DNA from: Ramazzottius varieornatus
Taxonomy: Eukaryota; Animalia; Tardigrada
Length of the DNA stretch: 64,000 nt
Direction of reading: 5' to 3'
NCBI GenBank assembly: GCA_001949185.1
Contig: BDGG01000007.1
Coordinates: 569,401 to 633,400 of the forward strand
The notes below the pieces were generated by a model, which did no database searches, was not told the DNA's origin, and saw only the letters and a list, made by a program, of their open reading frames with translations. Of the stretch, positions 1-64,000 are shown piece by piece. Numbering within the stretch: position 1 is the first letter of the stretch; every line of letters starts with the position of its first letter. Position numbers and translations under genes: made by a program.

Positions 1-99
1 GTGCTCCACTTGGGAAAGCGATCTGGGTAAATTCATCTTGCGACGTTCCAGTTTTCAAATGGAGTTCAATCAATCATGCGTGGGTTATTTTATTTTCAG

Positions 100-2218
100 G
101 TTCCGGCAGACGCTGAAAGATGATCCACACTTTCTTCAGAAGAAAGTGAAAGAATACCTGCAAGATAACCCTCACCACCTGACGCTAATCATGCAGCCCA
201 ACGCACTTTACGAAGAGCTGATCAAGGGAAAGGAAGCCGAGCTCCTGGCTGCCAAAACGAAAGACGTGGATGAAGCCAGGAGGGAACAGCTAGCGAAAGA
301 AGCTGAAGAACTCCTCGAAGAACAGAACAAGAAGCCCGATGTCTCGGTTCTTCCTACGCTGAAGATTACGGATATCGAGAAAAGCCTGCCTGGGAGCGAC
401 ATCGAACGAGTGCAGTTCAACCATACCCAGGTACAACAAAATCTCGCAAATTGAAAATCAAAGAAAATTTGACGCAAGCCAAAGCATCCAAAAAAGACGC
501 ACTTAATTTTTATCTTCGAAAATTCGAGAAAGATTCAATCTGATTTCCTTTCTACGCTAAAACCTTCTATATCACAATATTTGCTGTTTAAAAATTTTTA
601 AATTCTAGTTTGATTTTAGGTGTTGTGTGTCAGGGCGCCGACGAACGGTGTGACGTACTTCCGGTCGATGATTAGTACCGAGAAGCTCGACGAAGCCCTT
701 CTTCCCTACGTCCCGCTCTTCTGTACAATTGCCACCAGGATGGGCGCTGGTGACATGGACTACAGACAGCTTTCACAAAAGATCGAGTCCAAGACGGGTG
801 GGCTGTCGGTGTCCGACCACACTAGCCACTACTTCGCTTCGACGGAAAAGTTCGAACAAGGCATCGTCCTGGGCTCGTATTGTCTGGACAGGAACATCTC
901 CGAAATGTTCGGACTGTGGAAAGACATCTTCAACAGAATACGCCTGGACGATATGGAACAGTTCGGGGTGTTGGTCAAGCAGGTCGCTGCGGATCTGGCG
1001 AGCGGGCTGGCTGACAACGGCCATGCTTATGCTATGGGTAAAGTAACTATAACCTTAGAAACGTCGGCTACAGACTCGACAAGATTCGTTTCCTAAACTG
1101 GCGCACGTTTTCAAAGTTATTGGCTGAAAGAGTGCGCCACCTGGAAAACTGTTATTGCTCAGTTTGTAATATTTCCTCAAACTGGCGCACATCCTCGTGA
1201 TAGGCTGAAAGCAGGCGCCACTGGAAGTCGCGATCTTGTCCAGTTTGTTTGCCGCTTTGCCAATTGGCTTTCGGGATAATTTTCTTCGCAGTACCGCGAT
1301 GCATAAACTCATGCCGGGCGGGTTTTAGGTTACTCGGCCGCGTCACTAAGGCCCGCCGGAAAACTCCGTGAAGAATGGAGCGGCATCTCCCAAGTCCATC
1401 TGATGAAAGACGTGGGTGAGTCGACCGACTTGACACCCACACTAGGCAAGATGCGGGCCATAGCCTCCCACCTTCTCTCCAACGGTCGGATGCGTTGTTC
1501 CCTCAACGCCACACCTGACACCATGCACGGTGCCCAAGAAGAGCTCCAGAACTTCCTGGAGACCATCTCCCACAGTCCGGAAGACCAGCATCTGGTCACC
1601 GACCAAACCTTCACTCCTTCGTCCAAAGAGACCCATTTGACGTTTCCTTTCGCCGTACACTACGCTTCTCGTTCCTACCCTATCCCCTCTTTCTCAGAAG
1701 ACGAGTACGCTTCCTCTAGGTTACTGGCTAAAATACTTAGCTCCAAGTTCCTCCATAGGGAGATCCGAGAGAAAGGTGGGGCGTATGGCGGTGGTGCGCG
1801 AGTGAGCCACAATGGTCTCTTTCAGTTCTATTCGTACAGAGACCCCAAGAACCTCGAGACGTTTGAAGCTTTCGACAAATCAATAGACTGGGCTGTCAAG
1901 GGCGAGTTCTCGTTACAGGATATTGACGAGGCCAAGCTATCGGTCTTTAGTGAAGTGGATAAGCCTGTCGCGCCAGGTGATAAGGGAAAGCGAGAGTTTA
2001 TCTTTCATGTTGGTGATGCGTTGTTCCAAGAACATAGGGAAAGGCTGCTGAAGGTCGATAAGGACCAGCTGGTTGATACCGCAAAGACCTTCTTGAAGGA
2101 CGCCAAGACGGTCGTGTCGACGATGCTCGGACCACCGAATGACGTGATGGAAAAGAAAGGATGGACGGTCCTTCCGGGTGCGGGTGATAAAGAACCGGTG
2201 AAACCCTGTTCAAGGTAA
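100..2218 (+). CDS. PITRM1: Mitochondrial presequence protease (M16C pitrilysin family), 3' exons; gene starts upstream of the window
   Basis: Exons 100-430, 620-1037 and 1329-2218 join in frame at GT/AG sites. Motifs match PreP/Cym1: LPTLKITDI, APTNGVTYFR, IESKTGGLS, FLHREIREKGGAYGGG, FYSYRDPK, DIDEAKLSVFSEVDKPVAP. Confidence 0.93.
1092..1226. repeat. Two imperfect ~55-nt direct repeats, each with an internal hairpin, in a PITRM1 intron
   Basis: cctaaactggcgcac...ggctgaaagagtgcgccacctggaa (1092-1146) and cctcaaactggcgcac...ggctgaaagcaggcgccactggaa (1175-1226). Confidence 0.6.
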
Positions 2219-2687
2219 ACCGGACAAAAGAGTTCCAATTCTGTTTGAAGCAACTTTCTGTTTGACTTCGATAAATCATTTTTGTTTGACGAATCACGGT
2301 ATCGCACATATTCTTTTCTGATGTGATTTTCTTTGGTTAATTTTTGAAAATAATGGAGCATTGCAGCTGAGGGAGACTTGGCTCAAACGTGCGGAGTGAG
2401 TGAAGTACACTGCGAGGTACAAATTTTCTTGGTGTGTCGGCACTCGTGCAGTACTATGAAAAGAAAGGTCTGTAGATAGGGGATGGAAGACAAGACCGGA
2501 AATACTTCTCATCAACTTACGTAAACTCTCGAAACAAGAGATAAGATAATTCAAATTTGTAAGGTCGAGGTTGTGTATTGTTACGAGCACATTGACTTTA
2601 TATTTTGTACCAGTTCAGTCATTCAATGTCTGGTACAAGTTCAGCCAAAACCAGAATTCTTGGCTGGTGCTTAACCCATTCCCGAAA

Positions 2688-4780
2688 ATGGCCCGTTTCA
2701 CTGTCTTGTGCGCGATCGCGTTTTTGGCGGCTTGTGGCTCGCTGCTGGCGGATGGTGCTTTGATGATGTTCGACGACGAAGTATCGAATAATCTGATTCG
2801 TTGGCCGACCGATCCCAAGAGCCAGTTTAAGCCTGGGTCAAGCGGAGTCCGACCTTCGTGGGCCGAAGCCCGAGTCAAAATCGCTTATGAAATCTCGACC
2901 AAAATCCGTACGTCGGTGTGTTCGTCTTGATAACCTAGTCCGATAAATAATAATGTAGTATGCTATATTTATCTGATTTTAGCACAAGCTGACCAACGCA
3001 GAATCACCAATGCAATGGACAAACTCGAGGACATAACGCGAAACTGTATTCAGTTCGACACCTTTACAGATGCTCCTGGTGCAGGCTTTTGGCATGCCCA
3101 CCCTGTAAAAATCGTCCCCGAGACAGTCGTCTGCACCACCTTCAACGGCAAAAACAAGGCTTCAACCGGGCAGAACATGAAAATGTTCAGTAGCCAGACA
3201 GAGAAAGGCGAATGTCTCACGCAGCCGCGTGACACTGTTCGGCTGCTCTTAAATCTGCTGGGTTTGGGCAACGAGTATCAGCGAACTGATCGACGCGCAA
3301 ACCTTCAAATGCATCCCGATCCAACAAACCAGGCCGACAATTCTTTGACAGGTGGTAGTGGCAATTTCGTGCTAGGCGAGAATGCTCATATTAGTACTGG
3401 CAACCCTTTCGACATTCACTCCATCACGATGGTAAACGGGGACCGTTTTACGAAGCCGGGCACTCAGGCATTCGGCCGACGGGATACCGGGTCTCCGACT
3501 TTTGCCAGTGACCCGTCCGTCGTTAAACTCAGCTGGCAGGACTGCGAAAACTTGAATACACTATACAGATGCCGTCTGGACTGTGATAACTCCGATGGTA
3601 ATTTTTCCAGCAGCTACCGCATTGAATTCAAATTACTCTGGCGCTGTGATATTCATGACTGTTTCAGTGTTTACACCGTTCGACGACGTCGCATCATCCA
3701 AACTGCTCAAACCTAATAAGATTGTCTCGAACCTGAACTGCTGGGATTCGACCGATTTGGACGGCGATGTGCCGGCAGGCCTGGGCTTTCTCGGGAATTT
3801 GCAGGTTAGTAATCTGTTCTGAATACGAAAAGCTGACGATGTAAGTTCTCTTGTGGGGAGAACCAGTTAACATAGTACAAGCGTTTCTGTCTCTCGAATA
3901 AGACAATAGTATCCATCTTGTTTCAGCCGGTAGACGACTCGGTTTTGCCAAACAAACTGGACTTTCAAACGGACGACGCAGGAAGCCTCAGTTTCACAGT
4001 TGTCGGACCAACATCGGCTAGTACCAGTAGGGACGTCGCGGTATCGCTTCGGAGAAAACGGTCCACCGGACTGTTTGGTCCTAACAACAAAATAGTTGTA
4101 ACAGGAAAGAACAGCACTGCAGGAAACGTGCAGACATACATAGAGGATGAGATTGGTGTCGAACTGAACTGCCTTCCCCAATTCCAATTCAACGGGATTA
4201 CTCTTGAATGTGGACCAGAGCAGGGTGTCGGTACAAGCGCCACCGACTGCACGTCTGACTCGACGAAGCCAATCAATTCATTTCCCCAGCCTTGCCAAGG
4301 CGATACATTCGAACGTTTATGGTTGGGGCCTTTCGTGGTAAAACTGATCTGCGTTTTATTTTATTCCGAAGCCTCTCCTCATGCTTTTGATTCCTACAGG
4401 TGACTGATCCTGACTTCAACAATGTCAGTTTCGCTCCTCAGTTCCGCTCTGTGGGTGTTTTTATTGGAGAGGCAGCCGTGCCTTCTTTCATGTGGACGTG
4501 GGAGCCTGTTGCACACCCGACCGCGTTGATCGGTTATGTCGTCAAGATTAATTCGACACCTCTTCCCATAAATGCCACCATCACCGTCAGCCTATCTGTG
4601 GTAGACATATCGTCGGCGATGTATGGAGTAAACATTCCGCGCCCAGAGCCTGCCAAGCAAGACACCGTCAAAGGTGTACCCGTTATCAAGACCTTGACGG
4701 CTACCTTCAAAGTGAACTGTTTAGCTGCCCGTGACTTGAACAAACTTCCGTTTCGAAAGGTCAATCGCGGTCGTCTTTGA
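2688..4780 (+). CDS. Secreted astacin (M12A)-like pseudo-protease A with unknown C-terminal domain
   Basis: Exons 2688-2907, 2983-3597, 3668-3804, 3927-4337, 4400-4780 join in frame. Signal peptide MARFTVLCAIAFLAACGSLLADG. Astacin landmarks: AMDKLEDITRNCIQF, C..., RLLLNLLGLGNEYQRTDR (for HExxHxxGxxHExxRxDR), PFDIHSITMV (for YDYxSIMHY), LSWQDCENLNTLYRC. Confidence 0.85.
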
Positions 4781-5928
4781 ACAGCAGCAGTTGCAAGAAA
4801 CGAAAGCATAAATGTATGTTCAGGTCTCTTCGAATTTGTTGACTGGCAAAAGTCCCGCGCGACAATCCGCAAACTGCTACAGTACTAGTTCTTTTTAGTA
4901 TGCGGACAAAAAAACGCGTCTCGCCAATAAATTTGCCCGAATCACATTGCGGTGTTAAGACGTTTTAATGATTCTGCGTGAGGCGAATGTGGATCTTTTA
5001 GCCTGTGTACGCATCTAATAGATCAGTCCATGACACCCTCTGCAGAGGTGTTACCAATGTGCTACAAGGGTGCAAAATTATACCACGGCGTAACTACGCC
5101 TATAATGTCGGATACAACAGAGGTCTTGCCATCACCTCGCATTTTGCCAACACGTTAATCTGAGTGGTAATAGTGGAAAACGGAGACTTAGCAGACTACA
5201 CGGACGAAAAATGATGTCACAGCGAACAATCACGACAGATTTCGGCACCAGGCTTAAAAATAACTTTGCCACCTTGGAACACCTAAAATATCATCTTTGA
5301 GCATTCCTCGGTCCTTCTCTATCGGCTTATTTTCACACGACAACAGGGCACACGCTGACAGGCGGACGTCAGCTCGACAACGGGTGGGTCGCCGAACAAG
5401 GTAATGCAGGGAAACGGATGGACGGTTTGCCGGGCGGTGGCGACAAATGGCTGACGAAACCAATGCTAGTCAGAACAAGAAAAATTCTCGCCTGCGGCTC
5501 GCTCTGTAACGTGGAGGGTCGCACGCTTCGTGGAGTGTAGTGATTGATCCATCACCTGTGCGTAGGGCACCCGAGAGCCGCTCTTTCTCGCCAATACCGG
5601 GGACGCATTTTGACCGGATATTATTCGTACACCTCCTCGACCAAATTTTGTCATAGCTCCAATCTACAACTCTCCCACAGAAAACGGGACCACACTACAT
5701 TCCAGTCAAAAACGATGAGAAAGCAGTACCTGCGCCCCACCCTTCTTCCCTCTTTTACGCAGGGTTGACCTTCTCGAAAAGCCAAAGACTGAAGCACGAA
5801 GGCCTGCCAGCTGACAGACAGACTCTCGTTCCTCGGGCAAACCATTCGTTGTGAATTATCCACAAAAACGCACGAACATGAAATACCAGCGATTTCATAA
5901 ACTCAGGTTATCTGTCACAAACAGACAT

Positions 5929-6448
5929 CGGCGGCCCGTCTAGTAAATTTGCCAGTAAAGACACCCACTACTGAAAAATTATGATCTGTCGATGACGTAA
6001 ATTTTACAGTGAACCAGAAGTATGATGACGTAACCAGGTGGGAAAAATTAATTTTTCAAATTTGATTTGGGGCGATATTGGCGGATGTCAACCTGAAGCT
6101 TAATCAGACTAATCTTCCAGTGTTTACGTGCTTTTTTTTCCCAACACTTTTCGCCTGTATATAGTTCTCTCGATAAGCTCATTGCGATGTCCGAATGCAG
6201 AGACCATCTGGGTCGGTTTCTTTTCGGGGGGTTTCTTGTCTGCGTTCTTCCTCCCACAAAAAAAATTATTTTGCGTGTTGTGAGTGTGCGGTGCATGAAC
6301 TTCTCAAATAAAGGCCAAGTTTCAAAACTGGAACTTTTGGAAGGTTGCGTCATCAGATTTTACTTGTACTCAAAAATCACGACATCCACAGGTCGTACAT
6401 GTGGGCGACATCTGTCTTTACTGCGAAAATATTTTGTAGGGCCGCCAC
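5929..6448. mobile_element. Degenerate inverted-repeat (MITE-like) element
   Basis: Left ggcggccc...cagtaaagaca (~5929-5962) and right tgtctttactgc...gggccgcc (~6413-6447) are imperfect reverse complements. Inner pair tgatgacgtaacc / ggttgcgtcatca. Confidence 0.45.
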
Positions 6449-6461
6449 TGCAAACAGAGCC

Positions 6462-6623
6462 CGGCCAAGCTAGGCCGCGNNNNNNNNNNNNNNNNNNNNN
6501 NNNNNNNNNNNNNNNNNNNNNNNNNNNNNATGATATACCGACGCGTTCACCAAAACTGTTAATCGAGTGAAAATTTTTCATCAGAGTGACGTCGAAAAAC
6601 CTGGGCGCGGCCTACCTCGGCCG
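6462..6623. mobile_element. Small inverted-repeat element spanning an assembly gap
   Basis: cggccaagctaggccgcg before the N run (6480-6529) and cgcggcctacctcggccg at ~6606-6623. Confidence 0.45.
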
Positions 6624-7411
6624 AAATCTGTTCACGAATTCATACAGCTGCCAATTGTAAATGGCCTTCGCCTGACTTCGGACGGTTTACTAAGCCTCGT
6701 TGCAGTGTTATAAACGAGTTTCAATTAGCTTGATTAAACGCAAAAAAATGTAAATTGCTACACTGTATACCGGCAAGCACATTTCATATTTTTCTGAAAA
6801 AACCTGGTCCCATCCGAGCGTGTCGGGGATATGTTGCTGCGATTTTTGTTCAAACGTTTCTTCTTAAACTGGACCCTCTTTGACGGTCCACGACCTCGTC
6901 AGGAGTTTTATTCGGGTTATATTAGTATAGAAGTGGGATAAATGGAGCAGTGCAACAGTTTTTGCTGTTAGGACGTTTGTGAAGTACAGTACGACAAAGT
7001 ATTCAAGTAGGGTATGATTTGTTTTTATGTCCTGTCGTGGTTTTGAGCTCAACCGTCGCCTTTCAATAGAATGAATAGATTGTAGTTGCGCAATTCGTTT
7101 TTAGACACATTGACGCTCACAATATCGCACACTAAACGTGACTGCATGCCAGACGACCAAGCGTGCTGAACGGGTTATGGAAAGGAGAAGGGAAGACGGA
7201 AACGAGAACGTAGATTATGACGCGGAAGCAGTTAAACCAACGATAAGATTACAAGTCTGATTTACATACGACAAACACCATATAAATATATTCGATACAT
7301 AGTGTTACCGAAGGCAGGCCAGAGATATTGGTTTTTCGTGTTTGATGAGAAACATTTTCGGAAAGGTAGCTATGTGATTTTGTTTAGTTATCCAGTTAAT
7401 ACTATAAAAAC

Positions 7412-9768
7412 ATGTCGCGATCAACGGCGTTGTGGGTCGCTGTTGTCTGCTTATGCTACTTGGTTTTGTCATCGCAGGGTGCTCTGCAGATGTTCAAGGA
7501 TGAGGTGAACCCTACTAATCATTTGCAGCCGTGGCCGATTGATTTCAGAGCCGCGCAAGCGTCTGATGGAACGTGGACAAGTGCTCGAGTCAAGATTGCT
7601 TGGGAAAAAAGCGGAAGTTACTGTGAGTATCGTACCATCTCACGGATACAGCTCCCGTGTTGTAGGCAATGAGTTCCTACTAATCACAATATTCTGCAGC
7701 GACTGCGGACTGGGCAAAGATCCAGAACGCGCTTACAAAGATCAAAACGGACACGAAGAACTGCATCGCCTTTGAACAGCGCTCCTCGGCACCTGATGCA
7801 CCGTTTTGGCATGCACACCCTTTACGAATCACCACAGATTCTGTACTGTGCAAAACCTTCAACGGCAAGTACACCGGACCAACTTCACCTGGCACAGCTG
7901 GACAGATTATAAACATTTTCGGCAGCAACACTCTAAAAGGCGAATGTCTGACGCAACCACGCGACACCCTTCGTATAATTATGAACACGTTAGGCATCGC
8001 CAATGACTACCAGCGACCGGATCGTGACAATTTTCTGAAAGTGCCCGTAGATCCCGTAACCGTTGCACACCCAACCTTGACAGGTGGCAGTGCCCCCTAT
8101 CTGCTTGGCAAAAACTCTCATATTAGTACGCTTGATCCATTCGATGTCAAGTCAATCACCATGGTCGACGGCAGTCGTTTCGCTCGTGAAGGGGAGTCGA
8201 CCTTCACGCAACGCGACGGGTCCCCCATCTGGGGCAGCAGCACGACTGACCTAAGCCAAGTCAAAATGAGCAGGATGGACTGCGAAAATCTAGACTCACT
8301 GTATGGATGCAACATTGACTGCAGCTCTGCAGGTATCCCTAAGCATACTCGAAACATATTAATTCAGCCGAACATCTGAACTCCGCGAGTTAGATCCGAT
8401 TTCAAATCCTTTCGCAGTTTTTCTACCGTCCGAGCTGGTTGGTCCTCTTAAATCGCTCAAGCCACCCAAGCTGTTTTCGAACCTCAATTGTTGGCAAGCA
8501 GCAGGTGCTTTCACCCAGGACGACATTGGTAAAGGTTTGGGTTTTCTCGGAAATGTCCAGGTAAGAAGCGGGTGTATCGCGCAGAATTTTAGCAGCCCAT
8601 AACCTCAATCAGCATGGTTTACAGTTCGCTCGTTTGAAATGCAGGACACGATCTGACGGTCTAAGTTTGAGGTCATCCATACGTAAGCCGAGGAACATGC
8701 CAAGCTGTGTTGTAACTCGACTAATCAAGTAGTCAGCTGATCAAATCACAGCTGAGCGAGTGATTTGAGGCAGCTTGAGTAACAATACTGATTTTCCGCT
8801 TCTGACATCGTTGGTTCCAGTCCCACAGTTTGAGCGAGCGGACTGTACCCATACGTTTGCTGCAGCCATAGTATTTATCAGTCCCACAAGTTCTAATGTC
8901 GATGTTCACTCCCGACAGCCGGAAGACAGCATGATCATTCCCAACAAACTAACCTGGTCTCACACATCGACGAACGGTAATTTTTTTGTGGCGGGACCAC
9001 CACCACCACCAAGCACGAGCAGAGACATCGCCGTATTTCTTCGTGAAAAGAAAATCGAAGGAATGTTTGGCCTCGATGACAAGATCACCATTACGGCAGT
9101 TGATGCCACCGATAATAACCGCGAAGTTATAAACCACGACCTGGGTATCGAGCTCAACTGCCTACCCAAGTTTAGCTTTGATGGCAGAGCGCTGGTCTGT
9201 GGTGGGCCGAGTCAGGGTTTCGGTACCAACGCAGTCGACTGCACAGTTGGCGCACCAACACCGCTTAACACGAATCCTCAGTCCTGTCAAGGTGGATCGG
9301 TCAGCACTATTTCCCTGGGACCTTTTATGGTGAGACTGCGTGCCCCGAGTGAGCTATGGATACTGTGCTTAATGAATGGCTTACAACTTCCGCATATTTT
9401 AGGTATCTGATCCGGACTTTACAGTACTGCCCGGGTCCGTCCCGCAGTTTACTTCTGTGAGTGTCTTTGTCGGTGGAGCAGCACAGCCGTCTCCTAACTG
9501 GGTGTGGATTTCTGTTCCATCGCCGGCCGCCCTTTACGGATACGTGGTCAAGACTGACGCGAGTACTATCCCCGTCAGCTCCGCCATTACCGTCCGACTA
9601 TCAGTGGCAGATATTTCCTCGGCTCTAGCAGCTTTGCCGAATAGAAGGTCTCCAGGAAAAGCGGCACCCGTTACCAAGACATTGACGGCTTCCTTCAGAG
9701 TAACTTGCGCAACATTCCGCAGTCCTTATACCTCTTTACTTTGGGGCGCTAATCGCTTTCGCGTCTGA
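7412..9768 (+). CDS. Secreted astacin-like pseudo-protease B, tandem paralog of A
   Basis: Exons 7412-7622, 7700-8332, 8418-8560, 8919-9329, 9403-9768, with the same intron positions and phases as A. Signal peptide MSRSTALWVAVVCLCYLVLSSQG. Motifs RIIMNTLGIANDYQRPDRDNFLKV, PFDVKSITMV, MSRMDCENLDSLYGC. Shares C-terminal blocks with A (PNKL, STSRDIAV, G(I/V)ELNCLP, LGPF, GYVVK, KTLTA). Confidence 0.85.
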
Positions 9769-10015
9769 ATGCACTAACGGTATATCGTTCGGAACCCTTT
9801 CGTGTTCAACATGCAATCACAAAACTGAGACAGCGCCTTATCCGGTCCTGGAAATGGTCAACTTGAATAGATACCGCTATCTTTAATCAGCCGTATTTCA
9901 CAACTTTAAAAAAATCTTTACTGCCCCGGAGACAATGAAATACACTTCGTTTGGTTGATTTGCAACGTTAAACCATTGAACTCCAGCAACATTTCGCCAA
10001 GTGTGACGATAGTTT

Positions 10016-10936
10016 TCATGGACTGGTCTTCACACATCCGGGCACTGCACAAATAGTAGGACATGTCAGTGTAGGATGAAGCAAACCCGTCCCTGTATAC
10101 GTGCAACCTGGCGGAGGTGCGCCAGTCAACTGCAGACATTGCTCGACGTTCGTCGCCGGTATTGGGAGCGTTGCACAGTTGACGAATGGGGAAACACTGC
10201 AGGCGCTCAGGGTTGCACACGAAAACGGTGTGATGGTCCCTGTTCCGACATATGAAGTCCCACTTGAGGGGGCACACTGTTTTTCAATGCATAGTGCGAT
10301 GAAGGCAGCTGGCGACAACGTGGTCGTAGTGGTGGGGGGCGTGGTGGTGGCGATTGTGGTGGGGGTAGTAACAGGACGAGCAGCTGTAGTCGTGGTTGTA
10401 GTCCGTGTGGTGGTGGTAGTTGGTGCACGAGTGGTGGTGATGGCTGCGGCACTGGAGGGTGTGAACAGGTAATTCGAGTCACCGACAAAGACGTCCAGGT
10501 TGCTTTGGTCAGTTATTCTGTAGTTTCCGCTGGTTAGGTAGTCGGCGCTGGGCTCTTGGAAGAAGCTCAAAACCGGCAGTGGCTGCACGGACTGATCGAT
10601 GGGTATGTTCGAGCAGTCCAGGCGGCAGTTGAGGACGACATTGTTGATGGGACTGAAGAGGTTCGGCACATAGGAGCAACCAAACGGTGGGAACTGACCA
10701 GTCAGAGCGAAGCACCGATCGGTAAACTGCGCACTTGGTTGAGGAAGGTTGTTAACGCTCTGGAAGAAAAACGGGTTGAAAAGTTGGGAGTTGATTTGAG
10801 AAAATGCCTGTCTGCGTTTTCGAGAAAGATGAACTTCCGGTAGATCATTACTACTTGATTCCGCAAATTGCTCGATGACGGCGACGAGCGAAAACACCAA
10901 CGCTAAAACTCCGAAAAATATCCTGAAGCAGGTCAT
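10016..10936 (-). CDS. Secreted 306-aa protein with furin-type site, Cys-rich repeats and a Thr/Pro mucin-like linker
   Basis: Single ORF. Signal peptide MTCFRIFFGVLALVFSLVAVI, then SRKRR|Q, a Thr-rich stretch TTTRAPTTTTT... and Cys-rich modules on both sides of it. Confidence 0.8.
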   Translation of the reverse strand: MTCFRIFFGVLALVFSLVAVIEQFAESSSNDLPEVHLSRKRRQAFSQINSQLFNPFFFQSVNNLPQPSAQFTDRCFALTGQFPPFGCSYVPNLFSPINNVVLNCRLDCSNIPIDQSVQPLPVLSFFQEPSADYLTSGNYRITDQSNLDVFVGDSNYLFTPSSAAAITTTRAPTTTTTRTTTTTTAARPVTTPTTIATTTPPTTTTTLSPAAFIALCIEKQCAPSSGTSYVGTGTITPFSCATLSACSVSPFVNCATLPIPATNVEQCLQLTGAPPPGCTYTGTGLLHPTLTCPTICAVPGCVKTSP

Positions 10937-12531
10937 CTTAAAGTTATCGGGTGCTGAAAAAGAAACGGTAACGTACCGACAGGTAACACACTGGAGTCTT
11001 TATATATTGCTGCTTCGTCCTAGAAGGACTGAGAAGATATTATCGACAGTATAATTTGGAACGATGAGAGCGGAAGGTGGCGAACTACGTCAATAACAAC
11101 AAAACGATAATTTCATGCATGGATGGTTCATTAGAAGAGGATACAGTGCGACGTGTTAGTTCAAGGATTCTGTCGATTGTCGGATGCTTACTTATTGTCT
11201 CTGGTTATTGAAAGTGCCGAATGAACTTTTCAATCAGGCAGCACGGAGGAACTTAGAAGAACTATTGGCGAATAGAATAACGTGTTGTCGAACAGTGTAT
11301 GATTACCGCTAATAATATAACACCTTTCTTCTTGTTCGTAGGTACTGATCGAAAGCAAGACGCTGCTGGCTATTGTGTTACAGCGTATGCGTCTACCAAA
11401 TGGTAAACTAGATCAGATGCGACGATCTCATCACGAAAAATCTCGCTGTTCGAACGCAATTCACCGTGAGATGACGTGATGAATGCCGCAAGCTTACGAC
11501 GGATTTGTACAAAGGCAGAAGTTGTCAAAGGATGGCGGGCATTACAGTATTTAAACTTCCACCTCGATTGTCTGATTCAATGCATTGGAGTAGCTCATCA
11601 TCTTTGCACACTAAGAGGTTCTGGGTACGTATGGCCATACGGAAAGGTCGAACTCTGAGACCGTCAGCTCTCTACACACGACGAGGAAAGATAACCTCAC
11701 CACATCCGATGTTCTTTCGTGAACCGACTTTACACTAATCACGTCCGACTTCCGGCTTCATTGCAGAAAACTTTATTAATAAACTATTCTTGATAAGCGA
11801 ACGCGGAAGAGTTTATTTGGGCATGTTGAGGTCGTCTGATCGCATCGATGGGTGACATCGATACAGCTAGACTCGAGGTGGTACACAGTCTGGGTGTGCT
11901 ACCAAGGAGGAAGTGACGACTCGGTGCATCAGCCTTCGACCTGTTCCTCTGAGCTGCACCGGCACCATTTTATTGAGAAATAGAAATCAGAAGAGCATGA
12001 AGGGTGGGATGGCGGTTGAGAAATTTGCGAGATGCAAAGAGCGCGAATGACATTGTGTTGAAAATGTTCATCGAGAAGACTTCGTGAACATATTTATGCG
12101 GGACAATCTCCAACAGAAAGCAGGAGGAGCTGGCAGCTGCACATGGCGAATTACTGAATGAAGTTAACGAACAAGGAAGCACATTGGAGCTGACCAGCAA
12201 CAGTACATCCAAGCAATGCGTGTGTATGGACTGCACTGCATGCACGTACCAGGAAGAACGCAATCAATCCGGTTATCAATCAAAAACGATTATCAATCAA
12301 AAACATTAACCACAATTATCGCTCACGACAATAATTTTCAATTGAATCACTAAAGCTATGGACACCATAAAGAACTGTCGGGTGTTGCGGGAGCGAAGTA
12401 GGTAGAGACGGAAAAGAATGTTCACATAAACCAAATGATTGCAAAACGGTGATTCCACTGTTATCTTTGCAAATTGCGTTGATCAACTCGGACGGCGGAC
12501 TGCTGGAACCAGATGGGTTGGGAGTATTAGT

Positions 12532-12715
12532 ACACGCACGACGAGAAATTATGGGACCAGGCCTTTCCGCTACGGCGGTACGTAAGCACGTATGTACGCG
12601 ACGATTCACAGTAATACACTTTTGGATACTTTTCTACGTTTGAATTTGCATTTTGCCATCTTTTCCGCCTGGTCCCATAATATTTACTGCCCCAATAATT
12701 TCCCGTCGTGCGTGT
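12532..12715. mobile_element. MITE-like element with ~31-bp terminal inverted repeats
   Basis: acacgcacgacgagaaattatgggaccaggc (12532-12562) versus gcctggtcccataa[insertion]tttcccgtcgtgcgtgt (12667-12715). Confidence 0.6.
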
Positions 12716-13678
12716 TCGGTAGACAGCAGGCCAAGAAAATAGCGGACCGATTGGGAAATCTCCAATGACATGGAAGGTATACGGAGTGGTCGATGGGTCA
12801 GAGTCGTCGACATATGTCGTTTCCGATGCTGAAGTAAATTATGAGAGTTAACGTTGCGACAGTACCCGTACTTGTTACCTTTCTTCGAAAGAAAGTACTC
12901 TACGTGACCGGGGTAACGTCCAGAACGGAAGCGCGGCCTACTGCATTTTTTTGAGTGAGCTGACCTGATTGAAAATGGACTTTCTGCAGATATTCGGTAA
13001 CAGGTCTGTTATGAAACAGCTATTGATTACGTTATGTAGCCTTGATTGTAGTTCGCAGGTGGCTGCTCGTCAATCAAGGCTATAACGTATATATAATGGC
13101 TGTTTCATAATCAGGCCGGAATTTCGCCCTTTTTCTACGTAGTTTCCGACTTTTTATAGCCTTTGTCTAATTAGGTGAACTGATGTGAGAGTGGGCATTA
13201 CTATTTGTAAGCAACCAGAAACCTTCGCCTCGGTTACTTCGTGGTATCTAACGGAACTCACGGCGACGGCACGAACATACTAGAGAACAACAGTGGTGCG
13301 TACTCCACAAAGAAAACAAAAACGTAAGACGTCTGCTTTGAGGTTTTTCTTATTGTATGGTGCCCTAATTACGCGATCATTACAAGAGCGATGTAAATGT
13401 TGTAGTATGTTTTTGTTCTGTAAACAATGCGACTGAAGCACATGCAGCTGTCAGATTTCATAAAGCTGCAGTCCTTCAACATCGTAATTTTGATTGTGAC
13501 TGATGACATCTCAACATTTTTGGTATACTGTGTAAATGCTTTGCCATTTGAATTTTGATAACCGACGACGGGTCTTCTGACCTTATCGAGGTTACACGAC
13601 AGACTGCTACAAATAACCGCTAATTCTGAATAGCATTTGTCGTGCGTAGGTCCAGGTGGTGTTGCAGTCAGAAAGCAC

Positions 13679-15391
13679 TTATCGGCAGACGTTATTTATG
13701 CTACTCTGCTGCGAGCGAACTTCCGTGATACCGTAAGTGCCACTCCGGTCTCTCCATGGTAGCGCGTTCATGCTCCTGAGCTTTGCGGAAGATCTTTCTG
13801 GCCACACCATGGTCACCGTTGACGCTGACTTCATCCCGTTCTTTTGCCAGACATGTATGGGGAAACTGCGACCTTGACCGACGTCAGCCTTCTCCACCCC
13901 AACCGGCTCCTCCCAATGAAAGTTCCTCGACCAGTCAATCACACTTTTGAACACCACATCAAAGACCGGTACAATGCCATTGATTGATCCACTGTCTAAT
14001 TTATCTCTGGGCAAAATCTTAATCTCGCGAAAACTAGAGAAGGTTCTTCGCGGTTGGTCGGGTACCAGCAGTTCTTTTACAAATGTTATTCGTTCGTTTT
14101 CCACCGCTTCAATTTCAGCTGAATCCGCCCAAAATACCACCGCTTCAGACAACTTCACCCCCGTTCTTCTTCGATATCGATGTAGACAGCCTAACGCCGG
14201 GTTACCTGATTGGGGTAGTTTATCGGTGGTCAATTTCCTGCCTTGCAGGACTGTCGACCCACGTTCGGTTCCTTGCGAGTGAAACCACACTTTCGATCGA
14301 TCAACTGTTTTCACTTCCACATTACCGGATATCACAGTTGACCAGTGGATATTGGGCCATTTTTCTTTCAATGAGCTGGCTAGTTTGGTGGCTAGCATCT
14401 GACCAGCGTTGATCTTCACGTCCGAGTTATCACGGAGGAAGCCGTAGACGTGTGCGCCGAGTAGACAACACTGTGAATCGTTTGATGCTCCACATTTCGC
14501 GTGCTTGCGATCACCGCAGGCCTCAAAGAGAAAGTGGCATTTGAATCGCGCTGAAGCCTTGGCAAATTCCTCCATGATGTCACTCCGCTTCTTGTCGAGG
14601 TGTTGTAGCTCGAGCGCGACGGTGTGACTGAGCTCGTCTTCCGCCTTTGGGTACAGGTCATCAAGGGTGATGGATCGACGCTGATCAACTGCCGTCGCTT
14701 CGCCGACGTGTTTGGCTAGCCGGCTCCATACTGAATGGTCCTCCACTTCAAGTAACGCAGTACTCTTTCGATCCTTGCATCTTTCTCGTCCATCTTCGAG
14801 CTTCAGCCGCAAATCAAACGCTCGTAAGAAACACGCCATTAATAAAATACATTCGATCCTCTTTCTCCACAGTTCGAATTTCTCAACGTTTCTTGGAGCT
14901 TGGCAAGCCACAGCAATACGATCCAATAGCGTATCCCCAAATTGTCCTTGCTTGATTTGCTGATGAAGGAATGCAATGACTCCGTGTGGCTCGTGCTTCT
15001 TACAGGCGCGCTGGAACTCACGTTTCCGGAAGTCAACCGATGGAGATTCGATGTAGTAACAAAAAGCTTCGTACGCCATTTGAATTTTATGGAGCAAAGG
15101 GTTGAGTTCAAGAAACAAGGCTTGTTCGACCGTCGAAGACTGGATACTTTTCGTGGCATCTTGAATGGTAGCCTCCATAAAGTGTTTCAAGTCGATCAGT
15201 TCCTTGTTGAGGCTGTCACCGAACACAGCTTGAATGTTAGCCTCCAGTTGTTTCCGGTCGTCCCAGAACGGTCCGTTTTCCTGTAGAGTACGAGAGGCGG
15301 CTGTGGAGGACTTTTCGACGGCGGAGATACCCAGTCGGACCACTAGGTCGACGAGGCCGGTCCAGGCTACGTCGATCAAAAACACCGCCAT
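13679..15391 (-). CDS. Intronless ~570-aa protein, rapunzel-like helical family (tentative)
   Basis: Long uninterrupted ORF from ATG 15391. The helical N-half (ELIDLKHFM...KIQMAYEAF...FRKREF...FGDTLLDRI...ILLMACFLRAF) and LKEKWPNIHWSTV resemble the rapunzel pattern as I recall it. Confidence 0.6.
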   Translation of the reverse strand: MAVFLIDVAWTGLVDLVVRLGISAVEKSSTAASRTLQENGPFWDDRKQLEANIQAVFGDSLNKELIDLKHFMEATIQDATKSIQSSTVEQALFLELNPLLHKIQMAYEAFCYYIESPSVDFRKREFQRACKKHEPHGVIAFLHQQIKQGQFGDTLLDRIAVACQAPRNVEKFELWRKRIECILLMACFLRAFDLRLKLEDGRERCKDRKSTALLEVEDHSVWSRLAKHVGEATAVDQRRSITLDDLYPKAEDELSHTVALELQHLDKKRSDIMEEFAKASARFKCHFLFEACGDRKHAKCGASNDSQCCLLGAHVYGFLRDNSDVKINAGQMLATKLASSLKEKWPNIHWSTVISGNVEVKTVDRSKVWFHSQGTERGSTVLQGRKLTTDKLPQSGNPALGCLHRYRRRTGVKLSEAVVFWADSAEIEAVENERITFVKELLVPDQPRRTFSSFREIKILPRDKLDSGSINGIVPVFDVVFKSVIDWSRNFHWEEPVGVEKADVGQGRSFPIHVWQKNGMKSASTVTMVWPERSSAKLRSMNALPWRDRSGTYGITEVRSQQSSINNVCR

Positions 15392-15686
15392 CTGTTTCTC
15401 TAGTCCATACTTGCAAGACACTTTGCAATTTCATACCTTCATACATACATGTAAACGAGCAATATATCTTTCTTTTTCTTGCCATACTTGAGACCTCACA
15501 AACCGAAACTATTTATCGCTGCGACGAGAGTTTGTTCAAGATAGCGATTGTAAAGTCAATATGACCAAATTTGCTTTGTTGGCATGATGTAATGATCACG
15601 TGCCGTGAGAACGATAGCGTACCTTGGGTAAGTCGGCTACAAAGTCGCCCTCTCTATGACTGACGTACCATGACTGACGCACAAGG

Positions 15687-16509
15687 AGCTGTATTCTGTC
15701 CGGAGTTCAGTACTTGAGCCCGGACGAAGTCCTGATCCACGGTGACTTCGAATCGACCGGTAAATCAGACGGTCCAAACCAGACCGAGTTTCAAAGTAAA
15801 CTGGAGCGCAAACTTTGGTTTGATAGGTCCGTACCGGAAGCACTTGACGGCGCGCAATTTGCCGCGACATGGTTCCCGAAACGTAACATACGATTTTGGG
15901 ATGCGTCAAGGAAAACTAAAAACTATCACGTTTTTCGAGCACTCCGCCGATATGGCCAAACTGGAGTTGCTTTTGGAATACGGAGGCGTGGCTGTCGACT
16001 TCGATGTGTTTTTCATCCAGGGCGAACGGATAAAAGACATTCTGAAGAGAAAGAAAGCCATCACGTGTTACGGGGACGAAGATGGCAACAACATCAGGTT
16101 CGTCGCTGCGCGTAAAGATTCGAAATTCATCTGGGCGTGGCGAAAAAGTTATGAAGACATCTGCGTGGCTAATGATCGGAACTTCAACAAAGCCTTCGTG
16201 AGCAAATACCTCAGCGTATTGTACCCGGAGGATGTCTATGTGACAGACCACATCTTCAACAACCCACATCCGGACCGACAGCTGAGCCAGTTCTTCAGAG
16301 ATTGCGGAAAGATACCTTGGAGAAATTCCATCGCGATTCATTCGTACGAACGCTTCGGTGGTGTTCCCATCAGCTCGTTCGAAGACTTGCAGAACGCCAA
16401 TGTGACCACGCACACAATCTGGCTTCGGACTATCCATTTCAACGCAAAAATTCCTGCCCGATCAAAAGATTTGAAGGACGAAGTTATCCCTCCGTCTCCA
16501 CCTTCATGA
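15687..16509 (+). pseudogene. DXD glycosyltransferase (GT32/Gly_transf_sug-like) copy 1, 5'-truncated, probable pseudogene
   Basis: Exon remnant LSGVQYLSPDEVLIHGDF ending 15759, intron 15760-15826, exon 15827-16509. No TM-encoding start found. Residues shared by copies 2 and 3 are changed to Arg (YW>YR, IGF>IRF, DWNF>DRNF). Confidence 0.7.
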
Positions 16510-16843
16510 AGCTACTCAATTTGCAATGTCTTTCGAATCAGTATCTAGCGCTGACAGCGTGTCTCCCGGTCGGTTCCGCGTATTTGTTGCTAGACGTTCC
16601 GTTGGACCGATCCCTGACAAAGAAAGGGATTTTTATACTGCATAATTGGCGGAGCGTTCTGCCTGAAGAACCTGTTCTTGGCGGTACGCATAATACTACT
16701 CTAACATGGTACTACGCTAAACCCTCTTTGCGCATAGTACCGACGCCCCCTGGCTTGACTGACTGAGTGCATTCCACAACAGGGGCTTTAGATAACACCT
16801 GCACCAACGCTAGCCATTACTCTTAACCCCCTACGTGGAATCC

Positions 16844-17895
16844 AAGAAGCCAATATCTAAGTGAAGATGACTGTCGTGCCCTACAAGAAGACCTGGACAA
16901 CCTTGCGGTGTGGTGTCGAAATGCTGGGCTAGACATTAATTCCAGAAAGTCCCAGCACCTCCGGATCTCGAACAAGAAAAAGAAAACGGAGATTTCAGGT
17001 GGGTCGTACAAGTTTGCGAGTGATCCACTACCTACCGAGAATGAGGGGGAGTGTCTCGGCGTGACATACTCTAGCCGACTTGACTGAACCGCCCAGGTCG
17101 ATAAGGTGACAGCAAAATGCAGGAAGAGGTTGTATGCTATCAACGCATACTTCCCTCGGTGCTTCGGCTCGGTCAAGCAACTCCTATTCAAGAGTATCAT
17201 GCGGTCAGTCATGGATTATGCCTCGTCGGCATGGTCTGTTTCGGCGAAAGGTCTCTAACGGCAGCTGGAAAATATTCAGAAGAAGTTTCTCCGCAGCATC
17301 AGACTCAGCAAGATGGAAACAACAGACAGTCACGACACCGACTTTATCCAGTATCGGCAGCATCTGGCGGAAGTTCAGTGGCTTCCTCTCTGGCAAAGAC
17401 GACTCGAAGGTATATTAATTAATGCTTATGAAAACAGAGCAGGTGTCTTTGCAGGGGGAAGCCGCATCATGAAGAAGGAGCTGCCAGGGAGATCAAGAAC
17501 GCAGTCCAAGGAGTTTGTCCTCGCGCCAGTCAGCATCACCCCCAGCCTCTTGCACCCTTCTCGACACCACGCTGTCGTCCTTCGCCTACATCGCGATGAA
17601 CTTGTTGAAAGACCCTTTGTTTAGTCCTTCGGCCACAGATCTGCTTACTATTAGCTCATTTAAAAAATATCTAAAGTCTCTTAACTTTTCAGCTCTGAAA
17701 TGGTCTAGGGACCATCTTGACCACCGCTTGTTGATTGTGTAAATTTGGACATTTTGTATTTTTGTTTTTCTAGGTGCTTTTCGCCTATTATGATCTTTTT
17801 CTACGGCGCTCTAGCCACTCTATTTCAAACATTGTTCTTCATTCGCTCGACTTTGTGAGCCCATTGAACAATAAAGCGGTTATTAGTATTATAAG
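16844..17895 (+). mobile_element. 5'-truncated, decayed non-LTR retrotransposon (CR1/L2-like) ORF2 C-terminus and 3' UTR
   Basis: Translation SEDDCRALQEDLDNLAVWC...LDINSRKS...CLGVTYSSRL*...LLFKSIMRSVMDYASSAWS...LENIQKKFLR with internal stops. Ends in aataaa plus a tat-rich tail. Confidence 0.85.
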
Positions 17896-18287
17896 TAAAA
17901 ACTGTGGACGGTAACGTACATAATTCTGCAACAGTGTGATTAACGTTCGGATGCCACTTCATATGGGGGAAAACCACCGACAAAGACGTCACAAGTTTCA
18001 CAGTGCAACCGACCATAAAGGCCAGCTCTCCATTAATTTCCGGTTCGCAGACTCCCCGACTGGTTGACGTCATTTGTGCTTGTTACAACGGCGTCGACCC
18101 ACTAGTGACGATTTGTAAAGTTTTGCCCGTATTATCCTTCATATAAAATGGCGTCAGTGCGCTGATCGCAACCGCTGCTGCATATGTTTCCCACTACATG
18201 CTGCTCCATTGAAAACATGGCACTTTCTTACAGGTAGATCGGGATGGCTTGATTTTCCACCCAGGGGACAGTAAAGCATATTTTGAA

Positions 18288-19379
18288 ATGAGATTGCGTA
18301 TCCCTTCAACCAGGCAGGAAAGTACACACAGGACGGTGGTTCCCCGGAATTTTTTATTGTGGAGCTGTAACCTAGTTCTCGCGTTGGTCCTGATACTATG
18401 TCTGTTTTACTTCTTGACCATCGTGATCCCCTCTGTCGACTGGACGAACCTTGGTGTTATGCCGGCACCTCCGATTTACCTCCATTATGTTCGGTTCAAC
18501 GGAAGCCGAACAACTAATTACCTAAGTTTTACCGAGTACTTGAGCGTCAGATCAGCAGTGCAATATCTGGCCCCTGATGCCATCTTCCTCCACGGTGACT
18601 TCGTCCCTACAGGTACTGAATTAGTTGATCACTCACTGGTCTAGATCTTTGGCAGCTCTGAAGACTGAATATCGGTTTTCAATGTTCAAAACGTTGTTTC
18701 GGAATTGTGTCTAGGCGTTTACTGGGAGAACCTGACAAGCGAAGGCCTGATCAGTCACGTTCACATGGAAAAACCCTTCGACTTCGGTAAGCGAGAGGGA
18801 AAGCTAAAGAGACCGAAATTTGTCGAACACCAGGCAGACCTGGCCAAGCTGGAGATCCTCTTGGAGTACGGTGGCATTGCCGCGGACTTTGACGTATATT
18901 TCCTACGGGGAGAAAAGATCAAGAAGATCTTACGCAAGAACAAAGCCATCACCTGTTATGGAGACGAAGACGGAAACAACATAGGTTTCGTGGCTGGATG
19001 GCCAGACTCGGTATTCCTCAAAGCTTGGAGGCGAAGCTACGAGGATCTGTATGTCAAAGAAGACTGGAACTTCAATCAAGCGTTCGTCAGCAAATACCTG
19101 ACAGTGCTCTTTGCAAAAGACGTTTATGTTGCCGACAACGTTTGTGTTATTCGGGACACGGAGAGTGTGGTGGAAGAAAACAGTCCCCAGCTGAGATATT
19201 TTATGAGCGCGATGGCGGTGCACACCTATAACCGTCATGGAAAGCCTCAAATTAGATCTGTGGCGGATCTGGGAGGCAACACGACACACAGAAAACACCT
19301 GTTGCGAACTATCTACCGCAATCTGGAGATTCCCGAGTCTGAGCCGGGCTTTCAGGATGAAGTTACAATACGACCGTGA
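18288..19379 (+). CDS. Type II membrane DXD glycosyltransferase (GT32/alpha-1,4-glycosyltransferase-like) copy 2
   Basis: Exons 18288-18612 and 18715-19379. N-terminal TM LVLALVLILCLFYFLTIVI, HYVRF, EHQADLAKLEILLEYGGIAADFDV. Confidence 0.85.
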
Positions 19380-19791
19380 TTTCTGTCCACTTTCCTGTAA
19401 ATCCATGAGGCACTTTGAGCTCGCCAATCGGTCTGTACAGTTTCATTTTTCAGTGTCTTTATTTTGAGCCACTCACCATGAAGTTATTCTTTGAGCTCAT
19501 GCGTCTGAACACTGTGTGTGGGCAAATTGAAGGGAGAATCGACGCCGGCCTTTCTGAGCAACGCATGATAGAGTGCAAAACCGGTTGCCATTGATCAGTA
19601 GTCCTCCTTCGGATCTGTTAGTGACTGCGTGATCTTTTCTTCACAGGCAGAAACCCATGTCGAACCGTGAAGACGAATGCTTTAGTCGAGGTGTTTTGGC
19701 TTTCTAACGAGGTGCTCAACGCAGCCAAATATCGGGTTCTCCTGTGCCATTCGGTTTCTACGGTTCAGGTTGGTTTCAGGTTTCCAATACC

Positions 19792-20981
19792 ATGTTGTTG
19801 AAGAAGCGATCGAGGAACACACTTTTCCCATACTTGCTACGACTGCCCAATTCTGCAGTATTTTGCTCAATATATATTTCGTCCTTGCTTTCATTATTTT
19901 TCTTTTTGTCATACCACTTGATCTCACAATTTAGTATCTTGACGAAGTCCACTACCCAGCGAGAGCCTTCTCCATTTTACTTACATTACGTTCGGTTCTC
20001 GTCGAAACCACAAAGAAACTTTACATTCACTGACTACTTGAGCGTTCTTTCGGGCGTACAATACTTGAGACCGGATGGAATTTTACTGCACGGTGACGTT
20101 ATTCCTAACGGTAGGTAACATCACCAGTGTTTTGCACGGAATGCAGGCGTTTTTCTATGGCTCTTAAATGTTTCATGAACTTCGCGATGTACATCACAGT
20201 AGGAGTATGCCATATGCGTCATCACACCCGTAAATTCTACGCGCACTGTGACGTCACTTCGCGAAGTTCATGAAGCATTACAGTATGCCGCGCAACTCCT
20301 TTCCTGTTAGGTCCATATTGGGACAACCTGACCGCCAGAAATCTGATACGCCATGTTCCTATGAATCGTCCAACAGATTTCGGCAAGAGAGAAGGGAAAC
20401 CCAAGAAACCATTCTCCATAGAACACTTCGCCGACGTCGCCAAGCTTGATGTATTACTAAAGTATGGTGGCGTTGCGATCGATTTTGACGTGTTCTTCCT
20501 TCAAGGCGAGCGGATAAAAGACATCCTGAAGAGAAAGAAAGCCATCACGTGTTATGGAGACGAAGATGGCAACAACATTGGGTTCGTGGCTGGTCACAAA
20601 GATTCCAAGTTTTTGTGGGCGTGGCGCAGGAGCTACATCGACATCTACATGGCGAGCGACTGGAACTTTAACCAGGCCTTCGTCAGCAAGTACCTCAGCG
20701 TACTCTACCCCAAAGACGTGTACGTGGCGGATTTCATCTGTCCGCTATTTAACGCAGAACTTACCGACCCTCAAAACGAGGAAGTAATGTATTTCTTCCG
20801 CAACGCGATGGCGCTCCATACATACGAAAGGTCTTTGGAAAAGAGTATTGAGTCTGTTGAAGACTTGAAAACGATGAATAATACGCTACGGAGTTGGCTT
20901 TTTCGGAACATTTACCATAATATACAGGTGCCACCAGTCGATCCAAATTTCAATGATGAAGTGATACCGGATAGACTATGA
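19792..20981 (+). CDS. Type II membrane DXD glycosyltransferase copy 3
   Basis: Exons 19792-20110 and 20311-20981, same phase-1 intron as copy 2. TM IYISSLLSLFFFLSY, EHFADVAKLDVLLKYGGVAIDFDV. Confidence 0.85.
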
Positions 20982-22098
20982 GACGGAAAATGGTGACGCC
21001 GGTTGGACACAGTGTACTGTGAGTATTGATTGCTTGTGCATTGCTGCGGATGACATTGTAAGAATGTCAGTGTGTGTATTTAATCTGCTAAACGCTATGT
21101 AAGTCTGCAATGTCTCTGACATTTAAATGAAGGGTGCAATTGAAGTGTGAAGCAACGGCCTTTTAATTTGCCTACACAGTTCACTTCGACGTTGGCCTGA
21201 CATTGAGAAGGAACGGGTCCTTGTTGGGGTTTCTGGAATTTACACTGCTTGAATGACAAGTGTTGGCAGCTCGAGATCTCTGGGTAATTACACGGCTCCC
21301 AGAATAAACAGTACAAATGCTTCGAGCGCCACTGGGCGATTAGAACTGTCAATATACGCCCACTAGCCCGTAATTTCGAGGTCAGACGCAACTTGATCTG
21401 TTAATACTGAGTGTTCAATTACATTTGGTCCCACAACCGAGTCCATCGAACTTGCTCTTCTTCATCAATCCTGCGCACATAATGTTAAATAAGATGTTCG
21501 TCAAGCGATACAGCCCACAATACCTCTCCCCCATCCACGTTTCGCAGGGTACAGGTGCATTGAGGTGGCGCACTTCTCAATCTTGATGTCGACGTATTGC
21601 TCGGTTTATTGTCCTATACTGTGGTTTATTCAAAACCGTTTTGTAGAATACTTCATCTTAGTTTAACGGACAGGCAGGAAACCCGATCGAGTACAAAAAT
21701 TCGTCAAGTCGTTAATGAAGTACTATTATCCTCCCGCCATTCTCCGTCAGCACACTACACGTCATGGGTCCCATGCTTGCCACCATCAGACAGTACTCAA
21801 GTTCAGTCTAACTTAAAACGACGGTTTCTTGAACTTGACGACTCCGCAGGGAGCCGTCAATGTGCAGAAAGCTTTCATCAAGGCCGGCCGGGCGCAAGCT
21901 GGTGTCATCTGTCTCTTCCACACGACCGTACGGCCAAAAAACACTATCACCGCAGGCACAAAGGCTGAGCTCGAGACCTTCACGACCCCGTGAATCGGCG
22001 TTAAGCCAGCGCTTCGTTCACTGACCGACATCTCGGTTCTCAAATGCTGATTAAGTGGTAATTCATATGCGCAATTCCAGATAAGATGGACGTATAAA

Positions 22099-22305
22099 AC
22101 CCCAACACTCTATGACGTCCTCCAATCGCTTTGTCCTTTTTTACTGTGAATTGTTTTCGACAGCGGTTCTTGCTGGATATGATCCAGTATACACTACGTA
22201 CAATCTTGACCCAGTTATCAATGACTGAAAACTTTGTATGATGTATTCTTCAATTACGCATCTGTTCCACAAATAACCCATAAACACGTAGTAAAGTGTT
22301 GGGGT
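22099..22305. mobile_element. Short inverted-repeat element (MITE-like)
   Basis: accccaacactctatgacg versus cgtagtaaagtgttggggt. Confidence 0.4.
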
Positions 22306-23335
22306 ATCTACAGAAACATCTCTCATCTAGCTCGTTTCATCTGAAACGATGAAGTCGAAACTATAGTGGCGCAATCAGCCGTTACTGATCTTTTCACCCC
22401 CGTCCAACGTTATCGTTTCTCACCAGATTATGTCCACTATTCGCCCATACGCTGATATATCCCATTAAGTCGGCGCATACAATGTACTATACTCTAACCG
22501 CCGTAACCGGTATATCGACCTACTGGCACACATCCCTTGGCAAACTCATGTGACTGCCAGAGTTTCTTCCTGTGAGAACCGATACGCCTGATTGTTTTTT
22601 CCTCCGGACTTTTTCCCTCATCCTGCAGGGTAAACGGTTCTCTTGTTACGTTTGCGACGCGCGCACTCGGATTTCCTGCATGTTTATCGCCATGATTTAT
22701 TTGCGGCATAACGCGGTAGGCTGTATTGTATCCTGGCTGGCAGTCAGTGTCGTTCATGCAAATATCCGCAATTGATCTCTCCACTTCCCTCCTCGGTTTC
22801 TTTTCATTAGATATCTGGGTGAAACATCCGCGAGGTTCGCCTGTGTGTGCGCTCGCATTGACATACATTCCGGGAACCCGCCGGAGGTTCTGTTAGTTTG
22901 GACATGATTGCGGGTATTTATTTGTCGGAATGCGTTCGAGCCACGATCTGTTAGTGGAAGTCGCTAATGCTTATTTTGAAGGGGATGATTCGATCGATGC
23001 TGTTATTACTGGAAAACTCGTGACTAATTAGGTCTACTGAGACAGGGATGCTTGACCTTCCAGCTACCTTCTTGACTAAACTTTACGGCAATATGTGGCT
23101 GACACCTTTGCACCTTCGAGTACCGTTGTGAAAGCGGGCAAACATCTCCATCCACCTACCCATTGTTTCTTGTCTTTTTGGGTTCAGTTTTGTCTGAATC
23201 ACCGACGCTTGAACGCAGTGGCTTGATGTCCTGGCGGAAAAGCGCATTCCTGTATGGGTAACGATTGGTAGCCATCCCAATGCCTGCATTGGCTTTTGCT
23301 AAGGTACAAGCGATCCTCCATGCAGCCGAAGTCCC

Positions 23336-26300
23336 ATGAAGTGGATGGACCCAAAGATGCAGAACTCTGCCTGTATGCCGTTCCGAATAACCGACGCTGT
23401 TTTCTTGCGGATCCTATTCTTCTTCTCACTGATAATCGACGCGAAAGTCACGGGTACATGGTCGAGGGAAGGACACAGTCCTGCTAGAGAAGACGGTAAG
23501 CGATCGATAAGTCTCATTGTAACTATGTCTGCTGCGGGAATGCATCTTTTGTTGTCCAGGCCAACCCGAAAAACGAAAACAGATTCAAAACTTTCCAGTG
23601 AGAGAAAATGGTTGACGTTTTGTGCGATCGTTGTAAATTTCCCTAGACCCTGACCTACATTTTCTGGAGTGAAGACCCACCTGCAATCGGAAAGAGGCGT
23701 TAATGGATAGCTTGATGACTTCTGATGGATGGGAGCCCACTGTTAGTTCTCTTGGGACCAAACTTAATACAAAAGGTTTCAGCGGGTGCGTGAGTAAACG
23801 TGCGTGAATGAAAATGTCCATCTATCCCAATTAGGCAGAGCGTTTCCTGACCCTGAAAGAAGGCAACAGCGTGTAATGTAACTGGCAATCGTGCCAAGGG
23901 GATGCTGTGAAGTGATGGCGCTTGGGGAATGTGCGCCGGAATGTGCCGGAATGTTGTGACGCTGTTCCTCGTAGTGTGAGGGCTGTTTGTGAACGAAATC
24001 CGACACCGTGATTCAGGCTAATTGGACTCACAAGTAACACTTGAAAGATAGGATAAGTCAAACTTACGACGAACCAAACGTAGGAAAGCGTCGTAATCTG
24101 TTCTTGTTCTCGCTCTTGTAGTCCAGGTTCAATCATATTACTGTAACATTATGGAAAAAACGTGTTAATTGCTTTGTCGATCGACCATAAACTTCTTCGT
24201 CTGTCAGATTCCATCTCTGCTGTAGTAACTCCTGATCCTGTTCAATTTGAAGCGGCAGCCTGATTTTTCCAGCAATTTAACGAAGACGGATGGTCCAACA
24301 AACTATCATGTGTCACAATTATTGTGTCAAAAGGGAGAAAACAATTCCCACGGTTTGAACCATGAACTTTCCCACAAAACGGTAGTTGCCGCTTGAAATC
24401 GAATCGTTCCGAAGCTTTTCCTCAACTTGACAAGCTCAAGAGCAAACTGGGTTAATTATACATTTTAGCGTATGAATGGGGCGGTGTGGAGGAGCACCCT
24501 GCTGCGTTACCAGTGGGGAACTCCAAATTATGGGCGTTGGAGGATGAGGAAGTGGTACCGCTGGAATGCCTGCCTCATGAGTTTCCCTGTGGTCAATTTC
24601 GCTGTATTGATCGCGTTCGGCTATGCGACACCAAAGTGGACTGTCCAGATCGCAGCGATGAAGACCCGGACACGTGTCGAGCACATACGTGTCCAGCTAC
24701 GCACTTCAAGTGTCATGATGGCTTCTGTGTGCCGATTGAACATATCTGCGATTACACGGCGGACTGTCCCGATGGATCAGACGAAGTGCAGTGCCGTAAG
24801 TTTGTCAACATTTTCACTCTAGTTTTTTCTACCGCACAATCGTCAAAAATAATTGTATCCTCTACACGTTGAACATTAACAGCTTCGACAACTTTATCCT
24901 CTGTTCGGTACGATATAGTTTACTGGGCTATAACTTAAAGTTCGAGCTGCTATTCGGGTTGTTTTTTCAAGTGCCGGTAATAAACTTTTAAGGACGAAGA
25001 TAGGATGCAGAAAATCTGTCAGAATTTTGTGTTTGGGTTTTGATAAGTAATTTGTTCCTTTCTCCACAGATTACAGGAAGTGCTGGCACGGCGAGTGGCA
25101 ATGTCGGAACCAACAGTGCATCAACGAGGTGTTTCTGTGTGATGGACAGAGTGATTGTAAGGATAACTCGGATGAATTCAACTGTACTGTTGAGAGTAAG
25201 TGAAAGCATCATCAATTTGCAATCTTGACACATATTTTGACTGCGCGTCGTTGTGCAAGATGCTCCGGTAATCGATGGGCTCGTCGCGTACGCCGAGCAG
25301 CCTAATCCGGCTAGATGGTGCCCAATCGCTCGTCAACATCTGTTTTGGGTTAACGATCTGGCTAACGAACGTGGGGGATAGCGAGCTTCCTAAATGACTG
25401 CAATTCCGCTCTTCATAGCCAAGGATAATTAACCATTATGACTTTATGTTTTGTAGATTTTATTACCTGCGATCATGACAAGCACGTCCATATTAGCCGG
25501 AAGTGTGATGGCAATGCTGACTGTAACGACCAAGTAAGTACCTTAGCTGGAATGCGCAGCTTCTGTACCACCCCTCCCCCTCGCTCAGATCCGTGGTTCG
25601 GAAAAAAAAGCGGTGACATTTTGAACGTCCCGATTGGGGACACTTTTCTCATGACAAGGCCGAAATTCAATCAATAAGCTTTCACTCAATCAATCCTCAG
25701 TACATATGACGAAATCAGATGGATAACTTATGGATGGTTCGTTTTCCTATGATATTTTTATGGGCAGCATAATGTAGGACGATCATGTGTGTGTGTGTGT
25801 GTGTGTGTGTTTCAGATGGACGAAACTGACTGTGGGCTCTGCAGAACCGCTCAGTTTCAATGCCCGAATGGTCGTTGCATCCCCCAAGCCCAGGTCTGCG
25901 ATTCTGTCTGCGACTGTCAACCTTCGTGCGGTGACGAGCGAGCCAACTGCGCGGACTACTATGAAGGTCTTCCAGGTCTCGCCGTCTGCCGGAAGCGGAA
26001 AAGCATTGCGTGTAACAAGAGCAACCGCTGCATTCGTCAAGGTATGGATTCAATTAGGTTCAAAGTACATATTTTATGTAGATATTCCACTCGGAAATCA
26101 GGACAGGAAGAACCAGTCCTACCAACAATATTCCCAATGCAAGAAAACGAGAAGTCACGAGCATGGCTTAATCGATTCAAATATATCCGGTTTTGCAGAG
26201 TTTATCTGCGACGGAAGTGATGATTGCCAGGATGGCGGGACGGATGAATTTCAATGCCACACTTCTCCTTCAGCTTCCGTCACTTTTTCGAATCTCTCTA

Positions 26301-29300
26301 CAGTCACCACCGGGTTCCGTTGTTCCGATGGCCGATACCTTCCTGTTCATACGAAGTGTGACCTACAACGACACTGTCTCCTCGGAGAGGACGAGCGAGT
26401 TTGCCGCCTTTCGCCTTGTTCAGCCAATCAATCAACTTGTCTCTCCGGCGAATGCATCGACTCGGCCCTTCTTTGTAACGGTGTACCCGACTGTCGGGAC
26501 AACAGCGACGAACTGAACTGCCTCGAATACGAATGCCCACCTGATAAATTTAAATGTGCGACATCCGGACAATGTGTCAATCAAGCCAAAGTCTGCGACT
26601 TCAACATCGACTGTACTCTCGACAGTTCTGATGAACCGGATAACTGTACATACAAGCATACACCTTGTGACATTTTAGAATTTCGTTGTGACAACGGCCA
26701 GTGTATCAGCAGCGAATACAGATGCCGTGTAAGCGTTGATTCGTTGAAACACGGTTGTCTGGACGAAAGCCACATCAAGGACTGCGGTGGTGTGCAGTGT
26801 GACGGTGTGCAGTGGTTGAAGTGTCGGAACGGACCATGTTACCACGTGTCATTGCAGTGTAACGGGCTGCCAGATTGTTACAAAGCGAGTCGGACCTGGA
26901 CGGACGAAGAGGGGTGTCCATTTCAGTGTGCGAGTGCGGCTAAATGTGTGTGCATGGACGTGACGATGGAGTGCCGGGACACGGGATTGACGGCGTTACC
27001 GGAGTATGTCGAGCCCAGTATCACCAAGTACCGTCTGTCCGGGAACAGACTGAACCATACGTTGAGTGTCAGATCGTTTGAAGGCTTGCATAGATTGACC
27101 TTGTTGGATTTGTCGGCGAATGACATTATGGAGCTACCGAACGGCCGACCGTTTGCGACGCTATGGCAGTTGAGAGTATTGGTGTTGCGGAAGAACGGGA
27201 TATCGAGGTTGAGGAAGGAGCTATTTTATGGACTAGCTAACGTGCGTGTCTTGGACTTGGCAGAAAACTACATTGAGGTAAGTCTCAAAGCGTTTCGTTT
27301 TTATCTATACACGCACCAAGGGCAAGTTTGGAACAGTAAAACGTTTGGAACAAGCGGTAGAGACGGCAAGGGGAGAATTCGACCGTAGAAAATTGTCAAA
27401 TTGTATATTGGTATAAATCGCACGCGTAAGTGCGGACTTCCGTTCCGCTGTTTTGGAATCGCCTGTTCCAAATGTTCTCTTTGTGCGTGTACCAAGGAAA
27501 CTCGTAGAAAATTATCAGATCATTGTCGTCGATGAATCCACAAGTATTGAAAAACAAACCAACACTACTGCAAAAAGTTATCGCGAATAACGGAAATCCC
27601 AGTGTAATTTTTCTATCGAGGATACCCATTATCTTATTTGTGGCGTAATAGATTGTGGAGGAACGAGCGTTCACCGGGTTGTCAAGTCTCCCCCAGCTGG
27701 ACCTCAGCCGTCAACTCATCTCCCACCTCCCAGCCGCCTCGTTCCTAGGGCTTCGCAGCCTTCTCTCCCTGAACCTGTCCGGCAACCCACTGCAATACTT
27801 CGACGTCGACACTTTTCTCGGTCTACCTCAACTCGTTACCCTCGACTTGTCTAGCAGTGTCCATTGGAACGCCGTTCGATTTACCGGCGAAGCCTTTCGG
27901 CACCTTCCCGCACTGACGCATCTCTACACTTCCGACGCAAGGCTCTGCTGCTCCATCGGAGGGAAAGTTCCCCATTGCTACCCAAAGCTCGACCACTTTT
28001 CGTCGTGCTCCGACTTAATGTCCAACAGGATACTGAGAACGTCCATATGGCTGATGGGGACCATTGCAGTAGTGGCCAACGCCGTGGTGATCGTCTGGCG
28101 GTTGCCTGGTGTGAGACGATCGAGGATACATGCTTTCCTGATAATCAATCTGGCTGTTGGGGATATTATCATGGGCGTGTACCTGCTGATTATTGCTGGG
28201 GCGGACTTGCATTACCGCGGGACGTATATTTTCTACTATGACGTGTGGAAAAGTAGTGGGTGGTGCAAAGCTGCAGGTGTCTTCTCGACTGTGTCCAGGT
28301 GAGATTCAAGCACTAATTTCCAGGTAGTGATGAACGACTTTAGGGCCGTGAAATTTTTTCCACTGTGATCTGAAGATGGTTATAACAAATTCGACGTGAG
28401 ATACTGATGCAAGGCCATTCCCTTTCTCAACGAATTGTCACTCCCTTCACTGATACAGTACTTCAGATCGGGTCATGAGTGCAATGGTCTGCTCCGGTTT
28501 TCAGCGAACTGAGCATATTCACCCTTCTTCTCATTACACTGGACCGACTACTGACCATACTTCTTCCATTCCACATCGACCTTCGTCTAAGCTACGCCTC
28601 CGCTCGCATCGCGGTCCTTCTCCTATGGATATCCGTCTGGACTATCGCCTTGATACCTCTCTTGCCGCTGCCATATTTCCAAAACTTCTACGGACGATCG
28701 GGCGTCTGTCTGGCTTTGCATATTACACCTGACCGCTCACCCGGTTGGGAATACGCCGTCTTCATCTTCCTTGGTCTCAACATGCTGGCATGTGTCCTGA
28801 TCATTCTGTCGTATGCCGGCATGTACGGTGTGGCTTTGAGAACTCATCGAGCTGTAGAACCTAGTCCGCAAAAAAGCCGCCAAGAAGCTCGGCTAGCCAG
28901 AAGGATGGTTCTCATCGTACTGACCAGTCTTGCCTGTTACCTACCGCTGTCCATTATGAGCCTACTTGCCTTGGCTGGAGTCTCCATGCCAGAAGAAGTA
29001 TCGCCCAGACCATCGCTACAGATAAAATGTAAAAACTGAAATTTACTGCGTGAATTGCAGGTTTACTCGTGGGTCGCCGTTTTCATGTTACCGGTGAACG
29101 CAGCACTGAATCCATTGCTGTACACCATGTCCACACGACCCTTCAAGCGGCACATCCAGACCAGTATTACCGACAGGGCAGCGCACTTGCGCGAGTCCCT
29201 GCTGGCTTCCATGAGCTCCAGCTCCCGCCGACGGCGCTCTTCGGCGTCGACCACTTCGGGGAGTGGCCAAGCGGTAAGTAAAGGAAACTCACTTATTCCC

Positions 29301-29408
29301 CATAGTTCCAATCACTTCTCAGAATCAGTGTTTTCGAACTTGCATCTCTTCCAGAAGAACAAGCGTGCTCTCAGCTTAAAACGAGAAGACGTCTTACCCG
29401 AAGAATAG
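23336..29408 (+). CDS. GRL101-like leucine-rich-repeat GPCR (about 11 LDLa repeats, LRRs, 7TM; LGR type C)
   Basis: Phase-consistent exons: 23336-23495 (signal; exact ATG uncertain), 24469-24795, 25070-25195, 25457-25533, 25816-26041, 26199-27277, 27652-28298, 28505-28997, 29061-29273, 29355-29408. LDLa DCxDxSDE repeats, LxxLDLSxN LRRs, FSSCSDLM hinge, [29 protein letters not shown]. Confidence 0.92.
25786..25810 (+). repeat. (TG)12 microsatellite abutting a splice acceptor
   Basis: tg repeat followed directly by tttcag|ATGGAC at 25816. Confidence 0.95.
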
Positions 29409-29589
29409 TTCCCCTGCTGTAAGCATTGCGCACAAGTTGAATTTTCCTACCAGAAATTTGGACGTATCCTCACGAATAAGCTTTTGAGTCTTTCATGCTT
29501 TGTTTTGCTCTAGCTTTCTTAAACTAACGTTCAGAAATCTTTCTCCAGACCTATTCAAGTGTTGTGTCGTACAAAAGAACAATTGAATC

Positions 29590-32500
29590 TCATGCGACGC
29601 GAGTCAGTTTGCGTTTGGTGTGGGGTGAGTACAAGAAAACAGGCACGTTGGTACGCTGCGAAGTCTGCGGATGGAGCTGCTCGCGAGGGTTACTCGAACT
29701 CTCACTCGACCTATACACGGCAGTGCGACGGTGCGTGGACGGACTGGCGCTTCGTGTGCGCTGGACATCGACACTGGGTCGCCGGACTGAAGTCCTGGAC
29801 GGCCGGCGATTATGCCCATGATTATGGATGTGGTTGTGGTGACTTGGACGAGGTAAAGTGTTGTAGGTATACGAGCCATTGCGGGGGTTCCTCGACCAGT
29901 CGCTATGATGTGAGTCGTTGCTGATCAGACGAGAACCGGGAATGTTGCGCATGTCGGGGCTTTCGACGCGCTGGACGAAATAGCCTTGTTCTTCTTCTTT
30001 GCTCCTGGCGAACATCTCGTCCACGGTGCACCCGTACCTGCAAAGCATCAACTCTCATATTATGTTAAGCCAGTCAATTTTCCTGCGCCACCGGCTGTCT
30101 ACAGCCTGAGGCGGCCAAGTGACTACCACTTGATCAAAGCGCTATAAAAATCAGTTTACGTCTTATCGTCCGCTCCTCCACACATCTCAAAGAACTTTTC
30201 ATGCTATTTCCACTGAAATAAGGCAGTTTCACATCGGTTGGGACATAGTCTGAGAAAGTTGATCGGCGTGACTCCCGGAGGGGAAAATACCTTTTCATGA
30301 CCAAAACCTTACTTTTAAGATTCCGTATTCGGCTATGAAGCCCCAGCTTGATCTTAACGCACGTGAGACTATGAAGCTTGTAGTTTAAAACCAAATAATA
30401 CCACGAAATAGCCAAACCAACTTGGCAAGAAAATCAAAACTGTTCAATTTGGCTATTTTGCTGGGAAATCCCTCTTTGCGGCAAAAATTGTTGCTCTTGC
30501 CTCAAACGGTAGATTCATGCTTCCGACAATTTTCCATGTGGCCAGGTCCTTGTTCTCTTTTTTTGAATAAGATCACCGCACGCCGTCAACTGTAAACTCA
30601 AAAATGGATTTTGGAAATGGACTCCGAAAACCACGAAAGTTGTTTGCAGTTTCCACTGTTCACCATGCCTGGTTTCACGCCGATTTCGACTTCCACTGGG
30701 CAGATTTCTAACCAGTTATCTTTTAGAAGGTTGCAAAAAGAATTCTAGACCAAAGATAATCAGTTTCGAAGTTGCGCAAAAACCCGGTCGAAGATGCTCT
30801 GATTTTATAGGTGGTAGTCACTTGGCCGCCTCGGGCTGTATAACAGTAATTGTACGTATTTAGTTTCAGTCCAAGACTATAAAATATCAGGTTTTAGAAC
30901 AGTTTTAGTTTTTGTCCTGGTACTAGAATGAATCAACAGTCTAGTCCCTCGGACTGAAACTGAAAACACAAAGACTGATTCGCCCAGGCAGAAACTAAAA
31001 CTAGAGCGAGAAGGTACCGAAACTTTCGTGTGGAAACTGAAACTGAACACAACGCGGATCCATAGTCCAGGTGAAAATTCGACAATTATGTCTTGCGATG
31101 AGCTGGAATCATGCATTTTTCCTATTATACAGTATATCATATCGTCGTAACTTAACCTGAAGGAAATGTCAGAAAAGCTGCTGTGGTGAGCTTTCAGCTT
31201 TACCCTAGTCAGACTCCACAGTGCTTTCCATACGAAGGATATAATCATCAGTTTCGGTCTATTTACCACAAACTATGAGGAAAAAGTTTACCTACCCGAA
31301 TACTCCATCGTTGGCGACTGCTTTCTCCACAGGCGCCGGTGCGAAATACCTTCGCGGTTGAGCAATCTGTTTCTCGTTGCAAGTCAGATAAATAGCCACG
31401 CCCAGTACGCCAATAATGATCACACTGACCACCACGCTAATAATTACACTCTGCAACGTGGTCTTCTTCCAGCTGAAAGCCGGCTCGCAGTCAGCTTCAT
31501 CAGCCTTGGTTATATTGCTGGGACAGTTTATCCGTTTATCACAGCGCAAATGGGCAGGTATACAGTATCCATCTCCGCAGTCGAACTCTGTTTTCATATC
31601 GCACGGTACTTTGATCGCTGTCAAAATTTAAAGTTCAATCAATCGTGAACATAAGGCGGAAACAGAGGATAAACTTACATGGTCGTAAGGCAGTGAAATA
31701 GCCATTAAAGTTATTTTCATTCAGCATGGTTGGATCGCTCATAAAGCGAAGATAAGCGCGTGATGAATCGACGCGTAATTCCTCGGCTGATCCACCGCAA
31801 TACTGCCGGATACGTGTGAGGACATCCAACGTACCCTGATGTACATCGATAAAGTCCATATCACAGTCCTTCTCGTTGACTAACTTTATCTCCGTGAAGC
31901 GAAGCATAATCTACATAGTAAGTGATACGGTTCAGTTCCAGCCAGAATAAAAAAAGCACATTTTTGATTGCCTTGATGAGGAAACGGGGTGATCACTGGC
32001 AAAAACGCTTGATGGGTTAGTTAACCGAATCACGACGTACTTGGCTACTGTTGTCAACGTTGATCTCGAATACGCAGTCCAGGGGGACTCCGTGAGCTTG
32101 AGCATCATTGATGAATCGCTTGGGAATGGACGAAGCATTGATGAGGCCCTCGTTACCCTCCAGATGGATATGACACTCTAGAAAAAAGAAACAATCAAGT
32201 GCACTCGCTCAGGCATCGCTCAGCCGACCTTGATGTTGATTCATGTCTGGTTCTCCACAACCATGAACGAATCGAAATTATCCAACGAGAAACTTGGTAG
32301 AAAAACGGCAAAACAGAAGTCGCAAAATTTTCGATTGTGCCAGCTTGTTGATGGTCAGGTCACGGGCGAACGGCCCTGACTAGATCGACACTTCGAAACC
32401 TACTGTGTTGGTTTTCATTGAATACTATTGTACAAACAGCAAATTATAACGAAGTTGTGTATGCGGACTACTAAAAAAACGAATCACCGCCACAAATATT

Positions 32501-34043
32501 AGCAGCGTACCATGATTCACGAATAATTCTTTATGAAAATTCCAAAAATATGTTTTTCCCGATTCGAAGTGTCGGTCTTTGGACTTTAAAATTTTGTAAG
32601 TTAACGATGACTTGCAGTTTCCTATTTTCATAAAAAGAGTGAATTTTAAGCTAAAATTTAGTTTTTTTCGACGCCCTACGTTTCCACAAGGACACAGGGC
32701 CGTTCGCCCCTGTTGATGGTTAATCGATTCACCTAAACTTAAGATTTGAATTCGCAATTTTTTGTATTATGTTTTCTAAAACTTGTATGTTTGGAGACCT
32801 CGATCGTGTTGACTGTCACTGTAGTAGCTCACATACCAGTGGCATTCCAGGCACGTTGTTTACTAGGAAAAGGCACGTTGCGGTAAATTGCATAAAAACC
32901 ATCCAGTTGAATGGCGTCGTCCGATTTGAAGCGTATCCGCATGTAGCGTGTGGTACTTCGGAGTTTCGGAGGGAATATCCGGCCACAGAAACGGCCTATT
33001 AGTGGCGAATAATTGTAAGGTCCGTCACGTACTTCCAGAAAGTCATACTGGCAAAAGCACTCAATAGGCTTCTTAAGCGGGAATGGACTGCGCAGCAGGT
33101 GGCAATCGCGACCTTCCACGTTGAAACGACCGCGAAATTCCAGCTCGATCACATGGTCCGCCGGGGCTGAAACAATTCGTAGAAACATTGTGGTAAAAAG
33201 TCGTAATACATGAATTCCCAGGCGTAAACGTTGCACTGAGCGAAAGCGAAACCGCGCCGAAGTCACTTAAAAAAATTGTCAAATTTGTGGTTTTGTTTTT
33301 CGAGTTTTTTGTCAAAGCCGAAAATACGGAAAGAATGTCCAAGTTAATGTGTCGGTTCTTCTCGTTACTTTGAGCAAGTCAGCTCTAGTTTGCTGTGACA
33401 GTTCAGAGCGTGGGTGGTTGTGTTAGGCGGGAAGCCGAGAACAGCAGCTGTTCTGTGATGAATGTTGATGACCAATTAGTATACTATTTCGGGTAAGCCG
33501 TCGAAGCAAATCGATTAGGTTGGTTGAGCAAAACGAAAAACGTGAAATATTTTCAGAAGAATTCAGAAGCAAACCAGCATACATGATTAAAGTTTCCATG
33601 TTCGTGACCAGGAAGTACATACCAGTGATTAGTTTGTGGCAGTCCGTGTTATTTGGATAGGGTTCCGGGTAGAGAGGAGAAAAATAATCGGCGGTTGAAA
33701 GGCTGGACGATGTGGCGGCACAGTAGTCAACTTTTTCTTTATCTTCTTTCTGACAGTCTCCTGTAAAAAATGGCTAAAGCGAAGCCCGTGTATTCTGGAA
33801 GAAAATTTTTTGTACACAAAATCGGTAGCCTCCTCATACGTTGTCAAAAAATTTGCCGAGAGTTATTACAGTAGAGTTGACCCATTTTTCAGCGTTTATA
33901 AACGTACCTCTCCTGAGACGTAACAAAAATAGAAAAATAAAGATAGTGGTACGTTTAGACGGAAAGTTGATTGAAGGTCCGATCCGGAAGGCAAACAGCG
34001 CTGCATAGCATTGTCGAATTATAAAGCATGTCGATTGCAGCAT
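29590..34043 (-). CDS. Neto: Neuropilin and tolloid-like (NETO/SOL-2-like) CUB-CUB-LDLa single-pass membrane protein
   Basis: Exons 34043-33908, 33760-33623, 33166-32837, 32177-32041, 31910-31679, 31617-31296, 30037-29590 join in frame. FSPLYPEPYPNNTDC, CQYDFLEVRDGPYNYSPLIGRFCG, second CUB (PLDCVF, CDMDFIDV, YCGGSA), LDLa FDCGDGYCIPAHLRCD, TM VIISVVVSVIIIGVLGVAIYL. First exon is less certain. Confidence 0.85.
30102..30838. mobile_element. Non-autonomous Tc1/mariner-type element in the last NETO intron
   Basis: 28-bp TIRs with one mismatch (cagcctgaggcggccaagtgactaccac / gtggtagtcacttggccgcctcgggctg), TA on both flanks (30100-30101, 30839-30840), no transposase ORF. Confidence 0.85.
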
Positions 34044-35661
34044 CACTTCCCGTATTGACTGAGAACCCACAGTTGACGACTACAAGTGCTTAAATCCTTG
34101 TCCACATCCAGCCTGTAGCGAGCAGTCCCTTTTCCCGTTACGCAAAGGCCGTGCACTACACTGGCAACCATTTGATCCAATTTGCCCGCACACAAAGGCG
34201 ACCGTCTGCTGCTGTTCACTCTGCACTAATCAGAGATCGAACATAGCCATAATAATTAGACGCTCATTTGTCGTCACATGAAGGAATTCGAGAGCCTTCT
34301 CCACATTGCAACATGTTTCGCTCAAAACGCCGTGACGGAAATATATTATAGACACAGTAGGCCGTCGCCGTAATGTTTACACTGCCGAAAGAGAAGAACG
34401 TCGAGAAGCAAGTCATTGAAGTCAAAGATATCTCCGTTGCCGCCGTCTTGAAGGCTTCCTGTCTTGTTCTTGCTTGCGGCAGCCGGCATGCAACGCAGTA
34501 GTGTTTCTTCGGGGGTAATTTTAACGTATGATTACGTGTTCCAAGACTGCCTTCTCCGCTTTATATTTCCGTCATGCCGGCTATGATCCGTCGACTTCAT
34601 CTGGAATTATAGTACAACAGTGGCGCAATGGACGAGACATACGCATCTCCTTGTTGTCAGCTTCATTTTGGATTATTGTCGCTTGATTCCTCCAACTGGG
34701 GATTAGCCAAAAGACAGTTGCCGCTGACTGAAGCATGACAGTTTTCATTACACGCTGAGCTGCACACAAACCACTAGGCCTTCCGCTCCGATTAGCCATC
34801 AAACCCAGCTATCTGCTTGTTGAACAGATAACCACAAAGAACCCAGTGAAGTAACGTACCGATCTCTTGATAGTTCATATCCCACCAAAACTTCCTCGTC
34901 CGCTCAAACACGGAACAAATTCTACAGCAAATTCCGACCAAAAAAACGTGGAAACGGGCCTGTTTCGAGGGATTTCATAGATGGTCAATGAAACACAAAC
35001 AAGATTTCCGAAGGCGCGAAAACTTGATGAGCAATCGCTTTCAACAATTTGTGAATACAAGAATCGGCTTCTCATATTCTTTCTATGAACCTAACCAGAA
35101 AAACCATCAAGTTGCATATACTAATTGGAACAGTTCTCCGCGGAAGCCCAGTTGAGAGAAAGGGATTAACGGCGATAAACGAAGCCACGCAACATAAAGC
35201 AACGAAGTCGCGGACGAAGCCGAGAGGCAGATAAGCCTCCCCTGCAGCTTGATGTGGGGCAATTGGATGGGAAGGGAACAGGCATGAGTGACGTCTGCTA
35301 ATGGCGTCCCAGTCTGGAGTGCACTACTTCGTGGGCAATATTAACTAGCCACATTAGTGGCAAGTGGAAAGTTGCCGCCAGACAGTTGGCTTCCCGTGGT
35401 TCCCGTACTCGACAATAGGCCTACGTCAATCATCTATCATATCCCACATTCGACAGGCTGTCATATCTGCATTGTGAATATTTCATAAGTTTGACACTGG
35501 ATTATGGATGTATTTCACACGTCCCAAAGACGATGGCAAAACCGGCGATTCGATACTCATATTCTAAACTATCGATATTATTAACCCTCGTTCTTCCAGT
35601 AAGAAGAATACAAATAAATAACATTTTTTCTGATAAAACAATATATATTCAACAGGGGAAA

Positions 35662-37087
35662 TTAGGCTTCGGTAGTATTCAACCACGTTTCATCGCTAAT
35701 CGAGAATAGCGAGCCTGCCGGCGATCTAGCGACGGTCTGTATGTTCATTGTAGATTGTGACGTGGAAGAAGGCAGAGGCTGTATTGTAGTTGTTGCGGCT
35801 ATCGACTCATGATCAGCGGGCTGCATCGTGTCGTGGAAAGCGCCACCTGTGTAGTCTGGAGCGTACCCTTGATTTTCGAAAGCAACTGTGGAGCTAGTTG
35901 CAGAGCTGTTCCCAAAACTAATGCGACCGCTACTGTAGACCAGCTTCTTGCTTTCCCATATCTTACGATAGTACTGGGCAATGATAAGGAAGATAACCAC
36001 CAGAACGACAGCGGCGATAAACATGAAGACGATACCAATCAACAGCTCAATACTTATCAACCGACCTACAACACGGAACGGTCACCACCCGTAAACAGGA
36101 AACGCATTGGATCAGTGGCATTCTTACACTCAGGATTCCATTGACTTCCCTGCAGCGTTGAAACTACGCGGGTGTTTGACATAGTAACGTTGTCGATCTC
36201 AGGGAAAGTTTCGTTCAACTGATGCGATGGACAAACCACGCGATCCGAGTCCTCCGACGCGTCACACATTTGTCTGCGTGGAACGAAACCGTTTAAGGTA
36301 GGACACCATAAATCGTCACCATTCTCCGAACCTTCAGAAGAATCATCTGTGTAAATTGGTATAAGCAAGTCCAGCATGAAATTGTCTGTACCGGTAAGGA
36401 CTACGAAGTCCATGACGAGCGGTCTGACGGAGTTTACCCTAGACGTGGAATTTGTTCTGTATGTTATAGTGAGAGCGGTGACTCGCATCTCCGCATTCAG
36501 GGAGAAGTCGTTGGTCAGGACTTGTTCGCAGGACGAGGGTAAGCCTTCGTTACACGTGGTGTTGTTGGACAGAGTCTTCACCCACAGAATCGAATCTAGA
36601 GGGGCTATGTTCGACGAATTAGGATGGTACCTGTGGTGCTCGTGAAAATCGACAACTTCATCTTCGAGTAAGTCGACTGACCTGCAAAGCAAAGCCTGCA
36701 TCAGTCGTTTTCTCGAGACAAATTGAGTTGAATGTTCGAACAGAAAGTTATACTTTACGTTGAAGTAAATGAAAGAGTGGCCAAATGATTCGCACGACGC
36801 ACTGTCGAGGACGATTTTCACTTGACAGCTGGTATCACTTGGACGTTTGTTAAATTCCATGGTTCCTACTCTTCCTGCTACACCAGTTTGACACGGTAGA
36901 ACGATCCGACGCTCAGCACAGTCGTCTCCCAGATTATCTGCAAAACACTTCGCCATGTTTCGAGAAAACTAAACTTGATATTCAGAGGAATAAACCCACA
37001 GTAAACGGGACGAACGCCCTCTACGGTCGGCTGAATAAAAGCAAGTGCACTGAGAAGAAGAAAATGGACCGAGTACGAAAACTCCAT
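35662..37087 (-). CDS. Single-pass membrane protein with degenerate CUB-like and LDLa-like ectodomain
   Basis: Signal peptide MEFSYSVHFLLLSALAFIQPTVEG. Short introns at ~37015-36969, 36753-36682, 36391-36347, 36127-36066. LWCPTLNGFVPRRQMCD...DRVVCP, TM LLIGIVFMFIAAVVLVVIFLIIA. Paralogous to the gene at 63176-64000. Confidence 0.75.
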
Positions 37088-38212
37088 TGTCACAATACGG
37101 TCGACTCCTGCTCGTTCTCAAATGTAGTCGATCCTTCTTCACGCTAATTAGCGAGGGGGAGAGGTGGTTCGACAACCCAGCAGAGGTCCGACGCGCCGTA
37201 CCACTGTTGACGCCGATAACAGATACACCGCACTCAAGTCTGACTAATCTTGCCAACTTTGTTTCTGGCCTTGCACTACACGGAACAATGGAGATAATCT
37301 TAGCACTCAGACACTGCACGCTGCAGATATTCGGCAGTGATGGCTATATCTAACTAGCTAAATAATCATGTCAGTTACGAGGTATTGTATAGCCCGGTAG
37401 CTTTCTGGTATCATAAGATTGAACGTTCTGTGAAAATCTTGACGCCCTGCTTGCCAAACTTGACTTTGCGGTTGGAAAGAAACACGAGGTGCGCTAACAA
37501 GATGTAGAGTGTAATAACTCAGCTGTTTCCGGAAATCTAACGCCACCAGTAGGCTCGAGAGTCATGACGGAGCATCCCTTCTGGCATCTTATCATAAACG
37601 TCAAAGCTTTAACAATAATGCACCACTGGCGTCAAACGCCCTAGTCTCCTCTCAAATCTATGAAAGACACGGGGTGAGCATGGATAACTAAATGGTTTCA
37701 TTCACTTGCTCGCCGGTAGATACTTCTGCTTCGTCACCAGCTTTTTGGTGTTCGGTCAAACTGAGCAGCGACATTGGCGGTATTGAGTTTAGCGTTAGAC
37801 CGCATCAGTGCTTAAGCTTCTTTCGAAGTTTCTCGCTTGGATTACTGTTTGCCAAGAAACACTTCGTAAGTGCGTGCGTATCGGTGACAAAGCAAATGGG
37901 GCTCTCCGAAACTCGAGCTTAAAGAAATTGCTGGTTTTCGACTCGTTAGTAAATTGTCATGCCAGCCGTACGGAACCGCCCTCGCAACAGACTTCAGATC
38001 CCCAAGGAGGTTCTCGCTGCATAGTATAATGCATCGGTATGTTATTGCTGATTACTATTTCATTGGTAATCCGTGCGGCCATGATTCGCCCGTTAATGTT
38101 CATCAGTGCGGAATAATGATCAGTGCTGATGTCTGGCAAACGACGAAGCAGGTCATGACCCAAATGCTCGAACTCCCCTAATTACAGGGCTTACAAAGGT
38201 TCATCTTACCGG

Positions 38213-38403
38213 ATAAGTCCGGTAAGATAAACCAGACCGGAACAGCGCAGATAGGTTGTTGGGTAAATCGGGCGTAAATGTTTTCCTGGTACTGTTGTTT
38301 TCTCGTAAGCAACGCTTATCGAAGAACCTTGATGGGCCATTTTCTTTGCTTACAATCTCGACAGAACAAGAGAGTGCGACGTCTTGATGGAACTAACCGG
38401 ACA
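38213..38403 (+). pseudogene. Duplicated last intron and last exon fragment of the adjacent GPCR
   Basis: agtccggtaag...aaaccagac...gcttatcgaagaacctt...cgatctcgaca-like...aagagagt...ggaactaaccggac aligns to 39403-39596; the acceptor AG is lost. Confidence 0.75.
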
Positions 38404-38599
38404 TAGGATACAGTTTCCGCTTTCCAGGATCTGCGTCAAGTTCATTATATCGAGACACGTTCATGTTCATGTTCTGGCGCAGTTGTTCACTAGAGTCAGA
38501 TTTTTCCGCGTTGTCATTACCCGACCTTCTACATATTACCGAATTGATTGGCTCTGCTCTGTGCCGATTTTTCCCGTGACACTATCAAAACTTCCAGGA

Positions 38600-39635
38600 A
38601 TGAATAACACGACATTTTCCTCCAATACAGAACTCGGCTGGGTTGGTGTCAACGCAGTCCTTCATTGCTTTGCTCTTCTGACCAACTTGACCTTTGTCAT
38701 GGTGGCTGTCATTGATCGAACAGGTCTTGCTGGACCTCGGCTTCTCATTCTAAACCTGGCAGTGTGCGGCCTTATCCTCTCTGCCGGTTGGTATCCAGCC
38801 ACAACCTTCATGGCTCAACGCTGGCAGCCTGACCCTCCGCCTTCTTGCTCATTCTTCGCAGGCACCATCTTCTTCGTCACTGCCACCAACTGGTCCGATG
38901 TCCCGCTGGCTATCAACCGCATCGTGGCCATCTGTTTCCCACTCTACTATCGCTCGTTCAACACCCGGCTAGTTTCCTGCGTCATGATCATTTTGAGCTG
39001 GGTCGTTCCGCTGGCGCTGGTCCTTCTGACGTTCTTTAGAATTGGCGCGGCTTTTGTTGGTGCGCCATATGGTACATGCGTCATTCGAGCTCTTCGGCCT
39101 TTCGGAAAAATTTACAGTTTTGTTCCGGCAGTCATTCCGTTCGCGCTAGTTGGATTGGCGTGCTGTGAGCTGTTCACAGCGGCCCACCTGAAGACAAGGG
39201 TTTCCAATAAGTTGTCTACCAGATCGAAGCGGCTACTCAAGCGACGGTTGAATATTGCTACAGCCATGTTGGCTACCTTGATGTGGCACGTGCTGATGTC
39301 CTTTCCGATCATTTACGTGTCATATGGCTTGCCGCAGGTCATTTCACAGAAACCATGGCTGGGCAACGTAATACGAGGCTGCACCACGCTGGAATTTGCG
39401 ATTAGTCCGGTAAGTTAAACCAGACAGAGATAACGAAAAGATTGATAGATTATTGGGTGAATTTGGCGTTAATGTTTTGCAGGTACTGTTTCTTCTCGTC
39501 AGCAAAGCTTATCGAAGAACCTTAATGCGCCATCCTCTGTGTTCACGATCTCGACAAAATAAGAGAGTAGGACCTCTCAGTGGAACTAACCGGACTTACA
39601 ATCCATCTGAGCTAGGCTTGGCACGGATAAGATAG
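38600..39635 (+). CDS. Orphan rhodopsin-family (class A) GPCR
   Basis: Exons 38600-39409 and 39483-39635. Seven hydrophobic segments, N-terminal NNT sequon, LILNLAV, LAINRIVAICFPLYYR (DRY equivalent), SW, SPVLFLLVSKAYRR. Confidence 0.85.
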
Positions 39636-40219
39636 GTCTTTATTCATTTTCTATCCGTGGATTTCGTGTTTTCGGGTAAAAAAGTGGATAAGGACGAAAA
39701 AACCGGATAAGAACCACAGCACTTTGACTGATTGTTCGCATTCATCATTATAATTATTAATCATTTGATCTATATAATTTGATTGTTAACTTTTTGATTG
39801 GCTGCTACGTAGTAAAGGTCAACTGCCCTAATTTTTCTTAGTATTGGTCCATCTTTTCATGGTTTACACAATAGCGGATAACTTTTAATGGTGAGTATGT
39901 ATTCTTGTTGTTGTGTACGCCGCTGTTTGTCTTGAGTTTCCTGTTTCCCACTCTTGTTACGTGCAACGGTTCGATGAAGGTGCCATGTGCAGACAAGGTC
40001 ACCTGCAGAAACGGTCACCTGCGGACAGGTGCCCACCCATCTTCGTTCCCAATTAGAGTTGAACGTATTCGATTGCTGTGCGGAAGTGATACCGACAACT
40101 TCTCGGGCTGGGCCTTCCGAAGATCAAGCAGCAGTAACTATTTCCCCATCTCCAGCTAGTGGCTCTAACCAGTATGGAGGACGAGCGAATGCGTAGACGC
40201 ACAGGGTTTGCGAGTACAG

Positions 40220-40420
40220 TCCTGCGGCTCGGTCGAATACGCAATTAGCCCGGTAAGCCAGACAGGAAGTAGGTCAGATACTGGTCACGTTTCAGATCCG
40301 CTGGAAAACATCTATTTTGCGGAGCCTTTTTCTCCTTATCAGCAACTCGTTCAGAAGAATCTTGAAGCGTCATCTATTGTCTACTGGGATTTCCGGGGAC
40401 CATAAAACTGCGCCGCTTAG
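40220..40420 (+). pseudogene. Second, more diverged 3' fragment of the same GPCR family
   Basis: VEYAISP|gtaag followed by ttctccttatcagcaactcgttcagaagaatcttgaagcgtcat (LLISNSFRRILKRH), similar to LLVSKAYRRTLMRH. Confidence 0.6.
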
Positions 40421-40596
40421 TCGATGTATCCGCACCGCTAGGGCGCCCCATTGGGAAGAATGAGTTGGCACGCATAACATGTTCCCACTCGCCTTACTGT
40501 TATTTGGCCGTCGCAAACTATCAATATGTAGCGGCGACATTCTTTCACTTCTCCACGATGCTTTACACCTTCAACGACAAGGCTTCTTTTGTCCAG

Positions 40597-40828
40597 TTCA
40601 AGAAATTAGGATTCAGCAAGCCTTTGTCATGTTAAGTACGAGGAGAGAGGTCTTACTTTGCCCAGCGTACAACTTTGCGCATGTACGTCACCTCTACGTC
40701 ACGAAGCCTAAGAAGCCTGCACGTAGCTCGTGACGTAGAGTGAGGAAAGTTGTACGCTGAGCAAAGTAAGACCTTGCTCCTCGTAATCAAATAAATATAC
40801 GACTGCTCGAGTTCTAATTTGCTCTGAA
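40597..40828. mobile_element. Foldback/MITE-like palindromic element
   Basis: tacgaggagagaggtcttactttgcccagcgtacaacttt (40637-) and aaagttgtacgctgagcaaagtaagaccttgctcctcgta (-40785), inner ctctacgtcacga/tcgtgacgtagag, weaker outer arms. Confidence 0.75.
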
Positions 40829-41001
40829 TTTGCTTAATTTGTTTTGACTATCGTGTTTGATAAAATGACAGCCAGAGACATACCAGGACACTGTATCAGA
40901 CATGTGAAGTCTCCTTTCGCGCATATTTATACCTGTCCTTCAGAGCACAACGCTTGTCGCGACTTATGTTCATCTCAACCGCAAGTGAGCAATTCCCAAC
41001 C

Positions 41002-43219
41002 ATGAGGGCTCCCCTCTGCGTTCTTGTCTTATGGGTAGGTTTTCTGAGTTGTTTCCTCTGTTTCGACGATGGACACAGAAAAGCGAAACTTGGCCCAGCT
41101 GCAATCGAGGGGAAAATCTCAGGCTCATCAACGACATGACTTTGGCGGAAAAGCTCGGCCAACTGCAACAGCTTTCGGGAACGTGGTATGGTGAGGTGGC
41201 AGACTACGACATCCCTCCAATAAAGCAAGGCCTTGCCGGCTCTATCCTCAACGTCCACGGGGCGGCTAGGACCAACCAGATTCAACGTTGGGCTCTGGAG
41301 TCGCGACTAAAAATTCCAGTTCTTATTGCCGTCGACGTCATTCACGGATTTCGTACACTGTTTCCCATCCCTCTGGATGAAACGGCCAGTTGGGACCTCG
41401 AAGCCGTAGAGCAGGCAGCTGCCATCGCAGCAGCCGAAGCGCGCTCTGTTGGAATCCATTGGACCTTTGCGCCCATGTTTGACGTCATGCGGGATCCTCG
41501 CTGGAGTCGCATCGTGGAAGGATCTGGTGAAGATGTTCATCTGGGAAACTTGATGGCTAAAGCTCGAATCCGTGGATTCCAGGTCAGTTGTCAGGACAGT
41601 CGAGGTCAAGGTGAATACACTCTAATGTCACGCTTCGGTGTGTTTCAGGGTACGGATTACAGTGCGCCCGATAGGGTCCTGGCCTGCGCCAAGCACTTTG
41701 CTGCCTACGGAGCAGCTGAGGCCGGTCGGGATTACAATGGTGCCGACATGAGCGAACGAAGACTGCGAGAAATCTACCTCCCTCCATTCAAGGCCGCCGT
41801 CGACGCCGGTGTCGGGTCTTTCATGACCGCATTCAACGACCTCAGTGGTGTGCCGGCAACGGATAACAAGTTCTTACTCACCAAAGTCTTACGTGACGAA
41901 TGGAAGTTTGACGGACTGGTAGTGTACGACTGGGATGCAGTGTACGAACTGATAAACCATCAGTATGCCACAAATAAGAGCGAAGCAGCCATGCACGCCG
42001 TCAACGCCGGAACCGACATGGAGATGAACAGTCGCACATATGTTACCCACGGCGCCCAGCTCATCCAGTCGGGCAAAGTGTCCACTGGGACGGTCAACAC
42101 TGCTGTACGAAACATCGTGCGAATTAAATTCCGTTTGGAACTGTTTGATAACTCTTTCACTGATGAAACACTCGAAAGCCAGACGCTTTTCAAAGAAAAA
42201 TTTGTGGCCGCTGCGAGGAACATTACAGCTCGCACGATGGTCCTCTTGAAGAACGAGAACAACCTTCTACCCGTTAGTACAACCATTGGAAAGCTCGCCG
42301 TGATTGGTGGACTGGCTGCGGATAAGTATGAGACCACCGACCACTGGCCTGGCGACGTTCACTGGCAAAATTTTGTGACTATGCTGGATGGTATCATGAC
42401 CAAGTTGGGAGTTACCAGTACCAATGGTCAAGTCACTTACGCAGAAGGTTGTGACGCGTACTGCTCGAATACTTTGACGTTCGACAACGCCGTTCGTGTC
42501 GCACGAGCAGCTGACTTCGTGGTGGTGGCCGTTGGTGAGCCCAGAGAATATTCAGGGGAAGCCGGCTAAATGGCTAACATGGACTACCCGGACATCACCT
42601 AGAACTGGTCCAGCGAGTGCATAAAACCGGGAAACCATACGCTGTGGTGCTGGTCAACGGTCGACCGATGACGATTGAATGGCTGGCGGAAAATGCGCTA
42701 GCCATTCTGGTCACGTGGCGCTCCGGCTCGATGGGTGGTCACGCGGTGGCGGATGTGCTGTTCGGAGACGTGAATCCGAGTGGCAAGTTACCAATGTCGT
42801 TTCCTCGAAATGTCGGCCAGATTCCAGTCCATTATGACCACAAGAACACGGGAAGACCGATTGACAAAGCAAGCGGATCGCTGACTGAACGCTACCGCTA
42901 TCTCAATACGCCGAACTCGCCGTTGTATCCTTTCGGCTTTGGTCTGAGCTACAGGACTTTCGTAGTCGAGCACTTGCAGTTATATGTCCCGACTGTAGCA
43001 GCGGACCAGGACGTGCGGTTGGCAGTGACTGTAAGGAATGCCGAACAGCGAGACGGTCAAGAAGTGGTGCAAGTGCATGACGACTGGCGCTGGAAAGTGG
43101 AAGCCGGTGTATTTGAAATTTACGTAGGTGGCAACAGTGACGCCAGCCTGAAGGCCACTCTGACCGTCGCAAACACCCTTCGTGAACCTGTCGAGCACCC
43201 TGCAGCCTCTCCAGCCTGA
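41002..43219 (+). pseudogene. GH3 beta-glucosidase (BglX-like) pseudogene
   Basis: Signal peptide from ATG 41002 is out of frame with LAEKLGQL (frameshift near 41120). Intron 41583-41648. VVSDW changed to VVYDW. TAA at 42567-42569 plus a frameshift. Large deletion in the C-terminal Fn3-like domain (VVQV joins HDDWRW). Confidence 0.9.
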
Positions 43220-44049
43220 ATAGTTTCAATGCTACCTAATGCGCGCAAGACACTAGAAAATGGGACGACTGTTGAGAAAAACAGCAGTGCCTCCTTGATC
43301 CCATATAGGAGCCCGAATAAATGCTGAGTCATTTTTCTTGTCTCTTCGAACCACCTCCCTCGAATGATTGTGATACATGCGCCTATCGCCGACCGATCCT
43401 ATCGGTATTCCAGCCTACTGGCTATAGGGCTAAAGCCACCAATAGGCACAGTCTCATCATAGTCTCAAATTCTCCGAATCATCTTCCATGATACCTTTAT
43501 GGGAGTGTCCATGCGCCGTTAGTACCTTGCACTGACCTCCAACATTGGTTGGTATAGTGTATGGTTGGAACAGTGTATTGGTAAGAGTGACATTATATGC
43601 ACAAGAATAGGGGACGACTGGACCCTGGCTTTCAGGTACGCGCAGCGTGTTGCTGACCATAGCTACGTCAGTACATTAGTAATGTACTGTAGTAATGTAC
43701 TGTAAAGCTTCTTGAACTTCGCGACCTGCGTCACAGTAAGCGTGTTGTATGCCCCATCATACCCATAAACTGTACGCGTACTGTAACGTCAGTTCGCGAT
43801 GTATGCGAAAACAGAATGCGAAAAGTTAACCGAAGAACTTGCGGTAGCCGCGTTCGGCGGAAGGGGAATGCAGGACATCGTCCGCTGAAGCAAAAGCTTT
43901 CTGTAGTCGGAATGCATAATTTCCTGTGATACATATGTGATATATTTATGTAGTTCGCCCATCTGATAACTGTTACGCGCAGCTGAAGAAGAACTTATGC
44001 AAAGAAGGCTGTAGTAAATCCCTGAAAGCGGAGTTATCAAAAATCTTTT

Positions 44050-44209
44050 CTTACAGGGTGTCCCGGTTACTCCCACGAGTGGATGACTTTCTTCGCTTTG
44101 ACATTCAGAGCACTGGGCAGAAATTACATGGCGTTAACACCAATCACTGGCTATCGCAATGCTTTGTTTTGATTAGACAATCAAAATCGCCTGGTCCATG
44201 ATCAGCTTA
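44050..44209 (-). pseudogene. Degenerate 28S rRNA fragment (~160 nt)
   Basis: Minus strand ggaccagg...tgtctaatcaaaacaaagcattgcgat...gtgttaacgccatgtaatttctgcccagtgctctgaatgtcaaagcgaagaaa...gggagtaac...gacaccctgtaag matches the conserved LSU core TGTCTAATTAAAACAAAGCATTGCGATGG...TTTCTGCCCAGTGCTCTGAATGTCAAAGTGAAGAAA...GGGAGTAACTATGACTCTCTTAAG. No other rDNA is nearby. Confidence 0.85.
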
Positions 44210-44731
44210 TTATGATCAGTGGATTAATTTCGTCATCCGATTTCCACTTTCGGGGCAATTCGGCCCACTTAGTCTCCGATCGGCACTCACCCAGACTGGT
44301 CTTGCAAAGCGGAAGCCTGCCGATAGAAGCAATCAAATGCAGAAGAGCGCTTTGGCGGGCACTTACTACCAACCATCTTCCTCCAACCTCCGTACATGTG
44401 ACAACATCGGCGCACGCTTAACGCTCTTCGTGTTGATTACGTAGCTGAAACTGGTATCACAGTCTTTGGCATTGTCAGTTGTCACGCTTTACATTCAGAT
44501 CAATGGCTTATCCGCTGCTCAAGCTGTAATTCACTTTGCTGTGACTACGAAACTGATAAAAGTGACAACTGAGGAAATACCTACCCAGTAATTTGGATGT
44601 AAGCGAGTGTCGAGCCGGTAGACATAGCCGCATTTATTCAGTCTTCTGCTGAAGGACCAGGTCACTTAGAACAGTGTCAAGCTCAGAACCCATCGGCTGG
44701 TCCCAAGTCAGATTTTGTACCAGTAGTTACA

Positions 44732-47485
44732 ATGAGGAGCCTCATCTACTTAACTTTGTCATGTACTCTTTTATCCACTTGCGTATTCGGGTATCCTCAC
44801 GGACAGAAGAACCCGAAACTCAGCCCTGCAGAGATTGAGGAGGAAATCTCCAGGCTTATCAATGACATGATCCTACCGGAGAAGCTCGGTCAGCTGCAAC
44901 AGCTCGCGGGAGATTGGTACGGAGAGGTGGGTCCCAGTGACATTCCACTGGTCAAACAAGGTCTAGTCGGATCTATCCTCAACGTCCATGGAGCTGCGCG
45001 AACCAATCAGATTCAACGCTGGGCTCTGGAGTCGCGACAAAAGATCCCTGTTCTGATTGGCTTCGACGTCATTCACGGATTTCGTACACTGTTTCCCATC
45101 CCTCTGGGTGAAACGGCCAGTTGGGACCTCGAAGCCGTAGAGCAGGCAGCTGCCATCGCAGCAGCCGAAGCGCGCTCTGTTGGAATCCATTGGACTTTCG
45201 CCCCTATGGTGGATGTCATGAGAGACCCTCGCTGGGGCCGTGTGATGGAAGGCTCGGGCGAAGATGTCTTTTTGGGGAGTGAAATGGCGAAAGCACGAGT
45301 TCGTGGATTCCAGGTTGGTTTGACCGGAAAAAAAATTTGATTTGCTTGAGTCTTTGTTCTTGGTGTTCGATGAAACTTCAAAGATTCAAAATCTGAAATG
45401 ACAGTGTACTATTCAAAGACAAATGACTTCGTGGGCTTTGTTCGGTTCCGTGTTGCTAATATGCATTTGTTTAGGGCGGCGACTACAGCGCCCATGACAG
45501 AGTCCTGGCCTGCGCCAAGCACTTTGCTGCCTACGGAGCAGCTGAGGCCGGTCGGGATTACAATGGTGTTGACATGAGCGAACGAAGACTGCGAGAAATC
45601 TACCTTCCTCCATTCAAAGCCGCTGTCGACGCCGGTGTCGGGTCTTTCATGACCGCATTCAACGACCTCAATGGTGTGCCGGCAACGGGTAACAAGTTCT
45701 TACTCACCAAAGTCTTACGTGACGAATGGAAGTTTGACGGACTGGTAGTGTCCGACTGGGACGCTGTGTTAGAACTGATAAACCACCAGTACGCTACCAA
45801 CCAAAGCGAAGCTGCCATGTACGCGCTCAACGCCGGTACCGATATGGAAATGGCTAGTCGCACTTACGTCACGCACGGTGAACAATTGATCCGGTCGGGT
45901 AAAGTCTCTATCGAAACGGTTAATACTGCTGTCCGAAACATACTTCGAATCAAGTACCGTATGGGCTTGTTTGACAACCCCTTCATCGATGAGAATTTAG
46001 AGAGCGCCACACTATTTAAACAGGAGTTTTTAGACGCTGCCAGAAACATCACAGCTCGTACTTTTGTCTTGCTGAAAAACCAAGGGAATATTTTACCGAT
46101 CAGTAAAAGTATCGGGAAGCTCGCTGTGATTGGAGGACTTGCAGCGGACAAGTTCGAAACAACGGACCACTGGCCTGGCGACGTTCAGTGGCAAGATTCG
46201 GTGACAATGCTGCAAGGTATCATGACCAAGCTTGGTGTAACCGATACCAATGGACAAGTCACTTACGCTGAAGGGTGTGACACTTACTGTAGGAACACTT
46301 CGGTGTTCGACCGGGCTGAGCAGGTTGCCAGACAAGCTGACTTCGTGGTGGTGGTAGTTGGCGAGCCGAGGGAGTATTCAGGTGAAGCCGGTTCGATGAC
46401 CAATATTGGTTTGCCAGGATACCATTTAGACCTGGTGAAACGAATCCATTCGACTGGGAAACCATACGCTGTGGTGCTGGTCAACGGTCGACCGATGACG
46501 ATTGAATGGCTGGCGGAAAATGCGCCAGCCATTCTGGTCACGTGGCGCTCCGGCTCGATGGGTGGTCACGCGGTGGCGGATGTGCTGTTCGGGGACGTGA
46601 ATCCGAGTGGCAAGTTACCAATGTCGTTTCCTAGAAATGTCGGCCAGATTCCAGTCCATTATGACCACAAGAACACGGGAAGACCGATTGACAAAGCAAG
46701 CGGATCGCTGACTGAACGCTACCGCTCAAAGTACATCGACTCCTTGAACTCACCACAGTATCCGTTCGGGTATGGCCTAAGCTACACCAGGTTTGCTTTT
46801 GAGAATCTGCAGCTGAATACCACGAGCATAACTGCGGAGCAAAGTGTGCAGGTTGGCGTGAGTGTGCGAAACACCGGACAGCGAGACGGTGAAGAGGTCG
46901 TTCAGGTTTATGTTCGGGATGTCGCAGCCAGTATTACTCGGCCTGTTCGTCAACTGAAGGCTTTCAAGAAAGTCAAGGTAGCGGTGGGTCAAACGGTGCG
47001 CATAGAACTTATACTCAAACCGGAAGATTTGGGTTTCCTGGATGACAACTGGCAGTGGAAAATCGAACCTGGCGTCTTCGAGATCTATGTCGGTAACAAC
47101 AGCGACACAACCATGCAGGCAAACCTAACAGTTACAACTGCTGCATCAGAGGTCATCGGCACTAGTACTGCTACTGCTGTCCCGGTTACAAGTTCAACCA
47201 CCGTTAATATTGGGTAAGTCCGCCAACTGTTTAGTATTTCAAGAAGGGTTTGGAAACAATTATGCTCAAAAGTTCTAAACCTCTGGATCTGCCATTTTCC
47301 TTTGCTCGTTTTCGTGGTTTTAATACTGATAAGTTTGATAGCGTTTAAGTTCGGTCGGTCTTCGAGTGTGGTGTCGCAATTTGTATAACTCTGCACTTTT
47401 CAGGGAATCGTCGACTCACGGAGCCGCATCGTCCATCCAGTTCTCTGTGCCACTCATAGCTATCTTCTTACTGCTTGTGTTCTAG
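44732..47485 (+). CDS. GH3 beta-glucosidase, bacterial BglX-like, with signal peptide and predicted GPI-anchor tail
   Basis: Exons 44732-45313, 45475-47213, 47404-47485. Motifs EKLGQL, FDVIHGFRT, RDPRWGRVMEGSGED, KHFAAYG, VVSDW (nucleophile Asp), SGEAGS, NPSGKLPMSFP, YPFGYGLSY, RPVRQLKAFKKV. Last exon gives GESSTHGAASSIQFSVPLIAIFLLLVF*; without this splice the ORF stops at 47217. Confidence 0.92.
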
Positions 47486-47906
47486 CTACGGCGTAATTGA
47501 TTCGTAAACTTTGACCATTCGGAATCGTCTCCAATCGAAATTCACGATAGCCAAAACCAATTTTATTGGACGCGTCAGATACCAGCTTCATGGGCGATCT
47601 GGCTGTATGATCCTTTAGATTTCGAGAAAGAAGAAAAGTATCAAAGAGTTCTTTGTAACTTCATGACAAAGGTTCGTTAGCGAAACGTACATTGGCGTAC
47701 GTACTTTAACGATTTCTTCGAGTGGTAGTGGCGTTATATTTTTGGTGGTAGTTGCTTGGGAATTCACGTTGTGATGGTTGTCTTTTCTGGAATATTTAGT
47801 CGGAAGTTTGAATACTTGTGTTCGGTCGCATTTTGTTATCAATTTGGTCTTTGGTACTTTGGTTCTCAATACTTGTGTTTGAATACTTGTGTCCAGTTTT
47901 TGATAC

Positions 47907-50900
47907 ATGAACGTCGGCAGGGCCTCGCTTTCTTCAGACTCTGACACAGAGCCTGTAGCTCGCCGAACCAGGATTCACGGACCTACGGCTGATGACCAAC
48001 CTAATCCTCCAGTCCTTACGGTTCCCTCGCGTCGTAAACGAAAGACGCGCGCTAAGGCGACTCCGGCTCGTCAACGTTTCCGGAGGTCCAACACAGGCTC
48101 AACCGCCCCACGAGTGGCACGGGCTCTTATGGCCTCGGTGTCCGCCAGCTCCAGCAATCTCCAACCATCGTCCGAGGACTGGTGTGCGCTCCAAAACGAA
48201 GTTCGCCAACTCTGTGTTGAGGTCTCCAACTCTCTTCGGCACCTGTTTCCACGTCAAAAACAACAACCGCCGTACTACCCTGCTCGGATCAACACGCGCA
48301 CCATCCGTGACTATGCTCGAGGATTCAACTGTCGATGCACCATCTTCCGCGCCCGTCATCGCATCTAGCTCCAAGCCCGCTCAGGTCCTAGCTCTTCCTC
48401 CAGCTGACCTTCACCTGCCCGTTGTCGAGCCCGCACTTTTGGCCAAGTTACAGAACCCGTGTGAGTATGTCGACCTGGAGAATTGCCTGCCTCAGAACCG
48501 GGCCAAGTTCGGTGAAATCGAAGGACCCGCAACTTCAACGGGTCGCGGTCGCGGGGCTGGACGTTCTGAAAAGCATCGTATTCGATCTTTTGACGATTGG
48601 GCGGAAGCCTTGTCTCTGTTCTCCCGTTTTCGTGGCTACTATGCCCCGGAATTAGCTTCTCCAATGGTTGGATACATCAATGTGATCCGAAAGCTGTCCA
48701 AACAGTTTCCCTTAGCTACCTGGCAAGCTTGATACGGATGCGGCGACACCAACCATCTTCTGCCCGCTCGCCCGAGACGATTGCTACCCAGGGCTCCTTT
48801 TGCGTACCAACAGCTATTCGTCCCTTGCTACCCATATCCGGATCGCGGCTATGGCTACCAAGGGCACCACCATTTAGCATTACAGCGGGTAGTAGTTGGC
48901 CAAGGAACGGGATACGGTTTTTCCACAAGCTCCTTTCGGATGGTCGAACCCTCAGAATCCTGTTTCTGTTAGTTACGAAACCAAAAAGCAGTCTTAAGTT
49001 ATATCTCCCAGCGCTGAAGTCTGTCAGGCTTATAATCCTGGTTATGGTGAAGGCCCGTGGTGCCTCGATGGTCGGTCATCTCTGCAATGTATGTTTTTCC
49101 AGAAAGCATAGAGCAGCCTTCCACAACACGGGTGTTAACCCTCATCCCGTCCAGTAGGTCCACATCTCTCAAACCTCAAATTTTCTCTCTTCTTCTACAA
49201 CACTATCCCGATAAACATGCAGTTTAACGCTTCTGTAATGGGTTGACAAACGGGTTTAGCATTGGCTATTTCGGCCCGGCTTTAGCACGTTTCACAAACA
49301 ATGCAAAAACCGCGGACCATCATCCGGATGTAATAGCCAGGTATATCAAGAAAGAAATCGAGGCCAAGCACACCGCGGGTCCTTTTCCCACTCTCTCGCT
49401 ACCAAACTTCGTCGTGTCTTCGCTTGGTATTAGACCAAAGAAAACGGGCGGCGCTCGTTTGATTATGGATCTTTCTCGTCCCTTCCGAAATTCGGTTAAT
49501 GACCACATTTCAGCAGACGCGTTCACATTGAAATTCTCTAATATTAATGAAGCAGTAGCGCTAGTTATTAAGAGTGGGAAAGGAGCGTTCATTGCTAAGA
49601 TGGATGTTGAAAGTGCGTTCCGGCTAACTCCAGTTCGCAAAGAGGACTGGCACCTATTGGGATATTTCTTTGACAACGAATATCATTTCGACATTGTTTT
49701 TCCTTTCGGGTTACGATCGTCACCAGCGATCTTCAACCGTCTCTCAGAGTTCGTCAAATGGCTGCTGATACACAACGGTCCGACCATTGACTAGGTGCAC
49801 TACATGGACGATTTCTTTGTCGTCTGTGATTCGGAACAGAAGTGTCACCAAGCCATGTTATACATGAAGCAACTGTGCGATGACCTTGGGGTACCGTTAG
49901 CCGACGAGAAAACGGGTCCTTCAACCAGCTTAACTTTTCTCGGAGTGGGGATTGACAGTGTCAAACAAACGTTACATGTGCCACAGCAGAAGATAGACGA
50001 ATTAAAGATAGAATTTTCACTTTGTGACCATCGACCAGGGGCAACCAAGCGTCAACTTTTGTGTTTGATTGGGAAACTCAGTTCAATCAGGAAATGCATA
50101 CCCGCTGGGCGGATATTTCTGCGTCGGATGCTAGATTTAGCCCAGAAACTCCGAGGTTTAGACCATACCATTCATCTCAACCAAGGGTTCAAGGCAGACC
50201 TGGAATGGTGGAAGCAGTTTCTGTCACTTTGGAATGGTGCAGCTTCGTTTTTCGAACCAACGTGGATTCTTGCGTCTCGGTAGTCTTTGTTCACTGATGC
50301 AGCGGGTCCGATAGGGTGTGGTGCGATTTGCGGTAACCAGTGGTTCCAATACAGGTCGCCAGACGGGGTACTGGCTCTTAATCCACCTATCGCCTGGCAC
50401 GAAATGGTACCCATCTACCTATCATGTGTAGTCTGGGGTTCACAATGGCGCGGCAAGCGCCTGGAATTTTATCACGATAACCAAGCAACAGTCGCAGCAT
50501 GGAAAAAGTTTTCAAGTCCCCACAAGGGTTTGATGGAGTTGATCCGACGCATTTATTTCCACGCAGCCAAGAACAACTTCACACTGAGAATTATGCATTT
50601 GCGCGGGGTGGCGAATGCTATCGCTGATTCCCTCTCACGTTCTCAAATGGAACGGTTCCGCACGCTAGCACCAAGACCCAATCATTCACCGGAAACAATA
50701 GACTCGAACCTCACAAAGTCACGACAGTCACTGTACATGCAAAACGACAAATGGATCGAAAGCTCGACCACTTAGTTGACAGCCTTATCGCTGCCCACCT
50801 GACTTGTGGCACGGGGCTTATGGAACCGGGGTTAGACGGTTCTTTCGTTTTTGTATAACTCAGCAGTATCTTTTCCTTCCATCCGATTCGACCACGCTGC

Positions 50901-51646
50901 ATCGATTTGCAGCATTCCTTTTTGATGAAAAAGTTTCCGCGAGAACGGGAGCCGTTTACATAGCAGCAGTCCGGAAGCAGCATCTCGAACAACTGTTCCC
51001 TGATCCTTGTGCGAATGACTCTCATATGTCTTTGATTCTGAAAGGGTGGGCCAGACTGATAAAACCCCGTCCCGACCGGCGAAAACCCATTATTCGCAGT
51101 ACAATGAAAATGCTCAAGCAACGCATTAAGCAAGAAGAAAAACTGGACTAATACGACAAAATCATGCTCTGGTCAGCATTCAACTTAGCCTTTTTTGGTT
51201 ACTTGCGTGTGTCGGAGTACACAAGCTATTCCCAAAGCTGCCTTACTGACCCCCTATCCTTGTCGGATATTTTGATCTCCGACTATCTCCGCGTTTGCAT
51301 CAAGCAAGACAAAACCAACTGTACTGGATTTCCTGTATACCTCAAGTTAGCTGCCACTGGCCATTCTTCTTACCCCGTTCGTTCTTTCTCGAAATATGTC
51401 ATTTCTAGAAAAAATCTCAATTTCACCGATTCACCTTGCTTTATCTTTGAATCGGGAGGATTTTTAACCCGATGGCATCTAAAATTTTGACTAAAACAGT
51501 TTCGTGGGTCGAATTTTTCGTCGCACAGTTTTCGCATAGGCGCAGCAACGTCGGCCTGTGCATCTGGCATACCGATTGACTACATCAAGTTAGCCGGTCG
51601 ATGGAAGATCAATGCTTACGCGCGCTACATTCGTCAAACTTCGTAG
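47907..51646 (+). mobile_element. Decayed tyrosine-recombinase retrotransposon (DIRS order, Ngaro-like): gag, RT, RNase H, YR
   Basis: gag-like IRSFDDWAEALSLF and HLCNVCFSRKH. RT: LGIRPKKTGGARLIMDLS, KMDVESAFR, PFGLRSSPAIF, HYMDDFF. RNase H: FTDAAG, HDNQA, HLRGVANAIADSLSR. YR: AFFGYLRVSE, SHSFRIGAAT, GRWKINAYARYIR. In-frame stops at 49792, 50281, 51149, 51488. Element ends not defined. Confidence 0.9.
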
Positions 51647-51860
51647 AGAGCTTCCTAATATCAATGTGGCTTCTCACGCTGTGGTTGTGCTTGGGGTGAC
51701 CATCGCTCGTGTCGGTGTTGGGGGTGTCGCTCTGGCCTAAATATAGGGTCAGCAAACCTTGCGACCGGTAACAGTTTCAACTTGCCAGTGGACGCCTTCT
51801 CAATGCCGGCACTTGCGTCCGTGTTCATTTAGAGTAAATTACGCCAATGTCTTTAGATGC

Positions 51861-54405
51861 TCAACTTCCGGCCGAGGCGAGATGTGCGCACTCGTTCTCG
51901 ATTTGCTGCGATGTGTCGAGCTCCATGTGGGATAGTACCCACCACCGGTCATCCTTATTGCGCCGTAGTCTGAGAAGCAAGTAAGTGTCAGTCTGCTGTT
52001 GTGTATTCTCTAAAGTCAGTCAAATTTGGTGGCTTGTCAGCCACAATGCGGATTTACCTTGTCATTAACATGGATAACGTAACGGTGAAGATCACAGCAA
52101 CACTCGGGATTTAACCACATGAAAGCTCCAAAGTCAGTACTAAAGCATCAAGGGTAACCGACTTCGGTAAAACTTCTTTCAGTAAGATTGAAGTGCAAGA
52201 CGTACCGAACCTACTCTTGTATCCTTGACAGGGATTCCCGTCTGGGCCGCTTGGAGGTCGATCGAGGACTGGCCATGCACCCTGCCATCTAACTTTCTTC
52301 ACTTCTTTCAGTTCAAGTGTCTTCGGTACTTGTCTAAACACCGTCTGCAAAATATGCAATTCTTCAGAAGCTGGAAGCTGGCTGGAAGTCTACAGCCGAT
52401 ACGAGTTCTCACCTCAAAACCCCTCGAATCGCTTTTCATTTGCGCAACATCCAACGGAATTACCCGTTCGCCCATGTCGTTCAAAAAGATCCGCCCGGTT
52501 GGTAGGTCGTAAGTGCGGTTCAAATAGTGATTTGCCAAAGCAATCCCGTCAAAGAAATCGAAATCTGCATCGCGTGTATATACTTCAGTTATGACCTGCA
52601 AGTAGTCAAGCCCAGGCGCCGTTACGATCTTCGATGATATAGAACAATTTGAAAAGGCGTACCTGCGCCAGAATCATGAAGGCAGCATAGGAGCTTCCAA
52701 CGTGAGGTGCCGGCTGGGTAGCAGATGAACAGTTGAAGTTTTGTCTTATTAACTAGAAGCTGATTCCAGTATACCTGCACTTACCGAAGTATTATTAGCG
52801 TAAGGGCGTCCGTATACGTCTGCCGCTCGCTGCCGCCAGATATCATTGTAACTTTTACACTCCGTACCAGCTGAGGGGCCGCATGAATACAGCGTACCAA
52901 GCCCCACCAGAAGCACTGAGTTGTACGCTTCTCGGGCTACCTTTGCGGAAAAACAAGCAAGCGCGTGCCGGATCAAACTGTAAAAGCACCTGCGGCTGAA
53001 ACATTTCTCCTAAAATGTCAGTCGAATCATCGAATTTCAAGAAAAATTGCCGAATGCAGGGTGACGAAAGAGAGTCATCGAAACAAAAACCTGTCGCAAA
53101 TGCGGGTTAAAACCACGTTCTGACTGAGCTCAGTTTCTCAACCCTACGAAAATGTGCAACCGTACGTATTCTCCGTTGGTCATATTGATGCTGCTTGCCA
53201 CAATCTACAAAGAATACACGCGTGGCTCCAACGCCACTTCCTATCGAGGGCAAAGCAATAACGTCAAAGCCTTACCAGCAACGCGCGCAAACGGTCTGAG
53301 TGTCCGAGGAAAAAACAGACTACAAAAACGCCATTTGCGAAATCATCTAAGGTGCACGTAATTGTGGATCATGAAGTTACCCTGGCTAGTTTGTTGCAGT
53401 AGTTGTAAGACGTGCTGATAGTTGACCGGTGGGTGAGCAGAGTCGATGGTCAAATAGTGCACTTGATATCCCTTGCTGTCCGAGAGCTCGGCTAAAAGGA
53501 ACTTCTCGAGCGGCTCAAAGAAAGGATTGCTTCCTCGATCCACGAGGATTAACACAGTCCTCCAGCAGAATTTCTGCATGAAATCAAAGCTGATCTTCAC
53601 AAACGTCGACACCGTGTTGACCGTCGTTGTTATCCGCGTTGGGTAAAGCAATCTAAGCCAACTATCCAAAGACTCAACACTATGAAATCAAAGAATAGAT
53701 TTACCGATGATGACAGACAATGTGAATTTCCAGAAATGATAACCGTTCAGAGGACCGTGAACAACTGCTCGCCGGTGCCACGTTCAAGGTACCTGTTAAC
53801 GAAGACGATATTCCATTCTCTTGCCAGACGCGCCAGCTGTGCGGCTTCCAAGCAGCCTAAGATACTATCAATATGAAAATCCGAAGCCTGCTGGCTGAAA
53901 AGTATACAAGGCCGTACTCGATGTTCCAGTTTGATACTGTATTTCCGAACGACTGGGAGACGGCCGCTAAAAACATTCACATAGACTTAAAGACCAAACG
54001 TCACCCGTACGTACCTCCTGTCATCAGGGTCGTAACATATACCTGCTCGACTGATTTCGCTGTGGTTTGTGCTGCTGCGACCAGATGATAGTAGGTTTCG
54101 GCGACCAATCTTTCGACGTTGTCGCTCCATTGTTTGCAGTCAGTTATGTTCAGTGCAAGTGAGGAGATTACACTTGTTTTAACACGAAGAGCACCGAATG
54201 AACGCTGGATGTCTTCCAAGGCGGAATCGAAAGCAGGACCTATATGGTGATAAGTTCCAACAATGTATGGCGAATACAATGCGGGAACGATGACATAGAC
54301 ATCCAACTGTTTTGGTTTGATGCGAACGTTTGCTGCGAACGAAGTGGATTCTAACGTACTCAAACGCAACAGGGCCACACTGGCGAATACGATATGAAAC
54401 GACAT
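51861..54405 (-). pseudogene. Natriuretic-peptide-receptor-like (ANF ligand-binding domain, TM, short tail) gene, probably disabled
   Basis: Signal peptide from 54405. GPAFDSALEDI, LARLAREWNI, FMQKFCWRTV, NMTNGEY|VFV, VAREAYNSVL, NRTYDLPTGRIFLNDMGER, W-x-GAWPVLDRPP, TM IPSVAVIFTVTLSMLM, tail RLRRNKDDRWWVLSHMEL...AGS*. A 1-nt deletion near 53040 gives FGNFS* instead of FSWKFDD. Confidence 0.75.
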
Positions 54406-55595
54406 GACATAATTTCTGATCAACTGCCGTGGAGAGCCAAGTTTATCACAACCATCTATCCAAAATTTCAGGCTCACTCGATCCGTGAGCCTGTTGAAAA
54501 GTACGCTTCGCTGTATTCGCTGTTGTTAGTATTTTCTGTCGATCGGTTCTCAGTTGTACACTGTTGTGAATCTTCAACCCAACTTCTTCCATGTATTCTG
54601 AAGCAGTGAGGCGTTCAGCTATTAATATGTATGCAGGACGTACTTGAAGATCTAATTTGCCTGAGCGGATGCGCTTGACTTCCCAGTGCGCCGCAGATGG
54701 GTACAAATGTCGTTTTTCTACCGAATGACTGACAGGACTGCCGGGTACAAATGCGCCTTTTCAGTCGGAATCCCTAACATGTTTTTTCGGCTTGAGGAAT
54801 TTATCATGTACCAGTGAGTCCTTTTGCTGCTCCGCACTCTTTATACAGTACGGTGTATAATGCCGGCTGAAGAGCCTGGGTATTAAGTTATACCGTATGA
54901 ATATCTACCCGTAGGATACGGTGTAGACTTTTCGCCCACGTCTCTACCGGGAAATCAATCGACGGTGAACTGAACAGAATTGGTCGTATGCGCGACGAAA
55001 TTCTTACTGAAACCAATTATGCCGAAAATTCTAATTGGAGATCTTTTCCAATTATTTCTTTCGGTAATAAAGTCATATGGAGCACTTGTGAATAACAAAA
55101 GCCTCGGGCATAGCAGCACTCGGCGATTTCTGCCTACTCAAACTCGGACCTTCCCACAGTGCGAAACAAATCATGTTCCTCAAATAATATTTGCAGAACG
55201 AAAACCATGTTGGTGACAATGCTCATAAAGCATTCCCTCGTGTTTTGTTACGCTGTGGACGCTCTTCCTCGAGTAACACGCACCTCTGGTCCCTGTCGAC
55301 TTCATTGACAAGAAGACAAAGAGGCCAGTTACTTGTTCTTTGTGTCGTTGAACATTTTTACGCCATCTGCATTGAAAGTGAGCGTGATGGCTTTTTTCGG
55401 GGACTCACGGTCGGTATAACACGTTGCAAGAACTCCTTATGAGCCGTCACCATCGTTATGATCTGTTCTGACATCGTGCTTACGACCGCTAGGTTAACCC
55501 CAAAAACGGATCTTTTTTTCCTGGAAACAAAACAGCTTGGTTTCTTCGGGTATTTACAGGTGAACATGTTGAGCCTTGGCTTTTGCACAACCGTG

Positions 55596-55667
55596 TCGAA
55601 TTTTTGTCAGTGTATATTCTCAACTCCCCGTCATCTAAAAGATCGAATTTTTGTCAGTGTATATTCT
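55596..55667. repeat. 25-bp direct repeat
   Basis: tcgaatttttgtcagtgtatattct at ~55596 and ~55643. Confidence 0.7.
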
Positions 55668-56210
55668 GGAGATGACTGATCTCTTCAGCTCTCTTCTCTT
55701 TAAGAAAAAAAAAAATAAAAAAAATACTGAAATTTAACGCGAACGTCACCTGAAAGTTACCTGAAAGTTACTGCGTTACCGACAGCGATTTTACACACAT
55801 ACCGGTATTGAGAGTTGGGGAAAGTTCGGCGTCAGAGGATGTCCGGTGAGCATTCCGTAATAAAATGGTAGCAGAATATGGCACACCAGAATCCCCGTTC
55901 CAGACAGATCAGCTGTTTACCAGATACTCCTTCCAAGTCTCACATCGTTTGAAGGATGTCGGGAATTACCAAGAGCAGGGAACGGGATCAAGGACGGCAA
56001 GCGAATGTGCAAGGAGGTGGTCGGTTGCCACAAGCAGCAAGAACAGTTGAATAGCGAGGAAATTTTATTGTTTGATAATTTACAATTCCGAGGTTTAGCG
56101 CTTGCATCAGCCACCCACAGCATGCACTCGAGCCACGCATGCGCCGGGTGAGAAAAGTGTAACCTATGTAGTGGGAACATTATTCCCTCCGTTACAAAAC
56201 GCCACGGTGA

Positions 56211-56530
56211 AATCCCGGGTGTATTGCATCCCGGGTGTACCTAGTCCCGGGTGTACCTAATCCCGTGCAACGTATATTCCGGGATGGAAAAATCGGGATT
56301 AATACAAAAATCCCGGGAGCATGAAATATCGGGGAACCCTAATTCCGTGCTACGTATATCCCGCGATCGACAAATTCCGAGATTCGTACAGAAAACCCGG
56401 GAGGATGAAATCTCGGAGGATCTTCACAGTAATCCGGCTCGGTATGTGTCCGGGTTAAGAAGTCCCGGTGATCCCTGCACCATTCTTAAAAATCACATTC
56501 TCTGTCGAGACTCGCTTCCGGGATCCGCGA
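56211..56530. repeat. CCCGGG/CCGGGA-rich short-period repeat, probably a subterminal array of a DNA transposon remnant
   Basis: tcccgggtgta occurs three times in tandem, followed by many tcc(c)ggga variants. Confidence 0.55.
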
Positions 56531-57620
56531 AATTTCTTATGTCTCATTTGAACATTATGACAGTTTTGTGGGTTTCCACTTTGTTCGAAACTTGATCTGT
56601 TCGAAATCCCTATACTATTGCGGTCACGAACGTGGACACATGGCAAGTCAAACAATCAAAACTGACTGTGTGACGTGACGTCACGGCAATCAAAAGCCTT
56701 GATCAACGTTTCCGGTTCAGTCAGCTGTTTCAGGCGTAACAGGTCTTCCTTTGTGACCGGGAGTCTTTCTGTGATCTCTTTTGTGATATCCATGGTTACC
56801 TCAGTCATTGTGTTATATAATAGAGTTTGCGATGAGTCGAGGCTAGAGGGTGAAGGACGTGGTAATTTAGATTTTAGAGTGCTTTCCAATAAATTTCATC
56901 AAAACTTTTGATTGCAGTACCGCCCCAAACTCCGCCTTCATTTTGATCGATTGATTTGCCGTGTCTCCACGTTCGTGGCCGCAATAGTATCTGTCAGGGT
57001 CTGTCTCTACTGAGGCGTTTCGAATCAGCGCGCTGAGTCTTCTTGTACACAGTGCGACCGTTATGGATCGAATTCGAAAGATGGAAGAAGCACTGTACGA
57101 GGTAAACGTCCTAGTTCGCGCAGGGGTGTTTTTGGGACAGAATTTAGGTGAATGATGTCTCAGCATCTGTTAGAGCTACCTACTTTCTTTCTGCTCCGTA
57201 AGACAGAAGAACCTCTTCCGTAAAGCTTGCAAACGGTTTGAGGAAGAGCAATAGCAGCAAGTTGATGGAATCGGCTTTGGCGAGAAGAGGGGTATGCGCA
57301 ATGTTAAAAAGCCTAAAGTTGTATGAACTGACGTACGGCGAACAATCAAAATAGCCTGACTACGATGCATGAAATTTTCCCGCATTTTCTGGCGGTAGTT
57401 TCGGGAAGACAATTATCTCTTCCTCACCCCAATGCTGGTTTCGGTTGAAAACACGACGGATTTTCAGAAGAAACGAAGTCAAGTAGCGCAATGTGGGAGA
57501 GGCGTGTCGCTCGGATCACTCGACGCGCCAGGTCCAATTCGCTAATTGATCTGATCATGCTCCACTCCGCCAAAATTTCAAAGTTCGACCAAAGTGGTCA
57601 ATAGTACAACCATTTAAACT

Positions 57621-57721
57621 CGGCTTGCACAGAATTTCAAATTCTGTGCAGCGATATTAGGCAAAACATAAGCAGTGGATAAATGCACAGCATAAACCCT
57701 ATACTCATGCTGTGCAAGCCG
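57621..57721. repeat. Nested palindromes (small foldback element)
   Basis: Perfect tgcacagaattt-c-aaattctgtgca (57626-57650), outer cggcttgcacag...ctgtgcaagccg, second inner gcacagcat...atgctgtgc. Confidence 0.65.
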
Positions 57722-58058
57722 AAAACATGACTTGCGAAACAGGTCCATTAACAGTAAGAACCTAAAACAAACGCAGAGAGCCTGCTGCCGAGTCGGACAA
57801 TGCTATATGGGCAACCGTTAACTCGCTCTCAATACGGACATCATAATATGTAGCTCGTATATATCGCGCAGTAAACCACGTGAACAGTGAATGGTGCCCG
57901 GGTTGAGATTCAAAGAGACCACAGACAGGGATAGCGTCTGATCACACTGGGCCATGGTGACTCATCACGTGGTATAGCGAGCGATAATTTGGTAGGGTTT
58001 AACCTACAGTGTTCGACCTATTGAAGGAATCTGAAACCGCCTATTCTCAAACGTTAAC

Positions 58059-60540
58059 TTAAACGACAAGTCTAACAGTTATCTTTGTCTTCTGGTTGAA
58101 TACCGACACGTGAACAGTATCCACCACCCACCAAGTTTCCGTCCGTTCTCCAACCTTTTTTCGTATGTGCAACCTGTGACGCAAGCATTCATCGAGCGAA
58201 GAGCCAGGGCTCGAAGTACAGTAGTGATAAACATAAGAAAACTTGGACACAAACACGCTCCTCACCATGTGACGACAGTAAGCAGTACGGAGGCTAATAT
58301 CACGGCGCCCATCACCTTCAGTATTACGTCGTCGTGTGACTGGATCAAACCTCGAAAGAGAAGGACATGTCTGACCAATACCGGCCCGACTATACTGCAA
58401 GGAGAGAATAACTCATAAAAGGTTTAAAATTACAGTTTTTAGCTCCGATGTTACGTCCGGGTTAGCTCGGTATGGGCCAGGGTATGTTGGAAAGTCTGCC
58501 AGCTGGATGGTGGCCGTATTCAAAAACAGCACAGGCTGAAAGTACGAAAACTGTCAACTGTTTGGACCTTGAACACGAATAGAAATGACACGTTTTCTCT
58601 CTGTGCAAATACCGATAGATTTCCTTCCTCGTCGAAGTGGTTCAGGATCAATTTTGGCACGCGTTCGCCAGCAGCATATAGTGACACGCCGCCTATTGCT
58701 GTCCGAAAAGTTCGGTTGGACAACTGGGCCGCCAGAAAGGTTGTATTTTGTATCGATATCAATGGGGAGCCGCCTGATTTGGATAGGAGTTCGTCCACGA
58801 GGACCACGACCTCGAAGGGTGAGATGGAAACATTGTTTGTTTGAAGGGGAAGCCGCAATACACTTTCGGCTGGTACAGTCTACTGTAGTGCTGCACCTAC
58901 TTGTGCCAGCATCATCATGGATGTGTATGCAGTAACGGAACGACAGTGGCTGTTGTCGTACCATTTCACTTTTTCCGTACGTATAGTTGAAACTACGAGC
59001 AGAAGACTCTAGCATCAACGAAGCAAACTTCTGTAGTTCAACACTTGTTTCCTCTTTGATTTCCGTGATGAATACGGACTGAAAGGCGTGTCTGGCGTCC
59101 TGAATTTACACAGTGAACTACATTCCCTTGTGCAACATGACGACTCCAGTTATGCTTATGCTGTTATAAGACCTGGTCATGCATGATGATCATAGAATTT
59201 CCAGGTGGAGTTCGCCAGGGCGTTAGGCGATACGGGGTATGGGTTATGCAGACCTGCGAACCAAGGGGTTAAGAACGCCTATTCAACTAGGAAAATTCCA
59301 AGCCTTATCTCGCTTACGTGGGTCCCGTCTGTCATGGACAGCTTTTGAGCTTCAAGTATCATCGCGCGAAATGGAGCAGACGGGCCAAAATGGAGGATCA
59401 CTGCAGATGCAAGAACTTGCCTTTTAACATCGCGAAGGGTTGTCGAAGTAATAATCAAACCCACAGTACCTACCACCAGGCGTCGCTCCGGGGTCCGAAG
59501 TGTCTGAGTGGGCGAGATTGCGAAGTGGGCCCCAGGATGGAAACCTTGTGGCTAGAGCAGCGCTAAATCGGCATGCCTGCTCATTTCGTCGCCACAAGAC
59601 CTCCATCTGGGGCCCANNNNNNNNNNNNNNNNNNNNNNNNNNNNNNNNNNNNNNNNNNNNNNNNNNNNNNNNNNNNNNNNNNNNNNNNNNNNNNNNNNNN
59701 NNNNNNNNNNNNNGCAATCTGGCCCACTCAGACATTTCGGACCCCGAAGCGACGCCTGCCTACCACTACACTTAAGTCGAATAGAAACCAGCATCGAATC
59801 AAAGTCGACGTCTTTCTCCGAACTGATCCGGACGTGTTGGAGAGCTACTATGAAGGCATCATCAGCCAATGCCTTTTGGCGAGCCGCGCAAGTATATGCG
59901 AAGTATACGTTTCCAGATCAATGCCACATGTTTCCAGTGGAAGTGCCTCAGCAAGCCCAGGTAGAATTTCAGTACATTTGGCTCGGATGTTATCCCCGTA
60001 GCTATCAAGTTTGGGTACGTTATGGCGCTCCGTGTCGGCTTCGTTTCGGCGCTGGAAGATACGTTACAAGTACTGGTATAAGTTTCGAACCGTTCGGAAA
60101 TATAGGTAAGTTTTACATGAGTAGAAACACTAGTTTCTCCAGGTTGGTCGCCAGTTGTAGCGCGCTCTTCGAATAACAATCTGGAATGGACCTGGTCATC
60201 TTAGAACAGCGCCGCCATTAAATTCATTCTTTTCCATCTTACCGGATAATGTTTGCAGAAAGACAACGAGATCAGCAGAATCGAAGCGTCTAACGTTGTG
60301 GTACTAATATTCGGCGAGTTGGCGTTCGGAGTCAACTTCGTATTCCGTACAGAAATGATACGCTGGGTCTGTTATGATACTCTGTGAAACGTGGAGACAA
60401 GGATCGTCCCGTTTGATGTCAGAAAGGGCCAGCTCATACGCTGGCTGAACATACGGCAATCCGCTGAGCATCGTTGGGTAAAATAGCCCCATTGTGATGA
60501 TCTTAATGTTGACCACTCTGGGACAGCTTGCATCGCTCAT
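58059..60540 (-). pseudogene. Second NPR-like (ANF domain, TM, short tail) gene, pseudogene
   Basis: PAYELALSDI, in-frame TAG at 60304-60306, LLRHFHWKHVALI then frameshift, VARHAFQSV, LSNRTFRTAIGGVSLYAAGER, TM VMGAVILASVLLTVVT, tail ...ETWWVVDT...VV*. Contains a hAT insertion. Confidence 0.75.
59477..59758. mobile_element. hAT-type element with 8-bp target-site duplication; interior lies in an assembly gap
   Basis: ~45-bp TIRs starting CAGG (caggcgtcgctccggggtccgaagtgtctgagtgggc / gcccactcagacatttcggaccccgaagcgacgcctg). cctaccac is duplicated at 59469-59476 and 59759-59766. Confidence 0.88.
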
Positions 60541-60957
60541 GGTTTCACGAAAATCAGTTTACGTTTATGGTTATACGCTATGCGAACCCGGAAGTAGACG
60601 GACCACTGGAACAAGTGTCATAGCGTTCGATTGTCACGAACAGCTAGACCCCATACCCGAACGAACGTGAAAGCTTGAAGAGATGACGTCGAAACTGTAT
60701 TGGCAAGAAGCATTAGCTGGAAAACACCATCGATTGCACCAGAGAGGTCACGCACTTACTCCTGTGCACAAAAAATCTGGAATATGACGGAAAAGCCCAG
60801 ACAAATAACGCCATTCATGATATACTTAGACAAGCCTCCAGTTTTCTGTTTCACTTTACTCAGCAGCACCTGCTGAATTCGGATGAAACCATCGGGTAAG
60901 AACGACAAATAACGTTCAAGCCGGAGTAAACACATCCGGAGTAAATGGGTACTCAAA

Positions 60958-61769
60958 CTAGACGGGTATCACAGGATCCCAAAAGTCGGCATGTAGTACG
61001 ACTGGTTCCCAAAAATCAAGAGTGTCGCTCGAGACTGTTCCGTGGTTTTCAACTCCAGGTGAAGCCAATGGCGCCACAGTGAGACTGATGGTCGGAACAA
61101 ATCCGGTATTGTAATGAGCTCGAGGTCCTCGAGTGTCATATCGACGAGTGGAAATACTGTGCAACGGGCATCTGCAAGTGCTGGCATCGTGTACAAAAAT
61201 ATCGGATGGTTGAGCAGTTGCGGTGTCTGCGGAAACTGGATTCCGACGTCGTTTACGTGCGCGGTACATTAGGATAATAACAACGATTAATATAAGCCCA
61301 GCGATAATCCCGCTAACTATAGCGATGAACTATACTGACACTCAAAGAATATGACCTGCCTGAAAACGTTTCGAGAGCTGTAATGAATTTGGTGATGTTT
61401 CACCATTGCACGACTTACTGTTTTATGACCGACTAGCGCCAGTAAGCTTCCAGATGAACATGCTTTGCATGCAGAATAACCATTATAACTGCCGACCAAA
61501 CGCCATTTCTCTTTGTGTTCATCAGTGGCCGCTTTCTTGAGGGTATCAGAGATGCCGTTGGGCCAACCTTTCACTGTCCATCGGTATGAAGCAAGCCGGC
61601 GCATGCAGGAATGCGCTGGCTGTTACAACACCTCACCTGTATCATGAGCAAGCACCACGTAAAGCGGAGCACAGCTACGCGGGCAGCAAAGGCCGATTAC
61701 CAGAAGGACTATCAGAACACACGGAAAAATGACATTATCGAATCGACACGGAAATCTATTGTTTCGCAT
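60958..61769 (-). pseudogene. Small single-pass membrane protein gene, apparently frameshifted
   Basis: Signal-like exon MRNNRF...VIFPCVLIVLLVIGLCC (61769-61637, G|gtgag), middle exon ~61573-61419, TM IAIVSGIIAGLILIVVL out of frame with the YRARKRRR tail. Confidence 0.4.
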
Positions 61770-62464
61770 GGGCATCAATCGAATGTGCGAATACCCGGTT
61801 GTGGTATCTTTTACTTCCGATATGCGGCTTTATCTGAATGGCTTTCCGATATGTCTGTGGACTTCGGCCGAAAACCTCTGTTCCTATACATAACTGTGCA
61901 ATCCGACATTGCGACATTACGCGCAAGGCTGCTGGTCTTCCGTGCATTCGCGTGTTCGTGTGTATCAACAGGATCCGCATTCTCTTTGGCTTGTGGGTAT
62001 GATTAGTTTTCGCCCTAACGCCAACAGCAAAACCTTCAAACTTAAAATCGGCGGCACGTCGTATCGCCGGTATCGACCTCACCTGGTACTGTCGGGAAAT
62101 TCCAACTCCAGAAAGTATATAGTAATTAGAGACAGGAGACGGGATGTTTACTTTGATTTGCTCAGTTGTTCATCTGCCAATTTGCTTGCTTGAATTGCGC
62201 CAACTCCATTGCCCTAGACATGCACATTCCGAAGAGAGTCTGCAACTACCTTTACAGCCCGAAGTCTGCTGAATAGATAATGAGAAATCCTTGCCGTGTA
62301 AACAGTCAGTCTTGATATGAGGGAATAACCCGTAGTGAAAATTAAACTAAGCTAACAAGGAGGTCCTCGCGGAGAAACGATCAAGTCTTTTCGCCTTACC
62401 GTCGCATTGACTATTTGAGCCTGGCCCCGTTCCGAATATCTTTTCCACACGAGATTTCTTTGTC

Positions 62465-63028
62465 ATGTCGTGGTTTACTTTTTGTTTCCTGTTGGTTGCA
62501 GCTGCATTCGCTATGAACTCTCTAGCCTTGCCGGATGAAACTCCATGGCATTCCATTTTAGTTAAGAATTTTACATCCGAAAACAAGGAGTTCAGGGAAC
62601 CCATAAGCAGCGAGGAGGACCCTTCGCCCATTGCGGTCAGTGCTATCTCGTCCGATCATGAGGTACAAGGGGTAAGTGTACAAGAATCACCAAGTACAGC
62701 TGTTGGAAGTCGAAAGTTCATGATAGATTGGCCACTATGTTTCTCGTAGACAGCTACTTCAACAACGCTGACTAGCTCTAAAGTTCCAGAAGATGCAGTA
62801 TCAACCGCTGAACCGAATCACCCGTCGTCGAAAGCGCTAAGGAATAACGGAGGAATTTTGTTCGTAATCGTCTTTAAATTGTTCATACACGCACTGTGGT
62901 GAGCATTCCCTAATCGGGAACTGTAGATCTCGCTATCCAGACCAAAACCTGCGTGAAATGCACGCTGATTCTTGAATCATTTTTTGATTTGTTTCAGGTG
63001 GCCATGTCATGTTACCGGTGTGCGATGA
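62465..63028 (+). CDS. Small secreted or membrane-tethered Ser/Thr-rich protein
   Basis: Exons 62465-62671, 62750-62898, 62998-63028 join in frame. Signal peptide MSWFTFCFLLVAAAFA, S/T/E-rich middle, hydrophobic GGILFVIVFKLFIHALWW near the C-terminus. Confidence 0.6.
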
Positions 63029-63175
63029 TAAGAAAGCCAGACCAGAAAGTTTGTACGTCAAACTAACTTTGTTTCAAAGGGCACAGCAGACTTCTGCACC
63101 TGTAAAATTACCCATAAGGGTCTATGAGAATATTTGTTCCAAGTGATGAGAGCTGAAAATGTGGGTCAAAATGCA

Positions 63176-64000
63176 TCAGAACTGAGCGTTTGCAGGCATA
63201 GGAGTTTCGTAAGACTGACCGAAGGGTGGGTAGCCAGTCGGTACTGCAGAGCCATGGGGGGATCCATAGGGTGGTGGTGCGCCAGGTACTGCAGGATACC
63301 CTTGCAATTGCTGAGGGCCGCTGAGCATTCCGCTTGCCTGAAGCGTTGTGGTTGTTGTGTAGCCTTGGTTGATCTGCGGATCGCAGTATGGAGCAGTAGG
63401 TGGGTAAGTACGAACTACTGTTACCGTTCGGCGGCGGCGACAGATCAGGGTCATTACGGTAATGCAGGCTATGAAGATGATAAGGCCGAGGACAATGCTG
63501 ACAATTGCCCCTATGTCAATGATGGCTGGGTATGAGTCCGTGGTCGACGTGTATGAGGGATATCGGCGTGTGGTGCGCGTTGGTTGAGGGCATTCGCTGT
63601 AGTAGTCAGAGCCCTGGTACTTGTCAGTAGCTCCACCTGACGTAAGGCTCGAAGATGGGGCTTCTGATGGGCATACCACGCGGTCATCCCAGCCGTTGCA
63701 CATTTCGCTCTTGGGTACGTATCCGGCAGTCGAGTAGCAGTAAATGTTTGTCCCGTTCGCCGTGCCTAAATTTATAAAAATGGATGTAGGACGTCAAATA
63801 TAACACTGTAGTATGAGTTAACGCAAACGAATGCACCGCTCACCAGTGACCACAGTATAGTCCAAAGTAACTTCCAACTTATTGGTTTCCGCTTGTCCTC
63901 CCCTTGTGTATATTAAACTAATGCCAGTGATGTAATCTAAGTTCGTAGTTTGGTCATCTGGGTGTATTCTTCTGGTCAACAGATGGGTACACGAGGTGGG
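63176..64000 (-). CDS. Degenerate CUB/LDLa single-pass membrane protein with PPxY tail (3' part; start is beyond the window)
   Basis: Exons >64000-63844 (PTSCTHLLT...LEVTLDYTVVTG) and 63765-63176 (IYCYSTAGYVPKSEMCNGWDDRVVCPS, TM IGAIVSIVLGLIIFIACITVMTLI, CRRRR, GAPPPYG). Confidence 0.8.

What the first reader, a model, noticed from the sequence alone, without database searches (positions are those of the whole stretch)
2688..9768. Tandem pair of intact, secreted, catalytically dead astacins with the same replacement of the zinc site
Seen in sequence: where astacins have HExxHxxGxxHE, gene A has RLLLNLLGLGNE (~3240-3275) and gene B has RIIMNTLGIAND (~7972-8007). The Met-turn SxMHY is SITMV in both. 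All three His ligands, the catalytic Glu and the Tyr are gone, and both diverged paralogs share the R-x3-N-x2-G-x2-N pattern. Both keep open frames, five matching exons, signal peptides, the RxDR motif and the astacin cysteines, and neither has an obvious propeptide. Established: these residues are required for metzincin catalysis. Inference: this is a maintained pseudo-enzyme family acting as a binding, decoy or structural (for example cuticle or egg-coat) protein. It is the best candidate here for an undescribed system.
Basis: partly seen in the sequence, partly recalled or inferred. Interest (0 to 1): 0.85.

Follow-up and report, generated by a model that had tools for sequence, protein, structure and literature searches.

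The report
Tandem dead astacins in a tardigrade
Two neighbouring genes of the tardigrade Ramazzottius varieornatus encode secreted proteins that keep the astacin protease fold but have lost every catalytic residue. They belong to a large family found so far only in tardigrades, which I could not find described in the literature I searched, so they most likely bind something rather than cut it.

Summary
Gene A (2688-4780) is identical to GenBank RvY_12070. Gene B (7412-9768) is RvY_12071. Both are intact five-exon genes of 587 codons with the same intron phases. The N gap (6480-6529) lies between the genes and touches neither reading frame.

Both proteins are true astacin homologues:
- Pfam Astacin scores are above threshold.
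- A profile built only from dead members hits solved astacins at E 2e-20.
- AlphaFold models match astacin and hatching enzymes at TM 0.71-0.76.

All three zinc histidines, the catalytic Glu and the Met-turn Tyr are replaced. The aspartate-switch propeptide is absent.

The shared R-x3-N-x2-G-x2-N pattern is not special to this pair. It is the consensus of at least 58 representative sequences, and every named one is from a tardigrade. Selection is purifying: pN/pS is 0.22 against a close orthologue (p = 9e-9).

After the astacin domain come two beta-sandwich domains with no Pfam match. In Paramacrobiotus the same module is the ectodomain of an intact receptor tyrosine kinase, which favours a ligand-binding or decoy role. 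Expression, zinc content and activity remain untested.

The parts
2688..4780 (+). Gene A (RvY_12070). Exons 2688-2907, 2983-3597, 3668-3804, 3927-4337, 4400-4780 (stop TGA 4778-4780). 587 aa.
   Evidence: Searches give the exon model. Its translation is identical to P0001 / GAV01342.1.
2688..2756 (+). Gene A predicted signal peptide (aa 1-23, ...LLADG|ALMM).
   Evidence: Mean Kyte-Doolittle 2.34 over residues 4-20. AlphaFold models a helix at 2-20. The cleavage site is inferred from the -3/-1 rule.
2799..3597 (+). Gene A astacin-like domain (about aa 38-278; intron 1 at 2908-2982 lies inside this span).
   Evidence: Pfam PF01400 scores 27.0 bits on P0001 residues 58-270. The AlphaFold model has pLDDT about 90 here and Foldseek matches 1AST with TMt 0.74.
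3240..3275 (+). Gene A replaced zinc-binding consensus RLLLNLLGLGNE (in place of HExxHxxGxxHE).
3420..3434 (+). Gene A altered Met-turn SITMV (in place of SxMHY).
3668..4777 (+). Gene A C-terminal region: two beta-sandwich domains (about aa 290-450 and 452-575) with no Pfam match. Introns 3 and 4 lie inside this span.
   Evidence: No Pfam hit. DSSP assignment and pLDDT 60-80. Foldseek gives tandem cadherin/Ig-like hits at E about 1e-4. hhalign to the Paramacrobiotus C-termini gives probability 97%.
6480..6529 (.). Assembly gap (50 N) between genes A and B.
   Evidence: It is flanked by the inverted repeat 6453-6479 / 6606-6632. No homology to A or B lies nearby.
7412..9768 (+). Gene B (RvY_12071). 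Exons 7412-7622, 7700-8332, 8418-8560, 8919-9329, 9403-9768 (stop TGA 9766-9768). 587 aa.
   Evidence: P0091 (RvY_12071-2) matches it from aa 22 onward.
7345..7365 (+). Alternative first exon of the annotated isoform RvY_12071-2 (MRNIFGK). It splices to an internal acceptor at 7478 and removes the signal peptide.
7412..7480 (+). Gene B predicted signal peptide (aa 1-23, ...LSSQG|ALQM).
   Evidence: Mean Kyte-Doolittle 2.12. The cleavage site is inferred.
7972..8007 (+). Gene B replaced zinc-binding consensus RIIMNTLGIAND.
   Evidence: It is identical at protein level in the orthologous contig L001.
8152..8166 (+). Gene B altered Met-turn SITMV.
8418..9765 (+). Gene B C-terminal two beta-sandwich region (introns 3 and 4 lie inside this span).
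   Evidence: AlphaFold pLDDT 70-90. Foldseek matches cadherin-23, RAGE and protocadherins at E about 1e-5.

Best explanation
A and B are old tandem duplicates from a tardigrade-restricted family of astacin pseudopeptidases. Each is made with a signal peptide and no latency propeptide. Each folds into a disulfide-locked astacin domain that cannot hold the catalytic zinc.

Replacements in the active site:
- Arg replaces His92.
- Asn replaces His96 and His102.
- A hydrophobic residue replaces the catalytic Glu93.
- Thr, Met and Val replace Met147, His148 and Tyr149.

Two C-terminal beta-sandwich domains follow the astacin domain.

Shown here: homology, fold, loss of all catalytic residues, purifying selection, and use of the same module as a receptor tyrosine kinase ectodomain in Paramacrobiotus.

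Inferred:
- The proteins are secreted.
- The former substrate cleft has been repurposed to bind a protein or peptide ligand without cleaving it.
- A and B act as soluble recognition or ligand-trap proteins.
- The basic side chain at position 92 fills the place of the lost metal ion and stabilises the fold.
For: Homology:
- Pfam Astacin scores 27.0 bits (A) and 30.8 bits (B) against a cut-off of 22.5.
- A profile of 50 dead members hits HCE-1 at E 2.2e-20, astacin at 2.7e-15 and BMP1 at 3e-15.

Fold: Foldseek matches 1AST, 3LQB and 3VTG at TMt 0.71-0.76 for both models.

Loss of catalytic residues across 58 dead sequences:
- H92 becomes R (33), K (16) or A (6).
- E93 is nearly always hydrophobic (56 of 58).
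- H96 becomes N (34), stays H (9) or becomes S (6).
- H102 becomes N (33), S (11) or D (5).
- The M147 column is T in 57 of 58.
- Structural residues are kept: G99, E103, RxDR and the cysteines.

Propeptide: the dead members have no FxGD propeptide, while the active astacins in the same hit list do.

Selection:
- pN/pS is 0.22 over 270 codons against L001, p = 9e-9.
- A against B gives omega about 0.2.
- A B-type gene at 60% identity is intact on two metagenome contigs.

Binding role:
- P0037 consists of a dead astacin domain, a homologous C-terminal region, a transmembrane segment and a tyrosine kinase. The kinase keeps GxGxxG, VAVK, HRDLAARN and DFG.
- The exon carrying its third domain sits at the conserved intron-4 position.
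- The C-terminal regions are homologous at hhalign probability 97%, E 1e-10.
- P0018 is a 504-aa form of the same module with no kinase part, 71% identical to the P0037 ectodomain.
Against: - No expression, protein, zinc or activity data were obtainable here.
- The AlphaFold alignments included nine true astacins, which may bias the fold. The Pfam result and the dead-only profile do not depend on them.
- The receptor-kinase evidence comes from one partial RefSeq gene model with a 7.4-kb intron, in another genus. No such fusion was seen for Ramazzottius.
- The close orthologue L001 carries a 1-nt deletion in a GGGG run. It could be a real frameshift rather than an assembly error.
- The C-terminal domains match only generic beta-sandwiches.
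Confidence: 0.6

Rival explanations
1. A and B are structural components of an extracellular matrix (cuticle, egg shell, buccal apparatus). They are built in as scaffold proteins and do not recognise a specific ligand.
For: They look secreted, are disulfide-rich, and carry tandem beta-sandwich domains. Active astacins act in cuticle and hatching in other ecdysozoans (established knowledge; PMC9848320).
Against: They lack the low-complexity, repetitive or chitin-binding features typical of matrix proteins, and show no Pfam chitin-binding or collagen hit. The kinase-linked relative argues for recognition rather than bulk structure.
Confidence: 0.15
2. A and B regulate the active astacins of the animal. 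They either occupy the substrates of those enzymes or soak up astacin inhibitors. The dead domain is kept because it mimics the live one.
For: The cleft-forming scaffold and the Met-turn region are strongly conserved. Tardigrades also have active astacins (PMC9848320; active sequences appear). Pseudopeptidases often regulate active relatives (PMC11266112).
Against: The dead family outnumbers the active astacins recovered and is very diverse. That fits many different partners better than mimicry of a few enzymes. No inhibitor or substrate is known.
Confidence: 0.15
3. The proteins are still hydrolases. They use a different metal or a different chemistry built from the conserved Arg, Asn, Glu, Asp and Ser residues.
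For: Polar residues at the former site are moderately conserved, and R156 is newly near-invariant.
Against: - All three metal ligands, the general base and Tyr149 are gone.
- A cationic side chain at position 92 disfavours metal binding.
- Positions 92, 96 and 102 vary (A, G, S, P occur). A catalytic site would not tolerate that.
- D217 and S220 are also invariant in active astacins, so they are structural.
Confidence: 0.04
4. The genes are decaying copies or annotation artefacts with no function.
For: No expression data were found. L001 carries a 1-nt deletion.
Against: Both have intact 587-codon frames with canonical splice sites. pN/pS is 0.22. dS between A and B is saturated, yet 47% amino-acid identity remains. 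Orthologues are conserved in three genera.
Confidence: 0.03

Closest known systems
Astacin metallopeptidases (MEROPS M12A, Pfam PF01400; crayfish astacin, hatching enzymes HCE-1/ZHE1, BMP1/tolloid, meprins)
   Same: Same fold (TM 0.7-0.76). The two canonical disulfide cysteine pairs, Gly99, Glu103, the RxDRD block, the FD..S motif of the Met-turn region, the signal peptide and a multidomain extracellular architecture are all kept.
   Different: - The three zinc His ligands, the catalytic Glu and Tyr149 are absent.
- The Met147 column is Thr.
- There is no aspartate-switch propeptide.
- There is an extra Cys pair (C261 and C274).
- R156 is near-invariant, which astacins do not show.
- The C-terminal domains are not CUB, MAM, EGF or ShKT.
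ADAM pseudopeptidases (M12B: ADAM11/22/23, unc-71), as reviewed in PMC11266112
   Same: These are metzincin domains that lost HExxH and work as extracellular binding or receptor modules. Their active-site helix carries Gln, Ser or Asn replacements while the domain is conserved.
   Different: They belong to a different metzincin family and have a different architecture. They keep the Met-turn methionine. They are membrane proteins with disintegrin domains. That review lists no astacin-type pseudopeptidase.
Carbonic-anhydrase-related proteins and the dead CA domain of receptor tyrosine phosphatases gamma and zeta (recalled from memory, not checked here)
   Same: A zinc enzyme fold with zinc histidines replaced (one by Arg). 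It is reused as a ligand-binding domain both in soluble proteins and in a receptor ectodomain.
   Different: The fold and family are unrelated. The receptor carries a phosphatase, not a kinase. This is a resemblance in logic only.
Other dead-astacin paralogues in tardigrades (e.g. RvY_02803, RvY_04544, RvY_15051, RvY_16954; BV898_13567; LOC129597225, LOC129597266)
   Same: Same replaced motif, same SITM Met-turn, same extra cysteines and no propeptide. BV898_13567, LOC129597225 and LOC129597266 also share the C-terminal region.
   Different: Most other paralogues have different or no C-terminal domains. Some public names imply activity ('zinc metalloproteinase nas-15-like', 'astacin-like metalloendopeptidase') that their sequences do not support.

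Membership tests
Astacin family (M12A) as a fold and homology group | Significant match to the Astacin profile (PF01400) above its gathering score | tested here: met
   Full-length A scores 27.0 bits and B isoform 30.8 bits against a cut-off of 22.5. Exon 2 alone scores 19.2 (A) and 28.8 (B).
Astacin family (M12A) as a fold and homology group | Astacin three-dimensional fold | tested here: met
   Foldseek top hits are 1AST, 3LQB, 3VTG, BMP1, TLL1 and meprins, at E 1e-9 to 1e-11 and TMt 0.70-0.76, for both models. These are predicted structures, not solved ones.
Astacin family (M12A) as a fold and homology group | Conserved cysteines of the two astacin disulfides (C42-C198, C64-C84) | tested here: met
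   Cysteines are present at the aligned columns in A (95, 270, 124, 151) and in B, and in 52-57 of 58 family members. The pairing itself was not tested.
Active astacin metallopeptidase | Zinc-binding consensus HExxHxxGxxHE | tested here: not met
   A has RLLLNLLGLGNE and B has RIIMNTLGIAND. Only Gly, and Glu/Asp at the last position, remain.
Active astacin metallopeptidase | Met-turn SxMHY with the Tyr zinc ligand | tested here: not met
   Both have SITMV. The Met column is Thr and the Tyr column is Val.
Active astacin metallopeptidase | N-terminal propeptide with the FxGD aspartate switch | tested here: not met
   The signal peptide is followed within about 15 residues by the mature-type ..WP.. 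segment, with no FxGD. Active astacins in the same hit list carry FEGDI or FQGDM.
Active astacin metallopeptidase | Bound zinc and proteolytic activity | not testable with these tools
   This needs recombinant protein, metal analysis and protease assays.
Pseudoenzyme (pseudopeptidase) | Homologue of an enzyme that lacks essential catalytic residues | tested here: met
Pseudoenzyme (pseudopeptidase) | Maintained by purifying selection (not a pseudogene) | tested here: met
   pN/pS is 0.22, p = 9e-9, for B against L001. Omega is about 0.2 for A against B with saturated dS. Both ORFs are intact.
Pseudoenzyme (pseudopeptidase) | Expressed as a stable protein | not tested
   The gene IDs appear in no searchable paper or supplement. 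No RNA-seq tool was available.
Receptor or soluble-receptor module (functional analogy) | The same module is found as the ectodomain of a signalling receptor | tested here: met
   P0037 (Paramacrobiotus LOC129602409, partial) carries the dead astacin domain, the homologous C-terminal region, a transmembrane segment and an intact tyrosine kinase. This rests on one gene model in another genus.

The most novel reading that the evidence does not exclude
In tardigrades the astacin protease fold has been stripped of its metal site and turned into a lineage-specific extracellular recognition module. The module has radiated into dozens of genes. It occurs as secreted soluble proteins, such as the tandem pair A and B, and as the ligand-binding ectodomain of a receptor tyrosine kinase. 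Together these would form a receptor and ligand-trap system built on a protease scaffold, which I could not find described.
Probability: 0.35. Interest if true: 0.75.

Novelty: new variant of a known kind. Interest (0 to 1): 0.55.

Why it matters
Pseudopeptidases are well documented for ADAMs and carboxypeptidases. Neither the 2024 pseudopeptidase review nor the 2023 astacin review, as searched here, describes inactive astacins.

This locus is an entry point to a large astacin-derived family found so far only in tardigrades. The family has a coherent replacement of the metal site, has lost the latency propeptide, and is linked to a receptor kinase in one case.

If confirmed, three things follow:
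- It would give a clean natural example of how a zinc protease fold is stabilised without metal and reused for recognition.
- It would flag database names that wrongly imply protease activity.
- It would add a set of secreted tardigrade-specific proteins whose biology (moulting, feeding, egg, stress) is open to CRISPR tests in this same species.

Tried and rejected
- A two-sequence profile (exon 2 of A and B) against solved structures found nothing. Larger family profiles were needed.
- The word-index protein search with gene A found only A and B.
- A search for a third copy in the window found none.
- I considered that MFDDE/MFKDE after the signal peptide might be a remnant of the FxGD aspartate switch. 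I rejected this because the segment aligns with the family's mature-type N-terminus A-V-L-N-x-D-x-R-Y-x-x-W-P.
- I considered that FWHAHP, shared by A and B, might be a new metal site. I rejected this because the B-type orthologue has FWYSHP and other relatives lack it.
- The intron-by-intron identity figures come from a global alignment of short sequences. They are not meaningful and were not used.
- Searches for RvY_12070, RvY_12071 and BV898_13567 in papers and in three papers' supplements found nothing.
- Looking up the locus of P0018, to see whether a longer kinase isoform exists, failed because it is not on record.
- Literature searches for inactive or pseudo-astacins returned no description of such a family.


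Full report
**Source and gene models**

The window is from the tardigrade Ramazzottius varieornatus. The protein encoded by gene A is identical to GenBank GAV01342.1 (RvY_12070, 'hypothetical protein', UniProt A0A1D1VI99). Gene B is RvY_12071.

I rebuilt both genes from the sequence.
- A: exons 2688-2907, 2983-3597, 3668-3804, 3927-4337, 4400-4780.
- B: exons 7412-7622, 7700-8332, 8418-8560, 8919-9329, 9403-9768.

All eight introns are GT..AG, and the phases are 1,1,0,0 in both genes. Each coding sequence is 1764 nt (587 aa) with a single terminal stop. No third copy lies in the window.

**Assembly gap, tested first**

The 50 N at 6480-6529 lie between A's stop (4780) and B's start (7412). Neither reading frame crosses the gap, and no A- or B-like sequence borders it. 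So the gap does not bear on whether the genes are intact. It bears only on whether the two genes are truly 2.6 kb apart on one molecule.

A 27-nt inverted repeat (6453-6479 and 6606-6632, 81% complementary) brackets the gap and may be why the assembly broke there.

**How spliced models were handled**

Window sequence was sent to search tools exon by exon, by reference. Full-length searches and folds used database records that the tools themselves returned. These were P0001, which is identical to my model of A, and P0091, which is annotated isoform 2 of B.

The 587-aa model of B that carries the signal peptide was never searched or folded as a joined protein. That step is left out. Local scripts concatenated exon coordinates only to check frame, length, identity to P0001, motif coordinates and substitution rates.

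**The observation**

- A: RLLLNLLGLGNE at 3240-3275, RTDR at 3282-3293, SITMV at 3420-3434.
- B: RIIMNTLGIAND at 7972-8007, RPDR at 8014-8025, SITMV at 8152-8166.

Profile alignments to solved astacins place Arg, Asn and Asn on His92, His96 and His102. They place a hydrophobic residue on Glu93, and Thr-Met-Val on Met147-His148-Tyr149. The methionine in SITMV therefore sits one column after the Met-turn methionine.

The cysteines of both astacin disulfides are present, with two further cysteines near the end of the domain.

Both proteins begin with a signal-peptide-like hydrophobic stretch and have no later membrane-grade segment.

**Are they really astacins?**

Yes, on three lines of evidence.
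- Pfam Astacin scores 27.0 bits for A and 30.8 for B, against a cut-off of 22.5. Exon 2 alone gives 19.2 and 28.8.
- A profile built from 50 dead relatives only, with no true astacin in it, hits medaka HCE-1 at E 2.2e-20, crayfish astacin at 2.7e-15 and BMP1 at 3e-15.
- AlphaFold models of A (mean pLDDT 75.7, about 90 in the domain) and B (78.7) match astacin, ZHE1, HCE-1, BMP1, TLL1 and meprins first. E-values are 1e-9 to 1e-11 and TM-scores 0.70-0.76.

One caveat applies to the third line. The alignments used for folding contained nine true astacins.

**A family, not a pair**

An HMM search of 1.84 billion representative proteins with exon 2 of A and B gave only 87 hits at E below 1e-3. Most hits carry the same kind of replacement, and true astacins with HExxHxxGxxH appear only at E of about 4e-8 and weaker.

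In an alignment of 67 hits, 58 are dead. Across those 58:

| Astacin position | Residues in the dead family |
|---|---|
| His92 | R 33, K 16, A 6 |
| Glu93 | nearly always hydrophobic (56 of 58) |
| His96 | N 34, H 9, S 6 |
| His102 | N 33, S 11, D 5 |
| Glu103 | kept in 54 |
| Met147 column | Thr in 57 |
| Tyr149 | V, P or I |

Gly99, RxDR, the FD..S block and the cysteines are kept. The family also has its own near-invariant residues: Arg156 and the extra Cys261 and Cys274.

All 28 proteins that carry a source name come from three tardigrades: R. varieornatus, Hypsibius exemplaris and Paramacrobiotus metropolitanus. Twenty-seven of them are dead family members; the other is P0029 (see below). 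The remainder are unnamed fragments on short metagenome or Logan contigs. The pattern shared by A and B is therefore inherited from an old ancestor and has been kept. It did not arise twice.

P0029, one of the 28 named proteins, was not in that alignment. Its Pfam Astacin score of 110.9 bits is much higher than for the other dead members tested (17.9-56.6 bits). I did not check whether its active site is intact.

**No propeptide**

In the dead family the signal peptide usually runs almost directly into a mature-type N-terminus (A-V-L-N-x-D-x-R-Y-x-x-W-P; in A it is ALMMFDDEVSNNLIRWP). The true astacins in the same list carry FEGDI, FQGDM or FQGDV aspartate-switch propeptides. Glu103 pairs with the mature N-terminus in astacins (established structural knowledge), and it is retained here. 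It is an inference that the same contact persists.

**Selection**

A and B are 47% identical in protein. Synonymous sites are saturated (dS about 2.2-2.5) while dN is about 0.48, so omega is at most about 0.2.

A cleaner test uses Logan contig L001 (run SRR28173874). This is genomic DNA, 92.6% identical to B across exon 1, intron 1 and exon 2.
- Over 270 codons, dN is 0.04, dS is 0.15-0.19 and omega is 0.20-0.30.
- pN/pS is 0.22, Fisher p = 9e-9.
- The replaced motif is identical at protein level.

L001 has a 1-nt deletion in a GGGG run (window 8231). The 33 codons after it show 6 non-synonymous changes against 1 synonymous, which is too few to interpret. I cannot tell an assembly error from a real frameshift.

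A B-type gene at 60% identity is intact over exons 1-3 on two independent metagenome contigs.

In a maximum-likelihood tree, A, B and that contig form a clade (100/99). This clade is sister to the single H. exemplaris gene BV898_13567 (97/94), with the Paramacrobiotus genes next. The duplication therefore happened after the split from Hypsibius but is old.

H. exemplaris has one copy at its locus. P. metropolitanus has a same-strand array of three.

**The rest of the protein**

Residues from about 290 to 575 have no Pfam match in any relative. They are modelled as two beta-sandwich domains, and Foldseek matches only tandem cadherin, Ig or RAGE-type repeats at E 1e-4 to 1e-5.

The region is homologous among the Ramazzottius, Hypsibius and Paramacrobiotus members. 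hmmsearch gives 5e-9 to P0005. hhalign gives probability 97%, E 1e-10, over 194 columns.

**A functional lead**

One member of this subfamily is P0037, the partial RefSeq model LOC129602409 from P. metropolitanus. It continues past the second beta-sandwich as follows:
- a strong transmembrane segment (Kyte-Doolittle 3.27, followed by KRAK);
- a tyrosine kinase domain (PF07714, 239.9 bits);
- an intact kinase with GxGxxG, VAVK, HRDLAARN and DFG;
- closest similarity to the kinase domains of EGFR, FGFR, DDR, KIT and TIE2.

The exon that starts its last extracellular domain ('DPDG') lies beside the transmembrane and kinase exons, after a 7.4-kb intron. That intron is at the same position as intron 4 of A and B. 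A simple mis-join of two complete neighbouring genes is therefore unlikely, but transcript proof is lacking.

P0018 (504 aa, isoform X2 of LOC129596832) carries the same module with no kinase part and is 71% identical to the P0037 ectodomain.

A dead-enzyme module that serves as a receptor ectodomain is most simply a ligand-binding module. That makes a binding or ligand-trap role the best reading for the soluble A and B. This step is inference, and it comes from another genus.

**What is known**

- The 2024 review of inactive metallopeptidases lists ADAM, M13, M14 and other pseudopeptidases but no astacin-type one.
- The 2023 astacin review cites tardigrade astacins and does not use the word 'inactive'.
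- No searchable paper names these genes or describes such a family.
- From memory, MEROPS flags non-peptidase homologues in M12A generally, so isolated dead astacins are not a new idea.

New here are the size and tardigrade restriction of the family, the coherent replacement motif, the loss of the propeptide and the kinase-linked member. I rate it a new variant of a known kind (metzincin pseudopeptidases).

**Limits**

Expression, secretion, metal content and lack of activity were not testable. Only three tardigrade genomes carry names in the databases, so absence from other phyla rests on the hit list of one profile search.

Noticed in passing
window 41031-43219 (+) and 44732-47217 (+): A tandem pair of glycoside hydrolase family 3 genes (GH3 N and C domains plus an Fn3-like domain) with very long, nearly intron-free ORFs. 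GH3 is unusual in animals, so these may be horizontally acquired genes.
   Followed up: partly
window 44030-44197 (-): An isolated fragment resembling eukaryotic large-subunit rRNA (Rfam RF02543, 70.9 bits, model positions 2121-2337). It lies between the two GH3 genes.
   Followed up: no
window 25787-27388 (+) and 38384-39418 (+): The first ORF has three LDL-receptor class A repeats plus leucine-rich repeats. The second has a rhodopsin-type 7TM region. Together they resemble a relaxin/LGR-type receptor gene spread over more than 12 kb.
   Followed up: no
window 1403-2218 (+): The exon just upstream of gene A encodes the C-terminal domain of a presequence protease (PreP, M16C). H. exemplaris has different neighbours around its orthologue, so synteny is not conserved.
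   Followed up: partly
window 6453-6479 and 6606-6632: A 27-nt inverted repeat (81% complementary) brackets the assembly gap 6480-6529. A second gap lies at 59617-59713.
   Followed up: partly
window 7345-7365: The annotated isoform RvY_12071-2 starts at an alternative first exon (MRNIFGK). It joins exon 1 exactly at the predicted signal-peptide cleavage site, which would give a B protein without a signal peptide.
   Followed up: partly
L001 about 793 (window 8231): The close orthologue of B on a Logan contig has a 1-nt deletion in a GGGG run, which ends its ORF 22 nt later. This is either an assembly error or a real frameshift in that species.
   Followed up: partly
L006 211-12400 (P. metropolitanus BHEN01000446.1): A receptor tyrosine kinase (LOC129602409, partial) whose ectodomain is a dead astacin domain plus the same beta-sandwich region as A and B.
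   Followed up: yes
L005 17834-20196 (P. metropolitanus BHEN01000102.1): A third tandem copy of the subfamily, 43-69% identical to LOC129597266 in the aligned pieces. It is annotated only as a 323-aa product starting at 18631, so the model is probably truncated.
   Followed up: partly
P0052, P0085/P0095/P0096, P0094 (database names): Dead family members carry names that imply activity: 'zinc metalloproteinase nas-15-like', 'astacin-like metalloendopeptidase', 'astacin-like metalloprotease toxin 3' and 'Metalloendopeptidase'. Their zinc motif is missing.
   Followed up: yes
P0045, P0077, P0056 (H. exemplaris and unnamed): Other dead-astacin proteins are modelled together with further domains: hemopexin repeats and an ANF-receptor domain (P0045), hemopexin repeats alone (P0077), or P2X plus carboxylesterase (P0056). 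P0056 looks like a fused gene model.
   Followed up: no
window 10016-10936 (-) and 13679-15421 (-): Long ORFs (306 and 580 aa) downstream of gene B with no Pfam match.
   Followed up: no

What the first reader, a model, noticed from the sequence alone, without database searches (positions are those of the whole stretch)
44732..47485. Bacterial-type GH3 beta-glucosidase domesticated into an intron-containing, apparently GPI-anchored surface enzyme
Established: GH3 BglX-type enzymes are typical of bacteria and are not part of the standard animal gene set. Seen: the gene lies among animal genes, has a signal peptide, a GT-AG intron (45314-45474) at the same codon as in its paralog, intact catalytic motifs and a Ser/Thr stalk (VTTAASEVIGTSTATAVPVTSSTT). 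A second intron (47214-47403), invisible in the ORF track, adds GESSTHGAASSIQFSVPLIAIFLLLVF*: small residues, a spacer and a terminal hydrophobic tail, the GPI-signal pattern. Inference: an old horizontal transfer refitted as a membrane-tethered, possibly gut-surface, glucosidase.
Basis: partly seen in the sequence, partly recalled or inferred. Interest (0 to 1): 0.8.

Follow-up and report, generated by a model that had tools for sequence, protein, structure and literature searches.

The report
Tardigrade bacterial-origin beta-glucosidase with anchor tail
This is gene RvY_12084 of the tardigrade Ramazzottius varieornatus, a working-looking sugar-cutting enzyme taken long ago from soil Acidobacteria and since given animal introns, a secretion signal and a tail that probably pins it to the cell surface. 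The bacterial origin was already catalogued; the tail and a partner enzyme are the new points.

Summary
The three-exon model (44732-45313, 45475-47213, 47404-47485) is exact and equals the public protein RvY_12084 of Ramazzottius varieornatus (800 aa), so the last intron is already annotated.

The protein is a complete three-domain GH3 BglX-type beta-glucosidase with its catalytic Asp and Glu kept (AlphaFold pLDDT 91). Nine tardigrade-type copies form one clade (100/100) nested inside Acidobacteriota of the gp4/Pyrinomonadaceae type, among multi-exon animal genes. This transfer is already listed in a supplementary table of Yoshida et al. 2017.

Apparently new:
- **Tail.** A Ser/Thr stalk plus a short terminal hydrophobic tail, the GPI-signal pattern, recurs in six of nine tardigrade-type GH3 copies and in no bacterial relative.
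- **Partner enzyme.** The same stalk and tail were added to a second transferred enzyme, a GH144-like endo-beta-1,2-glucanase homologue. It is fused or adjacent to GH3 in the donor-like bacteria and still adjacent in Hypsibius exemplaris.
- **Reading.** This suggests a surface-tethered beta-1,2/beta-1,3-gluco-oligosaccharide pathway.

Anchoring, substrate and tissue remain untested. The upstream tandem paralog is a pseudogene.

The parts
44732..45313 (+). Exon 1. It encodes the signal-peptide-like N-terminus (44732-44791, MRSLIYLTLSCTLLSTCVFG) and the first half of the GH3 N-terminal (beta/alpha)8 domain.
   Evidence: (PF00933 positions 2-158). In the AlphaFold model residues 2-15 are a separate helix and the fold starts near residue 30.
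45314..45474 (+). Intron 1, 161 nt, GT..AG, phase 0, after codon RGFQ.
   Evidence: The same position carries an intron in the tandem pseudogene, in RvY_12018 and in H. exemplaris P0062.
45475..47213 (+). Exon 2. It encodes the rest of the GH3 N domain, the GH3 C domain, the Fn3-like domain and the start of the Ser/Thr stalk.
   Evidence: PF00933 161-315, PF01915, PF14310; 100% identical to P0001.
45754..45756 (+). Codon of the catalytic nucleophile Asp (D288 of the protein, motif VVSDWD).
   Evidence: it aligns with the D of 3u48, which is N in the 3u4a sequence of the same protein. Invariant in 58 sequences.
46384..46386 (+). Codon of the probable acid/base Glu (E498, motif YSGEAGS).
   Evidence: At least 90% conserved in alignment A3 and aligned to SGEA/SGES in the solved structures. 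Which Glu acts as acid/base is my inference from general knowledge of GH3.
47131..47213 (+). Ser/Thr-rich stalk (VTTAASEVIGTSTATAVPVTSSTTVNIG), predicted disordered.
   Evidence: pLDDT is below 50 from residue 755 to the end. Bacterial relatives have no counterpart.
47214..47403 (+). Intron 2, 190 nt, GTAAGT...CAG, phase 2. If it were retained, the protein would stop at the TAA at 47215-47217.
   Evidence: RvY_12018 has a phase-2 intron of 76 nt just before its own tail.
47404..47485 (+). Exon 3. It carries the candidate GPI signal: small residues (G-A-A/S-S), a spacer (SSIQFSVP), a hydrophobic end (LIAIFLLLVF) and the TAG stop.
41016..43222 (+). Tandem GH3 paralog, a pseudogene. The signal peptide is in another frame, there is a stop after ...EPREYSGEAG (42567-42569), a frameshift near 42581-42590, a 44-residue deletion in the Fn3-like domain, Ser-to-Tyr next to the nucleophile, and no tail.
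   Evidence: The public set annotates it as a chimera with the upstream GPCR (P0122).

Best explanation
RvY_12084 is a catalytically competent exo-acting GH3 (BglX-type) beta-glucosidase.

Origin. An ancestor of the hypsibioid tardigrades acquired the gene from a gp4/Pyrinomonadaceae-like acidobacterium. The gene then multiplied by tandem duplication.

Domestication. After transfer it gained spliceosomal introns, kept or gained an N-terminal signal peptide, and acquired a C-terminal extension. The extension is a disordered, probably O-glycosylated Ser/Thr stalk followed by a GPI-attachment signal.

Likely mechanism. The protein enters the ER and the last ~20 residues are exchanged for a GPI anchor at the G-A-A/S-S site. 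The enzyme then sits on the outer face of the plasma membrane on a flexible stalk. There it removes terminal glucose from short beta-glucans, most likely beta-1,2- and beta-1,3-linked oligosaccharides. A similarly transferred and similarly tailed GH144-like endo-beta-1,2-glucanase homologue probably produces these oligosaccharides.

Shown: gene structure, bacterial ancestry, animal context, intact fold and catalytic residues, recurrence of the tail, and linkage of GH3 with GH144.
Inferred: GPI attachment, substrate, partnership of the two enzymes, and any tissue.
For: - Identity and model.
- Domains.
- Fold: pLDDT 91.2, pTM 0.90, residues 755-800 disordered. The nearest structures are JMB19063, B. 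thetaiotaomicron BT_3567 (solved with sophorose and sophorotriose), P. aeruginosa BglX and Listeria Lin1840, with TM-scores of 0.84-0.94.
- Catalytic Asp aligned to the site that differs (D versus N) between the two JMB19063 PDB sequences. Invariant residues kept.
- Phylogeny: the nine tardigrade-type sequences form one clade at 100/100. It is sister at 100/99 to a gp4 acidobacterial group, and further Acidobacteriota branch outside. The top 120 hits are only tardigrade or bacterial/metagenomic.
- Animal context: PreP protease, LDLa+LRR+7TM receptor, a rhodopsin-type GPCR, a retroelement, and an even GC content.
- Tail: present in RvY_12084, RvY_12018, three H. exemplaris copies and a metagenomic eukaryote-style copy. 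It is absent from every bacterial relative inspected. The hydrophobic runs are 9-15 residues, too short for a membrane span, and lie 0-9 residues from the end.
- The same stalk and tail occur on the GH144-like proteins of both tardigrades.
- The tail is unlikely by chance.
- GH3-GH144 linkage: fused or adjacent in the nearest bacteria and adjacent in H. exemplaris. The GH144-like proteins also nest in the acidobacterial clade.
- Lin1840 and BT_3567 hydrolyse sophorose and laminaribiose at comparable rates (PMC12369401).
Against: - No transcript evidence for the 47213/47404 junction could be obtained. The public model merges RNA-seq and ab initio predictions and does not say which supports this exon.
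- No dedicated GPI predictor was available, and my omega-site scan is a home-made heuristic.
- Three R. varieornatus paralogs (RvY_12140, 12142, 16885) lack the tail, and no tail exon was seen downstream of two of them. The tail is therefore dispensable for some copies.
- In R. varieornatus the GH144-like gene is on another scaffold, and none lies in the window.
- In the GH144 tree the tardigrade pair is not sister to the fused-type group that is closest for GH3, and the backbone support is weak. Co-transfer is plausible but not shown.
- The substrate is inferred from relatives that are 39-44% identical.
Confidence: 0.6

Rival explanations
1. The enzyme is simply secreted and soluble. Either exon 3 is not used, so the protein ends ...TTVNIG at the TAA at 47215, or both forms are made by alternative splicing.
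For: A stop codon lies two bases into intron 2. The paralogs RvY_12140 and 12142 end without a tail although RvY_12140 has a signal peptide. There are no transcript data for this junction.
Against: Both splice sites are strong. The tail recurs in a sister paralog behind its own phase-2 intron. In the H. exemplaris copies and the metagenomic copy it is contiguous with the enzyme, so no splicing choice exists there. An in-phase tail is improbable by chance.
Confidence: 0.2
2. The hydrophobic end is a permanent C-terminal transmembrane anchor rather than a GPI signal.
For: It is a terminal hydrophobic segment behind a stalk, as in many type I surface proteins.
Against: The runs are only 9-15 residues, one contains Pro, and there is no basic cytoplasmic stop-transfer tail. 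Small-residue triplets sit 5-12 residues upstream. By established knowledge of GPI signals, this is the GPI pattern and not a membrane span.
Confidence: 0.1
3. The surface enzyme does not serve digestion. It might detoxify or activate dietary glucosides, remodel the animal's own glycans, or destroy bacterial cyclic beta-1,2-glucans as a defence.
For: GH3 BglX relatives accept several linkages and aryl glucosides (PMC12369401). Beta-1,2-glucans are bacterial symbiosis and virulence factors (PMC12102758). There is no tissue information.
Against: Nothing here separates these roles from digestion. Tandem expansion and pairing with an endo-glucanase homologue fit nutrient acquisition at least as well.
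Confidence: 0.15
4. The gene is bacterial contamination of the assembly, or an old eukaryotic gene inherited vertically.
For: It is 55-63% identical to acidobacterial proteins.
Against: - It sits inside a 2.34-Mb scaffold between multi-exon animal genes, at the local GC content.
- Removing intron 1 is required to restore the domain.
- Orthologs with different introns exist in a second genus.
- The clade nests within one bacterial phylum.
- For the Hypsibius orthologs the best other-animal hits score ~254-262 bits against 718-748 bits for bacteria.
Confidence: 0.02

Closest known systems
BglX-type GH3 beta-glucosidases of Acidobacteriota (gp4/Blastocatellia/Pyrinomonadaceae), e.g. L001, P0013, P0121
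   Same: 55-63% identity, the same three domains (PF00933, PF01915, PF14310) and the same catalytic motifs. They are the sister group in the tree.
   Different: They have no introns and no Ser/Thr stalk or hydrophobic end. They are often fused to, or followed by, a GH144-like domain.
Solved GH3 enzymes JMB19063 (3u48), B. thetaiotaomicron BT_3567 (5xxl-5xxo), P. aeruginosa BglX (6r5i) and Listeria innocua Lin1840 (4zoa)
   Same: The same fold (TM-scores of 0.84-0.94), 38-44% identity and an aligned nucleophile Asp. Lin1840 and BT_3567 are beta-1,2-glucan-associated and cleave sophorose and laminaribiose (PMC12369401).
   Different: They are bacterial periplasmic or cytoplasmic soluble enzymes. 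The +1 subsite residues named for Lin1840 (R572, Y583) were not checked here. Only the Trp after the nucleophile is seen to be kept.
Tardigrade GH3 orthogroup OG0005199 (Yoshida et al. 2017, PLoS Biol, supplementary HGT table)
   Same: This gene is a listed member. The table classes the Hypsibius members as prokaryote-derived with an HGT index of about 465-486, some with expression support.
   Different: The paper gives a table row only. Searches found no description of the tail, of the GH144 pairing or of a substrate.
Other bacterial glycoside hydrolases domesticated by invertebrates (e.g. GH45 in beetles, GH32 in several invertebrates, GH3/GH5/GH16 in PMC6011409)
   Same: Bacterial or fungal origin, intron gain, secretion signals and tandem expansion.
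   Different: As far as I know those enzymes are described as secreted. Here a membrane-anchor-type tail was added, and it was added to two different transferred enzymes.
GPI-anchored brush-border hydrolases of mammals, such as intestinal trehalase and alkaline phosphatase (my own knowledge, not tested here)
   Same: It would work like these: a hydrolase held on the outer membrane face by a lipid anchor, releasing sugar next to the transporters.
   Different: Unrelated folds and vertical inheritance. The anchoring of the tardigrade enzyme is only predicted.

Membership tests
Glycoside hydrolase family 3, BglX-type three-domain beta-glucosidase | N-terminal (beta/alpha)8 domain, C-terminal alpha/beta sandwich and Fn3-like domain | tested here: met
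   Pfam E-values are 2e-25 and 2e-39 (PF00933 in two exon pieces), 6e-52 (PF01915) and 2e-23 (PF14310). The AlphaFold model matches GH3 structures with a TM-score up to 0.93.
Glycoside hydrolase family 3, BglX-type three-domain beta-glucosidase | Catalytic nucleophile Asp in the S/T-D-W/Y motif | tested here: met
   D288 (45754-45756) aligns with the residue that is D in 3u48 and N in 3u4a. It is invariant in 58 sequences.
Glycoside hydrolase family 3, BglX-type three-domain beta-glucosidase | Acid/base Glu in the C-terminal domain | tested here: inconclusive
   E491 and E498 are both at least 90% conserved. The choice of E498 rests on my knowledge of the family, not on a test.
Glycoside hydrolase family 3, BglX-type three-domain beta-glucosidase | Beta-glucosidase activity | not testable with these tools
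   Needs the recombinant enzyme.
Horizontally acquired gene resident in an animal genome | Nested within a clade of the donor domain, with support | tested here: met
   Careful ML tree: the tardigrade clade is supported at 100/100 and sits inside Acidobacteriota behind branches of 100/99, 94/68 and 100/99. The 110-row quick tree agrees.
Horizontally acquired gene resident in an animal genome | Physical linkage to undoubted host genes, and host-type gene structure | tested here: met
   Multi-exon PreP protease, an LGR-type receptor and a GPCR lie in the same window, on a 2.34-Mb scaffold. Two GT-AG introns are present.
Horizontally acquired gene resident in an animal genome | Persistence in related species | tested here: met
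   Hypsibius exemplaris has at least three full copies with their own introns.
GPI-anchored protein | N-terminal ER signal peptide | tested here: inconclusive
   The sequence has the n/h/c pattern MRS-LIYLTLSCTLLSTCVF-G, and a helix stands apart from the fold. No SignalP-type tool was available.
GPI-anchored protein | C-terminal signal: small omega to omega+2 residues, a 5-12 residue spacer, and a hydrophobic run of about 10-20 residues at the very end | tested here: met
   G-A-A/S-S, then SSIQFSVP, then LIAIFLLLVF at the terminus. The same pattern is present in five other GH3 copies and two GH144-like proteins and absent in the bacteria. This is a heuristic scan only.
GPI-anchored protein | Positive call by a trained predictor; release by PI-PLC | not testable with these tools
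   NetGPI, PredGPI and big-PI were not available. The release test needs a bench experiment.
Beta-1,2-glucan-associated GH3 (Lin1840/BT_3567 type) | Genomic association with a beta-1,2-glucanase (GH144-type) gene | tested here: met
   Fused or adjacent in 7 of the 9 closest bacterial loci, and adjacent upstream in many Bacteroidota. Adjacent in H. exemplaris. Not adjacent in this window. The PF10091 domain matches endo-beta-1,2-glucanase structures 5gzh and 8xul.
Beta-1,2-glucan-associated GH3 (Lin1840/BT_3567 type) | Subsite +1 residues and a preference for sophoro-oligosaccharides | not tested
   Only the Trp after the nucleophile (SDW) is seen to be kept. R572 and Y583 of Lin1840 could not be aligned with the tools at hand.

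The most novel reading that the evidence does not exclude
Tardigrades took up, in one event, a two-gene bacterial module for breaking down beta-1,2-glucan from a Pyrinomonadaceae-like acidobacterium: a GH144-type endo-glucanase plus a GH3 beta-glucosidase. Each enzyme was then separately fitted with a secretion signal, a mucin-like stalk and a GPI signal. The result would be a cell-surface-tethered pathway, and the first beta-1,2-glucan catabolic pathway known in an animal.
Probability: 0.3. Interest if true: 0.65.

Novelty: new member of a known kind. Interest (0 to 1): 0.45.

Why it matters
Tardigrade horizontal gene transfer was fiercely disputed. This locus is a clean, checkable case with a nameable donor group.

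The added value is in how the foreign genes were refitted. Two unrelated bacterial enzymes that work together in the donor both received the same animal-type addressing: a signal peptide, a Ser/Thr stalk and a GPI-like tail. If confirmed, this shows how a bacterial catabolic module can be rebuilt as a surface-bound animal pathway. It also points to beta-1,2/beta-1,3-glucans, from bacterial periplasm or algal and fungal walls, as a tardigrade food or target. CRISPR and expression tools now available for R. varieornatus make it testable.

Tried and rejected
- **Contamination or vertical descent:** rejected on context, introns and tree.
- **'All paralogs share intron 1':** rejected. The RGFQ intron is shared only with the tandem pseudogene, RvY_12018 and H. 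exemplaris P0062. RvY_12140 and 12142 have an intron about 10 codons downstream, and P0027 and P0036 use other sites. AG|G is a proto-splice site, so parallel gain cannot be excluded.
- **Unannotated tail exons downstream of RvY_12140 and 12142:** none seen in about 700 nt.
- **A GH144-like gene in the window:** none. The R. varieornatus copy is on another scaffold.
- **The tandem paralog as a second working gene:** rejected, it is broken in several places.
- **Strict congruence of the GH3 and GH144 trees as proof of co-transfer:** not obtained, the backbone is weak.
- **Literature searches** for the locus tags, for tardigrade GPI proteins and for tardigrade glucosidases found no description of this protein beyond the 2017 table.
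- **Transcript evidence:** none reachable with these tools.
- **Not searched or built:** exon 3 (26 residues) is too short for the search tools and was not searched alone. Exon 1 was scanned against Pfam only. I did not build the joined spliced model. Whole-protein steps used the public protein P0001.
Full report
**What is there**

The window is from the tardigrade Ramazzottius varieornatus, not from a human. Exon 2 of the finding is 100% identical to the public protein RvY_12084 (P0001, 800 aa), which lies on a 2.34-Mb scaffold.

Reading the DNA and mapping the public protein exon by exon without joining anything gives this model:
- Exon 1: 44732-45313.
- Intron 1: 45314-45474 (GT..AG).
- Exon 2: 45475-47213.
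- Intron 2: 47214-47403 (GTAAGT..CAG, phase 2).
- Exon 3: 47404-47485.

Pfam places Glyco_hydro_3 profile positions 2-158 in exon 1. Positions 161-315, Glyco_hydro_3_C and Fn3-like fall in exon 2. Intron 1 therefore has to be removed to restore the domain.

I did not perform the joining step. Whole-protein work (alignment, fold) used the database protein P0001 as returned by the tool. Exon 3 (26 residues) is too short for the search tools and was not searched alone.

**Is it an intact enzyme?**

An AlphaFold model built on a 58-sequence alignment has mean pLDDT 91.2 and pTM 0.90. Only residues 17-25 and 755-800 fall below 50.

The best structural matches are (by sequence), with TM-scores of 0.84-0.94:
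- the compost beta-glucosidase JMB19063;
- Bacteroides thetaiotaomicron BT_3567, solved with sophorose and sophorotriose;
- Pseudomonas aeruginosa BglX;
- Listeria Lin1840.

The nucleophile Asp (D288, 45754-45756) aligns with the residue that differs (D versus N) between the two JMB19063 PDB sequences, 3u48 and 3u4a. It is invariant in the alignment, and both candidate acid/base Glu residues are conserved.

**Origin**

The 120 best database hits are tardigrade proteins or bacterial and metagenomic ones. The named ones are Acidobacteriota/Pyrinomonadaceae at 54-63% identity.

A 110-row quick ML tree and a 42-row careful tree agree:
- Nine tardigrade-type sequences form one clade (100/100). They are five from R. 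varieornatus, three from Hypsibius exemplaris and one eukaryote-style metagenomic copy.
- This clade is sister (100/99) to a gp4 acidobacterial group.
- Further Acidobacteriota branch outside, and Bacteroidota and other phyla lie beyond them.

The copies of each species group together, so most duplication is lineage-specific. It is often tandem.

The neighbours in the window are ordinary multi-exon animal genes, and GC content is even across the window. They are a PreP/M16C protease, three DXD glycosyltransferase-like ORFs, an LDLa+LRR+7TM receptor, a rhodopsin-type GPCR and a decayed retroelement.

Contamination and vertical descent are therefore excluded.

The transfer is not new. The supplementary HGT table of Yoshida et al. 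2017 (PMC5531438) lists the Hypsibius genes of orthogroup OG0005199, which names RvY_12084. The best animal hit scores 254-262 bits against 718-748 bits for the best bacterial hit, and the class given is 'prokaryotes'. A 2018 survey also treats animal GH3 genes as transfer-derived (PMC6011409).

**Introns**

The tandem copy at 41016-43222 carries a 66-nt in-frame intron after the same RGFQ codon. RvY_12018 and H. exemplaris P0062 have an intron there too.

Other copies use different sites. Several have the signal peptide on a separate 5' exon. The metagenomic copy has an intronless body.

Introns were thus gained repeatedly after the transfer.

The tandem copy itself is a pseudogene:
- its signal peptide is out of frame;
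- it has a stop after EPREYSGEAG;
- it has a frameshift near 42581-42590;
- it has a 44-residue deletion in the Fn3-like domain;
- it has Ser-to-Tyr beside the nucleophile.

The public set models it as a chimera with the upstream GPCR (P0122).

**The tail**

Bacterial relatives end a few residues after the Fn3-like domain.

RvY_12084, RvY_12018, all three H. exemplaris copies and the metagenomic copy continue further:
- First comes a region of 35-50% Ser/Thr/Pro.
- Then comes a 10-15 residue hydrophobic run, 0-7 residues from the end.
- Small-residue triplets lie 5-12 residues upstream of the run. In this gene the arrangement is G-A-A/S-S, then SSIQFSVP, then LIAIFLLLVF.

The runs are too short to span a membrane, and no basic cytoplasmic tail follows. 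By established knowledge of GPI signals this is the GPI pattern.

In RvY_12018 the tail also sits behind a phase-2 intron. In Hypsibius it is contiguous with the enzyme, so there it cannot be a splicing artefact.

A tail meeting my criteria, in phase and within 600 nt, arose in 1.5% of simulated flanks and at none of 2000 random window positions. The criteria were post hoc.

Three R. varieornatus copies lack the tail, and no hidden exon was found for two of them. These are probably soluble forms.

**An unexpected partner**

The nearest 50%-cluster representative (P0121, 1130 aa) is a GH3 fused to a PF10091 domain. That domain matches solved endo-beta-1,2-glucanases of family GH144 (5gzh, 8xul).

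In seven of the nine closest bacterial loci the domain is fused to GH3 or lies directly downstream of it. In many Bacteroidota it lies just upstream.

In H. exemplaris a PF10091 gene (P0271, BV898_13201) lies head-to-head with the GH3 gene P0027, 2.3 kb away. R. varieornatus has one on another scaffold (P0391, RvY_00471).

The two tardigrade proteins are sisters (98) inside the acidobacterial clade. Both are also in the 2017 HGT table.

Both carry a signal peptide, a Ser/Thr stalk and a terminal hydrophobic run that their bacterial relatives lack.

Lin1840 and BT_3567 are described as beta-1,2-glucan-associated GH3 enzymes that cleave sophorose and laminaribiose at similar rates (PMC12369401). 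GH144-type enzymes are otherwise bacterial (PMC12102758).

The simplest reading has two parts. An adjacent GH3/GH144 pair came from one donor lineage, possibly in one event. Both products were then refitted for display on the cell surface. Co-transfer is not proven, because the GH144 tree has a weak backbone and its nearest bacterial group differs from that of GH3.

**Verdict**

- **Known:** the transfer and the gene model.
- **Apparently new:** the conserved GPI-type tail, its parallel presence on a second transferred enzyme, and the link to beta-1,2-glucan breakdown. I found no paper describing these.
- **Untested:** anchoring, substrate, tissue and use of the last splice junction. The public models merge RNA-seq and ab initio predictions, and no read-level data were reachable.

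Noticed in passing
window 41016-43222 (+): A tandem GH3 duplicate that is a pseudogene, with a stop, a frameshift, a 44-residue deletion and an out-of-frame signal peptide. The public annotation fuses its first ORF to the upstream GPCR (P0122).
   Followed up: yes
L083 779-3725 (-) and 6001-10592 (+), H. exemplaris: A GH144-like (PF10091) gene lies head-to-head with a GH3 gene. Both are of acidobacterial type, and both have a Ser/Thr stalk and a terminal hydrophobic tail. The R. varieornatus counterpart RvY_00471 (P0391) is on another scaffold and also has a tail.
   Followed up: yes
L081 2700-5220 and L082 (JGI metagenome samples 3300081708, 3300080854): A eukaryote-style GH3 in metagenome contigs. 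A signal-peptide-like mini-exon lies upstream, the body is a single 757-codon exon without the RGFQ intron, and the stalk and tail are present. It is probably from another tardigrade, but the organism was not identified.
   Followed up: partly
window 13679-15421 (-): A 580-codon uninterrupted ORF with no Pfam match. Its function is unknown.
   Followed up: no
window 15742-20981 (+): Three tandem ORFs with weak matches to the DXD glycosyltransferase sugar-binding region (PF04488).
   Followed up: no
window 25787-29039 (+): Three LDL-receptor class A repeats, leucine-rich repeats and a rhodopsin-type 7TM region spread over several exons. This is an LGR/relaxin-receptor-like GPCR, a typically animal architecture.
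   Followed up: partly
window 49243-50283 (+): Weak reverse-transcriptase (RVT_1) fragments in consecutive ORFs about 2 kb downstream of the GH3 gene. This is a decayed retroelement.
   Followed up: no
L085 1283-4023 and 8001-10442; L086 4001-8462 and 11348 onward: In both tardigrades the other GH3 copies also lie in tandem pairs, so tandem duplication is how the family grew. RvY_12140 and 12142 lack the tail.
   Followed up: partly
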